The notes under the pieces are model-generated. The model was not told the origin of the DNA, searched no databases, and saw only the letters and a list, made by a program, of their open reading frames with translations. This document shows positions 1 through 64,000 of a stretch of DNA of 64,000 nucleotides, in pieces (the stretch's first letter is position 1; each line of letters begins with the position of its first letter). The stretch is from Marsupella aquatica (lineage: Eukaryota > Plantae > Marchantiophyta). The DNA is taken from the NCBI GenBank assembly GCA_973895155.1, contig OZ316891.1, positions 22,959,884 to 23,023,883 of the forward strand, read 5' to 3'. A program made the position numbers and the translations under genes.

Positions 1-2914
1 TTAAGAGGTACCCTAGAAGTACCTGCTGGCCCCATGAATGTTTTGGCCAGATCCGCAACCAACTGCATTGCCTTACCCCCTGTTACTCTTGACAATATAG
101 ATGTCGACTTTCGCACCTCAGTATTCCCGGCGACCACGCCACTAGCGGGAGACCGTCCAATTGGTGATCCATGCCCAGCTTTGGCATACTTTTGCAACTT
201 CTCTGTTTGATTATCCGCATGCCTCTGCAAGCCGATCATCTTGTCTTTGGCCTCCTCCAGCTCTTGGGATAAATCCTCAACCTCCTCATTAAGGTGCGCC
301 TCCTCTTTGGCCGTCTTGAGCTCCTAGTTTAAAATCTGCACAATCTCAAACTCCTGCTTATCCAAAGCGGCTCTCTGGGAATTGTTGATGCTTTCCAGCT
401 TTGTGACCTTGTCCGTCCATGCCTGCTTTGTCCTGATTAGCTCCTCCTGAAGCTCCTTGTGTATTTGTTGGACTCGGTTTAGGTGATCATTGGCCGTTGT
501 GCAAATGGCGTCATCATGCTTCTCACGCATGGCCTCCAACCGGTCGAGTAACTTGTCATACTTCCTTTGGGCTTCTGCCAAGGCTTTCTTGCTCTGGGTG
601 GCCTGCTCCTTAGCCGTCTTTCTAAGCCTCTCAACTTGGCGATTTAGACCCTGTACTTCTGCTTTTGAATCGGCTAACTCCAGCTCTACCTTCGTCAATT
701 TTTCCTTGATTTGCTGGTTATCCAATTGGTAGTTTTCCAATTGGTTGTTTGCCACTTCTAATTCTTGCTGCTTAGCCAAGAGATTCTACTGAGTTGGTTG
801 ATCAGACTTTGTCTTAGCAACTTTGGCTTCCATGGAGCGAAGCCGAGCGATCACCTCTTCTTTCTTTAATTGCTCCAACGTCATTGCCGAAGATTTCTAA
901 GGCTAGCAGTCCACACATGTCTTCATACTCCCTAGCCCGATCCCTGGCATATTTTGATCTACCAGGTGATACTGGCATCTGCCAACGAGGCCGTTTCTCC
1001 TAGGCTGCTGCCCGTAATTGATCGAAGTCAGTGAGAGGTTCGGCCTTCTTCTCACTAAGCCGTCTTATTTTCTCCGGCCAATCACCGCCTGGTAGCTGTC
1101 GTTCCTGCATGTCATTTTGGGCCCTCCACTCGTCAAGTTTCTCCTTCAGACTTGCCTCGGCTTCCTTCATTCGGTCAAATTCCAATGGTGTCACGTGCGG
1201 TGGAGGAGACTCTGGGGTTTTCTGATCCTCCGGCTTGCCATAAAAGACTGAGGGAAGTCTTCTACAAAACCTTCCCAACGTTCTCACTCCCGACATCAGT
1301 TTCTCCCCATGATCGACAGAATCATCTCGTAGTCATCCACATTAACCTGACTACCGAGCATGCCGGCCTCTTCTGCAAAGCCCCCAATGTCCTCCTCTGA
1401 GTATTGTTGGGCTGCCACTGGTTGATTTACCTCCATCGGTTCCTCCACTCGGGCCCGGCTATAAGCTCTAAGGACTGGCCTCTCCGGACTTCGGCCTCGG
1501 CTTCCATCTTCTGACTCCGAATCCATTTGCTCATCTCGTTTCTTTCTTTCTTTGGCAGTCATCTTCCTCTCTACCAGTTGAATACCTATATATGGGTTGT
1601 TACGAGTAGGCCGTCACAGCGGATTTCTCACCACATCATATGTTACCACCTCTGGTTCCTTGAGAGGGGAATTCTCCCGTCCCTGGACTGCCTGTATTGC
1701 CAACCTCTTCTCTTGCCGTCGCTTGTTCAGGGGCTGCTCGTCCTCCGCCACCTCCTCAAGTGGTGCAATGATTGGCATCCACTCCTGTATAGGCAACACT
1801 GGTGCAAAAGACTGGCTTCTTGCATATCGGCAAAGTAATTGCAGATGGTACCCTAGTCTGGATACCGCTCCTTCCCCAATGCTCTGCTTCTCTTCATTCA
1901 ATGCCTTCTTCAACTGCATTAAGAGATAGCCGTTGTAGTCTCGGCTTGAATTGATATTCTCCACCAAAAATACCTGGGCTTTACCGATTTCTGCTCTTGG
2001 CAAGGTACGATGCAACGTGACTCTCAGGAAATCAATCAACTGTCCTATATGAGGGTTTGTATATTGATTCCTGAAGAACCCATTCTTAGTGGAAGGCCCT
2101 GGAAATGACCTGAACTGGTCATCCGACAACGTCTTCCTTTGCTCCACCTTAGTCTTCCTTCCTGTTGGTAAAGCGAAGATGACTTTGATAAGCGCAGGTG
2201 TTAGTTTGAACACCTTTCCATACAGCAGCGTCGTGTTGGAAGAAGCCTTCCAGCATCCCCCAAAGTTCAACAGATCCTCATCTGGTATCTCTTTTAACCG
2301 CCATGGTAATCGGATGAATCCCTTTAAGCCGATGTTGTTCATGTATCCCAAATACTTGTTATCCTGGATAGCACAGAAGACCTCATCTTCTTCTCGTGCA
2401 ATTGCAGTTGTAAATTGGCAGGTAGCCTATCCGCCCAACCCGCCATAAACTTATCCTCTACTGCCCTATCACAAACTGGCACGGCTTTAGCCTTAGCCTG
2501 CCTCTCCGACCGGTTCTGCTTAGCTGGTGTTGCAGATGCCGAACTACCCTTTCGCTTCATCTCCTTCATTCCTGAGAACTCTCCAAGAATGGCTTCCTTG
2601 CTCCAAGCCGAAGTGTGACCCTTCAACTCCCACACCGGCTGCCTAGCGTTCTTAATCGCCTCCCGAATTCCAACAACTCAATTCTGTTGGATTGGCAATT
2701 TGTCAAGCTCGACACTGGTAGGAGTCCATTCAAATTTCTCAAGGACTTCTTCCGTTCCCGCAAAAGCAGTCTTATGAATTCCCCATAACCGCGCGAGCTC
2801 CGCCTGTTCCCTTGCTGCTTGTTCTGGCTCAACGTCTTCGTAAGTTGGTATGAGTTGTCGTGCTTCTTCAAGCAAACAACCCCAAAACTTGGCCGCTTGA
2901 TTCACCGTGGTCAT
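1..2914 (-). pseudogene. LTR-encoded accessory protein, diverged paralog (plant-transposon domain plus coiled coil), broken by stops and frameshifts
   Basis: Fragments MTTVNQAAKFWGCL, FRSFPGPSTKNGFFRN, LPRAEIGKAQV, LPGGDWPE and a coiled coil (324-779) are collinear with the ORF at 20985-24400. Confidence 0.8.
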
Positions 2915-3265
2915 TCCAGTGAAAGAGAAAAGAGCTGGAGCAATTGCCTAACCACCTCCCCCAATCGTTCGGCAGCTGTTTCCACCTTGCTAGGTTGATT
3001 GAACAAGCAAATGAGCAAGTGTACAGAGTGTCGGTCCCCTCCCTACGAAGCCGCCTCCTGATGGCTTACCTGATCAAGCCCAGATTAGGTCATAACCCTA
3101 ATCCCACTTAATCGTGACCATTGGATCCTATCCTATCACAATCTCCCCCGATCGCATTGCAATCGGCTTCGATCCTTATTCCTCCCTTATTCTATCTACC
3201 TAATCTTTATTTAGCCATTATTTTAGGCTTAACTAAGTACTTTGTGATCCTGGCAAGGCATCACA
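1..3265 (-). mobile_element. Diverged sister copy of gypsy family A LTR (runs off window start)
   Basis: Ends in ...CCTGGCAAGGCATCACA at 3265, the same terminus (TGTGATGCC on minus) seen at 20608, 37470 and 40292. Encodes peptides homologous to the family A LTR ORF. Confidence 0.8.
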
Positions 3266-4384
3266 ATTTCCCAAGGGAGCTTGCGTTGGGGAGGCAATGC
3301 ATAGTAGGCATGGGTATTGAGGTCCAAGTGCATTTTTCCCTTAGACTCTCGGTTGAGTTAGAGTTGTGGAGATGGTTGCTAGAGTTGGGCTAAATTGGCC
3401 CCGCCGTCTAGGACAAGCTAGCTAATTGGGCCATGGGCATGTCATGGAGGCAAGGTGGTAAGCCAATGACGGATAGAAAGTGGGGAAGCTCGGGTGGCAC
3501 CCAGTAGAGGGGATAATCTGAATGAACAGTGGGTGTCGGTCTTAGCACAACTACATTATCAGGATTTTTTACATGTTACATGAAGACGTTAAGCCCGACG
3601 TCTCCTTGCTGCTAAAGAAAGGCGACACACTCGACATGAATCAGGGCACGTTTTGTACAAAGTAACAAAGGTTATAGTTTACATTGTCCAAAATGTCGTT
3701 ACATACGTCAGTACATACTACGTTATATATTAACGTCGTAAATAAAGACGTTATTCTGGACATAGATTGAACAGGCAAATCAGCAGATAACATCGTTTAA
3801 AACGACGTCAATGTCAGATTACGTAGTTTGTGACTTTGTTAATGATGAGTCTGTCTAGGACGTATGAGTAGTAAGTCGTGTGAGGCTTGGTAAAAATGGT
3901 GTTAACAAGAACGTTTGAAAATAGTACCAAGAATGGAGAGACGTGAATGGAGTGCCATTTGTGGTAAACATTAATCTTGTATGGAACATCCTTCTAGGCT
4001 ACCTTAGTTGGGTGGGCTTTAGGTTTAGGTTCATATACACACGAAATACACATAAAATAGACATATGAAGTCCGGAATGCCACTATAAATGGGTGGCGTC
4101 AAAAGTTTTTGCCAAAAATGTACAAAATGCAGGTGGACGTCCACCTAGTCATGCATGGTATACCCTAATGCCGCTGAGAGCGGCTCCTATCACGTCCAGA
4201 CCTGCGAACATAAATACATGGCGGTGCCTCCAACTGTTTGCCTCGGGGCCGCAACTCGTACCGAAGTGGATCCTTGTCTGAACTACTGCTACCAGACACC
4301 AACTCCGTAGCTCCCTTGCCTCTACTCCTAGGGACTACATCTCTAGTGCCACTGTGTCCCCTAGTGGTATCCCTCTCGACACGG

Positions 4385-4456
4385 CTCCTCTTCCTCTCTC
4401 TATGTCTCTCCCTCCCTCCCCCTCTCTCTCTCCCTCCCTCTTCTCTTTCTCTCTCT
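4385..4456. repeat. CT-rich low-complexity tract
   Basis: Nearly pure pyrimidine run ctcctcttcctctctct... Confidence 0.7.
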
Positions 4457-5122
4457 ATCGTCTATGGCTAGTATGACCCCTATCAGTCTCCATTGGAGGG
4501 GAGAGGTCAGAAGATGACCGGCCCTGTGTACCTAAACTGCCCTCCTGCCCACAGTCTACTAAGGCCTCCTCCTGCGTATCAAGCTCCTCCCCTCCATGAT
4601 CTGCCTCCTCATCTTCCGCAATGGGCCGTGCCACTAACCCCTCTGGAGGACTCCAATCCTCCTGCACATGACATAAGGGATCAGTTTACGTCCTGCAAAT
4701 AGTGGATGCAAAACCTAGTATAGAAGGAACCTAACCTGACTATGTAACTTACCACTGGGTGGTCCTCTAGGACGGAGTCCAGCTTAGCCCATAGGGCAGC
4801 TAGGCCATAGCGTTTTGAATAGAGCCGCTCCTGCTCACTTGGCTCGGCGTTGGCTCCAAACTTGCGTTTCTACAGGAAATTGGAGAACGTCGTCACCACC
4901 GTCATTAATTACAATGTACATAACGACATTTTCTAATTAACGCCCGAATTAACGTCGTCCAAGACAAGGTATAGGGTGGAACTGCCATATTACAATGTAG
5001 AAACAACATTAATTAAATATAACATCGTGAGAGACGACATTAGGTAGGGTGAACGTAGGGGGTAGACGTAAAATTGAGAACTTGCGACGTTAGAGGAGAA
5101 AAAGGACGTTAATTCAATGTTC

Positions 5123-5658
5123 TCACCACAGCGGCCGAAGTATGAACAAGCTGTGCTTTGAAGAGGGTGGGGGACTTACATAGGTTGCAAGGAAGCCTTG
5201 CCATCCTCCCTGGCCCCAGAAATTGGTCACACATAGGCGGCCATTTGATTTGCGGGCTACAACAACTTTGTCCCCCATGTGCACTCGCTTGCCTACTGGG
5301 GTGTCAGGTGCTGCTTCCAACTCAGCCACGATCAACTTGAAGTCGGCGTCGCTCATTCCTTCTAGTTTTAGGTATTGCTCTATCCTTGGGCATCTCATTT
5401 TTCAAACCTTGTTTCTCCATCTAAACCTCCGAACTGCAAGGTAGCCTACAATCTTTTGTCTGATGTGCCTGTAGTCTATTTCACGGTCGTTCCTAAACCC
5501 AGCCTGCACATCATTCAGGAGGAGCTGAAACTTCTTTGGGTTCTGTGCGAGATCCTTCTAAGTTGTCCAACTAGGACAGTGCTTGGCACAACACGTCTGC
5601 ACTTGATTTGTGAGGGCCTTCTCATCCAGAACATCCACCCTAGCATCCATCCATCCAT
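5123..5658 (-). pseudogene. Degenerate coding fragment, possibly CACTA second ORF (TnpA-like)
   Basis: Reads ...CAKHCPSWTT*KDL...GYLAVRRFRWRNKV*KMRCP...VHMGDK with stops. The assignment rests on context only. Confidence 0.25.
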
Positions 5659-7595
5659 CCGTTTGCCGGTGAGCCAGGTTCTTAATTGCTTTTTATAGGT
5701 AGGGTTGTCTTGCAGTAATTCCCCAACTATAATATTTGCCGGTTGATTCTTTACTGCTTCTACAATATTGTAACCTTCTGGCTTAGTGGTTACTGGTGCA
5801 TTAACTGTTTGTTCAGATTTCTTTCCTTCTCTAAGATTAGCTTCCTTTTCCACTGCAACGGGTATTTCTTCAGTTAACTCATGTAACTGAGCCTTAATTT
5901 CTTCTGATATGCCTGGTTGAAAATATTTTGGATCATACCTGTCGTAAGCTGGGTCATCCTCCTTAGGAATACCTTCTTCCGCTGCAATTCTTGACTTGCC
6001 TTTCCTCTTGGATGATTTCTTACTCTTGGGGTCCTTGTCCTTATGCTTCTTCACTTGATGAGACTTAGACCTTGTGGTAGCATAAGTTTCCAAAATTTGG
6101 TCTCTTTCCTGAATTCGTTTATTAGGCATCCCAATGACATTTTCTTGCACCAGGTGTTCTAAGTCGATATCTACAATGGTTCCTGACAATGGTTGGGTAT
6201 AGATATTATGTACTTATGTTTCTTCCTCTGCACTTGTTTCAATAGTTACACGTCCACACTGGTCGGTATCTTCTTGACTGTATATCATCCTGACTTCTTC
6301 TGGCCAGGGAGCTTCCTTCATAGGTTCCTTAGCAAATCTCACCATCACTTTAGGCTTAGGTGGGTTCGGATATTCCATAGGGAGGTGACCTTCTTTTCCA
6401 CAATTTCTGCGAATGGGGGTATATCCCACTTCTCTCTTTGGATACGGACAGTCTAGTGAATAGTGTCCTAATTGGCCACATTGCAGCAAGTACCTTGTTC
6501 TCTCGGTACCCCTCTTGGCGGATATCCTCCTGGTGGTCCCATCGGTGGTCGTGGTGTTGGCCGATTAAAAGAAGACGGTCCGGGTGTTTTTGGTTGAGCC
6601 CAAGTGGTAGGAGCTGTAGGGGGTGGAAAATATTGTCCCGCAAATGGTGCTTGAACTGCATAAATATCTCCATAATCCATCATTTCTGCTTCTTCTCCAA
6701 AATTTATAGCATGCTGTAAAGTGGGGCACTCATGATGATAATGTCCTTGGTTATTACAACGGGTACACCAAACATTATTTCAAATAGTGGGAGGAATTTT
6801 CCGAGGTGGTTTAAGCACAGCACCATTAACAGAAAGCTTAGTTAATTTACTAGTTAAGGAATCCATCATTTTATCCAGATTTTTAGCTTTTTGAGGGACC
6901 GTACTTTTCTGCATTCTTTTCTTCTTAGCAACATCCACCTCTTCAGAACTTGAATCAGAATTGGTACTGCTACTAGAACTCGTGTCACTACTCGTTTCTT
7001 CAGTACTGGTGGTGTCACTTTCATCAGTTTCAGAGCTTGAGGAGGACTTAGACTTCTTTTCTTTTTCTTTTTATCCTTCCTTTTATTTTTCTTTAGATCT
7101 TTCTTTACTCGTTTCTTCTCTGAAACCTCTGAGTCTACATATTTTTGGGTGGCTTCTTGTGCCTCCTCAAAAGTGGTACCACCTTCCCTTCTTACATACC
7201 TTGCAATACGGGATGGTAATCCATTGATAAACCAATCTCGTGTGGTCGATTTTGCCGTGTTAGGATTATACTAAGCCACTAGTATATTTCCTCACTGAAC
7301 CATGTTTCTTCATAGTTAGCTGAGAAATCCTTGCAAAGGCCCTTGCTTCAACTCCATCCTCTTTATATTTGTCTAGAAAGGTTGTTTTAGTTTTCCCCCA
7401 ATCATTTTTATCTGGAAATCTATCATACCATTTCTGGGCATTTTTCTTTAATAATCCTCCAAAAATGGTGGCTTTCTCAGCGTCTTGAGTTTGTCCATTG
7501 GAGGTAGCCGCAGCTTCAAATTCCTTTAAAAATGTCTCAACATCTTCTTTAGATGTCCCTTTGAAGGTGTCATAGCGAATATTATTCCTGGCCAT
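5659..7595 (-). pseudogene. gag: gag (capsid-like region plus zinc knuckles), disrupted
   Basis: YDTFKGTSKEDVETFLKEFE...AQKWY capsid motif (7266-7595). Knuckles CGQLGHYSLDC and NCGKEGHLPME near 6350-6490. Homologous to the gag at 25541-27900. Confidence 0.8.
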
Positions 7596-9358
7596 TTAAA
7601 TTCTTCTTATTGGGGTAGGTACTGGGTTAACCCTGGCCGATCCACCAGTTTGTTGGGATCCTGTGTTCAGAATTGCCCCTTGGGATGTCAGAGGTAAATG
7701 AGAAATTAGTGAAATAGTAGTGCTGGTTGAACTTGCAGCACTGGTATTACCACTGAAATTCCCTAACCCAACCAGATTGGAATAAAGTTTGGTTGTGAGA
7801 GGGGGTAGTTCTTCTAATCCGAATGCTTCACCAGAGTTTGTCTACAAAGGAGTAAGGGGATCATAATCCAAAGTCAGAGAGTTAGTTCGTTGGGTTTCCC
7901 CTTCGATTATACTTCCATGTCGTGAAGTTCCGGAATTATTAATGCCAATGGTTTGAAATGAGGGTGTGCCTTCATATTCACCTAGACTTCGTGATCTACT
8001 CAATGATTTGACAATATCTACTCCCTTCTTCTTTGCTTTTACAGGTACATATTGCACATCTCTCGAACGTAATTTATACACCACTGGTCGACTGGTTGCA
8101 GGTTTATTCATAGTTCCTTGTGCTGCACTCTGTTGGATGAGCGTAACTCTTTCCGCTACACTCCTAGGTATGGAAAATTGGGTAATTGGAAATCTTGGAG
8201 TAATTCTCGAGGCTTAAGCGACTCTTGCAATGATTCTGATGCTGATTTTTCTTCGCGTCGTGACTTCCAATTGCGCTTCCCTTTGTCAGTCATTCCTCAT
8301 TCTGAAAGACGTTTTCTTTGGAAGAGAGTTGGCGGGTGTGATTGCTTGAAGGTCCTCCTTCTCAAGAGACAACTTCAATGGTCACATCGTTTTGTCGTGT
8401 CTCTACTCCATGCCCTTCCAGGTTTGCTCGATCCATGGCCAGTATGCCCCTTCGGTTGGCACCTCTCTGCATCTGGCGTCCGCAATGGTTGCGTTGTTTC
8501 ATAGAGTTGTTGACGGGGTGTGACTCTTCTTTGTGCCCCGTATACTCGTCAACACGTATACCCGTAAACGCATGAACTCTTATACTCGTAAACTCGTAAA
8601 ATCGACTGTAACTCGTAAAGTAGTAATTGTCACGACGCTTACTCGTAAGGGTTAACCCGCACTGCCTTATCCCCTTGTATCTCGGTGAGTCCTTAGTAAC
8701 AAAGTACCCCCTCCACTTCTGATTTCTCAATGCTTTGGCTAACCTTACTTTATCTGAGTCTCCTATTTTGTCTTTGCATCAATGTTCTAGCTAAGTCTTG
8801 CATAGAAATCACTACGTGTTCCTCCATGGTAATTCTTCCATTTAGCCTTAAAATAACCAAATGTAGATTTACTCCTTCCCACCAAGTAATAGATAGCCAA
8901 TGTATCCCTCTTCTCCCTCTTAGAGATAACACCCAAATTTGTACATACCTATTATGTAAATTTCTCACCCTAAAGGACCCTAATGATCTGATAGGTGGCA
9001 TTTGGAGTTATTTCATCTATAATTACTTAGTGTTACAAATCTATCAAGTATTCCTCTATCATCCTTAATTGAACCATTAGTTCATAATTATTCACTGCAT
9101 TCTCAATGCTGTCAATATGATCAGTCCAAGGGAATTCAAGTAGGTGTAACTTATTTAATTTATTTTCAATTCCCTCTTCCTCTTCCTTGGTCAAAAATAA
9201 ATATTCTTGCTTATGCTTCCTTAACAGAAAATCAAGGTCAAATTCCTCCGGTATAGGTTGGAGCTTGATTCCTTCCAAACCTTTTTTCTTCAACACCACC
9301 AAATTCACCACTTTGCAGGAGGAGGGTAGATCCTTAATCGATTTCCTTAAATCCATTT

Positions 9359-12300
9359 TAATTTTATAAATTTGAGCCATGAAAGCCCCGCAGCAAGGGG
9401 AACAATCAGAAGTTAGAAGCATCAGCAAAGGGGACACCAGTATTCCAAACAGCCATCAGTGCAAGTGTCTCAAGTCCCAGAGTGCATCCAGGGGCAGCCC
9501 AACAACCTATCCAAGTACCCTTGATAGACAGAACCCTCATCATCTACAAAACATCAACCTCAAACAAACTCTACTTCTAACCTGAAGTGATCCAGATATC
9601 CCTCCGGTTAATCCATAGCACCCTTTCCCTATTTACCATCTCCTTGGCCCTAAGTAGCCTTGTTCTTCTATTACAAGCCAGTAAGGTGAGTATCACAGCA
9701 GAGACATGGTCCACCACTTCAGAGAGCATAAAGCGCAGGTCCAGCTTTCTGGTTCCCTTAGTCTTGAACATGTGCTCGTTCCTGCCATTCCACAGCGTCC
9801 AGAGGATCTGGTATAGCATAAACAATTTTGCTACTTTACATGGGTTCTTTCCGATAGCAGAGTCAAGCATCCCAATCAGGCCTCCAAAGCGATCCGCAAA
9901 TGCACCATCAAAACATCCCGCACATAAAGCCCAGCATTTCTGTGCATGTGCACAGTCAATGAAGAGGTGGGGAATGGTTTCTAGAATCCCAGGACACAGC
10001 TTGCACTCACCAGTTCCTTTACCTATCTTTATCGCCCTCACTCCAGTATACAGACCAGATGCAATTATCCTCCACAGAAAAGTCTTAGCCCTCATAGTCA
10101 ACCCAGATCTCCATATACCAGTCCATCCTACATTCCACTCCCCCGCTGTCTTGGAAATCCCCCAAGTTCTGTTCAGACTGGGGGTGTCACTACATTCAGT
10201 CCTGATCATCTTATAAGCTCTCCTATTCTGGATTCCAAAGCTCTTTAGTGGATCCGGACTGTCTGCCCAACACCAACATCGAGGACCAGGCTCGTAACCC
10301 CAAACACACTGTCTGATGCTCACTAGTGCCTCTATGAATTTCCTTCCCAGATTACGGTGTTCCAGTGAAAATCCCCTCAGGTTCTCCCGTCTCTCATTCA
10401 CCATTCTCCAACCCTGTCTCTCCTCCGCCCACAGATCCTGTATACACCAAATGCCCAGTCGCCCACAGAGCCTCGTGACAGCAGCCATGTCCTCATTGCT
10501 CCATGCCTGAAAGCCTTTCAAGCACCTGATTGTGTCCCCTACTGCCCATCTTCCTGGTACTCGATCCGTGGAGCAGAATATCAAATTCACCCGTAGCTAT
10601 TCCCATGCATTCCAAAGCCCACCTGTATATGCTAGACCATGAAGTGCTCACGGGTAGCAGAGTAGCATCTTGTCCCTAAATGTGTAGTTGTTTCTCCTTA
10701 CTACCTTATAGTTGGCCCATCCAATCAGTTTCAAATTTGCAGCAAACAAGTAGGCCCATTCCGATCTGGGGGAATCCAACACCCCAGTAAACCATTTGGC
10801 GAGTAATGCATCCGAATGGCTTCTGAAATCCTTGATTCCAAGTCCCCCCTCCGTCTTAGGGCGAGAGATGCGAGCCCAGGAGACCAGTGGTACCCGCCTA
10901 CCTCCCTCCTTGTTATACCCCCACAAAAAGTCTCTACAAAGTGCAGTCATTTTTCTTGCAAGCGCATTAGAAGCCTTTAGGAACATTGAGTGATATACTG
11001 GTATTGCCTGTAAAATGTGCCTTATAAGCAGAGTTCTGCCTGTGAATGTCAACATCTTGTTGGCCCAGGATGAGAGCCTTTGTCCAATCTTATCCAATAC
11101 ATAGCTGTGCAACTATTCCGTTTTCAGATCTACCCCCAGTGGAGCTCCGAGGTATTTCTGGAGTTCCCCCCTACCACTGATCACATAGCCAGTATCCCTG
11201 AGCCACCGTGGCGTTGTTGTTACTAGTGGTATCACAGTGGATTTCCGTAAGTTAAGGCGAGCCCCTGTTGCCAATTCATAGCATTTCACCACCTCTGTTA
11301 CCTGTTGAAAGTTTCTCTCCTTTGCCGGGATAAACATCCCCAAGTCATCCGTGAACAGCCGGTAGCAAATGGTTAGTATCTCTGAAACTTGTATTCCTTC
11401 CAGCCTGCCCGCAGCTAGTTCTGCATCCATAAAATCCATCAATGGTTGTGTTGAGATCACAAAAAGGAGAGGAGACAAGGGGCATCCTTGTCTGACCCCC
11501 CGTTGGAGCCCAATGTCAGTTGAAAGCATACCATTCAGGTGTATCCTGGATGTAGCGTGCTGCATCAGTGCCTGCACCAATTTGATAAAGTTGCTACTGA
11601 TACCGAGCAAGTGCATAGTTTCCCAAATGTATCCCTGGTCTACTCGGTCAAATGCCTTCTCAAAGTCTAGTTTAAGAAAAAGTGCCTCATACTTTCTATT
11701 CTTCAGCCAATCGAAAGTCAACCATGCCAGTGATATGTTCTCCAGTATGTTTCGGCCAGGGATGAACCCTGTCTGTTGAGGGCTGATCAGCCGGGGCAGG
11801 ATACATATCAGCCTGCGAGCCAGAATTTTAGCAATCAGCTTGTACACTGTATTCAGCATGGTTAATGGCCGCCAGTCCTTTAGCATCCGTTTATCCTCCT
11901 TCTTAGGGATGAATTTGATGATCCCCTCCTTGACCCCACTAGCCAGCTTCCCTGTCAACCAAAATTCCTGTATCATGGCAACCAGATCCTCTTGCAAGAA
12001 TTCCCAGCATGCCTGATACACCTCTGCAGACAGCCCATCCAGTCCTGGTGCCTTGTCCTTTGGGAGCATCCAAAGTACCTCTTTTATTTCCGTGTTTGTG
12101 GGCAGCTTCTCTAGCATGGTTGTCTCTGCTGTGGTCAGTGTCGCCCTGGTATGCTTCAGCAGCCTGCTTCGTTCGTTTAGTGAGATCAGCCGCTCCCCCT
12201 GCGTTGGGGCCCAAGGAGCATACAATGCCAGGCAAGTTTGTTCCACCTCCTTCATTATGTGCACTGGGTCAGTAATCACCGTCCCCCCTTCCAACAACAA

Positions 12301-13215
12301 ACTCTTCATCGCTTCTCGTTCTCTCTTAGCCTTAACAGTTGCAAAATAGAAATGTGATGGTTCGTCTCCCTCCCCCAACCATTTAATTCGCGCCAATCTT
12401 CTTCCTCTATGAGCCTCCTCCAGCTCCGCAGCATGTAGTAAGTCCTCTGTGTCAACGTACTCTTTGAGTTCATTTTCAGAGTATTCCTCCATTATTGTCG
12501 TCTTCAGCATCCTTAATTTATCCCGCAGCAGCAGCAGTTCTTCTTCTCTTCGCTTAGGTGACCCTTGCTTCTCAATATACATTTTCCTCATATTGTGACT
12601 CGCCTTGTCAAAAGCCATTATTGGTTCAGTACACCCCCCTTTTCCTTCCATCCATGCCCGCTGGAGTGCTTCCACTGTGCCTTCAATTTTCACCAGAGCC
12701 GGGTTCACTTTGAAAAGTGTCATTCACACCCTACCACCCTCAGCCTGTACACCGCTCGTGAGTTGCAAGCTCAATACCACCGGATCGTGGTCCGAGAGGG
12801 CCGAGCCCCTGTCATGCTCAAGTTCCCCAATCAGTTTGATCCATTCCCCATTGTTGCTAAAGTAAAATCTGTCCAGACGGGACTATGTCAGTATCCCGTT
12901 CCTGTTTCTGCGCCATGTGAATCTAGACCCCTTGTCAATTCCTTTGAATTGTATAGCATCCACCAGATTGAATCGCACCTTCAGAAATCTCCAAAATTCA
13001 GCCTCGCGTCCTTTTATCAAGGGTGAGTCTCCTGTGGAGTCCTCCCGCATCTCTGTCATATTGAAGTCCCCGCACGCAATCCATGAAGCCGGGTGGAGTC
13101 CAAGTTTGAGTTCATTCCAGAGGATTGCCCTCCTCCTGGGCGAATTGGGCGCATATACGCTGATTATTCCAAAGTTACATCCTTCATATACTACTAGCGC
13201 CCAAACAGCCCTTCC
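9359..13215 (-). mobile_element. 5'-truncated L1-clade LINE
   Basis: TSD TAAATCCATTT at 9348-9358 and 13216-13226. Decayed A-tail at ~9356-9366. ORF2 order is EN, RT, zinc finger. Confidence 0.9.
9577..13215 (-). pseudogene. LINE ORF2 (APE endonuclease C-terminal half, reverse transcriptase, zf-RVT), one frame with in-frame stops
   Basis: SVYAP, CGDFN, KAPGLDG, WRPLTMLN, LKLDFEKAFDRV, GVRQGCPLSP, FTDD, KYLG and CKLC..ETIPHLFIDC. Four ORF-track segments share one frame. Confidence 0.92.
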
Positions 13216-14078
13216 TAAATCCATTTAAATGAAGATTCTCTAAATGAACTGTGCCTTCTTTTAACAAGGATCCATCCTTCTCTATTAAGCCACTTTAGTG
13301 ACCCTATTAATGCTCTTCTATTAGGGGTCATTACCGGTTTCTCCAAATCCAATAAGACATTTGAATTTTGATAAAACTTATTAAGAGCTTGGTCTAGATT
13401 TTCTCTCCATCTAGGTTTGTTCTTCAAAATCTCCAATGCCTTATTCAATTCTTGCTCAATTTTTCTTTCCAAAACTTCCTCCTCCATACAGTTGTGACTT
13501 AATATTTCTGGAATGGTAACTTGGTCAAAATGTTCATCCCAAGTTCCTTCCTCCAGATGTAATTTCCCATTTTCACAACTCTTAAAAATCAGGAGGCTAT
13601 TAAGGAATACATTTGTATCAAATGAGTTTACCTCAACCAGGCCTAAACTCCAATAATAACTTCCACCTGACCTCTTTAAAATTTTTGCTCTTCCTCCTTG
13701 GCAAGTACTTTTGACAACATAAGTTTGTCTTTCCCTCAATTTAATCTGAGCTCTTTCTTTCTTTTGAGGTCGGCTTTTCCTTACCATAACTTGAGAATAC
13801 TCCGTCTTCCTCTTCTAGGCACCACTTAATCTTTCTCTCTTGGCCTTAGCTTTCTTCCTTCTTTCCAGAATTATGGAGAGGTTTTCTTCTTCAACTCTTT
13901 CCCTAAATGCAACTGGTGCATTTTCCACCATGTAAGGTCGAATCTCTAGCCTTGGAATGGCCCATTCTCTAGTGGGGTCCATAATAACAATTATCAATGT
14001 GTTTTGTTCCCAAAACCTAACAAATTCAATCCTTCATTTGGCATTCACTGCTTGTACTTCAAATCAACCTTGATTTGT

Positions 14079-14096
14079 TCCCCGGCAGCGGCGCCA
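14079..14096 (-). other. Primer-binding site, tRNA-Asp type (Athila-like)
   Basis: TGGCGCCGCTGCCGGGGA is 17/18 identical to the canonical TGGCGCCGTTGCCGGGGA and is preceded by a T-run. Confidence 0.85.
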
Positions 14097-14102
14097 AAAA
14101 TC

Positions 14103-14960
14103 TCATGTAGTTTGCTATGAAGAACCAAAAACACACTTAAAGGTCTTCAAACTCGGTATTCGTTCCCGTAAAGAACAAGATGGGGTTGATTTGATACATA
14201 GAAACACAAATGAGAGTTTAAAGACTCACTCTAACACATAGTAATCAGAATTGATTACTTTACTAAGGTATTTTGAAGATCGCTCCACAGCGGTGAGTGG
14301 TTTTCAATGACAACTCAGCATCATGTAATCATAAATTAATGGAAAGGAAATGATTAACAAAACACAAGGAAAAATATCTCAAAGTATGCTAAGGGAGTCT
14401 GGAATTTTCCAAGGTTACTCCTTAAACATAAGTCAAAATGAAAAGACTTAAGGATTCAAATCCATATTGCTTTTCAGATCTAAACTGCTTACTAGAGTAC
14501 TCTTTTAAAGTGCCGTCAACACGTCTTATCCTTTCTTTCTAAGTGGTACTCAGATAAGATCTAAAAGGTAGCTACTTCAACATTTAGATGGTACTAAGCA
14601 ACATAAAAGAAAATCCATCAATATCAATAAGACATAAACTCAATGAGTTAACTTTAAGAACTTAGAAGATTGTAATGAGTCACCAACAATGGAATCTGAC
14701 ATTACATCTCATAAGATCTGTGCAATTGGATTTTTACTTCCTATGATTTATTCAAAGGATTAAACCACAAGAAGGAGGAAAGTCTCTTCCTGGTGTCAAG
14801 CTTAATCTCGAACTCTTAACATTCATGATCAACTGGCAGAACACCAAAGAAAGGCAAAAATTGCTAAACTTTGTCCATAAACTACACTAGTGGTAGAGCT
14901 ATCTTATAGTAAAAATCTACCGAATGAGAGGTCACAGGGTCGAAGAGACATGCCTCTTCA
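14103..14960 (-). repeat. LTR of the Athila-like element (~860 bp), flanked by both a PPT-like tract and a PBS
   Basis: Minus strand TTTGAGGGGTA|TG at 14960 and PBS just past 14103. No second copy in the window confirms the limits. Confidence 0.5.
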
Positions 14961-15076
14961 TACCCCTCAAAATTTTAAAACTACAAAACTGTGAGTGAAA
15001 AGTCGGAAAAATGACTAAGTCTAAACTCATAAACTAGTAACTAGTAAATGACTTATACTCGTAAACTAGTAAACTA

Positions 15077-17167
15077 TTAAACTCGTAATCGGAAATCTGT
15101 CAGAACTCGTTGTCTTTCAGGATACATTAGGGGCATTCTCTTCATTAAGTAACATGAATCAATACGAAGAGCTTCTCTATACATCCCAATTACATCATAA
15201 TTGTTACAGGTAGTAGCATACACTTGGGAATAATGATACAGGAACTCATCACTATTCATCATCCTAGAATAGAAGGGTCAAAGTCTCCATCTGACATCCC
15301 TGAAGTACCGGTTGAAGTGAGTCAGGGTCTGAGCAGTGACATTATTCCAGATCCTCTATTTCTCAGCCAATGAACTGGTTGAAACAAGGGTAACTTTGGG
15401 TCCTCAAGGTGTGTAATCGTGTTGTAGAGCAGTAGACTTCTTACTCTGCATCAGGAAGGAAACCACAAAATCCAGGGCATAGGCTGCAAGATTTCCAAAG
15501 TATGCCAAAACTAAGTTTGGATCCTCTACCTCTACATCACCTTGAAGTAGCATCATAGTAAGGATAGGTCGGAAGTATAGTGAGTCAGTCCAGAACTCAT
15601 CAAATTGTGCCATCTCCACTCTGGAAGTCCCAAAACTCCTGAGGTCGAAAATGTAGCTGGCCTCTGTTTTCTTGAGATAGTAGTATCTCCAAAACTCTCC
15701 AACCGGTGGTCTGTTGGCCTGCATAATCTTACAGGTTTCCACATACCTGCGTACTTGGAATTCTGGAGGTTTTGGGTATCTACTCTCGAAGACAGCATTC
15801 CGGGGTGTCTGAGTAGATGAAGTGACAACTGCTACTAAGTTGGGATTGGACCTTAGGGCAGTGTCAACATCTTTGAATCCCTGCCTTGGTGACGGTGTTA
15901 AGGAGTTGTCATAAGATCGAATGGAATCAAAATCAGAGGGTGGATCAGAATCTTCAGGTAGATCCTCTCGAATATAAGGATGCTCATCCTGTGACTGATT
16001 ATAGGGTGGTCCTTTGGTGGGTTCATAGTTGGAATCAGGACTGTAAGGGGGGGAACTTGGACTAGGAGAAGGGGTAGCAGTGGGACATTGTTGCACCAAG
16101 TTGCTAACTACAGACACTATCTTTCGAGGGTCACACTGCAATATCTCCAGTAAATCATCCACGATAGCTGCACAACTGATACTGTCTGTTACTGGAACAG
16201 GGTTACTGGATTTTAGAAGAGGAACCTGTTGGGTAGCAGGGGTGAGAGTCACATATTCTATTAGTGTTAATTCTCCTGGAGGAGAGGTCATCCTGATAGG
16301 GCTTAATTGGTCAGGGAATGGTGACTTCAAACTGACAGCTTCCATTCTTAAATTATTGACAGCATCATACAGACCATGATCACTGCAATTGAGAAGAGAT
16401 GCCAACTTATCAATGAGTTGCTGATTCGATTCTGCTTTCGAAGGTGTGAATGAACTGGTCCTTAGGTTGACAGCAGTAGTTGGATCTGCAACACCTTCTT
16501 GTTGCTCAGAGAAGTATTCATCTCCTTCAGCTCCAGATTGATCTCTCATATTAACTCCTGGTGAATACACCAGGTTATCCAGGGGGTGTCGAACCAACTC
16601 TAAGTTATGAGCAGGTGTACCTTCAAATTCCATCTCAACATCCACATTCTGATCATGAGAATCCAGGGGAATAGCATCCACTGGTTCTTCCATACTTATG
16701 TCTTCTTCAATGCCTAACTCAATCAGGAGTAAACCTCTTTCCGTTCTCTCCTCTGGATATAAACAATCATAAGCCTGATAGAGTTGGGACAAATAAACCT
16801 GCAGATGAGTGGGTCTGTCTGCCTTCATGGTCCTCACCTGATCCTTTATCACATTGAAAATTAACAAGGCCCAATTCACTTGGATGGCTCCACTGTGTGC
16901 AGCTACAATTATATTCACCAAAGCCACTGAACAGATGGTTGGCTTTTTCGGGTGTAAAACGGGTACTAGAAATTCCAGAAGCACTCTCAAATCTGGATAA
17001 GTGCACTGTGTTAAATTCCAGCCATTTGTGAGATTTGTGAGATTGCAAATCCTAGAGAAGTAGGGTCCCGTTGAAAGTAGCCGTAAGACGTCACGATCAC
17101 CAGCCGCCGACTCGCAAGGCACAACTCGTAAAGCCCTAACTAGTAAACTTGTAACTAGTAAACTCAT
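15077..17167 (-). CDS. Gypsy 3' accessory ORF (env-like position; 587 aa open plus a broken tail)
   Basis: GWNLTQC..DLRVLLEFLVPVLHPKKPT...VNWALLIF...YLSQLY resembles accessory domains of bryophyte LTR elements. It lies just upstream of the PPT/LTR. Confidence 0.6.
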
Positions 17168-17372
17168 AACTAGTAAACTTGTAACTAGTAATCAGTCGCG
17201 AACTCGTAAACTTGTAAACTCGTAACAGGAGTTTACTCGTAACCTTGGAAACCCGTAACTTATAGACAGAATGCTATCTCCGCTATGTTAGCAATAATTA
17301 GAGTTTAAACACCATAAAAAATTTAAAAATTTTCAGTTTCTTCATGCTTTTGGAATTACCCACTACTTACAT

Positions 17373-20300
17373 GGTGGCTCATTTGCAAGCAAACTAGGCA
17401 GACGACTACGGGAAGCCAACTATCAGCTGCTTAGGCAAGCACTCTGCGCAAGAGCAGATACTGGAAATCAAACTCAAGGAGGGTATGAGCAACGTCAATC
17501 AAGCTGCACATTTTTGGGGATGCTTGTTTGAATGGGCAACTGAGTACATTGGGACCTACGAGGACAAAGAATCGGAGAGAGCAGCTCAAGAACGGCAGGA
17601 GCTTGCTCGACTGTGGGAGCTACAAAAGTCTGCCTTCTTAGGAGGAGAACTTATCAAGGCCGAGTTCTTGTGGACTCCTACTACCAATCAGCTCGACGAC
17701 CTTTTGTTTTGCAAAAACAAAATTGTCGGCATCCGGGAAGCCATCAATTGCTGCAACGACATACACTGGGAGTTAAAGGGAAGCATAGAGGGGTGGATGA
17801 AGGCAACCATGCTAGGAGAAACATCCACGGCAGCCGCGATGAAGAGGAAATGAAACAACAACAAAGAGGCCACCCTGGCAAAAAGGACAAGGTCGGCGGC
17901 ACCAAGGAAGCCAGTAGACCAGGGGAACAGAAGGTAGGCAGAAGCTGAGGAGGAGGAGGTCGACCCCATCAATGCCATTCCAACAAAGGATGACACCTGG
18001 AAAGGCTGGGCGGCGACCCTACCAGAGGAAGTGCAATTACACTTTGCACGGGAGGAGGATGCGTGCTTTACGGCCATGCAGACCAAGAAGTACCAGGGCT
18101 TCATGGCCGGATCCGGCTTGGAAGCCTTCATAAAATTGCCATGGTTGAAGCCGGAGGTGCCAGATTCAGACTTATTAGAATTTGTGGGATCATGGGAGCC
18201 CGAGACCAATTCCACAAGGGTCTATGGGAAGGATTTCTATCTCACTCCCTGGGTGATTGCCGAAGCGTTTGGCTTGCCGATGGGCAATAAGACCAAAGTA
18301 GATACCAGGAAGACCTTGCCTGACAAGGAGTTCCGGTCGTTCCCAGGGCCATCAACAAACAATGGCTTCTTCTGGAACACCTGCACCAACCCGCACCTTG
18401 GGGAGATGATCGATTTCTTTCAAGTGACCATGCATTGCAACTTGCCAAGGGCAGAGATCGGCAAGGCACAGGTCTACTTGGCAGAGAGGCCAGACCCAAG
18501 CCAGGACTACAACGGGTACCTCCTCAACCAACTGAAGAAGATCTTGAATGAGGAACAGCGGGTGATTGGCATGGGAAGCGTATCCCAGCTTGGCTATTAC
18601 ATGCCGTTGTTGTGCCGGTATGCCCGAAGTCAGATCTTTGCCCCAATACTTCCCTTGCAGGTAAGGGCACTAGAGGAAGTTTTGGAACAGAGGCCGGTAG
18701 CAGAGAAGCCCAACCAGCCTGCTAGTCCTACGATCAAACAGGTGTTTAGGCCAAGGAAAGAAGACTTGCCGATGCAGCAACCAGGCATGCAAAATCTTCT
18801 AAAATTGCTGGAGAAGGAAAGGAGAACGGCATTGGCAACGGCAACACCACCGGTACAGGACGCTGCCCCGGAGGTTGGCCTAAGATGACTCATGAAGGAA
18901 AACCCCTTCATCGGAGCCAAGGAGAGGAGGAGGCCGGAACACGAGCCGGGAGTTCGAATGTATGTGGGAGCCTCAAGCTCCAAATCTGAGGCAGAGCAGC
19001 CTAAGGCTCCTACCCGCGGTATAGAGAGGGGGAAGCCGGTAGTCCAAGTAGTAGAGGCGATGGAGGACTACGGCAATGATAATTCCGGCTATGGGTCAAA
19101 CCATCATGTTCCAAGAGTAAGGACCTATGGCCGGTTCATCCCCACTCTTCCAAGAGTAGTTCGAGGGGACCCCACCCAGCAGAGCAGCCCCAAGTCTCCC
19201 CCACCGGATGTCGCTCCCCCGAGGTTTGACAGCATAAAACAGACAGCACAAGAGTTTCAGGAGCAACTCAGGGAGGAAGAGAGGGCAGCCCTGGCTAGGG
19301 AGAAAGATTTACCAGGAGGAGATTGGCCATAGGACATCACGCGACTTGCCAAAAAAAGAAGCAACCCTCTAGCCACGATTGAAGAGATCCGCAAGGCAGC
19401 TTGGGAGCAGAGGCCGCGGCAGTTGATGCCAATGACTTCTACTTACTCCACCTATGCTAAGGATAGAGCCATGGAGTACGGAGAGATGTGTGGGGAACTT
19501 GCGCTTAGCATCTTTGGGGAGGAGTTGGAGCAGGGACCCTTTTTCCAAAGGGAAATGTTGGAGAAGCGCCGATTAGAAGAAGCGGTGGCTTTGGAGAGAA
19601 GCAAGAAGGACAAGGTCATCCGACGGCTTAGGGAGAGAAAACCAAGGCAGAAGGCCTGCAAGCGACCAGGAAAGCCCAAGATGAGCTGCGGATTAAGCAG
19701 CATGAGCTAAACATCATGCAAGGGCAATTAGATGCCACTCAGTCTGACAATCAGATTATCAAAGATAAATTGACTCGGACCCAAGGAGAGTTGGCCGGCG
19801 CAGTCAAGGAAAGAGAGAAGTGGAAGCGAGAGCTAAGGGACGTAGAGGAGGCCCACTTAGCAACCAACAATTGGGCCATGGCGGAGATCCAGAGAAGGGA
19901 GAGGGCATTAAAGGGGGAACTCGAGGATATCCGTGAAGCCCTTGAGCAAAAGGAGGCCGAGTTAGGGAAATCCTATCAAGGGATCATTGCGCTACAGCAG
20001 GAGCTTGCATCCCTGACGGCCAGCTTCAAGGCCGACTTGCAGGAGAAAGACGACCAGCTCGATCAAACTTATGCCAAGATGGATAAGATGGAGTCTGAAG
20101 TCATGAAGAAGCTCAACAAGGAGCTAAGAGCGACCCAGGAAGAGAGGGCTACCTTAGGGAAAGAATTGCAAGACGCCCAAAAGGAGCTGGAGGAGGCGTG
20201 CAAGGACCTGGACAAGACCCAGGAGGAGTTGGAGGAAAGCACGAGGAAGATGGAGAACTTAGAGCGGCGGGCCGACAACCAAACGGAGCGGTTGTAGAAA

Positions 20301-20607
20301 CAAGCCACAGTATTTAAGTGCTTGGCTTCATCAAGTCCAACTCCAATTGGGGCAACCCAGTTTCCAGGGGTAGTACCGGCCAAAGGACAAGCCGAGACAC
20401 TCACCCCGATGCCGGAGGTAAGTGGCAAGGGAAAGGAATCGGCTGTCAAAACAGGGAAGAAGAAGAAGCGGAAACCTTCTGGGTCTGGGAGTTATACAGC
20501 TTCTCAAGCCGTTGTGACCAAGAAGGTAAACATGGCACCAACCTCCGGCATCAACACGGCGGTGGATCCATTGGTCCTAGGAAGTGGGGATGGCAAGGCC
20601 GAGGCCG
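17373..20607 (+). mobile_element. Family A LTR, partial copy with decayed LTR ORF (17485-20607)
   Basis: Collinear with ~20870-24190 and cut at 20607 by a new LTR start. Confidence 0.85.
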
Positions 20608-23600
20608 TGTGATGCCTAGCCAGGAATCACTGGGCTAGTTTAAAGTGGAAAAGGGAAGTGTACCCTAGAAACACATTAGTATAGTTACAAAAATAAGGAA
20701 AATATAAACAATTAAGGGTGACTATGGAACCCGAGCCGAGGCCGGAAGTAAGGACGCCAGGGGAGAGAACACGATTAGGGTTAGGGCACGCTAAGTGCCG
20801 GCGGCTAGGGGTCACCAACGGAAGAGAGACGCCAAGGAGAAGAGGGGTAAGGACCACTCGCAAGGAGTTGTGGCTCATTTGCAAGCACGAATTGGGCAGA
20901 TGACTACGGACGGCCAACTACTGTCAACTGCTTAGGCAGGTACTCAGGGTGGGAGCAGATACCAACTATCAACTCGAGAAGGGTATGAGCAACGTCAATC
21001 AAGTGGCACATTTTTGGGGATGCCTGTTCGAACGGGCAATTGAGTACATTGGGACTTACGAGGACGAAGAATCGGAGAGAGCAGCTCGAGAACGGCAGGA
21101 GCTCGCTCGATTGTGGGAGCTGCAGAAAGCTGCCTTCTTAGGAGGAGAACTCATCAAGGCCAAATTCTTGTGGACTCCTACTGGTAACGAGCTAGATGAC
21201 CTGTTGTTTTGCGAAGACAGAGTCGTCGGCATCCGCGAAGCCATCAAACGCTGCAACGACATACATTGGGAGTTGAAGGGTAGCATAGAGGGTTGGACAA
21301 AGGCAACCATGCTAGGAGAGACATCCACGGCAGCGAAGATGAAGAGAAAGGGAAACAACAACGAAGAGGCCACCCGGCAAAAAGAATGAGGTTGGCGGCA
21401 CCAAAGAAGCCAGCCGAACAGCAGAGCAGGAGGCAGAGAGCACCGAGGAGGAGGAGGAGGTCGACCCCATCAACGCCATTCCAACGAGAGATGACACCTG
21501 GAAAGGCTGGGCGGCGATCCTCCCCGAGGAGGTCCAATTACACTTTGCAAGGGAGGAGGATGCATGCTTTACGGCTATGTAGACTCGGAAATATCAGGGC
21601 TTCATGGCCGGATCCGGCTTGGAAGCCTTCGTAAGGTTACCGTGGCTGAAGCCGGAGGTACCGAATTCAGACTTACTAGAATTCGTGGGATCATGGGAGT
21701 CCGAGACCAATTCCACAAGGGTGTATGGGAAGGATTTCTATCTCACTCCCCAAGTGATTGCCGAAGTGTTTGGCTTGCCAATGGGCAATAAGACCAAGGT
21801 AGATACCAAGAAGACCTTGCTAGACACGGAGTTCAGGTCGTTTCCAGGGCCTTCAACAAAGAATGGCTTCTTCTGTAACACCTGCACCAACCCGCATATA
21901 GGTGAGATTTCTTGCGGGTGACCATGCATTGCAACTGGCCGAGACCAGAGATCGGCAAGGCACAGGTCTATCTGGCAGAGAGGCCAGACCCAAGCCAAGA
22001 CTACAATGGTTACCTCCTCACTCAACTAAAGAAGATCTTGAAGGAGGAACAGCTGGTGATCGGCAAGGGAAGCGTGTCCCAACTTGGCTATCACATGCCG
22101 CTATTGTGCCGGTATGCCCGAAGTAAGACCTTTGCCCCGGTACTTCCCCTACAGGCAAGGGCACCAGAGGAGGTTCCGGAACAGAGGCCGGCAACGGAGA
22201 AACCCAACCCGCCGGACAGTCCTACAATCGAGCAGGTGTTTAGGCCAAGGACAGAGGACTTGCCGATGCAGCAACCAGGCATGCAGAATCTGCTGAAATT
22301 GCTGGAGAGAGAAAAGAGAACAGCAACGGCAACGGCAACAATATAGGACACTGCTCCAGAGGCAGGCCTAAACCGGCTTACAAGGGAAAACCCCTTTACT
22401 GGAGTCAAAGAGAGAGGGAGGCCAGAACATGAGCCGGGAGTCTGTATGTATGTAGGAGCCTCTAGTCCCGAAGCCGAGGAGAAGCAGGCCGTAGCTCCCG
22501 GCCACGACAAGGAGAACAAGAGATCAACACGGGAGCCGGAGGAGGAACCAAGACCGATGAAAGGTGAAGCCGTGTTCACGACAAAACCAGGAGAACAGCG
22601 GGAGAAGCCGGTAGTCCAAGCCGAGGAGGAGGTGGAGGACTACAGCAATGATAACTTCGGCTACGGGTCGGATCATCATGTTCCAGGAGTAAGGACCTGT
22701 GGTCGCTTCATCCCCACGCTCCCAAGAGTAGTCCGAGGGGACCCGACCCAGCAGAGCAGCCCCGAGTCTCCCCCACCAGATGTTGCTCCCCCGAGCTTTG
22801 ACGGCATAAAACAGACGGCGCAGGAATTTCAGGAGCAAATCAGGGAGGAAGAGGAGGCAGCCCTGGCTAGGGAGAAGGATTTACCAGGAGGAGAATGGCC
22901 AGAGAACATCAGGCGGCTTGCAGAAAAATGAAGCAGCCCTCCAGCCACAATATAAGAGATCCGCAAGGCGGCTTGGGAACAAAGGCCGCGATGGATGATG
23001 CCGATGACTTCTACTTCCTCCACCTATGCTAAAGATAGAGCCATGGAGTACGGGGAGATGTGTGGGGAATTGGCGCTCAGCATCTTTGGGGAGGAGTTGG
23101 AGCAGGGACCCTTTTTCCAGAGGGAGATGTTGGAGAAGCGCCAATTAGAAGAAGCGGTGGCCTTGGAAAGAAGCAAGAAGGACGAGGTCATCCGTCGGCT
23201 TAGGGCAAGGGAAGCCAAAATCGAAGACCTGAGGGCGGCCAGGAAAGCCCAAGATGAGTTGCGGATTAAGCGGCATGAGCTAAATATCATGCAGGGCCAG
23301 TTGGATACCGCACAGTCAGATAACCGGATTATCGAGAATAAACTGACGCGGACCCAAGGAGAGTTGGCTGATGCGATCAAGGAGCGAGAGAAGTGGAAGC
23401 GAGAGCTGAGGGATGCAGAGGAGGCCCACATAACAGCCAACAACCGGGCCATGGCAGAGACCCAGAGAAGGGAAAGGGCATTGAAGGGGGAGCTCGAGGA
23501 TATCCGCGGAGCCCTTGAGCAGAAGGAGGCCGAGTTAGGGAAATCATATCAAGGGATTATTGCGCTGCAGCAGGAGCTTGCATCCCTGACGGCCAGCTTC

Positions 23601-25292
23601 AAGGCCGACCTATGGGAGAAAGATGACCAGCTCGACCAGACTTATGCCAAGATGAATAAAATGGAGTCTGTGGTCGTAACGGAGCTCGACAAAGAACTAA
23701 GAGAAACCCAGGAGGAGAGGGCTACCTTGAAAAAGGAATTGGAGGAAGCCCACAGGGAGCTGGAGGAAGCCCAGAAAGAACTGGAGGAGGCACGCAAGGA
23801 CCTGGACGAGGTGCAAGAGGAGTTGGAGGAAAGCACGCGGAGGCTGGAGAACTTACAACGACAAGCCGACAACCAAACGGAGCGGCTGAAGAAACAAGCC
23901 GCATTATTTAAGTGCTTGGCTTCATTAGGCCCAACTCCAATTGGGGCAACCAAGTTACCAGGAGTGGTACTGGCCGAAGGACAAGCCGCGCCACTTGCAC
24001 CAGTGCCGGAAGTAAGTGGGAAGGGGAAGGGACCAGCTGCGAACCAGAGAAGAAGAAGAAGCGGAAACCTTCTGGGTCAAGGAGTAATACGGCTCCACAG
24101 GCCGAGGTGACCAAGGAGGTAAACCCAGCACCAACCCCAGGCAGGGTCACGGCAGAAGATCCAACTACCCTAGAAGAAGGGGATGCCGAGGCCTTGGCTC
24201 AGGCCGAAGCCGTGGCAAAGGCCCAAGCCATAGCTGATGCCGAAGCCGATGTCGAGGCCGAAGCCGAATGTGGACCCAGTCAGGCCGATGGAGAGTTGAC
24301 TCAGTCCAGGGCAGGTAATCTGTCAGAGAACGAACCTACGGTAGTGGCTGAGGAGGAAGCGTTGGGGGCGTCCATTGAGGAACAAACACCGCTGCCATGA
24401 CGGTGGTGGAGGGCCGCTCCTTTCAAGGAGAGCGGACGTGGAGGGAGGAGGCATGAGTGGGCAGGGCGGGCTCAGATCTCTAAGTTTAGGATTAGGATCA
24501 GGACCAGGAGGCGGCCCTGACACTTAGCTTAGTGGGATTGCGGTTCCACTGGTAAGAGCAACACTTGTACTTCTGCCTCGCTGTACATAGGTAGATTCAG
24601 TTAGGTAGATTAGGCTTACGCTGCAAAGAATTAGGCGGATCCACTACCAGGATAAATACCTGGGCAGCGGGGAGCTCAGGGCCTCTTCTTTAGCAAGTTT
24701 TTAGTTGCACTAGCCGGGCTGGGATCAAGTAGTAAGAGAAGCTCTCGGTTAGTCATACAGTGACCCTTGTGTATATTCATGTTTCCTCATGCCTAAGAGC
24801 TGAATAGAGTTGGCCTCACGGCTTAGTTCGCAGAGCTTGTGTATGAGATGTACTGTTTGTATGGCAAGTGCATGGTATGACTCAGTCAGAAGGAGTCATT
24901 TTGCTATTTGTGTGTCGCATTAACTTGTGTGAAGAGTGCCCACATCAAAGGAAAGTAAGCAAGGGAGTGAGAGTTGGATGTGTCAAGCTGAGAGAGGTCT
25001 TAGCGGCTTAACCAAGCCTATTGGGGATCATTTCGGCGGCGGAATCCAAACATACCTAACCAGAAGGAGGGGAAGACAAGGAAAGGCCTAGATTAGGCCG
25101 ACTACGTATCTCATGAGCCGATGAAGGATCTGTCCAGTATATGTGTGTAAAATGTTAATAGTAGTAGAGGAGGAGGTTAGCAGCGTCCCATGCCGCTAAG
25201 CCGCGAAAACGGCCTCGCCAAGCGCAAAACCTGCGGGAATCGGCTTGTGCTGGGGGGTTTCTTGGGTTTAGGGAGCCATGGGGCGCACCACA
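20608..25292 (+). repeat. Complete family A LTR, 4,685 bp
   Basis: TG...CA with a 7/8 terminal inverted repeat. Both termini recur as sharp homology borders elsewhere (31094, 37470, 40292). Confidence 0.85.
20985..24400 (+). pseudogene. LTR-encoded ~1,100-aa protein: N-terminal domain, plant-transposon (Transposase_32/PMD-like) domain, linker, long coiled coil, acidic tail
   Basis: Starts MSNVNQ..HFWGCL. Contains GLEAFVRLPW..LLEFVGSW..T.VYG..F.LTP.VIAEVFGLP.G and a coiled coil at ~23200-23900. Lesions differ between copies. The domain name is by eye. Confidence 0.75.
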
Positions 25293-25296
25293 TTTT

Positions 25297-25313
25297 TGGC
25301 ACTAGATGGAGGG
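25297..25313 (+). other. Primer-binding site
   Basis: TGGCACTAGATGGAGGG after CA+TTTT. Resembles the PBS of Tat-type non-chromoviral gypsy elements; tRNA not assigned. Confidence 0.7.
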
Positions 25314-25361
25314 GGCATTTCTTAAGCCGTGAGATATGAAGTTAGGAAAGAAGCGTAGGTA

Positions 25362-28300
25362 ATGACTGAACCTACGCCAAGGGAGGAAAGAGCGATTCAA
25401 CGGGAGAGAGCTCGTCTGCAGCAGCTCGCCGGGTGGCATGATACACAGCGACTGAGAGGGGCAGAAAGAGCTGGTAGCTCCGAAGCTGGGAGTGGCATCG
25501 AAGAAGAGATACCAGAAGAAGAGTCGGTAGGAAGAAACGTGTGTCTGAGTCTGAATCCGACGTGGAACTATCAGACCCCCTCCTCATGGGGGAACCTGAG
25601 GCACGGCCAGGCGATAGGCCAGGGACCAGACTGAGCCAACGGTCGCGCATTCATTACAAGGCGTTTCATGGGAGAGGAGATGAGGATCCGGACAAATGGT
25701 TGGATGATTTCGAAGGAACCGCTGTAGCAAATGGAGAATCGGCCATCAAGATGCAGATTCTTCCCGGCCTGTTCAAGGGTGAGGCTAGGCCTTGGTACAG
25801 AGCATTGAATGTGGAAGATCAAGCCATTTGGGATATCTTCAAAACACTATTTGTTAAGGAGTTTTGACCCATTGGAACCTCAGAACTAGCAGTGCTGAAG
25901 TTGGGACGACTTCGGTTCAAGGAGAACAAATCCTTCAGGAAGTTCTTGCAACGCTTCCAAAAACTGGTAAGACGTACAAAGACCAATGCATCGGAAGGTA
26001 TGCAACTTCAATGGTTGGTGAATGCTTTGCCACAGAAGATGAGTTTTGCAATAAGAAAGGAGAACCCAAAGACTTTAGCCGAGGTAATTAAAGATATTCA
26101 ATTATACATTAATGGGGTATTTACAAACGACAGGAAACAGCAAACAGTAACAGCAAACAGAAACTGGTAACAGGAAAATGAGTGGTAATTTTTTTTGAAT
26201 TTTTTTTGAATTTTTTTTTGAATTTTTTTTTTGAATTTTTTTTTTAAAATTTTTAAATTTTTGTGCTAGCGCCCACAGCTAGCCAAAAAATGTTGTAATT
26301 TAATTTTTTTTGGAAAATTTGACTTTTTAGAAAAAGATTTGACATGGTTGTTTTTCCTGGTAACAGTAACTTTTTACTGGGAACAGGAAAATTTTTGCTG
26401 GTACCAGTAAACCTGTTTCCTGTTTACTGTCATGCATGCCATACCCTACATTAATGCAGATATCACAAGCCGGAAGAAACAGCTTAAGTCTGAGAGTTCC
26501 TCATCGGAGGAAGGATCACCCCAATAAGAAAAAGGATAAGAAAAAGAAACACTCTAAGAAGTCAAGAAATGATAACTCAAGCTCGGATAGTGGAGGTAGC
26601 AAGAGTGAGTCATCTTCTAGTTCTGAAGAAGAAAAAACTAGGAAAAGGAAGGGCAAAAGAAGAGGGAAGACGAAAGTCAATCTGGAGGCTAAACCACCAG
26701 ATAACATTGTAGCCCTTACCAAGCAGCTTAAAGCTATAATAGCAGAGGTGAAGCCGAAGAAGAAGGTAGTGCAGGAGGATAGCTCTGTATGGTGTGCCTT
26801 ATGTTATAAAACCGGACACAATAAAGATGCATGTCCTAAGCTCAATACTAGTCATGTTCGGCATGTGGCTGAAGTTAGACCATGTCAGGGAGAAGTATAA
26901 TACTTTCTAGGAGATGCCGTTGATAGTGTTTTCGGCATCAGTGAGACTGGAGCACGAGACCTATCCAACCGACCTGCATCTCTCTGGTCAGGATTAAGGA
27001 ACAATCCAGGAGAGATGTATCCTCGGATTATTCAGAATCCGTCAGTACCTCCTAGGCCGAATGTGCAAAGATTTGCGGCATGCTATAATTGTGGTCAACC
27101 TGGCCATTTTGCTAGAGAATGCCCGAATGCACGCAAACAAGGTGATGGACAGCCAGCTCAGCTATGTATGGGATGCCGACAGGAGGGTCACATGCTAGGA
27201 CAATGTCCTACTTGGTTGGCAGGATTGGCCGCAAATCATAAGCTCTTGCCGGTCAAGGTCTTGCCGCCAAGTACTACCCCAGGAGGAGTTCAAATCAACC
27301 ACATCGAGCTCGGATGGCAAGTGGATGCCGAGGCAGAGTTTGGACCATCTGATGATGAGACCGAGGCCCTATCAACATTTTCAGAAGAGGATATGGATCA
27401 TGATTGTTACCGGGTCTCTACTCGATCAACCAGAAGGAAGGAAAGATGGGATGGGCTGGCCAAAAATAAAGGGAAGGTTAAGGAAGAGAAGATCGACTCT
27501 TCGTCAACATCAACAGAAGGAGAAGGAAGGGCACCGTCAACACAGGTAAGCCATGAACCCACCAGTGAGCCCAATCCTTCATAGGATAGTGACTTCAATC
27601 GAGATCACCCAAAGTTGTTCTACCCATCTATCACGGCTAGTGTTAAGGAACAGCTGCGAGAATTAGAAACCTTGGAGAACACTGAAGCCATAGCCAAGGA
27701 TGTGGAACGAGCAAAAGCACTGTTTGCTTCGGAGGATCCAACGGCTGTGGAAATCAGCGTGAAGAAATAGGCCGAAGCCGAGATAAAGACACTGCCAGAA
27801 GAGAAGCCGATAGTTCCCTATGACCTGGCTAAAGATGTGCTAGAATCTAGAGTCTCGGCAACAGTTGGTCAACTATTGAAAAATAGCCCGTACTTCCGGA
27901 AGCAGTTAAGGAAGGCGATTCTCGGCAAACCGAGATTACCCAAGGTAGCAACCAGATCCGATGTGCTGATGATAGAAGAAGATCAAGGAGCCCCAGCATT
28001 ACCATTAATGATTCAAGGAGAATTATTACTTCGAGTACCCATCGATGGAGGATCAGGGGTATGTATTATGATTGATTCAACAGCAAAGGGGTGGGGTCTA
28101 ACACCAAAGATGACTGGAAGAGTGTTGAACATGGCCAATGGGTATCAGGTCATTCCCACGGGAGTGTTAATTGGCATCAAGACAGAGATAAGAGGTATCT
28201 TTTTTAGCATTAACTATGTAGTAATGAAGCCGGTAAATCCTACGTCATTCCGGCTGTTGATTGGTAGGCCATGGCTATACCTAGCCAAGGTAATAGAGGA

Positions 28301-29985
28301 TTGGGGTAAGAAGGAGTTCACTTTTGGGACCCCCTCTATCACGGTATCCTGGGATACCAAGGATGACCGCAGAAGAAGCATCAGGGAGGTAGACGGGTAC
28401 GATAGTGGACTGGAATCAGCCGATGAGGTACAATGGCTAGAATGCCTCGCTGACCAAACCAAAGAAAGTGTCTTTGGACCAGAGGTATCCCCCAGCGGAC
28501 TATAGCAAGAACCTATGGAAGGTGACTTGGAGGATTGTGACGATGAAGCTGAGGACTGCTTTGCCATAGAGTCCACCTTTTTAGCTTCAATTCCGGAGGA
28601 AGCACAAGAGGTAAGCCAGTTGGAAACGGCTAAGTGGGGAGCTATACCCGAGATGGTGGATTTTCCTCAAGCGTTGTGGCAGAGTCGACAAGATCCACAA
28701 TGCCATCTATCATCGGCAAGGAGTTAAAAACCAAGGGATCGGCATACAAGCCGATTACGAGGGCAGAACAAATCGAGGCCCTAGTAGAAGCCGGGAGAGC
28801 ACATCGGCCTGACCCTCAGGAGGAAGAGACGGATGAGATGCACAAACACAATCCAGAGCCGAGGCAGGAAGGGAAACCGACTACCAATTCAAAACCAGAT
28901 AGAGCGGCAAGGGGACAATCTGTGGACACCAAGGAAGAAACCGACTCGGCTAGTACTGCCGAGATTCCAGTCTATGGAGGTATGAGACTGGAGAGGTTGG
29001 AGGCCGGGTTGGACCCAAATTTGAAGAAGCAGATTAATATGATCCAAGCATGGCAATACTGGAAGCTCGACTTAAGAGAAGGAAGGGAACTGAACTTGGG
29101 GCGGGACCTAGCACTTGAGCTGGAGAAAGAGATCAGTGAATTACTAATTGAATTTCAAGATGTGTTCGCATGGAGTCATCAAGATCTGAAAGGAGTAGAC
29201 CCAAAACTGGGAGAGCACCGAATTGATCTCATGTTAGGGGCCAAATCATTTTGACAACTGATTCGAAGGATGAACCCTAAGTATTCCCTGATGGTCAAAA
29301 CGGAAATCGACAAACTAGTGGAAGCCGGATTCATCACTCCAGTCCTGCATTCAGACTGGGTGTCTCCCATTGTGATAGTTCCCAAGAAAGCTGGACCCGA
29401 TGGTAAACCCAAGATCCGGGTTTGTCAGGATTACAGGAAGCTGAATGAAGCAACGTTAAAAGACCATTTTCCTTTACCCTTTACTGATATGGTAGCCAGT
29501 CATGAACTATATTCATTCATGGATGGGTACTCTAGTTATAACCAAATCAGGATTAGGCAGGAAGACCAAATTAAGACAACCTTCATCACGGAATGGGGGA
29601 TCTATGTCTTCAATTGTATGCCGTTTGGACTCTGTAACGCACCAGCTATGTTTCAACGATTGATGGTGAACATTTTCCATGATTACTTGAGAAAGTTCAT
29701 GGAAATCTTCATTGATGACTTTGCAGTATTCGGGAAGGCATCGAAACATGCTAAATATCTAAGGAAGACCTTCATGAGATGCAGAGAGGTACGTCTCAAG
29801 TTACACCCAGATAAATGTTTCTTTGGGGTAACCAAAGGTGTGCTACTAGGTCACAAGGTATCAAAGAAGGGCATTGAGATTGACAAAGGTAAGCTAGCAG
29901 TATGGCTTGACATCATGCAACCTAAGAACATAAAGGATGTAAGATCCTTCTTGGGGTGCATTGGTTATTATCGCCGGTTCATCAA
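25362..29985 (+). pseudogene. gag-pol remnant (capsid, CCHC knuckles, aspartic protease, reverse transcriptase)
   Basis: FHGRGDEDPDKWL, CYNCGQPGHFAREC, IDGGSG..LLIGRPWL, WVSPIVIVPKK, CQDYRKLN, MPFGLCNAP, FIDD and FLGCIGYYRRFI. Confidence 0.92.
26115..26446. mobile_element. Non-autonomous Mutator-like MITE (~330 bp) inserted in gag
   Basis: TSD TACATTAATG at 26105-26114 and 26447-26456. Imperfect TIRs GGGTAT..GACAG.AAACAG.AAACAG and an internal (T)nGAA array. Confidence 0.75.
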
Positions 29986-31093
29986 TGTCAAACACTTGTC
30001 AAGGAGCTTAAGCGGCTTTTCTCCCCAAAAGACTACCTAATACCTGCTCCATATCATATCAGGGTCACAAAGGATTGACAAAACTTATGAAATGTGCCTA
30101 CAATGACTAATCACTCCATACATAAGTAGTTTCAACTCTCCACTTCTAGAGAGGTAGTCCCCTTGATTACTTTTGTACTCACACCCTTCCCCTCTCCTCT
30201 ATTCCAAGGATCAGCAAGGGGGATCTCCGCTCCAAGCTGTCACCTTAGAGAAGAGTCTCACACAAACACCCAAGAACCAAAGTACTTTCCTCTTCAAGCT
30301 TAAGTCACCTCAAGACCCTCAAAGTAGTGTTACCCCTCAACCTTGCCCCCCTGGCCTTGGTTTGGGTCCACACATCCCCTTTGAGCTCTAGAGAAGGCTC
30401 CTCTATCTAAGGACTTTTCCTCTTGTTCTTACTTCTTGTTACACCACACACCAAGCAAAATACTTTCCACCCTCAAGTTATAATCCTCTCTAAGTCTCAA
30501 AGTAGTGCTCTACCTTAACCTTGCCTCTTGGCCTTGGTTTTGTACTAGCACATCCCCTTCAAGCTTAGACCAAGATTACATCATAGCCTGGACTCTTCTC
30601 TTGCTCTCATATGCTTCAAATGCACTCACACTTAATGGTCACAATGAAGATTGGCAAGTCTCCTTTATTGCATCACCTTTACAACAAAAGTTCACTACAC
30701 ATTCTCCACACTAAGCATGGACCACCTCTCCCTTCTCAAGCTTAGCCCTACCTTGGCAAGGTAGAGATTCCACTTAAGAGATGAGACTCCCGGTCCCTAA
30801 CAAATGAAAACTTCCTCCTTATATACTATTCTCCTTCCACACCACACCAAGGTAGCCCACCAAGGACCAAGGACCAAGGACCAAAGTAGCCCACCAAGGA
30901 CCAAGGTAGCCCACCAAAGACCAAGGACCAAAGTAGCCCACCAAGGACCAAGGACCAAGGTAGCCCACCAAAGTCACACTACAACCAAAGTCCAACTAAC
31001 TACCACTCCTACTCAAGCTCCTTCACCTTGTGGTTGTCTGGTCTATTCAACCATCTCCTAGCCGCCCTTGTGCTTGACTTATTCCTGCCTTGT
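29986..31093. mobile_element. Probable LTR fragment of another family that truncates pol
   Basis: Begins TGTCA exactly where RT homology stops. Non-coding, and cut by a family A LTR end at 31094. Confidence 0.4.
30846..30972. repeat. Short tandem repeat (CCAAGGA / CCAAGGTAGCCCA units)
   Basis: About five copies of ccaa(g/a)gtagcccaccaa joined by ggaccaa heptamers. Confidence 0.8.
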
Positions 31094-33377
31094 TGTGGTG
31101 CGTCCCATGGCTCCCTAAACCCAAGAAACCCCCCAGCTCAAGCCGATTCCCGCAGGTTTCGTGCTTGGCGAGGCCGTTTCCGCGGCTTAGCGGCATGGGA
31201 CGCTGCTAACCTTCTACTACTACTATTAACATTTTACACACATATACTGGACAGATCCTTCATCGGGTCATGAGATACGTAGCCGGCCTAATATAGGCCT
31301 TCCCTTGTCTTCCCCTGTCTTCCCCTCCGTCTTGTTAGGTATGTTTGGATTCCGCCGCCGGAATGATCCCCAATAGGCTTGGTTAAGCCGCTAAGACCTC
31401 TCTCAGCTCGACACATCCAACTATCACTCCCCTGCTTACTTTCCTTCCTTCTGTTGATGTGGGCACTCTTCACACAAGTTAATGCGACACACAAATAGCA
31501 AAATGACTCATTCTGACTGAGTCATACCATGCACTTGCCATACAAACAGTACATCTCATACACAAGTTCTGCGAACTAAGCCGTGAGGCCAACTCTATTC
31601 AGCTCTTAGGCATGAGGAAACATGAATATACACAAGGGTCACTGTATGACTAACCGAGAGCTTCTCGTACTACTTGATCCCAGCCCGGCTGGTGCAAACT
31701 AAAAACTTGCTAAAGAAGAGGCCCTGAGCTCCCCGCTGCCCAGGTACTTATCCTGGTAGTGGATCCGCCATTCTTTGCATCGTAAGCCTAATCTACCTGA
31801 CAGTAATCTACTTGCCCGAATCTACCTATGTACAGCAAGGCAGGAGCACAAGTGTTGCTCCTACCAGTGGAACCGCAATCCCACTAAGCTAAGTGTCAGG
31901 GCCGCTCCTGGTTCTGATCCTAATCCTAAACGTGGAGATCCGCGCCCGCCCTGCCCACTCACGCCTCCTCCCTCCACGTCCGCCCTCCCTAAAAGGAACG
32001 GCGCCCTTGCACCGTCACGACACCGGTGGTGGATCCTCAATGGACGCCCCCAACACTTCCTCCTCAGCCACTGCCGTTGGCCCGCCTACTGACAGATTAC
32101 CTGCCCTTGACCGAGTCAACTCTCCATCGGCCTGACTGGGTCCACCTTCGGCTTCAGCCTCGACACCGGCCTCGGCAATACCCACGGCTTCGGCCTCAGC
32201 CACTCCCACGGCTTCGGCTTCAGCCACTCCCTCGACTTCGGCCTCCCCTTCCCCTAGGGTAGTTGGATCCTTAGCCGTGACCCTGTCTGGGGTCGGTGCT
32301 GGGTCTACCTCCTTGATCACCACGGCCTGTGAAGTCGTATTACTCCTTGACCCTGGAGGTTTCCGCTTCTTCTTCGTTGGTGGCTCGGCAGCTGGTCCCT
32401 TCCCCTTCCCACTTACTTCCGGCACTGGTGCAGTTGACGCGGCTTGTCCTTCGGCAATTACCACCCCTGGTAACTGGTTTGTCCCAACGGGAGATGGACC
32501 TGCTGCAGCTAAGCATTTAAATACTGCGGCTTGTTTCTTCAGCCGCTCTGTTTGGTTGTCGGCCTGCCGCTGTAGGTTCTCCATCTTCCTCGTGATTTCC
32601 TCCAACTCCTCTTGGGTTTCATCCAGGTCCTTACGTGCCCCCTCCAGCTCGTTTTTGGCCTCCTCCTGCTCCCTGTGGGCTTCCTCCAATTCCTTCTTCA
32701 AGGTAGCCCTCTCCTCCTGGGTTGCTCTTAGCTCCTTGTCGAGCTCTGCAATGATGACAGACTCCATCTGGTTCATCTTGGCGTAAGTCTGTTCGAGCAT
32801 CTCGTCCTTCTCCCTTAGGTCGGCCTTGAAGCTGGCCGTCAGGGATGCAAGCTCCTGCTGCAGCGCCATAATCCCTTGATAGGATTTCCCTAACTCGACC
32901 TCCTTCTGCTCAAGGGCTCCGTGGATTTTCTCGAGCTCCCCTTTCAACGCCCATTCCTTTCTTTGGGTCTCCGCCATGGCCCGGCTGTTGGCTGTTATGT
33001 GGGCCTCCTCTGTATTCTTCAGCTCTTGCTTCCACTTCTCCCTCTCTTTGATCGTGTCGGCCAACTCTTCCTGCGTCTGAGTCAGTTTATCCTTGATATT
33101 CTGATTATCAGCCTGCGCGGCGTCCAACTGCCCCTGCATGATGTTCAGCTCATGTCGTTTAATCCGCAGTTCATCTTGGGCTTTCTTGGCCGCCCTTAGA
33201 TTTTCAATCTCGGCTTCCATCCTCCTAAGCCGCCGAATGACCTCGTCCTTCTTGCTTCTCTCTAAAGCCACCGCTTCTTCTAATTGGTGCTTCTCCAACT
33301 GCTCCCTGTGAAAAAAGGGTCCTACCTCCAACTCCTCTCCAAAGATGCCGAGCGCAAGTTCCCCACACATCTCACCA
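31094..33377 (-). mobile_element. Family A LTR, 3' half, with intact 451-aa C-terminal part of the LTR ORF (32015-33370)
   Basis: Reverse complement of ~23050-25292, including the CA terminus. Not followed by a PBS. Confidence 0.85.
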
Positions 33378-33379
33378 GA

Positions 33380-36300
33380 TCACTGTATGACTAACCGAGA
33401 GCTTCTCTTACTACTTGATCCCAGCCCGGCTGGTGCAAACTAAAAACTTGCTAAAGAAGAGGCCCTGAGCTCCCCGCAGCCCAGGTATTTATCCTGGTAG
33501 CGGATCCGCCTAATTCTTTGCAGCGTAAGCCTAATCTACCTAACAGTAATCTACCTGCCCGGATCTACCTATGTACAGCAAGGCAGGGGCACAAGTGTTG
33601 CTCCTACCAGTGGAACCGCAATCCCACTATGCTAAGTGTCAGGGTCGCTCCTGGTCCTGATCCTAATCTTAAACTTGGAGATCAGCACCCGCCCTGCCCA
33701 CTCACGCCTCCTACCTCCACGTCCGCCCTCCCTAAAAGGAACGGCGCCCTTGCACCGTCACGACACCGGTGGTGGATCCTCAATGGACGCCCCCAACGCT
33801 TTCTCCTCAGCCACTGCCATTGGCCCGCCTACTGACAGATTACCTGCCCTTGACCAAGTCAACTCTCCATCGGCCTGACTGGGTCCACCTTCGGCTTCGG
33901 CCTCGACACCGGCCTCGGCAACACCCACAGCTTCGGCCTCAGCCACTCCCACGGCTTCGGCCTCGCCTTCTTCTAGGGTAGTTGGATCCTTTGCCGTGAA
34001 CCTGTCTGGGGTCGGTGCTGGGTCTACCTCCTTGGTCACCACGGCCTGTGGAGTCGTATTACTCCTTGACCCTGAAGGTTTCGCGCTTCTTCTTTGTTTC
34101 CGGCTTGGCAACTGGTCCCTTCCCCTTCCCACTTACTTTCGGCACTGGTGCAGGTGGCGCGGCTTGTTCTTCGGCCAATACCACTCCTAGTAACTGGTTC
34201 GCCCCAACGGGAGATGGACCTGCTGCAGCTAAGCATTTAAATACTGCGGCTTGTTTCTTCAGCCACTCTGTTTGGTTGTCGGCCCGCCGCTGTAAGTTCT
34301 CATCTTCCTCGTGATTTCCTCCAACTCCTCCTAGGTCTCATCCAGGTCCTTACGTGCCCCCTCCAGCTCGTTTTTGGCCTCCTCCTGCTCCCTGTGGGCT
34401 TCCTCCAATTCCTTCTTCAAGGTAGCCCTCTCCTCCTGGGTTGCTCTTAGCTCTTTGTCAAGCTCTGTCACGATCTCAGACTCCATTTTATTCATCTTGG
34501 CATAAGTCTGATCGAGCATATCGTCCTTCTCCCTTAGGTCGGCCTTGAAGCTGGCCGTTAGGGACGCAAGCTCCTGCTGCAGCGCAATAATCCCTTGATA
34601 GGATTTCCCTAACTCGGCCTCCTTCCGCTCAAGGGCTCCGCGGCTTTTCTCAAGCTCCCCCTTCAACGCCCATTCCTTTTTTTGGGTCTCCGCCATGACC
34701 CGGTTGTTGACTGCTATATGGGCCTCCTCTGCGTCTCTCAGCTCCTTCTTCCATTTCTCCTGTCCTTGATTGTGTCGGCCAATTCTCCCTGAGTCTGAGT
34801 CAGTTTATCCTTGATAATCTGACTATCAGCCTGCGCTGTGTCCAACTGCCCCTGCATGATGTTCAGCTCATGCCGCTTAATCCGCAATTCATCTTGGGCT
34901 TTCTTGGCCGCCCTTAGATCTTCAATGTCGGCTTCCATCCTCCTAAGCAGCCGAATGACCTCGTCCTTCTTGCTTCTCTCTAAAACCACCGCTTCATCTA
35001 ATTGGTGCTTCTCCAACTGCTCCCTATGGAAAAAGGGTCCTACCTCCAACTCCTCCCCAAAGATGCCGAGCGCAAGTTCCCCACACATCTCACCATACTC
35101 CATGGCTCTATTCTTAGCGTAGGTGGAGTAAGTAGAAGTGATCGGCATCGCCCATCGCGGCCTCTGCTCCCAAGCCGTCTTGCGGATCTCTTCAATCGTG
35201 GCTAGAGGTTTGCTTCCTTTTTCGGCTAGCCACCTGATGTCCTCCGGCCAATCTCCTCCTGGTAAATCCTTTTCCCTAGCTAGGGCTGCCTCCTCTTCCT
35301 GCCTGATTCGCTCCTGAAATTCCTGCGCCGTCCGTATTATGCCGTCAAAGCTCAGGGGAGCAACATCTGGTGGGGGAGACTCAGGGCTACTCTGCTGGTT
35401 GGGGTCCCCTCGTACTACCCTTGGAAGTGTGGGGATAAACCGGCCACAGGTCCTTACTCCTGGAACGTGATGGTCCAACCCATAGCCGGAGTTATCATGG
35501 CTGCAGTCCTCCACTGCCTCCTCTACTTCTTGGACTTCCGGCTTCTCCCTCTCTTCTTCGTCGGTAGGAGCTTCAGGCAATTCTGCCTCAGATTCAGAGC
35601 TTGAGCCTCCTACGTACATTCGAACACACGGCTTGGATTCTGGCCTGATTCTCTCCTTATTTTCGATAAAGGGGTTTTCCCTTCTAAGTCTGCTTAGGTT
35701 GACCTCTGGGGCAGTGTCCTGCATTGTTGCCGTTGTCGTTGTCGTTGCCGATCTCTTTTCTTTCTCCAGTAGTTTCAGCAGATTCTGCATGCCTGGTTGC
35801 TGCATTGGCAAGTCTTCCTTCCTTGGCCTAAACACCTGCTCAATCGTAGGGCTAACAGGTGGTTGAGGCTTTTCTGCTACCGGCCTCGGTGCTGGAGCTT
35901 CCTCGGGTGTCCTTACCTGCAAGGGAAGTACTGGGGCAAAGGTCTGACCTCCGGCATACCGGCACAACAGCGGCATGTGGTAGCCAAGCCGCGACACGCT
36001 CCCCATGCCGATTACCTGCTGCTCCTCCTTTAAGATCTTCTTCAATTGGTTGAGGAGGTGCCCGTTGTAGTCCCGGCTTGGGTCTGGCCTCTATGCCAGA
36101 TAGACCTGTGCCTTGCTGATCTCTGCCCTCGGCAAGTTACAATGCATGGTCACCCGCAAGAAGTCGATCATCTCTCCTATGTGCGGGTTGGTGCAGGTGT
36201 TCCGGAAGAAGCCATTCTTCGTTGATGGCCCGGGGAACGACCGGAACTCTTTGTCAGGCAAGGTCTTCCTGGTATCAACCTTGGTCTTATTGCCTATCGG

Positions 36301-37470
36301 CAAGCCAAACACTTCGGCAATTACCTTGGGAGTAAGATAGAAATCCTTCCCATATATCCTCGTGCAATTGGTCTTGGGTTCCCATGACCCCACGAATTCT
36401 AATAGGTCTGAATCCGACACCTCCGGCTTCAGCCATGGTAATCTTACAAAGGCCTCTAAGCCGGATCCGGCCATGAAGCCTTGGTACTTCTTGGTCTGCA
36501 TGGCCGTAAAGCATGCATCCTCCTCCTGTGCAAAATGTAGTTGCACCTCCACTGGTAGAGTTGCCGCCCAGCCCTTCCAGGTGTCATCCCTGGTTGGAAT
36601 GGCATTAATGGGATCGACCTCCTCCACTTCGGCTTCTCCCTGCCCTCTGCTCTGCTACTTGGCTGGCTTCGTTGGTGCCGCAGACCTCGTTCTTTTGGCC
36701 GGGGTGGCTTCATCGTTGACGGCTCCCTTCCTCTTCATCTCGGCTGCCATGGAGGTTTCTCCTAGCACCGTTGCCTGGATCCACCTTTCCGTGCTACCCT
36801 TCAATTCCCAGTGTATGTCATTGCAGTTCTTGATGGCCTCTCGAATGCCGATGATTCTGTCTTCGCAAAACAAAAGATCGTCGAGCTCATTGGAAGTAGG
36901 AGTCCACAAGAACTTGGCCTTGATGAGTTTGCCTCCTAAGAAAGCCGTTTTCTGCAGCTCCCACAATTGAGCGAGCTCCTGTCGTTCTCGAGCTGCCCTT
37001 TCTGATTCTTCGTCCTCGTAAGTCTTGATGTACTCAGTTGCCCGTTCGAACAGGCATCCCCAGAAATGTGCCGCTTGATTGACGTTGCTCATACCCTCCT
37101 TAGGTCGATCGTCGGTATCTACTCTCTCCCCGAGTGCTTGCCTAAGCAGCTGACAGTAGTTGGCCTCCCGTAGTCGTGTCTGCCTAGTTCGTGCTCGCAA
37201 ATGAGCCACCATCTCCTGCAAGCGCTCCTTACCCCTCTCCTCTTCCGGTCCTTCCTCCCGTTGATCCTTCCTAGCCGCCAATGCTTAGCGCGCCCTAACC
37301 CTAATCGAGTTTTCACCCCCAACGTCCTTACCTCCGGCCTCGGCCCGGGCTCCATAGTCGCCCCTAATTGTTTATATTTTCCTTGTTTTGTCCCTATACT
37401 AAGGTGTTTCCAGGGTGCATTCCTGCTTTACCTACTTAACTGGCCGAGTGATTCCTGGCTAGGCATCACA
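33380..37470 (-). mobile_element. Family A LTR lacking its last ~550 bp; decayed ORF 33758-37090
   Basis: TG terminus at 37470. ORF pieces of 208, 178, 435, 121 and 124 aa. Confidence 0.85.
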
Positions 37471-40292
37471 GGCCTCCTCTGCATCCCTTAGCTCCCGCTT
37501 CCATTTCTCTCTTTCTTTGACTACGCCGGCCAACTCTCCTTGGGTCCGAGTCAGTTTATCCTTGATAATCTGATTGTCAGACTAAGCGGTATCCAACTGC
37601 CCCTGCATGATGTTTAGCTCATGCCGCTTAATCCGTAGCTCATCTTGGGCTTTCTTGGCCACCTGTAGGACTTCCACCTCAGCTTCCTTCTCCCTAAGCC
37701 GCCGAATGACCTCATCCTTCTTGCTTCTCTCCAAAGCCACCGCTTCTTCTAATCGGTGCTTCTCCAACATCTCCCTCTAGAAAAAGGGTCCCTGCTCCAA
37801 CTCCTCCCCAAAGATACTGAGCGCCAGGTCCCCACACATCTCCCCGTACTCCATGGCTCTATCCTTAGCATAGGTGGAGTAACTAGAAGTCATCGGCATC
37901 AACCACCGCGGCCTCTGCTCCCAAGCCGCCTTGCGGATTTCTTCTATGGTGGCAAGAGGGTTGCTTCTTTTTTTGGCAACCCGCCTGATGTCCTCCGGCC
38001 AATCTCCTCCTGGTAAATCCTTCTCCCTAGCTAGGGCTGCTTTCTCTTCCTCCCTAAGTCGCTCCTGAAATTCTTGTGCCGTCTGCTTTATGCCGTCAAA
38101 GCTTGGGGGAGCAATCTCTGGTGGGGGAGACTCGGGGCTACTCTGTTGAGTGGGGTCCCCTCGAACTACTCTTGGAAGCGTGGGGATAAATTGGCCACAG
38201 GTCCTTACTCCTGGAACATGATGATCCGACCCATAGCCGGAGTTATCATTGTTGTAGTCCTCCACCGCCTCCTCCACTACTTGGACTCCCGGCTTCTCCC
38301 TTTGTTCCCCTGGTCAGTCGTGAAAATGGCCTCTGGTTCCTCTGGTTTCCAGGCTGTTGTCTCCCTCTGCTCTCCGCGGGAAGGAGCCTTTAGGCTGCTC
38401 TACCTCTGATTTGGGGCTTGAGGCTCCCACATACATTCGCACTCCCGGCTTGTGTTCTGGCCTCCTGGTCTCCTTGGCTCCGGTAAAGGGGTCTTCCCCT
38501 CTGAGTCGGCTTAGGCCGACCTCTGGGGGAGCGTCCTGTATCGGTGCCGTTGCCAAAACCGTTGCCGTTGCCGGAACCATTCTCTTTTCCTTCTCCAGCA
38601 ATTTCAGCAGATTTTGCATGCCTGGTTGCTGCATCGGCAAGTCTTCTTTCTTTGTCTGAAATACCTGCTCGATCGTTGGACTGTCGGGCTGGTTGGGCTT
38701 CTCTGGTGCCAGCCCTTGCTCTTCCCCTTCCTCCGGTGCCCTTGCCGATAGGGGAAGTATTGGGGCAAAGATTTTACTTTTGGCATACCGGCACAAGAGC
38801 GGCATGTGATAGCCAAGCCAGGACACGCTTCCCACGCCGATTACCTATTGTATCTCCTTCAAGATCTTCTTCAGTTGGTTGAGGAGGTACCCGTTGTAAT
38901 CTCGGCTTGGGTCTGGCCTTTCTACCAGGTAGACCTGAGCCTTGCCGATCTCTGCCCTCGGCAAGTTACAGTGCATGGTCACCCACAAGAAATCGACCAT
39001 CTCTCCAATGTGCGGGTTGGTGCAGGTGTTCCGGAAGAAGCCATTCTTTGTTGATGGTCCTGGGAACGACCGGAACTCCTTGTCAGGTAAGGTCTTCCTA
39101 GTATCAACCTTGGTCTTATTACCCATCGGCAAGCCAAACACCTCAGCAATCACCCGGGGAGTGAGATAGAAATCCTTCCCATACACCCTCGTGGAATTGG
39201 TCTTGGGTTCCCATGATCCCACAAATTCTAATAAGTCTGAGTCCGGCACCTCTGGCTTCAACCATGGTAATCTTACGAAGGCTTCCAAGCCGGATTCGGC
39301 CATGAAGCCTTGGTACTTCTTGGTTTGCATGGCCGTAAAGCATGCATCCTCCTCCCGTGCAAAGTGTAATTGCACTTTCTCTCGTAGGGTCGCCACCCAG
39401 CCTTCCCAGGTGTCATCGTTTGTTGGAATGGCCTTGATGGGATCGACCTCTTCCTCTTTGGCATCTCCCCTTGTCCTGCTTTGCTGCTCTACTGGCTTCC
39501 TAGGTACCACGGACCTCGTTCTTTTTGCCAGGGTGGCCTTTTCGTTGTTGTTTCCTTTCCTCTTCATCTTGGCTGCCGTGGATGTTTCTCCTAGCAAGGT
39601 TGCCTTCGTCCACCCCTCCGTGTTACCCTTCAACTCCCAGTGTAGGTTGTTGCAGCAATTGATGGCTTCCCGGATGCCGACAATTCTGTTTTCGCAAAAC
39701 AGCAGGTCGTCAAGCTGATTGGCAGTAGGAGTCCACAAGAACTCGGCCTTGATAAGTTCTCCTCCTAAGAAAGCCGTCTTCTGCAGTTCCCAAAGCCAAG
39801 CAAGCTCCTGCCATTCTCGAGCTACTCTCTCTGATTCTTTGTCCTTGTAAGTCCTGACGTACTCACCTGCCCGTTTGAACAGGCATCCCCAAAAATGTGT
39901 CGCTTGATTGATGTTGCTCATACCCTCCTTGAGTCGATCGTTGGTATCTATTCCCACCCCGAGTGCTTGCCTAAGCAGCTAACAGTATTTGTCCTCCCGT
40001 AGTTGTCTGCCCAGTTGGTTCTTGCAAATGAGCCACTATTCCTCGCGAGCGGTCCTTACCCCTCTCCTCTGGTCTTCCCTTGTTGGTCACCCCTAGCCGT
40101 CGACGCTTAGCGCGCCCTAACCCTAATCATGTTCTCTCCCCCGGCGTCCTTACTTTCGGCCTCGGCTCGGGTTCCATAGTCACCCTTAATTGTTTATATT
40201 TTCCTTGTTTTGTTCCTATACTAAGGTGTTTCCAGGGTACACTCTTGCTTTACCATGTAAACCGGGCTAGTGATTCCTGGCTAGGCATCACA
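37471..40292 (-). mobile_element. Family A LTR, 5' part, with intact 370-aa N-terminal ORF piece (38845-39957)
   Basis: TG terminus at 40292 lies inside a CACTA exon. Interrupted at 37470 by another A LTR. Confidence 0.85.
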
Positions 40293-42722
40293 ATCGACCA
40301 GACACCATTGGAGACAAGATTACAGAAAAGGTAATGTTTTCCTCAACGCAATGTGAGAACAAGAAAGTCCAACTTTTAACGTTGCATTCTTTCAAACAAC
40401 GTCGTACATGACGTTGTAATTGATTACTTTACGTCGTCCATCTCACTTTACGTCTTTCCACCTAACGTTTTTTTTTGTTTTTACGTCGTATGGGATGCAA
40501 TAACTAATGTTCCATGGTACATCGTATGTAAGAAACGTCGTCCTCCACGATGTTAGTTTTAATAATACGTAGTGTGGAAGGACGTTTAGTGTGATTGTCG
40601 TTGAATTGACAATGTTACATTGGATCTGGCAGGTTTTTTGTTATTTCCCAATCACTCCCCAACTTCAGCATCTCTACCAACAAAAGCACTTATCCACACT
40701 ACAGACTTGGCATGTGGAGAACAAATCCCCACCAGGGATAATGCAATACCACCAAGATAGTCCAGCGTGGAAGCACATTGATGCCACTTGGCCAAATTTT
40801 GCCGAGGAGCCAAGAAATGTTTGTTTGGGGTTGGCAATTGATGGAGTGAACCCATATAAACAACGATGGAAGCCTAAGTCCATCTGGCCTATTCTTTTGA
40901 TAAATCAGAACATCCCTCCATGGTTGGCAATGAAGAAGGGTCATGTGCTTCTATTAGCTATAATTCCTGGACCCAAGGCCTGTAAGAATCCTGATATCTG
41001 TTTGGCTCCAGCTTATGAAGAGCTACATAATCTGTGGGAGGTTGGAGCAGTGACAACAGATGTCACTCGTGAAGTAGGCAATGGCAAGACCTTCAATATG
41101 AGGGTGATGATCACTCATTGCACCACAGATGGTCCAGGTAATTCATTGTGCAACCCAATGGCTATTGTTTGCACAATGTCATGTACAATGCAAGTGTTGG
41201 GGTTATTTGTGGTCTGAACATGGTTCAATGAAATGGCAGGTATGGGGACAATATCTGGCCTGAAGGTGGCAGGTTTTTCAGCTTGCCCTTCATGTGGCCC
41301 AGAGTTGCGTGGGAGGTACTCAAGACTACTGCACAAAACCACATATGAGGGCAGTAGGGTCCGGTTGGCAATGGATGACCACTTGCAACAAAACACAACA
41401 CATTGGGCAGAGACTGAAGTGCGGCCATGTCCTAATGGCCCTTCAGCTGAAGGACAAATTCAAATGGCAGAGAAGGTGGAAGCAAAGTTACTGAAACCCA
41501 AGGATTGTGGAGTAAACCGACGCTCAACTATGTGGGACTTGCCTTATTGGAGGGTAAGTGATAGAAGTGCATGGTTCCTTTACAGCAAATTAGACCAATA
41601 AAATGCTTAATTTAGAGATTGCAACTGATTCAATATGTTATTTCAATTTCCAGAGACTCCAGGTTCGATGGTTGTTGGACCCCATGCACATTGAAGTGAA
41701 TGTTGCTAAGAACTTGGTGAAGCACATTTATGGGATGAATGACACTCGTGGAGTCCGAGAGGATGCTGAGAGGGTTGGAGTAGTGAAGAGTTGTTGGATA
41801 ACACGTACTGGGGAGAAACCTCCTGGTCCTTGGATTTTGCCAAGAGAGGTTTTGAAGGACATGAATGGGATGATAAGCGAGATGAAGTTCCCTAGCCATT
41901 ACGGAGCTGGTTTTCGTGGGTGCACTACAAGGAATGATCACATACCCCCAATAGGGTTGAAGTCTCATGATTATCACAAGTTGATACAACATGTGCTACC
42001 AGCAGTCTTGCGTTGTTGTGATGATTCCCGGGAGCGTCGTTTACTCCGTCTGACTATATCTGAGATGTGCTCTATTTTCAGGTACGATAACGTACCCTCT
42101 CTTCCATTGCTCTCTTGCAAGTTCTTGTTACCGCTGGAGGAGCCCTGTAATTCAACAAGTATTTCAAACTCATTTTTCTATGGCCCTATGTGGATCTGAT
42201 ATACAAAATCTTTGATGGTTTTGAGGAGGAACATAGGTGGGTATGCGCTAAGGAGATAAAGGAGTCTGAGATTCCTTTGATGAGGGAGAGGTCAGCTCGC
42301 GTGATGTGCAATATGGAGAAGGTGTTTCCCACATGCATATTTGACATGCAATTGCATTTACTATGTCACTTGGTGGATGAGGTCGCGATTGCTAGTCCTG
42401 TCCATGCACGTTGGATGTATTGGGTAGAGCGCTTGAAAGTGCTCAAGTCCATGGTGCGTCAACCAGCTCGACCAGAGGGAAGTATGGCAACGGGGTATAT
42501 CATGTCGGAGTGCCTCTTTTATTCTGGAGGGATGATAGGGAGTTTGGACACAGAAGCTCCCATAGCTTGGGAAGAGGCACAAGATGATGACAATGGTGGG
42601 TTGCGTTTGATGGGTGCATCAAAAAAGTGTTCACTACATGACAACATACTTCGCCTACAGATCCACAATTATGTGTTGGGAAATCGCCCAGAGATGTCTC
42701 AGTGGAGGGAGTTGCATAGGTA
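40293..42722 (+). pseudogene. CACTA/En-Spm transposase (Tnp2/Transposase_21 plus DUF4218), spliced, truncated
   Basis: YFPITPQLQHLY, DSPAWKH, LAIDGVNP, SIWPI, IIPGPK, TDGPG, ACPSC, LDPMHIEVNV, GLKSHDYH, WMYWVER and RPEGSMA. In-frame GT-AG introns at 40331-40632 and 41138-41239, and near 41553-41652. Confidence 0.9.
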
Positions 42723-43199
42723 CATATATGCAACTCTATATATATGTTAATCTAACAGTAGACGTTGTTCTACATTCTATATGTGTAGAAGTTAGAGTGG
42801 GTTCAAGGAGCACTTCTTTGGATTGTGCAATATTCTCATCCAATCATATTTCAGTTTACAAGTTTCTATATATCGCGGATCGATGGCACTGGTCGTAATT
42901 GGCTTTTGTGTCGTCTTCAATGGCCAGTTTCTATGTTGAGGCCTGAACCCTAATCTGTCCCATAAACTTCAAATGAATGTCGCCTAGGGAAATTAACGTT
43001 GTGAAGCTCAGCCGCTTCTCGAAAAGCCATCACGGTGACGTACATGGGAGCCATATGATTGTTAGCTTAATCCCTGAACTCGCGGTCGACAGAGCTATGC
43101 ATTTTTCCAGGAGAAAATCAGCATCCAAGTTGTTGATGTAACAAGAGGATGGAAATGAGTCAAAAGCTGAAGTTGGACACGTTGTCGTTTTTTTTTTGG

Positions 43200-43375
43200 G
43201 GATTTTTTTTTGGTCCGCCCATCTCGGCGAGGTCAGCCAAGATTGAATCAACCTCGGGTGCCCAGCTGAGATGAGCGGAAGTTTGAAGGCCCCATCTCAA
43301 CTCCTCAACTGAGATTCTAAAATTTTTGAGATAACTGATATCAGTTATCAGCCACTGATAACTGATGATGTTGTG
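43200..43375. mobile_element. Putative CACTA-like terminus with dyad motifs
   Basis: ATCTCGG-N9-CCAAGAT at 43221 plus two degenerate copies, a perfect 20-bp palindrome GATAACTGATATCAGTTATC at 43330, and the end ...TGTTGTG (CACAACA reversed). Confidence 0.35.
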
Positions 43376-44332
43376 TACCCCTGAAGGGTCTGAGATTGTT
43401 GAGTACTGTGAACACCCCTGCCCTAAATCTGGTTGAGGTAGGCCTTATTTGGTTTTGTAAACTTTTGTCATTTTGATTTGTACAATTCCTTCAAATACCC
43501 AATGCCACTTACAATATGAAATGAGATTAGGTAACGTACCCAAGTAAATAAGTTCTGATCAAGTTGCTAATATGTCATTTGTTTACCTGTTGTTGGCATG
43601 CATGAACTATTCTATTGGCAATGAAGGCTAAAGTGGGAGCTGCCTTTACCTCATTCAAATACAATGTTGAGCATTGAGTACTCTTGGAAACTTTGTAATG
43701 ACTAATCTGCCTTATGAATGGTGAAATGATTTCATATGGCAAACACGATTTCCGACCGAACGAGAACTATTTCCGCAAATGAGAAGTGTGTTTTCATTTT
43801 CCGCCGAATCTCACAAAATCGGTGGTTTTTTTAATCAAAAATAAGTTTTTGGGGAAATAATGTAATCCGTATCAGAGTTCGGATTGAATCAGTAAATTCA
43901 GGAATGTTCCAAACCACTGAAATTAATGCTCACAAACATTCAATTTATCAAGGAAAAATTAGATACAAAAAACTTTTGCCTGAGCCTCATATTCTCGCTC
44001 TCCAAAGATATATGAAAGGTCTTATCTAGAAATCCATATCCACTTTTTGAGCAAAGTCCGATAGCTGCATCGGACTCCGGATTTCGACCATGAAAGTTCC
44101 GACCCAATCTCAGTTTTCTCAGTTTGTGGTTATTTATCGTAACTATTTTACATCATAGTCGATAAGAAATTACTGCACCGACGGTTCATCAAACTTACCT
44201 TGTAGTTACCTCCGCAAGTGACCATAGTCAACATGCCGTTGTTTCAACAACAATGCGCAGTCGGATAAATTATCCTGAAAACTACGGACGGCAAACATAC
44301 TTGCCGACAATACTAAGATCCTTCGGTTCATC

Positions 44333-44495
44333 GGTTAAATTTCAAAATTGCAACTATCCATGTGAAGAAAACACTTTTTGCAATACCAACATCAGATAAA
44401 TTTATCGCTTCAATTTCAAAATTGCAACTTCCATATGAAGGAAACACTTTTTGCAATACCAACATCAGATAAATTTATGGGTTAAATTTCAAAAC
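44333..44495. repeat. Tandem duplication, ~80-bp unit, just over two copies
   Basis: aatttcaaaattgcaact..ccat.tgaag.aaacactttttgcaataccaacatcagataaatttat is repeated. Confidence 0.85.
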
Positions 44496-47305
44496 TATAT
44501 AATTTTGCTACGATGCACGTGTAAGAATGAAGTTGGAAATCCAAGAAATATACCCTTCTCTGCTATTTTGTCGTTTAGGGCGACGACCAATCAAAAGTGG
44601 CCACGTGGGCCAACCCGTCAATAGACACTATAAAAGGACCACCGCCGATAAGTTTTTGACATCATTGTCCAGAGTAGATTTTTGGGAGTTGTGTTCTTGG
44701 AGCAACATTCTATCCGTTGAGCCATTCGTTTTCCCTGATTGAGGGAATAATGCAAAGCCCCATAGTGTCATGGATAGCCATGTCTCAATCAGACAAAGAT
44801 TCACCTTCAAGTTCAGTTGAATCCTCTCTGTCACACGATTGACATGGGTCTTAACACCAAAAACGTCACTATTGGGTGCCAAAACCATCTCCTTGTACCT
44901 GAGGATCACGAAGGGATACTGTGAAGGCCGATAAACACCAATTTATGCCCTTAACACCAGACTATCATAGCAAGACTCTATCACACATCACCCAAGCTCA
45001 ATCCCTAGGAACCAAGGTTGGGAATCAGATCCTGTGCTCATGATAGTTCTAGTGAGAAGGGGTCTTCATATCGGGCCCGTACACACAGGGCCTAGCGCTA
45101 TGGTGCGCATATGTCTATACGTATGCTTACTATCATAGGTATATTTCTACTCTGCCGCCAGAATGTACCCATAAACCAGTGACTCCTGATTGATTCCCGG
45201 CTTAGGGACTTCTAAGCCATTAATGCCCCACCACTTTGCCATTCCACTCTCAGCAATCAGAGTTGTGACAGTCCTCACCCAACCCACTTCAATGCACCCA
45301 GTACACCTCTAAGTGGTGCTGCTAGTCCCATCATACACTCAGATTGCCTCACACACACACACACATCCATGAGAGAAATGAGGCCTGAGAGGAAAACTCA
45401 ATTAGATTCAAAGATCTGCACAATAGTTCACTTAGAACACTTGATCCAAACAATAGGCCCAAAGGCTGTCTCCTCCAGATTACGACGTTGTCATGCCGAA
45501 AGATTTCAGCTCATGAATGGCTTTTATAGGGGATGATGGGCGAGGCCTCCCGGTTGGGTTGCGTGCATGCTGACTCGGAGGGGCTGCTTGGTTGGATGGA
45601 TTGAGGTTTGGTGATTGGGTGGCTCGTCGTCACCAGGTTTGGGTGAGTCACCAGGCTTGGAGTTTGGATGAGCCTTGCTGATGGCAACTAGCTCAAGCTG
45701 GATGGTTGGGTTTCCGATGCTATTTAAGACTTGAGCCTCGGCTCATTGAGGTTGGCGGTTGTCTATTGAGATCTGTTGAGTTGCATTCTGTGAGTTTTGC
45801 TCCGTTTTGCGAAACTTGACTATTGTGCGGCGGTTTTGGAGTTCAGGGCAAGTGTTGGATCCAGGTGTGGAGTTTTCGATCCAGACGGGGATTTCTCAAG
45901 TTTGGAGTCTCGTTGATCTAGGCAGGGAATTTCTCAAGTTTGGAGTCTCCTTGATCCAGGCGAGGATTTCTTGAGTTTGGAGCCTCGTTGGTCCAGGCTT
46001 GAGTTTCGTGTGAGCTGTTTTAGACTAGTGGAGTAGCTAGTTGAGTTTTGGTTTTGTGAGCTAAGGAGGATAGTTTTTCCATCAGATTTTGAGTAGTTAG
46101 TCACTCGAGGAGTTCTACGCGACAAGTTAGAGGTAGCGGCCCGCCGTAGGGCCAGCTACCAGACTCTTGCGGGCAAGCTTACTCAAGGGCACCTATTGTA
46201 ACCTTTGTGAGAAAAGTAAAAAATATAAAGGAGTGAGAGTTTACTCCAAAAAGTGCTTGTTGCCTATCCCAATTGCAGCCAGAAATGCGTAGTTTGCCCG
46301 AGGAGCCCCTAACTTTAAGTCCTCGCGACATTGGCGACCATACTAGGGAGTCCTTGGGGCGATTGGATGAGATGGGTGACTATGACAAAGTCGGTCGGAT
46401 CTCAAGCATCGTCATGTCGATGACGAGAACCATAAGGAAGGAAGAGCTTGAGTCGGAAAGGGCAAACAGGGAAGCAAATAGAACTACTCGGTCGGGTACT
46501 TGGTGTCTCCAAGAGGTTCTGAAGGAGAATGGGCAGTTTGATGGGAGAAATGTGACAAGCTACCTTAAGTCTTACTTGACAAAAGCAATTGTCTACAAGT
46601 TGGACGAAGGGACGGCCGTGAAAGAGTTCATGGTGCTGGTTGAGAAGGAGTTGAGTTCAACGGTGCGGACCATCGTTGAGTCAGCTGAGGGCTGGGATGA
46701 CTTCGACTAGAAGATGAAAGAGAAGTTCCAAGCGGAGGATGCTGATCGGGTCACGCAGGCTACCTTCTTGGATTGGGTGAATGACAGGAACAATAAGCTG
46801 AAGGGACCGCAAGAGCTCCTAAGGGAGTTCAAGAGAAGGGTGTCTCAGTTACCAAAGCGAGATGTGGGAATCATCGAGTTGCAGCGCTCGACGCTCTTCT
46901 GGAGGGCAGCCGATGAGGACCTTCGAGAGGAGCTTGAGAACGCGATGGAGCTGCTGGAACCTTCGAGAGTTACCTTGTCTAACGACTGGAACCAAGTTGA
47001 GAAAGCGGTGTTGAAAGTGAGCAATCGACACCGGCGACGAAAGCTAGACAAGGAGGCTACCACTCTTGACCTAAGGCCGTCGGAACCGATATTGAGGAAA
47101 GGGAAGCGAGAACCAGCGAAGGATGAGATCAAACCATCGGTGGATGATCTCGCAAAAATGATGCAGAACCTGAAGATCTTGGCGGCACATGCGGTCGAGA
47201 ATCCGAAACCGAGGGTTGCGAGTGCTCCCAAGAGAAAGCGAGAAATGCAGAGTTGGCCATGCATGTGGTGCGATAGCAAGGAGCATGACCAACGGGAGTG
47301 TCTAG

Positions 47306-49984
47306 TGTGATGTCGATGACATGGTCCTTATTCTATAATCTGAGTAACTAGGTTGCTGTATGCAAGGAGTAGCTATTGATACCGTATAAACATTAGCAAG
47401 CTGGCAAGAATAAGGGCAATCATGGCATTAAGAGTAGGGATAAAGGTATTTCAGCTTGAAGACTGCACAACCAAGGCAAACACAGTTGAGGTAGTCATTG
47501 TCAAGGCCACAAAGGAGAAACTGGGGAAGAGAGGAGGAAGCGAGTCTCCATAGGTGAAGCTCTGTGGTATGGTGATTGTTCTCATGATAAAATCTGAATG
47601 TCTTGGGTGTGTAGCTTCATTTTGTTATTTGGGTTAGTGGTTCATAGTCTAGTCTTAGAATGCATGTTAGGGAAATAAAAGCTATGCTACGGGTGGTCGG
47701 TGACCATATCTCTTTCAATACGTCACCAAATCCGGATCTCTAAAGAGCATTGGAAAGATCTGGTCAAGGCGAGTAAAATCGATATAAAACACTTGGGAAA
47801 CGGAGCTGTATTAAGGAAAATATGGCCTGATTAGTGTGACAGGTTAACTTGTGGCCGAAATTAGCGGATTCGGTTGCGGTTTCGGGTTAACCTAAGCTCA
47901 GCCACGGCTTAGCTTATGTGAGCACGACTTTAGCTTAGCTCATGTAAGCATGGCTTCAGCTTAGCTCATGTAAGCACGGCTTCAGCTTAGCTCAGGTCAC
48001 CACAGCTTCAGCTTAGGCTTAACCCGGGTTCGGATTAGATTGATCCTGGGTTAGACTGAACTCGGGTTAGCCTAAACTCGGGCTTGGGTTAGCATAGGTA
48101 AGTTCGGGTTTGGGCTCAACTTAGCCTAGGTTAGCAGATAGCAGGTAGCGGTCTAACCCGAGACCACGGGTTAGCTCTACTCGGGTTAGATAGGATAGCT
48201 AGGTTAGCCAAACTCGGGTTAGCTATGTAACTCAGGTTAGCATAGTAGTGAGTACCCCCTCTCGGTTATGGGGACATAACTTTTTGTGTATTTGACCAAA
48301 TTGGCTATAATTGACCTCGTTGGAAAGAGGAGCTCAAGCCGCTTCCAACGCTGCTATCCACGCAGCAAATGGTTGAATAGAGAAATTGGGAGAGGAGGCG
48401 CAAGCTCGCAAAAACCATGGAGGAGGGCCAAATCCGAAGAACATAGCCAATTCGAGATAGAAATAAAGTTGCGAGTTAGGGTTCATAGTTAGAGATAGTG
48501 GTGGCTCTGTTAGGGCTGGGATGGGGCTCCAGCAGCTTAGTATCCACCCATTTGGGCTCAATATGAGAGTATATAGAGCAGCCCCCAGTAGAGGCAAGGG
48601 GGGGGACTTCAGTTGTGTGATCCCACGTAGACTGAGCAGCAGGGAGGAGCTCTATGCAAGGAAGGTTGGGCTTGGAAGCTGTGTGCTGGGGAGAGCTTGG
48701 TTGTGCTATTACTCAGGGAGTAATCAGCCACGCTTCATAGCAACAGTTGGCCAGGTTTGCAAGCTGGATTGTGGCTCTTTCTAGTAGGCAACACAATTGG
48801 GTTCTTTTCCCCCAATACAGAGCCTTGGTGATAGGTGATGTGTTGGTGATTGTAAACTGTGGGGAGGATTTCAATGTGATTTGCGGTGAGCACATTAGGA
48901 AGGCTGAGACACTAATTGAGGGGCAGCAAGAGGAGCATTTACAGTTGAGTTTGCAAGGCTACGTGATCCATGGGGAGTCCCGGCCTTTGTCTGGTAGAGA
49001 GCACTAAGGGATTTATGGCCAGAGTTGAGCTTGCAGGGCAAGCGTGAGGCCGGGCCTCATTGCAGTCTAGGATAGATCATCGTTAGGCCTGGTACCAACT
49101 TTGAAGTCAAGTCAACTGTGCATGCGTAACTTGACGTTCTAAATTGGAGGTGTGAGATCTGTATGTGCCCCCAAGAATGAAGTGCAGTGAAGGAGGTTGA
49201 GTTTAGGATTGAGTTTGCAAGGCAAGTACGGGATTGGTTAGAGTCCAATCTACCGTCACAATCTAGAGTGAGTCGGGCTCAGGTTCAGGATTGAGCTTGC
49301 ATGGCAAGCATGGGGCTTGCGGGGCAAGCACGTCGCAATCGGGAGGAGACAGCTTTGGGCCTAGTGTTCAGATCAAGTGTTCTCAGTGAACTATTGTGCA
49401 CATATTTGAATCTAATTGAGTTTTCTTCTCAAGCCTCATTTCTCTCATGGATGTGTGTGTGTGTGTGAGGCAATTTGAGTGTATGATGGGACCAGCAGCG
49501 CCACTGAGAGGTGTACCGGGTGCATTGAAGTGGGTTGGGCGAGGGCTGTCATAGCTCTGATTGCTGAGAGTGGAATGGCAGAGTGGTGGGGCAATGGCTT
49601 AGAAGTCCCTAAGCCAAGAATCAGTCAGGAGTCACTGGTTTATGGGTACATTCCAGTGGCAGAATAGAAATATACCTATGATAGTAAGCATGCGTATAGA
49701 CATATGCGCACTGTAGCGCTAGGCCCTGTGTGTATGGGCCCGATATGAAGACCCCTTCTCACCAGAATTATCATGAGCACAGGATCTGATTCCCAACCTT
49801 GGTTCTTAGGGATTGAGCTTGGGTGATGTGTGACGGAGTCTTGCTATGATAGTCTGGTGTTAAGGGCATAAACTGGTGTTTACCAGCCTTCACAACATCC
49901 CTTCATGATCCTCAGGTACAAGGAGATGGTTTTGGCACCCATAGTGACGTTTTTGGTGTTAAGACCCATGTCAATCGCGTGACA
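47306..49984 (+). mobile_element. Family B solo LTR, 2,679 bp (true orientation not established)
   Basis: TGTGATG...CGTGACA termini. Flanks TCTAG/CCTGG are a 5-bp TSD with two transitions. It interrupts gag, which resumes after 49984. Confidence 0.85.
47880..48245. repeat. Short-unit repeats within LTR B (~25-bp CTTAGCTCATGTAAGCACGGCTTCAG-like units and many GGGTTAG words)
   Basis: Visible directly; partly mirrored at 54105-54297. Confidence 0.7.
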
Positions 49985-52900
49985 CCTGGACCTGAGGGAA
50001 GCTACGGATAAAGGGCTGATCAAGTTCATCGATGAAGTTGGTCAGAAAAAGATATCGTTTGCCGATACTGAAGAGCCGATTCCATTCAACTCCAACAAGG
50101 GAGGCATGAAGGCTTTGGCTGAGAAGGGAGCTGGGAAGCGAGTCAAAGAGGCGTCCTCTTCGCACCTGGAAGCGAATGTTTACAATGTGGAGTTGGATGG
50201 CCCCATGACAAAAACGAACAAGTTTTACAAGCGCTTGGCGGATCTGGTGCGAGAGAGATCCGGATGGAGTGACCCGGTGCTGATCAATGCAATAACGGTT
50301 GAGGTTGGGGCTAGTTGGGATGCCTCGGTCGAGTCAAAAAGGAAGAAAACCAACGAGGATGACACTCCGTCTCAATCAGGGGAACGAGAGAGGCGGGATA
50401 CTCGAGACAAGGGAAGAAGGGTTAGGTTCAAAGAAGAGGAAATGAGCGAGAAAGAGCCAGAGAAAGGGAAACCGATCAGGAAGGACCCGGGCTGGGTGCT
50501 TGGCAGGGATGTTGACCAGACCATGTACCTGGAGGTTGTAGCTGAGAAGTTTTGGAGCCAACAGGCTCAAGGGTTTACCAATGCCAAGTTCTTTGGGAGT
50601 ATGAGGCGGGAGATCCAAGAGGAAACGAATTTACAAAGAGGGCCCTCACACCTTGATGGGGGAGGCTGGCAAGATGGAAATTGGGAGTTTCTGAACTTAC
50701 ACTGCTGGGGTGTCCATGGGTTCAGGTAGTAAGCCTGCTGGCCCCAAAGAGTCAGACTTGGGGAAACCAAAGAGGGTCAAGTCCCTTGAAGAGGAGCTCA
50801 TGGACTTGGACGATGAGTTCTGCGATGCGGAAGAGGAGCTCATAGGAGATGGAAGCGAAGCTGAGTCTGTGGCAAACAGGGACCCGACTAAAGGGAAAGA
50901 GCAAGAAGGCATTACTGCGCAATCGAGGATTGTTCATGTCATGGGCTCAATGAAAGGAAATGGTTATGCTTACCAAGATGGATACTGGGCTCAAGCAAGT
51001 CCGGAGAGAGAGTGCCAGTTGGAAGGAATGGAAGGCAAGGTGCGGGCGCTCATTGATATTGGCTCGGAGATCAACTTGATGGATCCAAAGGTGTTTCAAA
51101 AGGGGAATTGGCCGGTGGATAATGAGTTGCTTTGGAGTGTGAACTCGGTGAGTTCAATGAAGGACTATCTTTGGGGCGGATGTCCGAATGTGATGGTGAA
51201 GTTTGGGAATGTCAAGCAGGCTTGTAACATTTTTATTCATGAGCACTTGTCGTTTCTGGTGATACTGGGCATGTCGTTCATCACTAAATGGAGGATGGAG
51301 ACGAAGGTTCTGGATGATACTACCTTCATGGTGAAGGTTTGGAGCAAAGATGGGAAAGAGGTGGTTCAATTTCCGGCTGTTCTACCTGGAAATGAGAGGA
51401 ACCAAAAGCAGCTACGAGATCCAACTGCGGCAGAAGTTGGCATTGCTATGGGGGAGAACCGAGATGCTGAGATGGTTCTAAGAGCAGAGTTCAAAGGGGA
51501 GCCAATTGAGGACCAAAAGATGGGGAGTCTAGTGTTCAAGGAAGAGTGTTACTCAGGAGAGCGACTGAACATTGGGAAGTATCCGAGTGACTTTGGGAAG
51601 CGGCTGAAATGGGATGGTGAAGAGTTCAAAGACATTCGAGTGAATTCTGATAAGTTCATTCTTGGAGATGGCTACCTTTGGCGGAAACCTAAAGGCCCCA
51701 TGCTAGTACCAATGAGAGTTGTCGATTCTAAGGATGAGCATAAGCGGATTTTGGAGAAAGTCTATGATGCTGAGGTTGAAGGTGGTTTGAAAGGAATAAG
51801 GGCAAAGGTCTGTGAGCGAATCTAAAAGGAGTATTGGTGGCCAGATTTGTATTGGGATGTTCAGGAGTATGTTGATAATCGAGGGATCCATCACAACTTG
51901 AAGAGGCAGATTCAAGAGCTTGATCGGATTGACTATCGAGTCAATGACATACGGGAAAGAGTGAAGGTTTGCAAGATGCGAACCAGAGATAAAATTCACT
52001 CAAGTTCCGACTTGAGTGAATTTGAAGACGAGGCATTGGTCCAGGCGCATCCATTGGACTTGAGTTTCAAAAGTGGTTTGACTGGTTCTGATTCGAATGA
52101 GTTGGACTTCAAGTTTCTGGAAAGTGGAGTGCCTAAGGCTGACTCTGAAGGCTTTGGGTTTGAGTTTCTTGAGGAAGTGATCCAGGCACATGGCTCAAGT
52201 TTGGACTCAGACTTAGGGGATATCTGATGGATTGGAGCAGACCGGAGGCCGCTCAGGTTTACTGGGGAGGATGTCATGCCAAAAGATTTTGGCTCAGGAA
52301 TGGCTTTTATAGGGGATGATGGGCGAGGCCTCCCGGTTGGGTTGCGTGCATGCTAACTCGGAGGGGCTGCTTGGTTGGATGGATTGAGGTTTGGTGATTG
52401 GGTGGCTTGTCGTCACCAGGTTTGGTGTTTGGGTGAGTCACCAGGCTTGGAGTTTGGATGAGGCTCGCTGATGGCAGCTGGCTCAGGCTGGATGGTTGGG
52501 TTTCCGATGCTACTTAAGACTTCGCTGAGCGGAACTCGACTATTGTGCGGCGGTTTTGGAGTTCAGGGCAAGTGTTGGATCCAGGTGTGGAGTTTTCGAT
52601 CTAGGCGGGAATTTCTCAAGTTTGGAGTCTCCTTGATCCAGGCGAGGATTTCTCGAGTTTGGAGCCTCGTTGGTCCAAGCCCGAGTTCTGTGTGAGCTGT
52701 TTTAGACTAGTGGAGTAGCTAGTCAAGTTTTGGTTTTGTGAGCTAAGGAGGATAGTTTTTCCGTTAGATTTTGAGTAGTTAGTCACTCGAGGAGTTCTAC
52801 TCGACAAGTTAGAGGTAGCGGCCTGCCGTAGGACCAACTACCAGACTCTTGCGGGCAAGCTTACTCAAGGGCACCTATTGTAACCTTTGTGAGAAAAGTA

Positions 52901-54606
52901 AAAAATATAAAGGAGTGAGAGTTTGCTCCAAAAAGTGCTTGTCGCCTGTCCCAATCGCAGCCAGAAACGCGCAGTTTTCCAGAGGAGCCCCTAACTTTAA
53001 GTCCTCGTGACAACGTGCTTGCCTTGCAAACCTCGTGCTTGCCATGCAAGCTCAATCCTAAACCTGAGCCCGGCTCACTCCAGATTGCGACGGCAGATTG
53101 GACTCGAACCAATCCCATACTTGCCTTGCAAACTCAATCCTGAACTCAACCTCCTTCACTGCACTTCATTCTTGGGGGCACGCACAGATCTCACACCTCT
53201 ATTTCAGAATGTCAAGTTACGCATGCACAGTTGACTCGACTTCAAAGCTAGTACCAGGCCAAATGGCAATCTACCCCAGACTATAATGAGGCCCAGGCTC
53301 ATGCTTGCCCTACAAGCTCAGCTCTGGCCATAAATCCCTTAGTGCTCTCTACCAGACAAAGGCCGGGACTCCCCATGGATCACGTAGCCTTGCCAGACTG
53401 AATTGTAAATGCTCCTCCTGCTGCCCCTCAATTAGTGTCTCAGCCTTCCTAATGTGCTCACCGCAAATTGAATTGAAATCCTCCCCACAGTTTACAATCA
53501 CCAACACTTCACCTATCACCAAGGCTCTATATCGGGGGAAAAGAACCCAGTTGTGTTGCCTACTAGAAAGAGCCACAATCTAGCTTGCAAACCTGGCCAA
53601 CTGTTGCTGTGAAGCGTGGCTGATTGCTCCCTGAGTAATAGCACAACCAAGCTCTCCCCAACACACAGCTTCCAAGCCCAGCCTTCCTTGCACAGAGCTC
53701 CTCCCTGCTGCTCAGTCTATGTGAGATCACACAACTGAAGTCCCCCCCCCCCTTTGCCTCTATCGGGGGCTGCTCTATATACTCTCATACTGAGCCCAAA
53801 TGGGTGGATACAACGTTGCTGGAGCCCCATCCCAGCCCTAACAGAGCCGCTACTATCTCTAACTACTGAACCCTAACTCGCAACTTTATTTCTATCTCGA
53901 ATTGGCTATGTACTTCGGATTTGGCCCTCCTCCATGGTTTTTGCGAGCTTGCGCCTCCTCTCTCAATTTCTCTATTCAACCATTTGCTGTGTGGATAGCA
54001 GCGTTGGAAGCGGCTTGAGCTCCTCTTTCCAACGAGGTCAATTATAGCCAATGTGGGCCAATACAAAGAAAATTATGCCCCCGCAACCGAGAGGGGGTAC
54101 TCATTGCTATGCTAACCCGAGTTACATAGCTAACCCAAGTTTGGCTAACCTAGCTATCCTATCTAACCCGAGTAGAGCTAACCCGTGGTCTCGGGTTAGG
54201 CCGCTACCTGCTATCTGCTAACCTAGGCTTAGCTGAGCCCAAACCCAAGCTTATCTATGCTAACCCGTGCCCAAGTTTAGGCTAACCCGAGTTCAGTTTA
54301 CCCGACAAATTTGAGAGTTTTCCTTTTTCTCTCTTGTACATAGCGAGGCACTATTTCTTCATGATAGGTATCAGTAGCGTAGCACGGAAGGGTTAACTTC
54401 TCCGGCGAGAAATATGCCGAAGCTTCCTCCCACGCGAGCTTGACAAGCCGTCTGTCCTGGCTGTCCCATTCCGTTGTAGCTGACTCGATAGTCCTGTCGG
54501 GAACTGCTACTAAGTTATACTTAAATTCAATCAAATAATGTATTGCGCCCAAAATAGACGTAAACAAGAAGGCATCTGTCGGGGAAGGTAGTCGACATGG
54601 ATCGAT

Positions 54607-55490
54607 GGATCTCGGAGAGGCCAGCCGAGATCACTCTTCTTGAGACGGATCTCGTAGAGGCCAGCCGAGATGACTATTCCTGAGACGGATCTCAGAGAGG
54701 CCAGCCAAGATTGACTATTCCTGAGACAGATCTTGGAGACGCCAGCCGAGATGACTCTTTGGTACATGGATCTCGGAGAGGCTAGCCGAGATGACTCTTC
54801 GGTACACGGATCTCGGAGAGGCCAGCCGAGATCACTCTTCCTGAGACGGATCTCGTAGAGGCCAGCCGAGATGACTATTCCTGAGACGGATCTCAGAGAG
54901 GCCAGCCGAGATTGACTATTCCTGAGACAGATCTTGGAGACGCCAGCCGAGATGACTCTTCGGTACACGGATCTCAGAGAGGCTAGCCGAGATGACTGTT
55001 CCTGAGACGGATCTCAAAGAGGCCAGCCAAGATTGACTCTTCCTAAGACGGATCTTGGAGAGGCCAGCCAAGATCACTCTTCCTGAGATGGATCTCGGAG
55101 AGGCCAGCCAAGATGACTATTCCCGAGACGGATCTCAGAGAGGCCAGCCGAGATGACTATTCCTGAGACGGATCTCAGAGAGGCCAGCCGAGATTGACTC
55201 TTCCTAAGACGGATCTTGGAGAGGCCAGCCGAGATCACTCTTCCTGAGATGGATCTCGGAGAGGCCAACCGAGATGACTATTCCGGAGACGGATCTCAGA
55301 GAGGCCAGCCGAGATTGACTCTTCCTACAACGGATCTTGGATAGGCCAGCCAAGATCACTCTTCCTGAGATGGATCTCGGAGAGGCCAGCCGAGATGACT
55401 ATTCCTGAGACGGATCTCAAAGAGGCCAGCCGAGATTAACTCTTCCTGAGACGGATCTTGGAGAGGCCAGCCGAGATCACTCTTCCTGAG
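54607..55490. repeat. Intronic tandem array, 22 x 40-41 bp, one dyad motif per unit
   Basis: Unit GGATCTCGGAGAGGCCAGCCGAGAT(C/G)ACTCTTCCTGAGAC, with a 121-bp trimer higher-order period in the distal part. Confidence 0.95.
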
Positions 55491-57377
55491 TTGCATGTAG
55501 AGGAATGAATCTTGGCAAGGTCCACCAACATGCATCTCAAGTTAGGACTTGCCCTCGCTTGTAGAGGAGGCCAGACACTATGAATGTCAGCGAGGTCAGC
55601 CGACATGCATACATATCGGCGATGCCGCTGACTTGTATCCCTCTATTGTCAACCATTGCGACGAGCAAGCAAATATGAAATGAACAACGTCAAACGCCAG
55701 AAAACTTACATGTCGTTGGGAGTACTACCGGCTTTTTCTTCTTGCGCTTTTCTGGATTGGCTTTTGAACAGACCACCTCTTCCTCCTCCGGGGAGATCAC
55801 TCCAACCAGTTGTGCCAGTTGGTCTTGCGCACAAGTTCCGAAGTGAGGATAGGATTCAGTCCCAAACACCATCCGCCCACAATTTTCACCCGCCTTGAAT
55901 ATTGCCCCAAACTGTGCGTTGAAAGTGAGGATAGTTGCCCTAGGGTGTGTTGTATATTCGATGATACATTGGAGCGTTGCTGGCGACAATGTGCCCGCAA
56001 AAGGATCGTTAACCTGATTCTTCTTGGATGTATAGTTCGTTAGCCCATTCCTACTCTTCATATCGAGCTCTGCACTAATTGGTGCCACAACGTCCTTTGG
56101 GCATATCTCCACAATAGATTGAAACCCCCACAGGTCTAGCTTGAGATATTCGCTCTGGATCGGCCAAACATATTCAGAGGTCAGACTTCCTCAGTTTAGG
56201 ATAGTAAGTCATTGGAATAAAAAATAAATGAAGAAGTAGGTAATTGATGGGACTTACTCGCTTCCCAGTCCTACCATCGTAGGTGGGTGTGTCGTTCCAG
56301 ATAAAGAAGCTTTCTTTCAACCCCCAGTTGGTATTCTCGTAAACTAATGCATCATAAATGCAAGTTGAGTGCCGAAGCGAACCACTGTGCATGATGGCAA
56401 ACAGTCCTTCGGAATCAAGGACATCTCGAGCAAACTCCTGAACCCGGTTCAAGTCGTCCTCCTGGAACAAATTCCACAACGGGGTGGACTTACCCTCGAC
56501 CATACGCGTGTCTGTTCCCATATGTATCAGAATTAAATCTGCACCAGTCTTCACTCGCTTCCCCCCTTTTCTCCAGGCATTTTGACGCAAACCTTCCCGC
56601 AATAGCTTTCTGCACCATGAGATCAATTTACTAACTACAGGGGGTTCGGTACCTTCTTTAGCCGCATCAAAAAAAGTTGTAAATAGATTTGGAGACCACC
56701 TAAAATACATATGTCTGCTCTGGGAAGACATGGTATTGGCATAAGGACGCCTTACTCCTTTCAGCTCTGTGTTATCCTCTTCTCCAAGGGCCTCTTCATC
56801 CTCCTCATTTTCCAATGTGGGGTCAGGTTGGATGGTTGTGGGCGGAACCTCTCCAGTGCCGGGCGGGGGAGGCGACTCAGTGGGGGAAGGAAGAGGAGGA
56901 AATTCCTTGTCACGTGCTTTGCTTGGGCTCCCTTTGGGAGCTCTGGGTCGCCTAGTTTGCTTTCTTTTTAAGGCCTTTTCCTTTTGCCATGACAGTAATG
57001 GTGGCCGGTAAGGCACAGGAGAGATATCAGACAAGCGCCCTTTGTCTCCGGATTGTCCTTTGTCCTCTTCCTCTCGCTCCTCTTCCTCTTGCTCACCCAC
57101 ATCATCCTCACCTTGCTGCTCGTCAGCCAATTCATCTTGTACTTCAGGAGCCTCATGCGGAGGCAAGTCAAATTCTTGCAGTGGAGCCTCGTCTGGACCC
57201 AACTCAACTATTGGTTGTTTATCCTTGTGCCCTGGACCCTGCGAAACCCCTGGACCGTCCTCAACTGCTGCCTTTGTAGCCGGCTCTACACCCTTGCTCT
57301 TGATAGAATCAGGTTCCGTTTGGATCTCTGCATGACCTGCATAGGATGCAAATTGATGAGCTTCATGATGGCAACTG

Positions 57378-57555
57378 CATCTCGGCGAGCCTCGCCAAGA
57401 TCGGGTTCATTATATGCAAGCAACTTATTACTCAACTAATACTTCATCTCGGCGAGCCTCGCCGACATCTGGACTGGACCAGACACTTAATCTCGGAGAG
57501 CCTCGCCGACATCTGGACTGGACCAGACACTTAATCTCGGCGAGGCTCGCCAACC
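57378..57555. repeat. Four dyad motifs and a ~44-bp duplication inside intron 57337-57613
   Basis: ATCTCGG-CGAGCCTCG-CC(G/A)A(G/C)AT repeated. Confidence 0.8.
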
Positions 57556-60500
57556 CAGCCAAGGTTTTTTCCAATGCAAGCCACCACCTGATTCGAAAGG
57601 AATTGAGTAATACCTGATGGGGTCTTTGTTGGAGTGCTTATAGAATCTGACTGACTGGCCTTGGCGGATTGTTCCTTGTCGACCTTCTTCTCGCCTCCTT
57701 CCTTTCAGGCCTTTTTCCCATTATAGGCTGGGTCCATTGGGATTATGGCCTCCAACGCTATTGCCTAGGGCATAGAGTCCGTCAATTGTCGCAGCTTGGA
57801 TATATCGTAGTAATTTGTAGGCTCCTGTTGGTCCTTCAGCTTCATTGCACACTCCTTCTCAGCGTCATCGATAAAAGTATTCCAGTCACGGTATTCCATA
57901 TACCATGCGCAGTTTTGACGTTCCCAATCGTAGACTACTCTGCCATTAGGAATTTGGCCATCACATGGATACATGCTAAGGCTCCCTTTCGGCTCCATCC
58001 AAGATGTGAGTGCCCATGGCAGCTCTTTCAATACGGATGCATTCATGTTCTCCTGATTGATTAGAAATCTTGTCACGCACCTCTTTGTTCGCTTTTTCCA
58101 CAATTCTTTTAACAAGACCGTGGCCTTTCCGTCAATCCAAATTTCCCCGCCTAGTTTCAGTGATTTCTCTTGCACATAAGCTCGATAAAGCCTTCTGTAT
58201 AGCTCTGCAAATTCCTCCTCTGTCCCAAAAACTCACGGTACATCTGTCTTTGGTAGGCCTTTGCAGCAAAATCGGTCAAAATCACACAACCAACGTGGTC
58301 AATGTAACACCACATTGACCAGACCGCTAACCAGGATCTAATTGCAGCATCACCATTGCTACGTGGATGGTGATACATACTCTTCTCCTCCTCCATTCCA
58401 AAATGAGCTTTCAATAGCTTTACTCTGCACTCTGCAGTTACCCAAGCCCCAGCAAACAAGCGGACCCTATCCAAGCCAACCTGTACATTCATCACACCCT
58501 GCTTGGCGTCCTTTGACAACTTGTGATACAGCTGCCGACATACCGGCATGAACTGGTCTCCATTGGCCGGATTCATGCAGGCCGCAAGCTTGGGGAACTT
58601 GTTGTCCCAGGCCTTGCATGCAACAATAATCATTGCCTCCGTCTCCTCCTCAGTTCTCTTCACACTCCACGGGTGCCCACGAGCTGCGTCTTGTGCCATC
58701 TCCTTGGAGATATTGATTCATCCCGCTTCAATGTTTGACCAAGACATGATGTACACAGCGGCTTCTTTTGTCATATTCTTCGAGTACCAAGTCTTCCCAT
58801 GTCCTCGATTTCGGGCCTTCATGAAAGCCTCCATTGTCTCCTTTGACATGAGCGAACTGTACTCCTCCAATGGAGTGTTCAATAGCTTTGCAACCCGATC
58901 AGCGTCATTAAACCAGGACGTCTTTACGACAGTCGCACTTATCCTAAAAATGACAAACAATACTCATAGCGGCAATTTCAGAGAGGCTCTCCAAGATGGC
59001 ACACAAGGTTTACACAAACGGGTAATCACATTTTGCAAAAAGACGCGAATGAGAGTACTTACGAGTTGAGAGCGTGCATTGCTTGCTCAACCTTCTTGAA
59101 TCTGTCCTTCCCAGCGTTCAAAAGAGAGAATCTGATGCACGGATGGTATTGCAATTGATCCGAATACTCAGAAGCAACTGCGGACCAGGCTGTGTATCTG
59201 TGGTTTCCATCAAAAACCCAAAACATTTTGTCCTTAAGGACTTTGAACTCCTCTGATGCATCGCACTCTTGCTCAAACTGTTCATTGAGCTGAGTCCATA
59301 GAGGGTCCCAAAATGGCTTGAAGTCTGTCACTGTCTGCGTTTCTCCAATTTCATTGAACTCAGTAATGTGGAACTCGCTGAGCTTCACAACATAGCCGCT
59401 CTCTTTGAATCCTTTTTTTAATTTTGCAACTGACTCATCCTGAAGATTCCTCACTGCCTTCATTGGCATGAGCCGGCACAAGGGGATCTGGGGCGGATCC
59501 TTACTAAAATTTGTCTCATACTTGGAGACAATAGACTCCCAGGCTCCCTTCTCAGCAATATCAGCCAATTCTACCGCTCCAATAGGCTCAAATGATATCT
59601 GCTTTGGCTCAAACTTCCTCCTAGAGTCAATTGACTCCATAAGTGGACCACCCTGTGAGCGCGTCAGTCAAGACGTGACTGGCTAAGGAGACTTGGATCG
59701 TGGTTTCTTACTCCGTTGAGAAGTTTGGTTGTCGGCAAGTCCAGCTCCAGTCGAGTCTTTCCTCTTCAGCATTTTGACCTTAGATTACATGAGAAATGAA
59801 AGAGTTATTACTCGGCAATAGCTCGACCTATAAACCTGACAAGATCTCAGCGAGCCTCGCCGAGGGAGCCAGTTTTCAAGGATATGCGGGGTCCAGCCTA
59901 TCACACATTTGATTCATCTACAAATGGATTTTACATATCAAGAAAAAGGGGGAGCCAAGAGAAAAACCTGAGAGAATCACCAACGTTCACGGCAAATCAC
60001 TGTCGCAAATGCTCACAAGAAAATGTTGCCTAAACGCTCACGGAGAAGCTACCACACGCTCACTGCCTCAAAACACCAACGCAATCCAGTAGACACGATA
60101 ACAGGGTTGCACAGGAGAGTTTACCGTGAGTGGGACGACTGAAGAAGAGCAGGAACAATGCAGATGTGAGCGCGGAGAAGTGAGAGATTGCACAAGACCA
60201 ATATGCAAAGATTGAGGAAGAGCGCGGATTAGAGCGCGAACGAGTAAGGGACGCAAAAGAGTGAGGCAGAGTGAGAAGGTCCCAGGATTAGTGATAAAGA
60301 CGAGCGCCAAACCTAAGGTGTCACACCGTGGAAGAGTGATGAGGAAGGAACGACATCCACTTCAAGGAATAACGTACCGCACGTACTGCACAACACTAAA
60401 GTACGCAATAGATACGGGAGATCCTAACTATATTTCGATACGTACATGTTAACGGCCCAAACAAGAAAGTACACAATGCTAACGCGAGTACTGACCACCA

Positions 60501-60790
60501 CTAGTACGAGAGAGTTTAGGGTACATTTAGGGTACAATTAGGGACTTTGGCCTACAACTCAAATGAGTCCAAATGTAGGAGACCCTTGCTGTCATTTCAT
60601 TCCGAGGCCTACTAAGACGTGTCAACATCTCAGTGCGTCAGCTCAAAGAGGAAATGGTTGCCCACATGCATTATCATTTGGGTGGCTTAACTAAAAGAGG
60701 AAATTGGGGTTAAGAGAAGGGGGAAGAGCACAAGTCAACAAGATCAAGGAGGGTTTGTTGGAGGAGACTTAATAAAGGCGGCCAATTATG

Positions 60791-60819
60791 TTTAGGGTTT
60801 AGGGGTTTAGGGTTTAGGG
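60791..60819 (+). repeat. Four TTTAGGG telomere-like (telo-box) units
   Basis: TTTAGGGTTTAGGGGTTTAGGGTTTAGGG. Confidence 0.8.
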
Positions 60820-60886
60820 TAAAATAGGCAAAGTAGAAAAAAGTCCAACACTCTAGTGAACTTCACGGTAGAAAAGTACGCTTCTT

Positions 60887-61905
60887 GGGTCAAAAAGGTC
60901 GCCAGCCTCTCGGAGACCCTCTCTGAGATGGAGTCGTGGGCCAGATGACACCACTTGTGGACCCTGTTAACAGTTTCAAAGGGTTAGCTACAACATACAC
61001 TGTGTCTCTTAGAGACCCTCTCCGAGATGAAATTAAGGGTATTCCGTTTCAAAGGAAGGACCCAAAATGGTTCTATCCAACATCCGATGTCAGAGACCCT
61101 CTCTGAGATGGAGTGGTGTGGCCCGAACGGCCAGACGACAAAAATTGTCAATCGTGTCTTGGGTGGAAAGGGAAGTGAGATTGCAACCCAATCGCTCGGA
61201 GACCCTCTCTGAGATGGAGCCGTGTGCCCCAAGTGGCCAGAGAGCAATTCTCCCAGATTGCATATTGGGTCAGAAAGGTCGCCAAATGAGACCCAGCCTC
61301 TCGGAGACCCTCTCTAAGATGGAGTCATGGGCGTACTTTGGCCAGATGACACCACTTGTGGACCCTGTTAACAGTTTCAAAGGGTTAGCTACAACATACA
61401 CTGTGTCTCTCAGAGACCCTCTCCGAGATGAAATTAAGGGTATTCCATTTCAAAGGGAGGACCCAAAATGGTTCTATCCAACATCCGATGTCAGAGACCC
61501 TCTCTGAGATGGAGTGGTGTGGCCCGAACGGCCAGACGACAAAAATTGTCAATCGCGTCTTGGGTGGAAAGGGAAGCAAGATTGCAACCCAATCGCTCGG
61601 AGACCCTCTCTGAGATGGAGCCGTGTGCCCCAAGTGGCCAAAGAGTAGTTCTCCCAGATCGCATATTGGGTCAGAAAGGTCACCAAATGAGACCCAGCCT
61701 CTTGGAGACCCTCTCTGAGATGGAGTCGTGGGCGTACTTTGGCCAGATGACACCACTTGTGGACCCTGTTAACAGTTTCAAAGGGTTAGCTACAACATAC
61801 ACTGTGTCTCTCAGAGACCCTCTCTGAGATGAAATTAAGGGTATTCCGTTTCAAATGAAGGACCCAAATTGGTTCTATCCCACATTCGATGTCAGACCCT
61901 CGCCA
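60887..61905. repeat. Tandem array, 401-bp unit x ~2.5, four dyad motifs per unit
   Basis: GCCAGATGACACCACTTG at 60940, 61341 and 61742. CTCGG-AGACCCTCT-CTGAGATG recurs within each unit. Confidence 0.92.
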
Positions 61906-62109
61906 AAATACAAGGATGAACCCAAAAGTGCATGCAAAAACTGACCGTACAGTACTTTTCAATGTTTTTACAATGTAATTTTGTATGGATCGCATGTCCG
62001 TACAAATCTACCATCTCAGAGAGGCTCGCCGAGTACAAATACTGTTGCCCAAATGACTCGAGTCCATCTCAGAGACCCCCACCGAGAATAATTTAGGGTG
62101 GAAACTAAA

Positions 62110-63087
62110 TGTCAAAGACCCTCGTCGAGTAGGATTCTAGGTAAAAGTAAATGACACTCAGCGACCGAGGAAGTCCCTAATCCACCACAGAGAGGCTCGC
62201 CAGATAGCACGACCGCATGTCAGAGACCCTCGCCAAGTAGGATTCTAGATAAAAGTCTATGAGAATCCATCTCAGAATCTCGGAGACCCCCGCCGAGAAT
62301 GACTTGGGATGAAAAGTAAATGACACTCAACGACCAAGGAAGTCCCTAATCCACCACAAAGAGGCTTGCCAGATAGCGCGACCGCATGTCAGACACCCTC
62401 GCTGAGTAGGATTCTAGGTAAAAGTCTATGAGAATCCATCTTAGAATCTCGGAGACCCCCGCCGAGAATGACTTGCGATGAAAAGTAAATGACACTCAGC
62501 GACCAAGGAAGTCCCTAATCCACCACAGAGAGGCTCGCTAGATAGCGCGACCGCATGTCAGACACCCTCGCCGAGTAGGATTCTAGATAAAAGTCTATGA
62601 GAATCCATCTCAGAATCTTGGAGACCCCCGCCGAGAATGACTTGGGATGAAAAGTAAATGACACTCAGCGACCAAGGAAGTCCCTAATCCACCACAGAGA
62701 GGCTTGCCAGATAGCGCGACCGCATGTCAGAGACCCTCGCCGAGTAGGATTCTAGATAAAAGTCTATGAGAATCCATCTCAGAATCTCGGAGACCCCCGC
62801 CGAGAATGACTTGGGATGAAAAGTAAATGACACTCAACGACCAAGGAAGTCCCTAATCCACCACAAAGAGGCTTGCCAGATAGCGCGACCGCATGTCAGA
62901 CACCCTCGCCGAGTAGGATTCTAGGTAAAAGTCTATGAGAATCCATCTTAGAATCTCAGAGATCCCCGTCGAGAATGACTTGGGATGAAAAGTAAATGAC
63001 ACTCAGCGACCAAGGAAGTCCCTAATCCACCACAAAGAGGCTCGCCAGATAGCGCGACCGCATGTCAGAGACCCTCGCCGAGTAGGA
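62110..63087. repeat. Tandem array, 169-bp unit x ~5.8, two to three dyad-like motifs per unit
   Basis: AAGTCCCTAATCC at 62171, 62340, 62509, 62678, 62847 and 63016. Motifs CTCGG-AGACCCCCG-CCGAG and GTCAG-AGACCCTCG-CCGAG. Confidence 0.95.
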
Positions 63088-63553
63088 AGTCGGAAGGCTA
63101 TTTATTCATCCTTCAAGTCAGGCATATTTGCAGAGGGGATTATAAGCCACACGACGGAAGAAGAAGAAATGTTTTAGGCAAGGCCGGACGGAATCTTGGA
63201 GAATATACTACATCCCCAGAGTTTGCATGTACCTCTTGGCGGCTGCTGGCAAATATGTACCTTGTACATGTGCAGAATCTGTACCTTCTTGGCGGCCGCT
63301 AGGAAATAGGTACCTTCTTTGTGGTACAATTGTTATATGTACGCTCCGGATTCTACGATCGTTATATGGTACGCACGTTGTCCGGAACGGTATTCTTGGC
63401 GTAAAGTACGGGTACTTTAACGTCTGATGTACCGCCCAAGTTCTAAGCCTGAAAGTGCGGTATTATTGGCATAAAGTGGTACCAAGACTTTAACGTCTGA
63501 TGTATAAAGCCGAAGGCCTGGGGACTAACATTCCCAGTGTGGATTTGGGACAC

Positions 63554-64000
63554 ATGGCTTCTCTTGTGATAATCCAATCAGTAACCGGGGATGTTGTTGT
63601 TTTTTGTCAGATTGAGGGAGACAGTGTTCGAGTCACTAAGGAGCATGAAGTAGCAAGCCGATTTGGTTTGAAGGTAGGGGATTTCATGATTTACGAGGAG
63701 AGAGAAGATGGGCTGTCCACTTTTGCTGAATCCAAAGGCGATGGAGATGAGCGAGAGTGGTATCTGAAATGTGGCATGTCCTATACTATCTGCAAAAAGA
63801 AAGCAAGTTCATGCAATGTTAGTGAGGGTCTTGGAGATTTTGCGCACTCCCCACAGGTTGATGAACCGGGTGAATTATGGAACAATACACCGTGTCAAAA
63901 ATTGTCCCAATTTTGGGAGGACATTCACCGAGTTGGTAGACCCCACTCAAATTTGTCGCGAGTGTGGCAGGATGTTGGAAAGGCAGATGAGCCAGTGAAG
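63554..64000 (+). CDS. Start of an unidentified ORF divergent from the ParB-MTase gene; open to the window end
   Basis: ATG at 63554, MASLVIIQSVTGDVVVFCQIEGDSVRVTKEHEVASRFGL..., 149 codons without a stop. Absent from the ORF track, presumably because its stop lies outside the window. Confidence 0.5.
   Translation, partial: MASLVIIQSVTGDVVVFCQIEGDSVRVTKEHEVASRFGLKVGDFMIYEEREDGLSTFAESKGDGDEREWYLKCGMSYTICKKKASSCNVSEGLGDFAHSPQVDEPGELWNNTPCQKLSQFWEDIHRVGRPHSNLSRVWQDVGKADEPVK

Follow-up and report, generated by a model that had tools for sequence, protein, structure and literature searches.

A probable gene inside the 4.7-kb LTR of a liverwort Ty3/Gypsy retrotransposon family, with a predicted VANC21-like fold in its product

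Plant LTRs are regarded as non-coding, and the formation of solo LTRs as inactivation and a dead end. The closest described systems are the following: The accessory ORFs (aORFs) of plant retrotransposons lie in the internal region and are of unknown function (PMC7264820), LTRs of up to ~5 kb are present in the Athila/OTA group (PMC6317226), and the 3′ ORF of a sunflower Athila is a Transposase_32 protein of predicted nuclear location (PMC11728184). In a different context, VANC21, which binds to a short motif, strips methylation and lifts silencing (PMC5735166); a structural relationship links VANC, MAIN and PMD, and coiled-coil oligomers have been modelled for VANC and for Athila-domain proteins (PMC13547354; bioRxiv 2024.09.27.615353), with VANC described as dicot-specific (PMC13547354). 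A gene inside an LTR is known from MMTV, where sag lies in U3 and has its own promoter (PMC9412291). A search of openly accessible main texts turned up no report of an LTR-resident gene in any plant retrotransposon.

The locus described here comes from Marsupella aquatica (contig OZ316891.1 of GCA_973895155.1, forward-strand positions 22,959,884 to 23,023,883), and by the window we mean the whole stretch of 64,000 nt that was analysed, which is filled with nested plant transposons (LINE, CACTA-like and Gypsy remains). Self-alignment of the window delineates a 4,685-bp unit represented by five pieces (R, A, B, C and D), along with a single distant relative (E). Piece R and its surroundings comprise the following features:

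20608 to 25292, forward strand: piece R, the 4,685-bp LTR, a 5′-type copy with a PBS downstream (from its inverted ends, terminus behaviour and self-alignment)
20608 to 20615, forward strand: left terminus, TGTGATGC
20703 to 20708, forward strand: TATAAA box, candidate promoter of the gene, the sole TATAAA in the LTR and kept in 3/3 copies
20985 to 24400, forward strand: decayed ORF of ~1,139 codons
24401 to 25292, forward strand: non-coding 3′ part, putative promoter/R/U5 core
25297 to 25312, forward strand: PBS-like motif, starting with TGG, 4 bp past the CA end
25559 to 29983, forward strand: decayed gag, zinc knuckle, protease region, RT and the start of RH

An earlier note on this DNA had claimed a gene of ~1,100 codons between a TG terminus and a CA end followed by a PBS, that is, a gene resident in a 4.7-kb LTR. 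The positions above agree with that claim and, because the unit has mobile termini in public runs and the ORF bears the signature of purifying selection, residence of the gene within the 4.7-kb LTR is very probably the correct reading of the architecture. The other pieces are:

17371 to 20607, forward strand: piece A, LTR positions ~260-3590, directly adjoining the TG end at 20608
37471 to 40292, reverse strand: piece B, LTR positions 1-2819, its TG end sitting in a non-LTR repeat
33380 to 37470, reverse strand: piece C, LTR positions 1-4156, its TG end adjoining piece B
31094 to 33379, reverse strand: piece D, LTR positions 2445-4685, its CA end with a non-PBS flank (3′ or solo type)
1 to 3265, reverse strand: piece E, a distant sister family with the same TG terminus followed by the same N-domain, core and coiled-coil region

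Piece D keeps the coiled-coil last third of the ORF, and the sequence beyond its CA end at 31094 on the reverse strand is unrelated. The unit from 20608 to 25292 opens with TGTGATGC and closes with GCACCACA, which match as inverted ends at 7 of 8 positions and yield TGTG...CACA termini. The 14-mer at the TG end occurs 4 times in the window against 0.35 expected, namely exactly at 20608 on the forward strand and at 37470 and 40292 on the reverse strand, and with 1 mismatch at 3265 on the reverse strand in the sister family (~68% alike). The flanks are unlike one another at all four sites, as befits the sharp border that the earlier note had recognized there. Three of the four sites belong to the 4.7-kb family, and two of these three (20608 and 37470) are flanked by internal sequence of another copy, a case of self-nesting of the family. 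No complete two-LTR element, TSD pair or PPT was found within the 64-kb window: a PPT precedes the TG at 0/4 sites, and none is displayed at the TG end in the public-contig data; no matching flanks suggestive of a TSD are seen among the window ends; and the repeat that is interrupted at 40292 has only one of its halves in the window, so that no TSD is found there.

The behaviour of the termini was followed in public contigs from four runs, which come from 2 studies and carry 2 organism labels, and among which the source sample itself may be included. Across the TG end the depth drops 2.6-, 10.6-, 11.4- and 37.9-fold, i.e., in all four runs. Several high-depth contigs end at the terminal TG base and others extend into unlike sequence; in run X1 the TG end has 7 loose ends with an agreement of just 0.53. 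Among the joints listed from public contigs, the CA end (25292) is connected to at least 5 distinct sites elsewhere in the LTR unit, as happens when 3′ or solo LTRs have landed in sister LTRs. Both ends of the unit are mobile termini, and it thus has the inverted TG...CA termini, behaving as mobile ends, of an LTR.

Downstream of the CA end, the PBS-like motif falls in the range of 0-5 bp past a 5′ LTR and gag-pol comes next, which is again the arrangement of an LTR. This motif at 25297 is putatively of the tRNA-Asn type, and the motifs of the element may be Athila-like. The gag-pol region is cut by another TG-starting element near 29986, and this window copy ends before the integrase. Its RT is 64-67% identical to polyproteins, including those of Calypogeia, that carry RT, RH and integrase families, and 39-49% identical to seed-plant polyproteins; in an RT tree it groups with liverwort rows including Calypogeia and Riccia (support 97/93). 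The RT similarity and the RT-RH-INT order in the matching polyproteins are those of non-chromovirus Ty3/Gypsy elements. No aRH domain, the mark of the Tat clade, was seen between the protease and RT of the truncated window copy or in the domain list of the close relative P0065. The element, a member of a high-copy retrotransposon family, has its nearest named relatives in liverworts, and we provisionally file it as a non-chromovirus Ty3/Gypsy of bryophyte type, leaving the clade unnamed. With the Athila/OTA elements (ATHILA ORF-1 PF03078, Transposase_32 PF20167 and the Ogre PMD) it shares non-chromovirus Ty3/Gypsy affinity and a sense accessory ORF combining a globular domain with a coiled coil. 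However, the ORF here lies between the LTR termini, whereas PMC7264820 places theirs in the internal region. At ~1,139 codons it also exceeds them in length, and it differs further in an additional N-terminal domain and the lack of any Pfam match.

The start of the ORF is most likely the ATG at 20985, since clear coding constraint begins only there and a Met occupies that column in the sister family and in the homologue P0026; no in-frame constraint is found in the 260 bp upstream of it. An alternative ATG at 20724 was rejected on account of the absence of in-frame constraint and the frameshifts in 3/4 copies. The stop at 24398-24400 is common to 3/3 copies. The lesions had been said to differ between the pieces in a manner implying an intact consensus, and indeed all 17 premature stops scored (four short stretches being unscanned) are private to one copy, as are 8/8 frameshifts outside two poorly aligned low-complexity stretches. 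Copies are 82-88% identical in the ORF versus 92-95% in the 3′ non-coding part. By the Nei-Gojobori method, dN/dS is 0.12-0.35 in 16/16 pair tests across four ORF blocks, with the pairs of window copies sharing ancestry and hence not independent: 0.14-0.31 in the N-domain (3 pairs), 0.12-0.21 in the core domain (3 pairs), 0.18-0.22 in the linker block (3 pairs) and 0.14-0.35 in the coiled-coil region (7 pairs). No constraint is seen in the acidic C-tail (0.77-0.80 in 2 pairs), and shifted-frame controls range over 0.30-2.62, with one control as low as 0.30. The private stops and the low dN/dS together indicate that the gene was functional during the spread of the family; the ORF, now decayed, was under purifying selection at that time. 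The layout is old, given that sister family E has the same TG end followed by the N-domain (53%), the core (62%) and the coiled-coil region in identical order.

The product of the gene has the following predicted organization:

20985 to 21350, forward strand: N-terminal helical domain of ~120 aa, with no clear fold match
21463 to 22154, forward strand: core domain of ~230 aa with a predicted VANC21-like fold and leads to ATHILA ORF-1/Transposase_32
22956 to 23900, forward strand: conserved block and long coiled coil

A basic stretch between the N-domain and the core is presumably NLS-like. An initial protein search returned 0 matches among 7,995 candidates, and a profile search of 1.84 billion proteins returned 32 matches, 5 of them at E<=1e-10; one of the 32, the repeat protein P0005, was excluded from the alignments. 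The domain alignment has 35 rows: 27 are domain hits or members of their clusters, 4 come from the window and the remaining 4 are additional members. None of these 35 sequences matched an expected Pfam family; PF03078 and PF20167 are found in 0/35 of them among the matches listed (25 of 34 families) and in 0/34 in another test. A DUF1985 sequence profile does not match the protein, nor does a profile search of PDB sequences retrieve VANC21. Two Atlas language-model searches lead to ATHILA ORF-1 and Transposase_32 (scores 0.83-0.88, 124-144 shared features), and these leads are weak. A fold search of BFVD gave nothing at E<=0.001. For the N-domain, structure comparison gave generic helical matches only (best Z 6.0). 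An Env-like role was considered and rejected, no similarity having been seen.

The earlier note, which named no function for the gene, had proposed structural modelling of the ORF, and for the core domain this proved informative. The model of the core, built on the copy at 17962-18660, which is free of stops, and an alignment of 35 sequences, reaches a pLDDT of 88.7 and a pTM of 0.85. Against the VANC21-DNA structure 9lnk it scores Z 8.0, with 213 of 233 residues aligned at an rmsd of 5.0 and 8% identity, and against the sister entry 9lnj it scores Z 8.3 (rmsd 4.2); the runner-up after VANC21 among 48,161 PDB chains is at Z 2.1. Foldseek likewise puts VANC21 at rank 1, but with E 0.76 and TM 0.46. 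A shared VANC fold, as judged from the model, is therefore a borderline call: the match is at the tool's threshold, yet it is isolated and covers the whole domain. With VANC21 of the Arabidopsis Mutator-like element VANDAL21 (DUF1985), the protein shares the predicted core fold (Z 8.0-8.3 over 213 residues), being encoded by a transposable element, and the combination of a conserved domain, variable linkers and a coiled coil. Unlike it, VANC belongs to a DNA transposon and is called dicot-specific (PMC13547354), and the two are only 8% identical. Nor do the non-coding LTR parts hold, by k-mer count, any clustered tandem motif like the VANC targets, and DNA binding and anti-silencing are here predictions only. 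With 23 K+R against 28 D+E, the core has no net basic charge. From the predicted VANC21-like fold we infer a nuclear, oligomeric regulator that would bind the DNA of its own family, and we tentatively suggest a role in anti-silencing or chromatin regulation as one possibility. What the locus offers is a known accessory-gene fold in an unusual place.

With the same long LTR and gene, the protein might instead be a structural or trafficking factor acting in the particle, nuclear import or integration tethering. The long coiled coil and the weak similarity to VANC (8%) would suit such a factor, and tethering could account for the insertions of the family into its own LTRs, given the self-nesting at 2/3 TG ends in the window and in the CA-end joints; the function of accessory ORFs is, moreover, given as unknown in reviews (PMC7264820). 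However, abundance alone can yield self-nesting, and the sole fold match is to a DNA-bound anti-silencing factor, leaving a structural or trafficking role rather unlikely.

The extent of the LTR can also be approached from the depth of public runs, which is not equivalent to copy number, so that the ratio at the PBS and that between the 3′ and 5′ blocks are weak evidence. The PBS has 0.39-0.62 of the depth of the LTR end in the four public runs, which is the expectation if about half of the CA ends belong to 5′ LTRs. The low depth after 25367 does not amount to proof of a solo-LTR excess, as ~40-60% of the depth remains at the PBS and greater divergence of the internal region could account for the drop. 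Depth is similar in the 3′ block and in the 5′ TATA block (ratio 1.07-1.5), the ratio of the 3′ block to the core domain is mixed (0.93, 1.25, 1.21 and 2.1), and that to the ORF median is 1.15-3.9. A higher depth of the 3′ block than of the ORF fits an ORF present once per element or ORF-deleted LTRs, although the ORF is also more diverged. The reading of these ratios is mixed, and they leave a dosage of two ORFs per element undecided.

The once-per-element ORF would be expected if the LTR were short (~850 bp, beginning after a purine run near 24432-24445), with the gene placed as in Athila, on the 3′ side of the internal region; the window would then be a tandem array and the TG at 20608 a border of another kind. 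Certain observations do lean this way: the last ~900 bp, the better-conserved part, have the look of an entire LTR core, the purine run is downstream of the ORF stop, the 3′/ORF depth ratio is at least 2 in run X4 and, against the ORF median, in run X2, and a terminus near the purine run may exist beyond the loose ends among the matches listed. Nevertheless, the unlike flanks found at 20608, both in the window and in 4/4 runs, mark the TG there as a true terminus; it also pairs as an inverted end with the CA terminus, which the TG past the purine run mismatches. The sister family, too, has the same terminus upstream of its ORF. We accordingly regard a short LTR as highly unlikely.

Within a 4.7-kb LTR, the gene is likely to lie in U3 rather than in R or U5. 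The last ~900 bp, which include a TATA-like GATAAATA at 24651 and, downstream of it, a TG-rich tract near 24760-24950, plausibly form a promoter-R-U5 core, as far as the letters can indicate; no Rfam match was found in this 3′ part. That the TATAAA at position 96, the sole canonical one and part of the most conserved block of the LTR 5′ end in public contigs, instead starts the genomic RNA, with the gene in R or U5 as a first cistron before the PBS in the manner of an Ogre 5′ ORF, is very improbable, for the polyadenylation-like tract follows the ORF, which, if real, excludes U5, and an R of >4 kb would presumably need a very long strong-stop DNA.

We lean slightly towards an overall account in which a long Ty3/Gypsy LTR carries a selected gene, probably in U3, for a VANC21-like regulator that protects the family from silencing. 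In such a scheme, the TATA box at LTR position 96 would drive transcription of the gene, which would end in the polyadenylation zone of the LTR itself, such that each LTR (5′, 3′ or solo) could be a full promoter-gene-terminator cassette, and the genomic RNA would start from a second promoter near LTR position 4045. The protein might oligomerise via its coiled coil, recognize motifs within the LTR's conserved 3′ portion and, as a nuclear, sequence-specific regulator, counter host silencing of the family's DNA. The gene would have originated as an Athila-type accessory ORF downstream of pol, absorbed into U3 as plus-strand priming shifted upstream of it. The fullest version, wherein a VANC-like anti-silencing gene, complete with promoter and terminator, was transferred into the LTR by a bryophyte Ty3/Gypsy lineage and the solo LTRs act in trans to keep the family active, is doubtful.

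The MMTV sag ORF and LTR are much shorter than the gene and the 4.7-kb LTR described here. They nonetheless offer a parallel, inasmuch as sag/naf is a gene inside an LTR, present twice per provirus and with its own U3 promoter (PMC9412291), from which the present case differs in that MMTV is a vertebrate retrovirus and the protein and its function are unrelated. If a selected gene does reside in the LTR, its dose would be doubled per element and it would survive solo-LTR removal, and every LTR, even a solo one, could be a small anti-silencing cassette. The VANC21-like fold makes the function of the Athila/Tat accessory ORFs, long an open question, testable as anti-silencing. Genes of this kind would be overlooked or assigned to the wrong place by LTR finders and ORF surveys that consider only the sequence between LTRs. 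Further, VANC-type anti-silencing would, if the reading is true, extend to retrotransposons far outside the dicots, calling into question an origin only in dicot DNA transposons. No loci of this kind were found in metagenome, viral or prokaryote collections. As for the phyletic spread of the protein itself, the organism name is Calypogeia fissa for all 3 named among the 10 matches looked up, and a second protein search gave 22 matches, of which 21 are named Calypogeia.

Parts of the putative 4.7-kb LTR of this Ty3/Gypsy family differ in how far they have diverged: between the copy at 20608-25292(+) and the piece at 31094-33379(-), which retains the 3′ third of the ORF and the CA end, the non-coding 3′ part (24401-25292) shows a divergence of only ~5%, whereas the synonymous sites of the adjacent ORF have diverged by ~0.42. 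This low divergence beside the synonymous sites could reflect either strong constraint or recombination between subfamilies. On the other side of the ORF, 5′ of its probable start codon, substitutions in 20853-20984 favor one codon position, in a frame other than that of the ORF, albeit in a small sample; this bias possibly points to a short upstream or antisense ORF.

The family is frequently nested in its own LTRs: this is the case for two of the three TG ends in the window (at 20607/20608 and 37470/37471), and at least five joints of the CA end (25292) into the family's own LTRs are seen in contigs from public sequencing runs. Such self-nesting may be a consequence of targeting or of mere abundance.

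In the gag-pol region downstream, an AT-rich insert (26107-26685) breaks the gag frame; it contains short repeats as well as runs of poly-T and may be a small non-autonomous DNA element. A C-rich repeat with a TG start (29986-31093), belonging to a different element, cuts the pol gene and adjoins the CA end of the 31094-33379(-) piece.

The window carries several further transposons, stop-free frames and tandem arrays:

9577-12723(-), LINE-like RT with zf-RVT
15404-17191(-), stop-free frame, 595 aa
40573-42750, CACTA-like transposase remains (Transposase_21, DUF4218)
44829-54303, second Gypsy-like family, in a nested and inverted arrangement
46711-47310 and 49983-51825, gag- and protease-like frames of that second family
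54607-55490, tandem array, period 40 bp
56174-57406(-), stop-free frame, 410 aa
59059-59667(-), stop-free frame, 202 aa
60939-61896, tandem array, period 401 bp
62143-63087, tandem array, period 169 bp

The three stop-free frames, none of which has a Pfam match, are likely accessory ORFs of other elements. Short runs of TTTAGGG occur near position 60790 of the window.

Follow-up and report, generated by a model that had tools for sequence, protein, structure and literature searches.

The window analyzed in the current work, a stretch of 64,000 nucleotides of Marsupella aquatica DNA, carries on its minus strand a spliced gene of five exons (59772-54304), in the introns and upstream region of which copies of one palindromic sequence are found. 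The gene corresponds to a 1256-aa model, the end of which is lost at 54303, and its exons are joined in frame across four GT-AG introns. The features of the locus are as follows:

59063..59772, minus strand: exon 1, with the start codon, a basic N-terminal tail and a predicted ParB/Srx-fold domain (~59500-59063) containing DGNHR
57614..58943, minus strand: exon 2, a conserved middle region with ~31% identity to Riccia homologs by tblastn
56258..57336, minus strand: exon 3, an acidic/proline-rich linker followed by the first half of a methyltransferase-like domain
55710..56154, minus strand: exon 4, the second half of the methyltransferase-like domain
54304..54506, minus strand: exon 5, interrupted at 54303, where an unrelated repeat block takes over
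58974..58998, unstranded: intron 1, single palindrome; L001 and L002 have two copies and one copy, respectively, in the equivalent intron
57378..57557, unstranded: four palindromes in intron 2, partly as a 44-bp tandem repeat
54607..55490, unstranded: intron 4, tandem array of 22 units of 40 bp, each with one palindrome
55583..55607, unstranded: solo palindrome in intron 4, with the TGTC variant in both arms
59843..59867, unstranded: upstream palindrome, ~70 bp before the start codon
60885..61901, unstranded: upstream 401-bp tandem array, 2.4 units, 10 palindromes in four flank contexts
62012..62089, unstranded: two solo upstream palindromes
62108..63087, unstranded: upstream 169-bp tandem array, 5.6 units, 11 palindromes
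63503..63799, plus strand: second coding stretch in divergent orientation, probably belonging to the same repeated element, with 65% identity to P0177 over 98 aa

The spliced model was recognized by a profile built from 12 Riccia homologs with an E-value of 2.8e-118. This copy of the gene is broken and, as had been stated in the first-pass annotation of this DNA, decayed: it contains five premature stops, two of them in the basic N-terminal tail of exon 1 (59685 and 59670) and three in exon 2 (58720, 57767 and 57707), as well as a 1-nt frameshift in exon 2 (58226/58227) which is missing from most other copies represented in the public sequencing runs. A first intron at 59713-59655 was considered and rejected, since the reading frame continues through it and the homologs start alike. 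When the exons of the window and 22 long hits were compared with Pfam, no match to the middle region (~430 residues) between the two end domains was obtained, nor did these same sequences yield a match to DUF1985 or DUF287, the domains of VANC-type proteins.

The N-terminal domain is predicted to adopt a ParB/sulfiredoxin fold, which agrees with the ParB/Srx assignment made earlier. The model of the window's own domain (pLDDT 92) retrieved ParB, Noc and Srx structures in the top rows of Foldseek, with a B. subtilis-type ParB bound to CDP at rank 1 (E 0.031, prob 0.99), and the best eight rows of VIA-align comprised KorB, PadC, sulfiredoxins, SerK, ParB-N, Atu1540 and SbnI (Z 7.3-4.8), the best superposition covering 90 residues at 2.6 A. 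Considering that these scores are moderate, all Z-scores being <8 and no Foldseek row reaching an E-value of 0.001 or better, the fold call is carried by the consistency of the matches. In a viral structure library, ParB-like and DNA-sulfur-modification proteins made up most of the top named rows, the best E-value being 0.009. At the sequence level, a Pfam ParB match was obtained for 0 of 88 family members, and a sequence search of the domain against solved structures returned no match.

The nucleotide-binding motif of ParB is a GxxR motif of the GERR type. The DGNHR..A signature noted at first in a spliced gene is present as DGNHRYTA, and among the 88 aligned sequences DGNHR occurs in 59 and EGNHR in 11, with G145, N146, H147 and R148 being kept in 83, 87, 82 and 76, respectively. 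The GxxR motif is conserved in the family, and is equated with that of ParB by sequence pattern. Of the profiles, DGQHR came closest, with an E-value of 0.001 that falls well short of the cut-off, which implies that the nucleotide need not be CTP. A homodimer prediction for residues 130-560 of P0024 returned a score of 0.00, the fold of the partner being uncertain.

The C-terminal domain, initially described as MTase-like, is predicted to be a beta-class N6A/N4C methyltransferase fold. The fold was modelled on the Riccia homolog P0154 (mean pLDDT 52.6), to which the window's domain is linked by profile alone, residues 931-1143 of the window model aligning to the methyltransferase-domain profile of the family. 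P0154 matched a methylase in Foldseek with an E-value of 2.3e-9, and its best 11 rows in VIA-align were all beta-class enzymes (Z 13.8-10.6), headed by CcrM, for which 179 residues were superposed at 4.3 A (Z 13.8); the fold is permuted, the catalytic motif preceding the SAM motif. By sequence, P0154 gave no more than a weak methylase match among solved structures, and scores with the Pfam methylase profile (PF01555) were 19.9-26.2, below the curated cut-off of 26.7.

The catalytic-motif position reads HMGT in the window (~56510-56540), DLPT, DMPT, DLPS or DMPS in Riccia, and DVPF, DFPT or DFPI in other members, while the SAM-binding position in the window reads TFNAQFG (~55906-55935), the D-x-F-x-G-x-G type being lost. 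Several substitutions are present at both motifs, a degree of change that recent decay would probably not have produced, and the methylase domain is, as judged from these residues, likely inactive. Self-marking by methylation, one of the functions suggested at the outset, is weakened by the loss of the catalytic motif from the window's gene. An active 4mC/6mA methyltransferase which binds the palindrome and marks the element encoding it, as has been put forward for the algal proteins (self-modification being already hypothesized in PMC12477816), would be in keeping with the beta-class fold and motif order, with the DFAGGWG-like SAM motif retained by Riccia members, with the aromatic residue kept by one fern member (DVPF), and with the activity of 4mC enzymes of this class in Marchantia (10.1101/2021.02.12.428880). 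It is nevertheless improbable, given that none of the 22 sequences in which the catalytic position is covered reads (D/N/S)PP(Y/F/W), that both motifs are altered in the window and that the Pfam scores stay below the cut-off. MpDN4MT1 was considered as closest kin and rejected: it has a TSPPY motif, and ParB is not mentioned in the text available for it (10.1101/2021.02.12.428880).

The sequence repeated around this gene had been described as a CTCGG-N9-CCGAG dyad in about 50 copies. Exact matches number nine in the window versus 0.05 expected, eight of them inside 54298..63087, and 31 of the 33 matches with at most one mismatch lie in the same interval. When spacers of 0 to 20 were compared, enrichment was seen at spacer 9 only (31 matches, as against 0-3 for each of the others). 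The dyad is real and its spacing fixed; the N9 is not free, being itself conserved and half-palindromic, and the actual unit is a 23-bp palindrome, ATCTCGG(A/C)GAG-S-CTC(T/G)CCGAGAT. A weight matrix made from the palindrome copies, with sites counted at a score of at least 12, identified 53 sites in the 64 kb versus none in ten simulated windows. All but one, 52 sites in agreement with the original estimate, lie within 54303-63100. They are distributed over introns (28) and upstream DNA (24), including the site at 59843-59867 near the 5' end, as had been proposed, except that one of the four introns (103 nt, 56257-56155) is without a palindrome. The reported lack of dyads in exons was corroborated, with 0 sites in 3767 bp of exon (best score -2.5) versus 28 in 1702 bp of intron.

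Tandem duplication inflates these counts: 43 of the 52 palindromes sit in three large arrays, 36 are additional members of a flank context already counted, and clustering by flanks leaves 18 contexts, or 16 with two array edges merged. For the seven in-gene contexts to be all intronic, P is 2.8e-4 (a hand calculation with the array edge merged gives ~1e-3). Such redundancy is what would be expected of a passive tandem-duplication product, or of a structure such as an intron RNA hairpin or a DNA cruciform, yet an origin of this kind is highly improbable in view of the unrelated flank contexts, the fixed spacing, the 24 copies upstream of the gene, and the identity of letters, beyond mere pairing, in elements that are 50% diverged in protein. 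Among 20 non-redundant sites, 6 of 44 arm changes are mirrored in the opposite arm, and this rarity fits half-site reading and not a hairpin. The palindrome is very probably kept by selection for a sequence-reading protein.

ARF-like sites are TGTCGG inverted repeats, and the DREB-like core is GCCGAC. Dense GTAC clusters flank the palindrome arrays, which suggests that the element does gather host sites, and a TGTC variant occurs in 13 of the 104 arms of the 52 palindromes and in L002. A host transcription-factor site of the ARF-like or DREB-like kind, gathered by the element as an enhancer, is nonetheless an improbable identity for the palindrome, the consensus being TCTCGG and not TGTCGG, and the 23-bp unit with its fixed centre being longer than these host sites; in addition, 40 kb of the window's other repeats are without it (best score 5.9).

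The gene family is expanded in Riccia (a liverwort) and Adiantum, and in all in one liverwort and two ferns. All 24 long matches come from one liverwort genome and many of them are partial, which speaks for mobility. A word-indexed search with the ParB exon yielded 0 of 236 longer candidates, whereas a full HMMER scan gave 224 matches, at least one of which is false (P0114, discarded as a relative for its Rib repeats). Neither relatives nor motif matches were found in the viral contigs and prokaryote genomes searched. Atlas leads for the Riccia protein, all <0.9, pointed to a streptophyte cluster and to fungal DUF3723 clusters. The two closest homologous loci found, L001 and L002, are short metagenome contigs with 48-51% protein identity, and both contain the palindrome (scores of 34.1 and 31.5 in L001 and 21.8 in L002), in each case in the intron behind the ParB exon; once the site is removed, the introns of the window, L001 and L002 are without similarity (p 0.72-0.77). 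Two distant homologs (35% and 32%) have neither the palindrome nor an obvious substitute, L003 offering only ~60 nt of intron. The anticipated co-occurrence of motif and gene family holds for both close loci and for neither distant one. Within these sequences, co-occurrence shows a tie of the palindrome to the element family, and not to the ParB protein itself.

Sequencing depth in two public runs reaches hundreds to thousands in 30 of 30 bins of the stretch, which is accordingly highly repeated; the gene would be an accessory gene of this high-copy element, which is likely mobile. That it is transposon-borne, as first proposed, is backed by copy number, while neither a transposase nor terminal repeats or a target-site duplication could be assigned to the element; we regard it as probably a DNA transposon. 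The repeated element does not stop at 63087, where the earlier boundary was drawn, but runs to the end of the window at 64000 with continuous cover in the public runs. Its right end lies past 64000, its left end is lost at 54303, and no terminus, of CACTA type or otherwise, was seen in the window. A CACTA transposase fragment is located nearby (40573-42747), but could not be linked to the element: no contig bridging the two was found, and depth is low at 42837-43158, between this fragment and the one strong palindrome outside the element (43220), which is situated 11 kb away in another repeat. The coding stretch at 63503..63799 gave no match in Pfam, NCBIfam or PDB, and a B3-like fold, a by-eye impression, was unsupported by these searches.

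A different reader, either a TnpA-like transposase of the element or the product of the 63503+ gene, with the ParB-methylase gene as co-cargo, has to be weighed here. Transposases and TnpA are sequence-specific regulators binding clustered motifs (PMC2613891), a weak palindrome (63815, score 9.4) stands directly behind the other conserved coding stretch of this repeat, the site at 43220 is ~400 bp behind the CACTA fragment, and conservation in homologous introns would also be expected if the whole element were conserved. We consider this rather unlikely: TnpA binding and hypomethylation occur at termini, whereas here internal introns are filled with sites; TnpA-like proteins are seemingly limited to flowering plants (10.64898/2026.08.24.746577); the span of the CACTA fragment is without a palindrome (best score -4.6) and parted from 43220 by the low-depth stretch; and ParB accessory genes in red algae adjoin inverted-repeat arrays and switch transposon superfamilies (10.1101/2025.02.11.637652). 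The ParB-fold protein encoded by the window's gene, acting as a dimer on the two half-sites, is the somewhat favored reader.

Two 2025 genome papers present ParB accessory genes of algal transposons as a possible new class of self-binding epigenetic regulators, by way of hypothesis (PMC12477816; 10.1101/2025.02.11.637652), and the locus is not the new system it was first taken for, considering that the Ectocarpus fusion and Bostrychia PAG3 described there precede it with the same self-binding idea. The accessory gene of Sola1-1_Ec32 from Ectocarpus encodes a 1104-aa fusion of ParB and an N4C/N6A methyltransferase, for which both binding and modification of the element that carries it have been suggested (PMC12477816). 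Likened by description, it is a transposon-borne ParB-methylase fusion of similar size (~1200-1260 aa here), but stems from a brown alga instead of a land plant and from a transposon with a transposase, none being tied to the element here; as it is described, neither a binding motif nor the catalytic state is given for it, as against a defined 23-bp site and eroded methylase motifs in the present locus. PAG3 of the Bostrychia Plavaka elements is a ParB gene adjoining tandem inverted repeats, its gene cassette moving between transposon families (10.1101/2025.02.11.637652). It shares with the window's gene a ParB-like N-terminal domain, neighboring inverted-repeat arrays and the decay of most copies, but is fused to a 2OG-oxygenase, the methylase being separate (PAG2), whereas the window's gene combines the predicted ParB and methylase folds in one protein, and palindromes also lie within introns.

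Outside the algae, VANC of Arabidopsis is the product of an accessory gene distinct from the transposase, and its targets are short motifs located in introns and in tandem repeats of intergenic DNA (PMC5735166). In VANDAL elements, as here, the motif is restricted to non-coding element DNA and amplified by tandem repeats; as described, however, VANC is an unrelated protein with a function that has been shown, in contrast to the inferred one here, and its motifs are 8-9 bp long, non-palindromic and fast-changing from family to family, unlike a 23-bp palindrome kept over 50% protein divergence. Spm/CACTA TnpA likewise is an element-encoded regulator reading clustered family-specific motifs (PMC2613891), and it depends on densely clustered motifs and brings about hypomethylation (10.64898/2026.08.24.746577); it is a transposase-derived protein of flowering plants acting at termini, with a tandem HTH domain of a kind not detected in the present locus. 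Bacterial ParB-parS systems (PDB 6sdk, 8qa8) share the ParB/Srx fold with its GxxR motif and a long palindromic site, and phage loci link ParB to a beta-class methylase (PMC4738411), in contrast to which the present gene is eukaryotic and spliced, reads GNHR and not GERR, and has a ~430-residue middle region and eroded methylase motifs.

On this basis, it is proposed that the element's own ParB-fold protein would read the palindrome in introns and upstream arrays, and would regulate chromatin or transcription of the element rather than methylate it; the odds that it binds there and serves as a self-regulator of the VANC/TnpA type we judge to be even. The ParB/Srx domain may take up a nucleotide (CTP as in ParB, ATP as in sulfiredoxin), upon which the protein would load, clamp or oligomerize, while the dead methylase fold may grip or shield DNA. 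Tandem amplification of palindrome-bearing units would raise local occupancy, as in VANDAL, and the net effect would be to protect this family specifically against silencing by the host, in the manner of VANC and TnpA. Our confidence falls from selection on the palindrome to the DNA transposon, the reader, the nucleotide and, last, grip or protection together with anti-silencing. A bolder version, a nucleotide-gated ParB dimer which loads at intronic palindromes and spreads, with the dead methylase shielding DNA from 5mC silencing, is unlikely, though we put it forward tentatively.

New in the current work are the land-plant branch, the likely dead methylase and the defined conserved site; Iyer 2011 (PMID 21507349), cited for green-algal examples, may already mention plant members. 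The locus extends the ParB accessory-gene class to land plants, supplies an exact 23-bp site conserved independently of its flanks, and, through a subfamily that looks methylase-dead, separates marking from binding. If ParB-type loading were to work on plant chromatin, it would account for the protection of an entire multi-kilobase element by a single protein, and would provide a new sequence-specific anti-silencing tool. A true clamp in transposons of liverwort and fern type would be the first case of parS-like loading and spreading on chromatin of a eukaryote, and the anti-silencing module would then be a conserved one, exchanged among transposon superfamilies.

As regards the left break of the element, the repeat block at 44830-54303 appears retrotransposon-like by eye, with a Pfam match in 0 of the 5 ORFs tested. 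The sequence which other copies carry beyond 54303 was not found within the window; both public runs contain loose ends at 54297/54303, from which point other copies carry different sequence, and the block includes an inverted duplication (48049-49333 / 54303-53013).

The gene within the feature under study (54298-63087) was delineated by translation and tblastn with 12 long homologs, and comprises five exons linked in frame by four GT-AG introns.

Exons of the gene model, each defined by translation and tblastn
59772-59063, minus strand, exon 1
58943-57614, minus strand, exon 2
57336-56258, minus strand, exon 3
56154-55710, minus strand, exon 4
54506-54304, minus strand, exon 5

The resulting model of 1256 residues, which is hit by a profile built on 12 proteins from Riccia at an E-value of 2.8e-118, contains five stops and one frameshift, in agreement with the first-pass annotation, which had regarded this copy as decayed. 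A total of 224 relatives were retrieved by HMMER among 1.84 billion representatives, and the species was looked up for 29 of these, a choice biased to long ones (Riccia sorocarpa 11, Adiantum 8, without species 10); when a full-length Riccia protein was used as query, all 24 matches were from the Riccia sorocarpa genome. No relative was found in the viral and prokaryote collections searched. From this distribution, the host is probably a non-seed land plant. The middle 430 residues of the protein are conserved. One family member, P0055 of Adiantum capillus-veneris, is joined to a C-terminal NIF/FCP1-like phosphatase domain, which suggests that effector domains are swapped behind the ParB fold, unless two genes were fused in the gene model.

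Folding of the ParB exon with 87 of 150 listed relatives produced a model with a pLDDT of 92, whose best structural matches are all chains of the ParB/sulfiredoxin (ParB/Srx) superfamily, with moderate scores: KorB (Z 7.3, 90 residues, 2.6 A), followed by PadC (Z 6.9), sulfiredoxin (5.9) and SerK (5.9). Foldseek placed ParB-CDP at rank 1 (E 0.031), and the ParB/Srx fold claimed earlier is thereby upheld as a prediction. Pfam ParB models matched none of 88 family members. Conserved positions of the domain are GNHR, a VR upstream of it and a final Asn; the DGQHR model was weakly matched by two close relatives, so that the nucleotide need not be CTP.

The proposed methyltransferase-like C-terminus also stood as a predicted fold, modelled on the C-terminal domain of the Riccia homolog P0154 (mean pLDDT 52.6; Foldseek E 2.3e-9), which resembles the beta-class enzymes CcrM (Z 13.8), MboIIA (13.5) and rotifer N4CMT (11.8); PF01555 was matched below its cut-off by six of seven Riccia proteins. 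The window's C-terminal domain aligns with the methyltransferase-like domain of the family and has eroded motifs, with HMGT at the catalytic and TFNAQFG at the SAM position, and the canonical catalytic motif occurs in none of the 22 sequences that cover the catalytic position. Judged from these motifs, the methylase is likely dead in the window's branch, and it is improbable that the protein is an active self-marking methylase. At this position the fern-type members P0035, P0146 and P0139 show DVPF, DFPT or DFPI, and some branches may accordingly be nearer to active enzymes than that of the window.

The core of the palindrome, CTCGG-N9-CCGAG, has nine exact matches in the 64-kb window versus 0.05 expected; with one mismatch allowed, 31 of 33 matches lie inside the feature, and nine is the only enriched spacer length. 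From 22 distinct copies a symmetrised matrix was built, whose consensus, ATCTCGG(A/C)GAG-S-CTC(T/G)CCGAGAT, extends through the spacer, which is therefore also conserved. At a score of at least 12, this matrix identified 53 sites in the window, whereas ten simulated windows contained none. Of the 53, introns hold 28, the upstream DNA 24 and exons none, and one is at position 43220. For the copies in the window, from which the matrix derives, this scoring is circular; for exons or other loci it is not. Both the roughly 50 copies reported around the gene (here 52) and their absence from exons were thus confirmed. Most copies reside in tandem arrays with unit lengths of 40, 44, 401 and 169 bp, and clustering by flanks yielded 18 contexts, or 16 once array edges were merged. 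A CG-to-TG or CG-to-CA change is present in 53 of 104 arms, as would be compatible with host methylation and deamination. An arm change is mirrored in the opposite arm in six of 44 cases, which favours reading of the sequence over base pairing. It is very improbable that the site is a product of structure or drift.

Scanning of metagenomes for homologous loci retained four of 56 candidates. The two closer loci carry the site, twice at 48% identity (L001) and once at 51% (L002), in each case in the intron behind the ParB exon, at the same intron position as in the window; with sites removed, the introns of these loci and of the window show no similarity above shuffles. At the distant loci L003 (35%, about 60 nt of intron) and L004 (32%), neither the site nor an evident other dyad was seen. 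Co-occurrence of dyad and homolog thus holds in two of two close loci and in neither of the two distant ones. The site's reader is probably the gene's own ParB-fold protein. The main rival, that another protein of the element reads the site, appears rather unlikely; one candidate for that role, and for a second cargo gene, is the first of two further coding features.

Further coding features
63503-63799, plus strand, second coding stretch, 65% identical to the database protein P0177
40260-42836 (fragment 40573-42747), plus strand, truncated, intron-containing CACTA transposase gene (Transposase_21, DUF4218)

No known domain was found in the second coding stretch, whose product has, by eye only, the look of a small beta-barrel. 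The CACTA fragment contains no palindrome, and no sequence joining it to the ParB gene was found in contigs from public runs. Reading by a host factor is improbable as well.

Taken as a whole, the reading that the ParB-fold protein binds the palindrome and acts as a self-regulator, like VANC of Arabidopsis VANDAL transposons or TnpA of Spm/CACTA, has in our view an even chance of being correct. The protein would bind as a dimer, a nucleotide-dependent, ParB-like step would be part of its action, and the outcome would be VANC/TnpA-like; that it loads and spreads along plant chromatin in the manner of ParB is unlikely. In layout, VANDAL/VANC (PMC5735166) is the nearest system, although the protein here is not a VANC. 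By architecture the gene groups with the accessory protein of Ectocarpus Sola1-1_Ec32 (PMC12477816), and by layout the gene and arrays group with PAG3, a Plavaka accessory gene of Bostrychia (10.1101/2025.02.11.637652); the available portions of both sources state the self-binding idea without test. The palindrome and gene are a real feature of this recently proposed kind, and the earlier designation as a new system is not sustained; what is new is the land-plant branch, the likely dead methylase and the exact conserved site. The available part of PMC4738411 covers phage, chlorophyte and chytrid methylases linked to ParB, the present family not being among them. No paper reporting the family from transposons of liverworts or ferns was found in a search that covered subscription papers thinly, so that an earlier mention is possible.

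Contigs from four public runs cover the repeated stretch. When 54250-64000 is divided into 30 bins, the summed depth in two of these runs, which is not a copy number, reaches hundreds to thousands in every bin, with 1744 and 2200 variant-bearing contigs aligned. The frameshift is absent from most public-run contigs, several of which diverge from the window at 54303, the start of a rearranged repeat block. Coverage to 64000 and these departures indicate an element of more than 9.7 kb with neither end within the window.

Rearranged repeat block
44829-54303, with inverted duplications (48049-49333 / 54303-53013 and 44829-45488 / 49984-49330) and direct duplications

The block appears retrotransposon-like by eye, and a Pfam search of five of its ORFs gave no match. 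Behind the CACTA fragment, another repeat of high depth contains two palindromes at 43220-43273, the first strong and the second lacking one base at its centre; this may be a remnant of the element or a non-autonomous relative.

Dense clusters of GTAC, the SBP-box/SPL core, flank the palindrome arrays near the likely promoters of the two divergent genes (60300-60600, 61900-62060 and 63200-63520), at 25-37 per kb versus 2.5 per kb in the window. Short TTTAGGG runs at 60790-60820 and 60515-60543, about 1 kb upstream of the gene, are telomere-like, and we take them to be telobox-like. Elsewhere, several direct and inverted copies of a coiled-coil-rich ORF pair (17398-40000 and 324-2426) surround Ty3-like gag/pol remnants, and one further feature was recorded.

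11113-12723, LINE-type reverse transcriptase

What the first reader, a model, noticed from the sequence alone, without database searches (positions are those of the whole stretch)
54607..63087. Three unrelated tandem arrays (40, 401, 169 bp) share only a dyad with fixed 9-bp spacing
The spacers differ (AGAGGCCAG, CGAGCCTCG, AGACCCTCT, AGACCCCCG) and unit backbones look unrelated, yet half-sites and spacer length are constant. This pattern is expected from selection for a dimeric protein's binding site rather than neutral satellite growth. Variants are mostly C>T/G>A at the CG/CCG (CTCAG, CTTGG, CCAAG, CTGAG), consistent with methylation-driven decay of the sites.
Basis: seen in the sequence. 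Interest (0 to 1): 0.75.

Follow-up and report, generated by a model that had tools for sequence, protein, structure and literature searches.

The report
Transposon's own ParB-like binding-site arrays
Four otherwise unrelated tandem repeats in and beside a decayed plant gene carry the same 23-base palindrome, which two distant relatives of the gene keep in the same intron; it is likely the landing site of the gene's own predicted ParB-like, methyltransferase-like protein, probably a device by which a transposon protects itself from silencing.

Summary
The three arrays exist, a fourth (44 bp) lies between them, and their backbones do not align. The shared element is a 23-bp palindrome, ATSTCRGMGA-SSS-TCKCYGASAT (10-bp arms, G/C centre); six of the nine 'spacer' bases are constrained. 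All 53 sites avoid exons. They sit in the introns and upstream region of a five-exon, minus-strand pseudogene (about 1255 codons) encoding a ParB/Srx-fold domain and a beta-class N4/N6 DNA-methyltransferase-like domain with degenerate catalytic motifs. Homologues occur in liverworts and ferns. One site flanks a CACTA transposase 11 kb away, across a truncated retrotransposon nest, so the link to CACTA is likely, not shown. Two metagenome relatives fetched by protein alone (55-58% identity, synonymous sites near saturation) keep the same palindrome in the same intron, whose flanks do not align. The arms vary independently, which favours protein binding over a hairpin. C>T decay is element-wide. 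Most likely these are cognate sites of a transposon accessory protein, amplified VANDAL/VANC-style. The protein class is described in algal transposons; my searches found no land-plant case and no defined site. Binding and function are untested.

The parts
54607..55490 (.). 40/41-bp tandem array, 22 units with one 23-bp site each, inside the last predicted intron (55709-54510) of the accessory gene
57379..57556 (.). four sites in predicted intron 2 (57613-57337), three of them in a 44-bp mini-array (57441-57551)
58975..58997 (.). single site in intron 1 (59062-58944); relatives L001 and L002 carry the motif in the same intron
55584..55606 (.). single site in the last intron, outside the 40-bp array
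59844..59866 (.). single site about 70 bp upstream of the predicted start codon
60907..61896 (.). 401-bp array (x2.4) with four sites per unit, 10 in all, upstream of the gene
62013..63087 (.). two single sites, then the 169-bp array (x5.6) with 11 scored sites and one degenerate site per unit
59063..59772 (-). exon 1: ParB/Sulfiredoxin-fold domain (DGNHRxxA); two premature stops near the 5' end
57614..58943 (-). exon 2: conserved region of unassigned fold (candidate DNA-binding part); three premature stops and one frameshift in this copy
56258..57336 (-). exon 3: acidic low-complexity linker and first half of the beta-class MTase-like domain (HMGT at the motif IV position)
55710..56154 (-). 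exon 4: second half of the MTase-like domain (TFNAQFG at the motif I position)
54308..54509 (-). predicted exon 5 (C-terminal tail, SPExxxLPxYA-like), cut by a retrotransposon LTR piece; weakly supported
   Evidence: best of 1275 frames but E 1.7; alignment to P0156 runs on to residue 1233; one search found no pairwise match
40573..42750 (+). degraded CACTA/EnSpm transposase (Transposase_21 and DUF4218), convergent with the accessory gene; same element likely, not shown
   Evidence: E 1.9e-37 and 2.5e-26
43221..43243 (.). single site 3' of the transposase exons, with two degenerate copies at about 43255-43320
44829..54307 (.). nest of LTR-retrotransposon pieces separating transposase and accessory gene; no site, and no matching target duplication at its two ends
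63494..64000 (+). open frame running off the window, divergent from the accessory gene across the 401- and 169-bp arrays; unassigned

Best explanation
The arrays are separate tandem amplifications of one 23-bp palindrome that lies in the introns and upstream region of a decayed, multi-copy plant gene, and this palindrome is likely the binding site of that gene's own predicted ParB-like/methyltransferase-like protein, likely the accessory factor of a CACTA-type DNA transposon. Shown: the motif, its exclusion from exons, its conservation in the same intron of diverged relatives, the domain content of the protein, and the element-wide C>T decay of this copy. Inferred: a dimer recognises the two 10-bp arms; dense site clusters single out the element's own copies; tandem duplication is a fast way to gain sites, so unrelated stretches that contain a site get amplified; the bound protein counters host CG/CHG silencing, as VANC and TnpA do. 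In this lineage the methyltransferase fold more likely acts as a non-catalytic DNA/chromatin-binding module than as an enzyme. This copy is dead, and its sites are decaying with the rest of the element.
For: 53 sites at 14 bits or more: 28 in introns, 24 upstream, 1 beside the transposase, 0 in 3766 exon bp, 0 in 1-43200 (profile built from these window sites). Independent test: of 3 metagenome loci fetched by the ParB protein alone, 2 carry the motif in intron 1 (L001 29.5 and 30.3 bits, L002 24.4 bits; 0 of 1000 shuffles each). Masked introns do not align (p 0.72-0.83), and 17 of 24, 19 of 27 and 19 of 24 four-fold sites differ. Arms are no more symmetric than randomly re-paired arms (129 of 180 against 126.5 +/- 3.8). 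ParB fold: model pLDDT 88; the top 8 VIA rows are all ParB/Srx-family folds (KorB Z 7.3, rmsd 2.5, 90 aligned); Foldseek best hit ParB 6sdk E 0.007. G145, R148 and N192 are kept in 136 of 143, 118 of 142 and 85 of 85 aligned rows. MTase fold: the Riccia homologue model matches M1.HpyAVI, CcrM, RsrI and PvuII at E 1e-8 to 1e-10, and the Riccia profile hits window exon 3 at E 7e-13. Multi-copy: 14 of 14 and 26 of 26 hits are Riccia sorocarpa proteins on 8 different scaffolds; contigs of four runs lie on the gene at every identity class from 99+ to under 90%. Precedent: a ParB + N4/N6-MTase gene opposite the transposase in Ectocarpus Sola1-1_Ec32 (PMC12477816); inverted-repeat arrays beside ParB-type PAG3 in Bostrychia (10.1101/2025.02.11.637652); VANC target motifs in intronic tandem repeats (PMC5735166).
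Against: No binding or methylation data. The binder is assigned by co-location and family precedent only; another element-encoded protein would fit the DNA evidence equally. No helix-turn-helix was detected: the profile of the full protein found nothing in PDB and the middle region was not folded. The ParB match is moderate (Z 7.3 is below the tool's caution level of 8; no Foldseek hit at E 0.001). L003 (35% identity) has no site, though only about 60 nt of its intron are held. The motif is unchanged across three diverged elements, whereas VANC targets diversify fast. The link to the CACTA transposase rests on one site and on orientation: the retrotransposon nest has no matching target duplication, no CACTA/G terminus was found in 40251-40600, and none of 194 fetched proteins is fused to the transposase. 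Only 3 related loci, all about 1.2 kb. The MTase model has pLDDT 58 and is of a Riccia protein, not the window's.
Confidence: 0.6

Rival explanations
1. The palindrome is bound by another element-encoded protein (CACTA transposase, a TnpA-like regulator, or the product of the ORF at 63494), and the ParB-MTase gene only shares the element.
For: Spm TnpA binds clustered motifs and activates its own elements (10.64898/2026.08.24.746577, section 4). One site lies beside the transposase, and 23 sites lie between the accessory gene and the unassigned ORF.
Against: TnpA sites in that paper are at the termini and the motif given (CCVTCGCAAA) is not palindromic. Here the sites are internal, 28 of 53 are in introns of the ParB gene, and they are conserved in its intron 1 in relatives. 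ParB-family proteins such as KorB bind palindromes (PMC11790492).
Confidence: 0.18
2. The ParB-MTase protein binds the sites but as an auto-repressor or self-marking enzyme (4mC/6mA writer) that limits or labels its element, rather than countering host silencing.
For: KorB, the best structural match, is a long-range repressor (PMC11790492). Sites surround the gene's own start and introns. Riccia homologues keep Asp and Pro at motif IV and DFAGGWG at motif I, and one Adiantum protein has DVPF.
Against: The window protein has HMGT and TFNAQFG at these motifs, changes that C>T decay cannot produce. 0 of 36 motif IV matches listed read (D/S/N)PP(Y/F/W). Repeated amplification of sites is easier to explain if binding favours the element.
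Confidence: 0.12
3. The palindrome is a site for a host transcription or chromatin factor that the transposon exploits.
For: Stability of the motif across elements with near-saturated synonymous sites fits a slowly evolving host protein.
Against: About 27 bits of information is far more than a typical plant factor site (established knowledge). No site occurs in 1-43200 or in the retrotransposon nest.
Confidence: 0.06
4. The motif is a structural hairpin/cruciform, or a neutral seed that favours tandem duplication, with no bound protein.
For: Several sites fold as hairpins (down to -13 kcal/mol); quasi-palindromes can promote slippage (established knowledge).
Against: Primary sequence is conserved while pairing is not: arms differ at 51 of 180 positions, only 8 departures are shared, symmetry equals random re-pairing, and one site keeps 4 of 10 pairs. 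Single unamplified sites are conserved in relatives. No Rfam match in 40000-64000.
Confidence: 0.04

Closest known systems
Ectocarpus Sola1-1_Ec32 accessory gene (ParB-like + N4/N6 DNA methyltransferase; PMC12477816, passages read)
   Same: Same two-domain architecture and similar length (1104 aa against about 1255). Opposite strand to a transposase. Same proposed role of binding and modifying its own element.
   Different: Brown alga and Sola element; here a seed-free land plant and a probable CACTA element. The passages read give no binding site or arrays. The MTase motifs here are degenerate. Sequence homology to the Ectocarpus protein was not tested.
Bostrychia Plavaka PAG3 and its arrays (bioRxiv 10.1101/2025.02.11.637652, section 8 and passages read)
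   Same: EnSpm/CACTA-superfamily element with a ParB-domain accessory gene and adjacent tandem arrays of inverted repeats, proposed as its binding sites.
   Different: PAG3 carries a 2OG-oxygenase; the MTase is on a separate gene (PAG2, with SET). Red alga. No motif sequence or conservation test in the text read; its supplements were not seen and may hold one.
Arabidopsis VANDAL/VANC (PMC5735166, passages read)
   Same: A TE-encoded factor's target motif accumulates by tandem-repeat formation in introns and intergenic regions of the element.
   Different: 8-9-bp non-palindromic motifs that diverge between families, with binding and hypomethylation shown. Here a 23-bp dyad stable across diverged elements, a ParB/MTase-fold protein, and no experiment.
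Spm TnpA (bioRxiv 10.64898/2026.08.24.746577, abstract and section 4 read)
   Same: CACTA accessory regulator needing dense motif clusters.
   Different: Transposase-derived protein binding a non-palindromic motif at the termini.
Bacterial ParB-parS and RK2 KorB-OB (PMC11790492, passages read)
   Same: ParB N-terminal fold with GxxRxxA and a conserved Asn at the domain end (model 48-193 aligns to KorB 52-147, so N192 likely equals N146). Palindromic site in many copies.
   Different: Eukaryotic and intron-containing, longer site, fused MTase-like domain, no ParA partner seen. HTH, CTP use and clamp formation not shown.
Marchantia DN4MT1 and rotifer N4CMT
   Same: Beta-class N4/N6 MTase fold in a eukaryote; the rotifer structure 8s9m matches at E 3.6e-8. 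DN4MT1 is in a liverwort (10.1101/2021.02.12.428880, passages read).
   Different: Those are active host enzymes. This is a multi-copy TE-type gene with ParB and degenerate motifs. No direct comparison with DN4MT1 was run.

Membership tests
ParB + N4/N6-MTase transposon accessory proteins (Ectocarpus Sola1-1 type) | N-terminal ParB-like domain | tested here: met
   consistent but moderate (KorB Z 7.3, rmsd 2.5, 90 aligned)
ParB + N4/N6-MTase transposon accessory proteins (Ectocarpus Sola1-1 type) | C-terminal N4/N6 DNA-methyltransferase domain in the same chain | tested here: met
   full-length Riccia P0153 carries both domains and aligns to both ends of the window model
ParB + N4/N6-MTase transposon accessory proteins (Ectocarpus Sola1-1 type) | carried inside a DNA transposon, opposite to the transposase | tested here: inconclusive
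   multi-copy; convergent CACTA transposase 11 kb away with one site, but separated by a truncated LTR nest
ParB + N4/N6-MTase transposon accessory proteins (Ectocarpus Sola1-1 type) | sequence homology to the algal proteins | not tested
   the algal sequences were not fetched
active beta-class N4C/N6A DNA methyltransferase | catalytic motif IV (D/S/N)PP(Y/F/W) (motif recalled) | tested here: not met
   HMGT in the window; D[LM][PS][ST] in Riccia, DFP[IT] or DVPF in three other homologues; 0 of 36 matches canonical
active beta-class N4C/N6A DNA methyltransferase | SAM-binding motif I FxGxG (motif recalled) | tested here: not met
   TFNAQFG in the window; DFAGGWG in most Riccia homologues, so SAM binding may persist there
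active beta-class N4C/N6A DNA methyltransferase | permuted beta-class fold, motif IV before motif I | tested here: met
   (Riccia homologue model, pLDDT 58)
ParB CTPase clamp (ParABS/KorB) | GxxRxxA box and conserved Asn closing the N-terminal domain | tested here: met
   G145 136 of 143, R148 118 of 142, A151 93 of 137, N192 85 of 85; equivalence to KorB N146 inferred from the range
ParB CTPase clamp (ParABS/KorB) | central helix-turn-helix DNA-binding domain | tested here: inconclusive
   no Pfam or PDB sequence hit; region not folded
ParB CTPase clamp (ParABS/KorB) | site-stimulated CTP binding, clamp closure and sliding | not testable with these tools
   needs biochemistry
CACTA/EnSpm transposon | Tnp2 transposase (Transposase_21 + DUF4218) | tested here: met
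   for 40573-42750; its belonging to the same element is inferred
CACTA/EnSpm transposon | CACTA/G terminal inverted repeats with 3-bp target duplication (recalled) | tested here: inconclusive
   no CACT[AG] in 40251-40600; the left end abuts another repeat and the right end lies outside the window
Plavaka PAG3 cassette | tandem arrays of inverted repeats next to a ParB-domain gene | tested here: met
Plavaka PAG3 cassette | 2OG-oxygenase as second domain | tested here: not met
   the second domain is MTase-like
VANDAL/VANC | target motifs amplified in tandem repeats in non-coding parts, introns included | tested here: met
VANDAL/VANC | short non-palindromic motif of the YAGTATTAY type | tested here: not met
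   23-bp dyad
VANDAL/VANC | protein-induced hypomethylation of cognate copies | not testable with these tools
   needs a methylome with and without the protein

The most novel reading that the evidence does not exclude
Liverwort and fern transposons carry a bacterial-style ParB-parS device: a CTP-gated clamp loads at these 23-bp palindrome arrays and slides over the whole element, carrying a methyltransferase fold (dead here, perhaps active in some relatives) that shields or re-marks its own copies against CG/CHG silencing. That would be a nuclear sliding-clamp anti-silencing system in land plants.
Probability: 0.2. Interest if true: 0.88.

Novelty: new variant of a known kind. Interest (0 to 1): 0.63.

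Why it matters
Two 2025 algal papers propose that ParB-domain accessory proteins bind and modify their own transposons; the Bostrychia paper names VANDAL/VANC as the only proven self-binding, self-modifying case. This locus supplies what that hypothesis needs for a test: a defined 23-bp candidate site, evolutionary evidence that it is under selection, and a land-plant lineage (homologues in Riccia, Calypogeia, Adiantum) close to the tractable liverwort Marchantia. If the ParB domain works as a CTP clamp, it would explain how a short site can control kilobases of transposon chromatin. It would also give a long, specific site-protein pair for epigenome tools.

Tried and rejected
Whole-genome scan: no genome held, so genome-wide spacer length and site distribution are open. 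Sequencing runs: 7 listed, no RNA holder listed; laid contigs show no joint matching the predicted introns, so splicing is predicted only. Word-index search with exon 1 among longer proteins: 0 of 236 candidates passed, although HMMER found 224 relatives. Viral contigs: no relative of the protein among 41 pattern matches; the exact motif gave 5 loci with one exact match each and at most one weaker site, not followed further and taken as chance. Pfam on the window's own exons: no significant family. PDB sequence searches with exon 3, the ParB alignment, P0154 and the full-length alignment: nothing significant. Homodimer prediction of Riccia P0024 residues 130-520: no verdict (score 0.00, fold uncertain, alignment not used). 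Rfam: 0 matches in 40000-64000. ORF 63494-64000: no hit in Pfam, PHROGs, NCBIfam or the Atlas. Pairwise test of exon 5 against P0156: no match. Earlier scan notes: nothing in 4 look-ups. Rejected: common ancestry of the array backbones (only faint internal similarity among linkers of the 401-bp unit); the degenerate third site of the 169-bp unit was mis-registered and dropped from the profile; the last lines had a frame error and are replaced. Literature searches found no land-plant report of this gene or motif; the library lacks most subscription papers, Iyer et al. 2011 was seen only as a reference, and no supplements were read.


Full report
Observation. Tandem Repeats Finder gives the three arrays at the stated places (54607-55490, period 40, 22 copies; 60939-61896, period 401, 2.4 copies; 62143-63087, period 169, 5.6 copies) and a fourth at 57441-57551 (period 44, 2.5 copies). 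CTYRG-N9-CYRAG occurs 36 times in the window against 1.57 +/- 1.48 in 100 dinucleotide shuffles, 34 of them inside the finding. With a profile of only the outer seven bases, 39 half-site pairs lie 9 bp apart and at most 4 at any other spacing from 0 to 20. With the motif masked, linkers do not align for any of six array pairs (p 0.27-0.95). No genome is held, so these counts are for the window only.

The motif. Taking one site from each of 15 distinct contexts, the element is a 23-bp palindrome, ATSTCRGMGA-SSS-TCKCYGASAT, of about 27 bits. The inner three bases of each arm are constrained (0.7-1.4 bits), so only the central triplet is a spacer, and it is G/C in 52 of 54 bases. The 401-bp unit holds four sites and the 169-bp unit two plus a degenerate third. 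The profile finds 53 sites at 14 bits or more: none in 1-43200 (best 5.3), none in the retrotransposon nest, 52 in 54308-63100 (null mean 0.015) and one at 43221. This count is partly circular, because the profile comes from these sites.

The gene. Between the arrays lies a minus-strand gene with five predicted exons (59772-59063, 58943-57614, 57336-56258, 56154-55710, 54509-54308), GT-AG introns, about 1255 codons, five stops and one frameshift. Contigs of four runs (two organism labels, two studies) lack three of these stops and mostly lack the frameshift; the other two stops are not among the 40 of 366 rows shown. These contigs cover the gene at all identity classes from 99+ to under 90%. 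HMMER finds 224 relatives of exon 1. Of 20 representatives looked up, the 10 with a species name are Riccia sorocarpa (6), Adiantum (3) and Calypogeia fissa (1); the Calypogeia protein is the closest named one at 56%. MTase-region searches returned 14 of 14 and 26 of 26 Riccia proteins on eight scaffolds. The host is therefore likely a liverwort, and the gene behaves as a transposon gene. Exon 5 is weakly supported (best of 1275 frames but E 1.7; no pairwise match; the alignment to P0156 runs into it). If it is right, the 40-bp array lies in the last intron. No site falls in 3766 exon bp; 28 are in introns and 24 upstream.

Domains. Exon 1 folds confidently (pLDDT 88). Foldseek ranks ParB, Srx, Noc and KorB first but with no hit at E 0.001. 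VIA gives KorB Z 7.3 (rmsd 2.5, 90 aligned), and its top eight rows are all ParB/Srx-family folds; the Atlas agrees at 0.94. The GNHRxxA box and a terminal Asn are conserved (G145 136 of 143, R148 118 of 142, N192 85 of 85). In KorB, R117 is needed for CTP binding and N146 for hydrolysis and clamp closure (PMC11790492, passages). The aligned range ends at model 193 and KorB 147, so N192 likely equals N146 (inference). The C-terminal domain is a beta-class N4/N6 MTase fold: Pfam PF01555 at E 5e-5, below cut-off, in P0153; the alignment profile hits CcrM at E 0.012; the Riccia model (pLDDT 58) matches M1.HpyAVI, CcrM, RsrI and PvuII at E 1e-8 to 1e-10. The Riccia-only profile finds window exon 3 at E 7e-13 and exon 4 weakly at E 0.21. 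The catalytic motif reads HMGT in the window and D[LM][PS][ST] in Riccia; none of 36 matches is canonical, and one Adiantum protein has DVPF. Motif I is TFNAQFG in the window and mostly DFAGGWG in Riccia (canonical motifs recalled). A dead enzyme is the likelier state here. No HTH was detected.

Independent test of selection. A metagenome scan with the ParB alignment returned three short loci. L001 and L002 (55% and 58% identical over the compared exon part; 70-79% of four-fold sites differ across the three pairs) have intron 1 at the same codon, and it carries the same palindrome: two sites in L001 (29.5, 30.3 bits) and one in L002 (24.4), with 0 of 1000 shuffles reaching these scores. The masked introns do not align (p 0.72-0.83). 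L003 (35%) has no site, but only about 60 nt of its intron are held. Across 18 contexts the arms differ at 51 of 180 positions, and symmetry equals random re-pairing (129 against 126.5 +/- 3.8). Sequence, not pairing, is conserved, as expected of a protein site.

Decay. In the 40-bp array, deamination-type changes affect 26 of 132 CG, 9 of 154 CHG and 3 of 242 CHH positions, in motif and linker alike; copies are not independent. Across the gene, 26 of 32 window-specific C>T/G>A differences among the 40 best-supported rows are at CG or CHG, against 31% of cytosines. This is the pattern of a silenced plant transposon (established knowledge), not of the sites in particular.

Element context. A degraded CACTA transposase (Transposase_21 E 1.9e-37, DUF4218 E 2.5e-26) lies at 40573-42750 on the plus strand, with a site at 43221. 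Between it and the gene is a nest of LTR pieces (44829-54307) whose ends share no target duplication and whose right part cuts exon 5 (my reading of the sequence). No terminus was found. One element is likely but not shown, and no read-based or genome-based test of the link is in hand.

Mechanism. Most likely (0.6) the ParB-MTase-like protein binds the palindrome as a dimer, dense clusters mark the element's own copies, and tandem duplication has repeatedly amplified whatever stretch held a site, which explains unrelated backbones with one motif. The benefit is probably resistance to CG/CHG silencing. Binding, dimerisation, CTP use and the effect on methylation are all inferred. Rivals: another element-encoded binder (0.18), auto-repression or self-marking (0.12), a host factor (0.06), hairpin or neutral (0.04).

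Comparison. Ectocarpus Sola1-1_Ec32 carries a 1104-aa ParB + N4/N6-MTase gene opposite its transposase, proposed to bind and modify its own element (PMC12477816; passages and parts of the reference list). Bostrychia Plavaka elements have inverted-repeat arrays beside the ParB + 2OG-oxygenase gene PAG3 (10.1101/2025.02.11.637652; section 8 and passages; supplements not seen). VANC targets accumulate through tandem repeats in introns (PMC5735166; passages), and TnpA needs motif clusters at Spm termini (10.64898/2026.08.24.746577; abstract and section 4). Iyer et al. trace some eukaryotic N6-MTases to phage ParB-terminase loci (PMC4738411; passages). So the locus works like VANDAL/VANC and PAG3 and fits the algal ParB-MTase accessory class by architecture. 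It is not a VANDAL, not PAG3, and fails the motif test for an active MTase. Nine literature searches found no land-plant report and no defined site.

Verdict. A real, selected feature and a new variant of a known kind: it extends the class to land plants and gives a testable site. Interest 0.63.

Noticed in passing
window 43255-43320, 61886-61912, and about 62183 (repeated in each 169-bp unit): Degenerate sites with altered spacing: one about 1 bp shorter near the transposase, one 2 bp shorter at the end of the 401-bp array, and a third site per 169-bp unit with a 1-bp deletion in one arm.
   Followed up: partly
window 63494-64000 (+): Open frame of at least 169 codons running off the window, divergent from the ParB-MTase gene, with no family hit; may be a further accessory gene. 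A weak site (13 bits) lies in it at 63816.
   Followed up: partly
window 60790-60820 and 60515-60543: Short runs of TTTAGGG-like (plant telomere-type, recalled) repeats between the gene start and the 401-bp array.
   Followed up: no
window 44829-54307: Nested LTR pieces: an element with LTRs at about 45490-46331 and 52272-53013 inserted in another LTR, and a reversed 2.7-kb LTR-like insertion (about 47307-49984) in its gag.
   Followed up: partly
window 17400-24500 (+) and 31400-40300 (-): Blocks of about 3.5 kb with long unassigned coiled-coil ORFs, repeated in tandem on each side and inverted across a retroelement pol region (zf-CCHC and RVT_1 at 26901-30040), 80-90% alike.
   Followed up: no
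window 9577-12723 (-): LINE-type reverse transcriptase with zf-RVT.
   Followed up: no
window 44330-44494: 73-bp tandem duplication without the palindrome, in the unassigned stretch between the transposase and the LTR nest.
   Followed up: no
P0055 (Adiantum capillus-veneris homologue): Annotated with a C-terminal NIF phosphatase domain (Pfam E 2.4e-12); a real fusion or a gene-model merge.
   Followed up: no
Atlas hits for exon 1: Clusters with DUF3723 (31% of members, mostly Ascomycota) score 0.94, hinting at related ParB-type proteins in fungi.
   Followed up: no
L002 420-610 and L003 about 750: In-frame TAG stops in the relatives' ParB exon, so these copies are decayed too.
   Followed up: no
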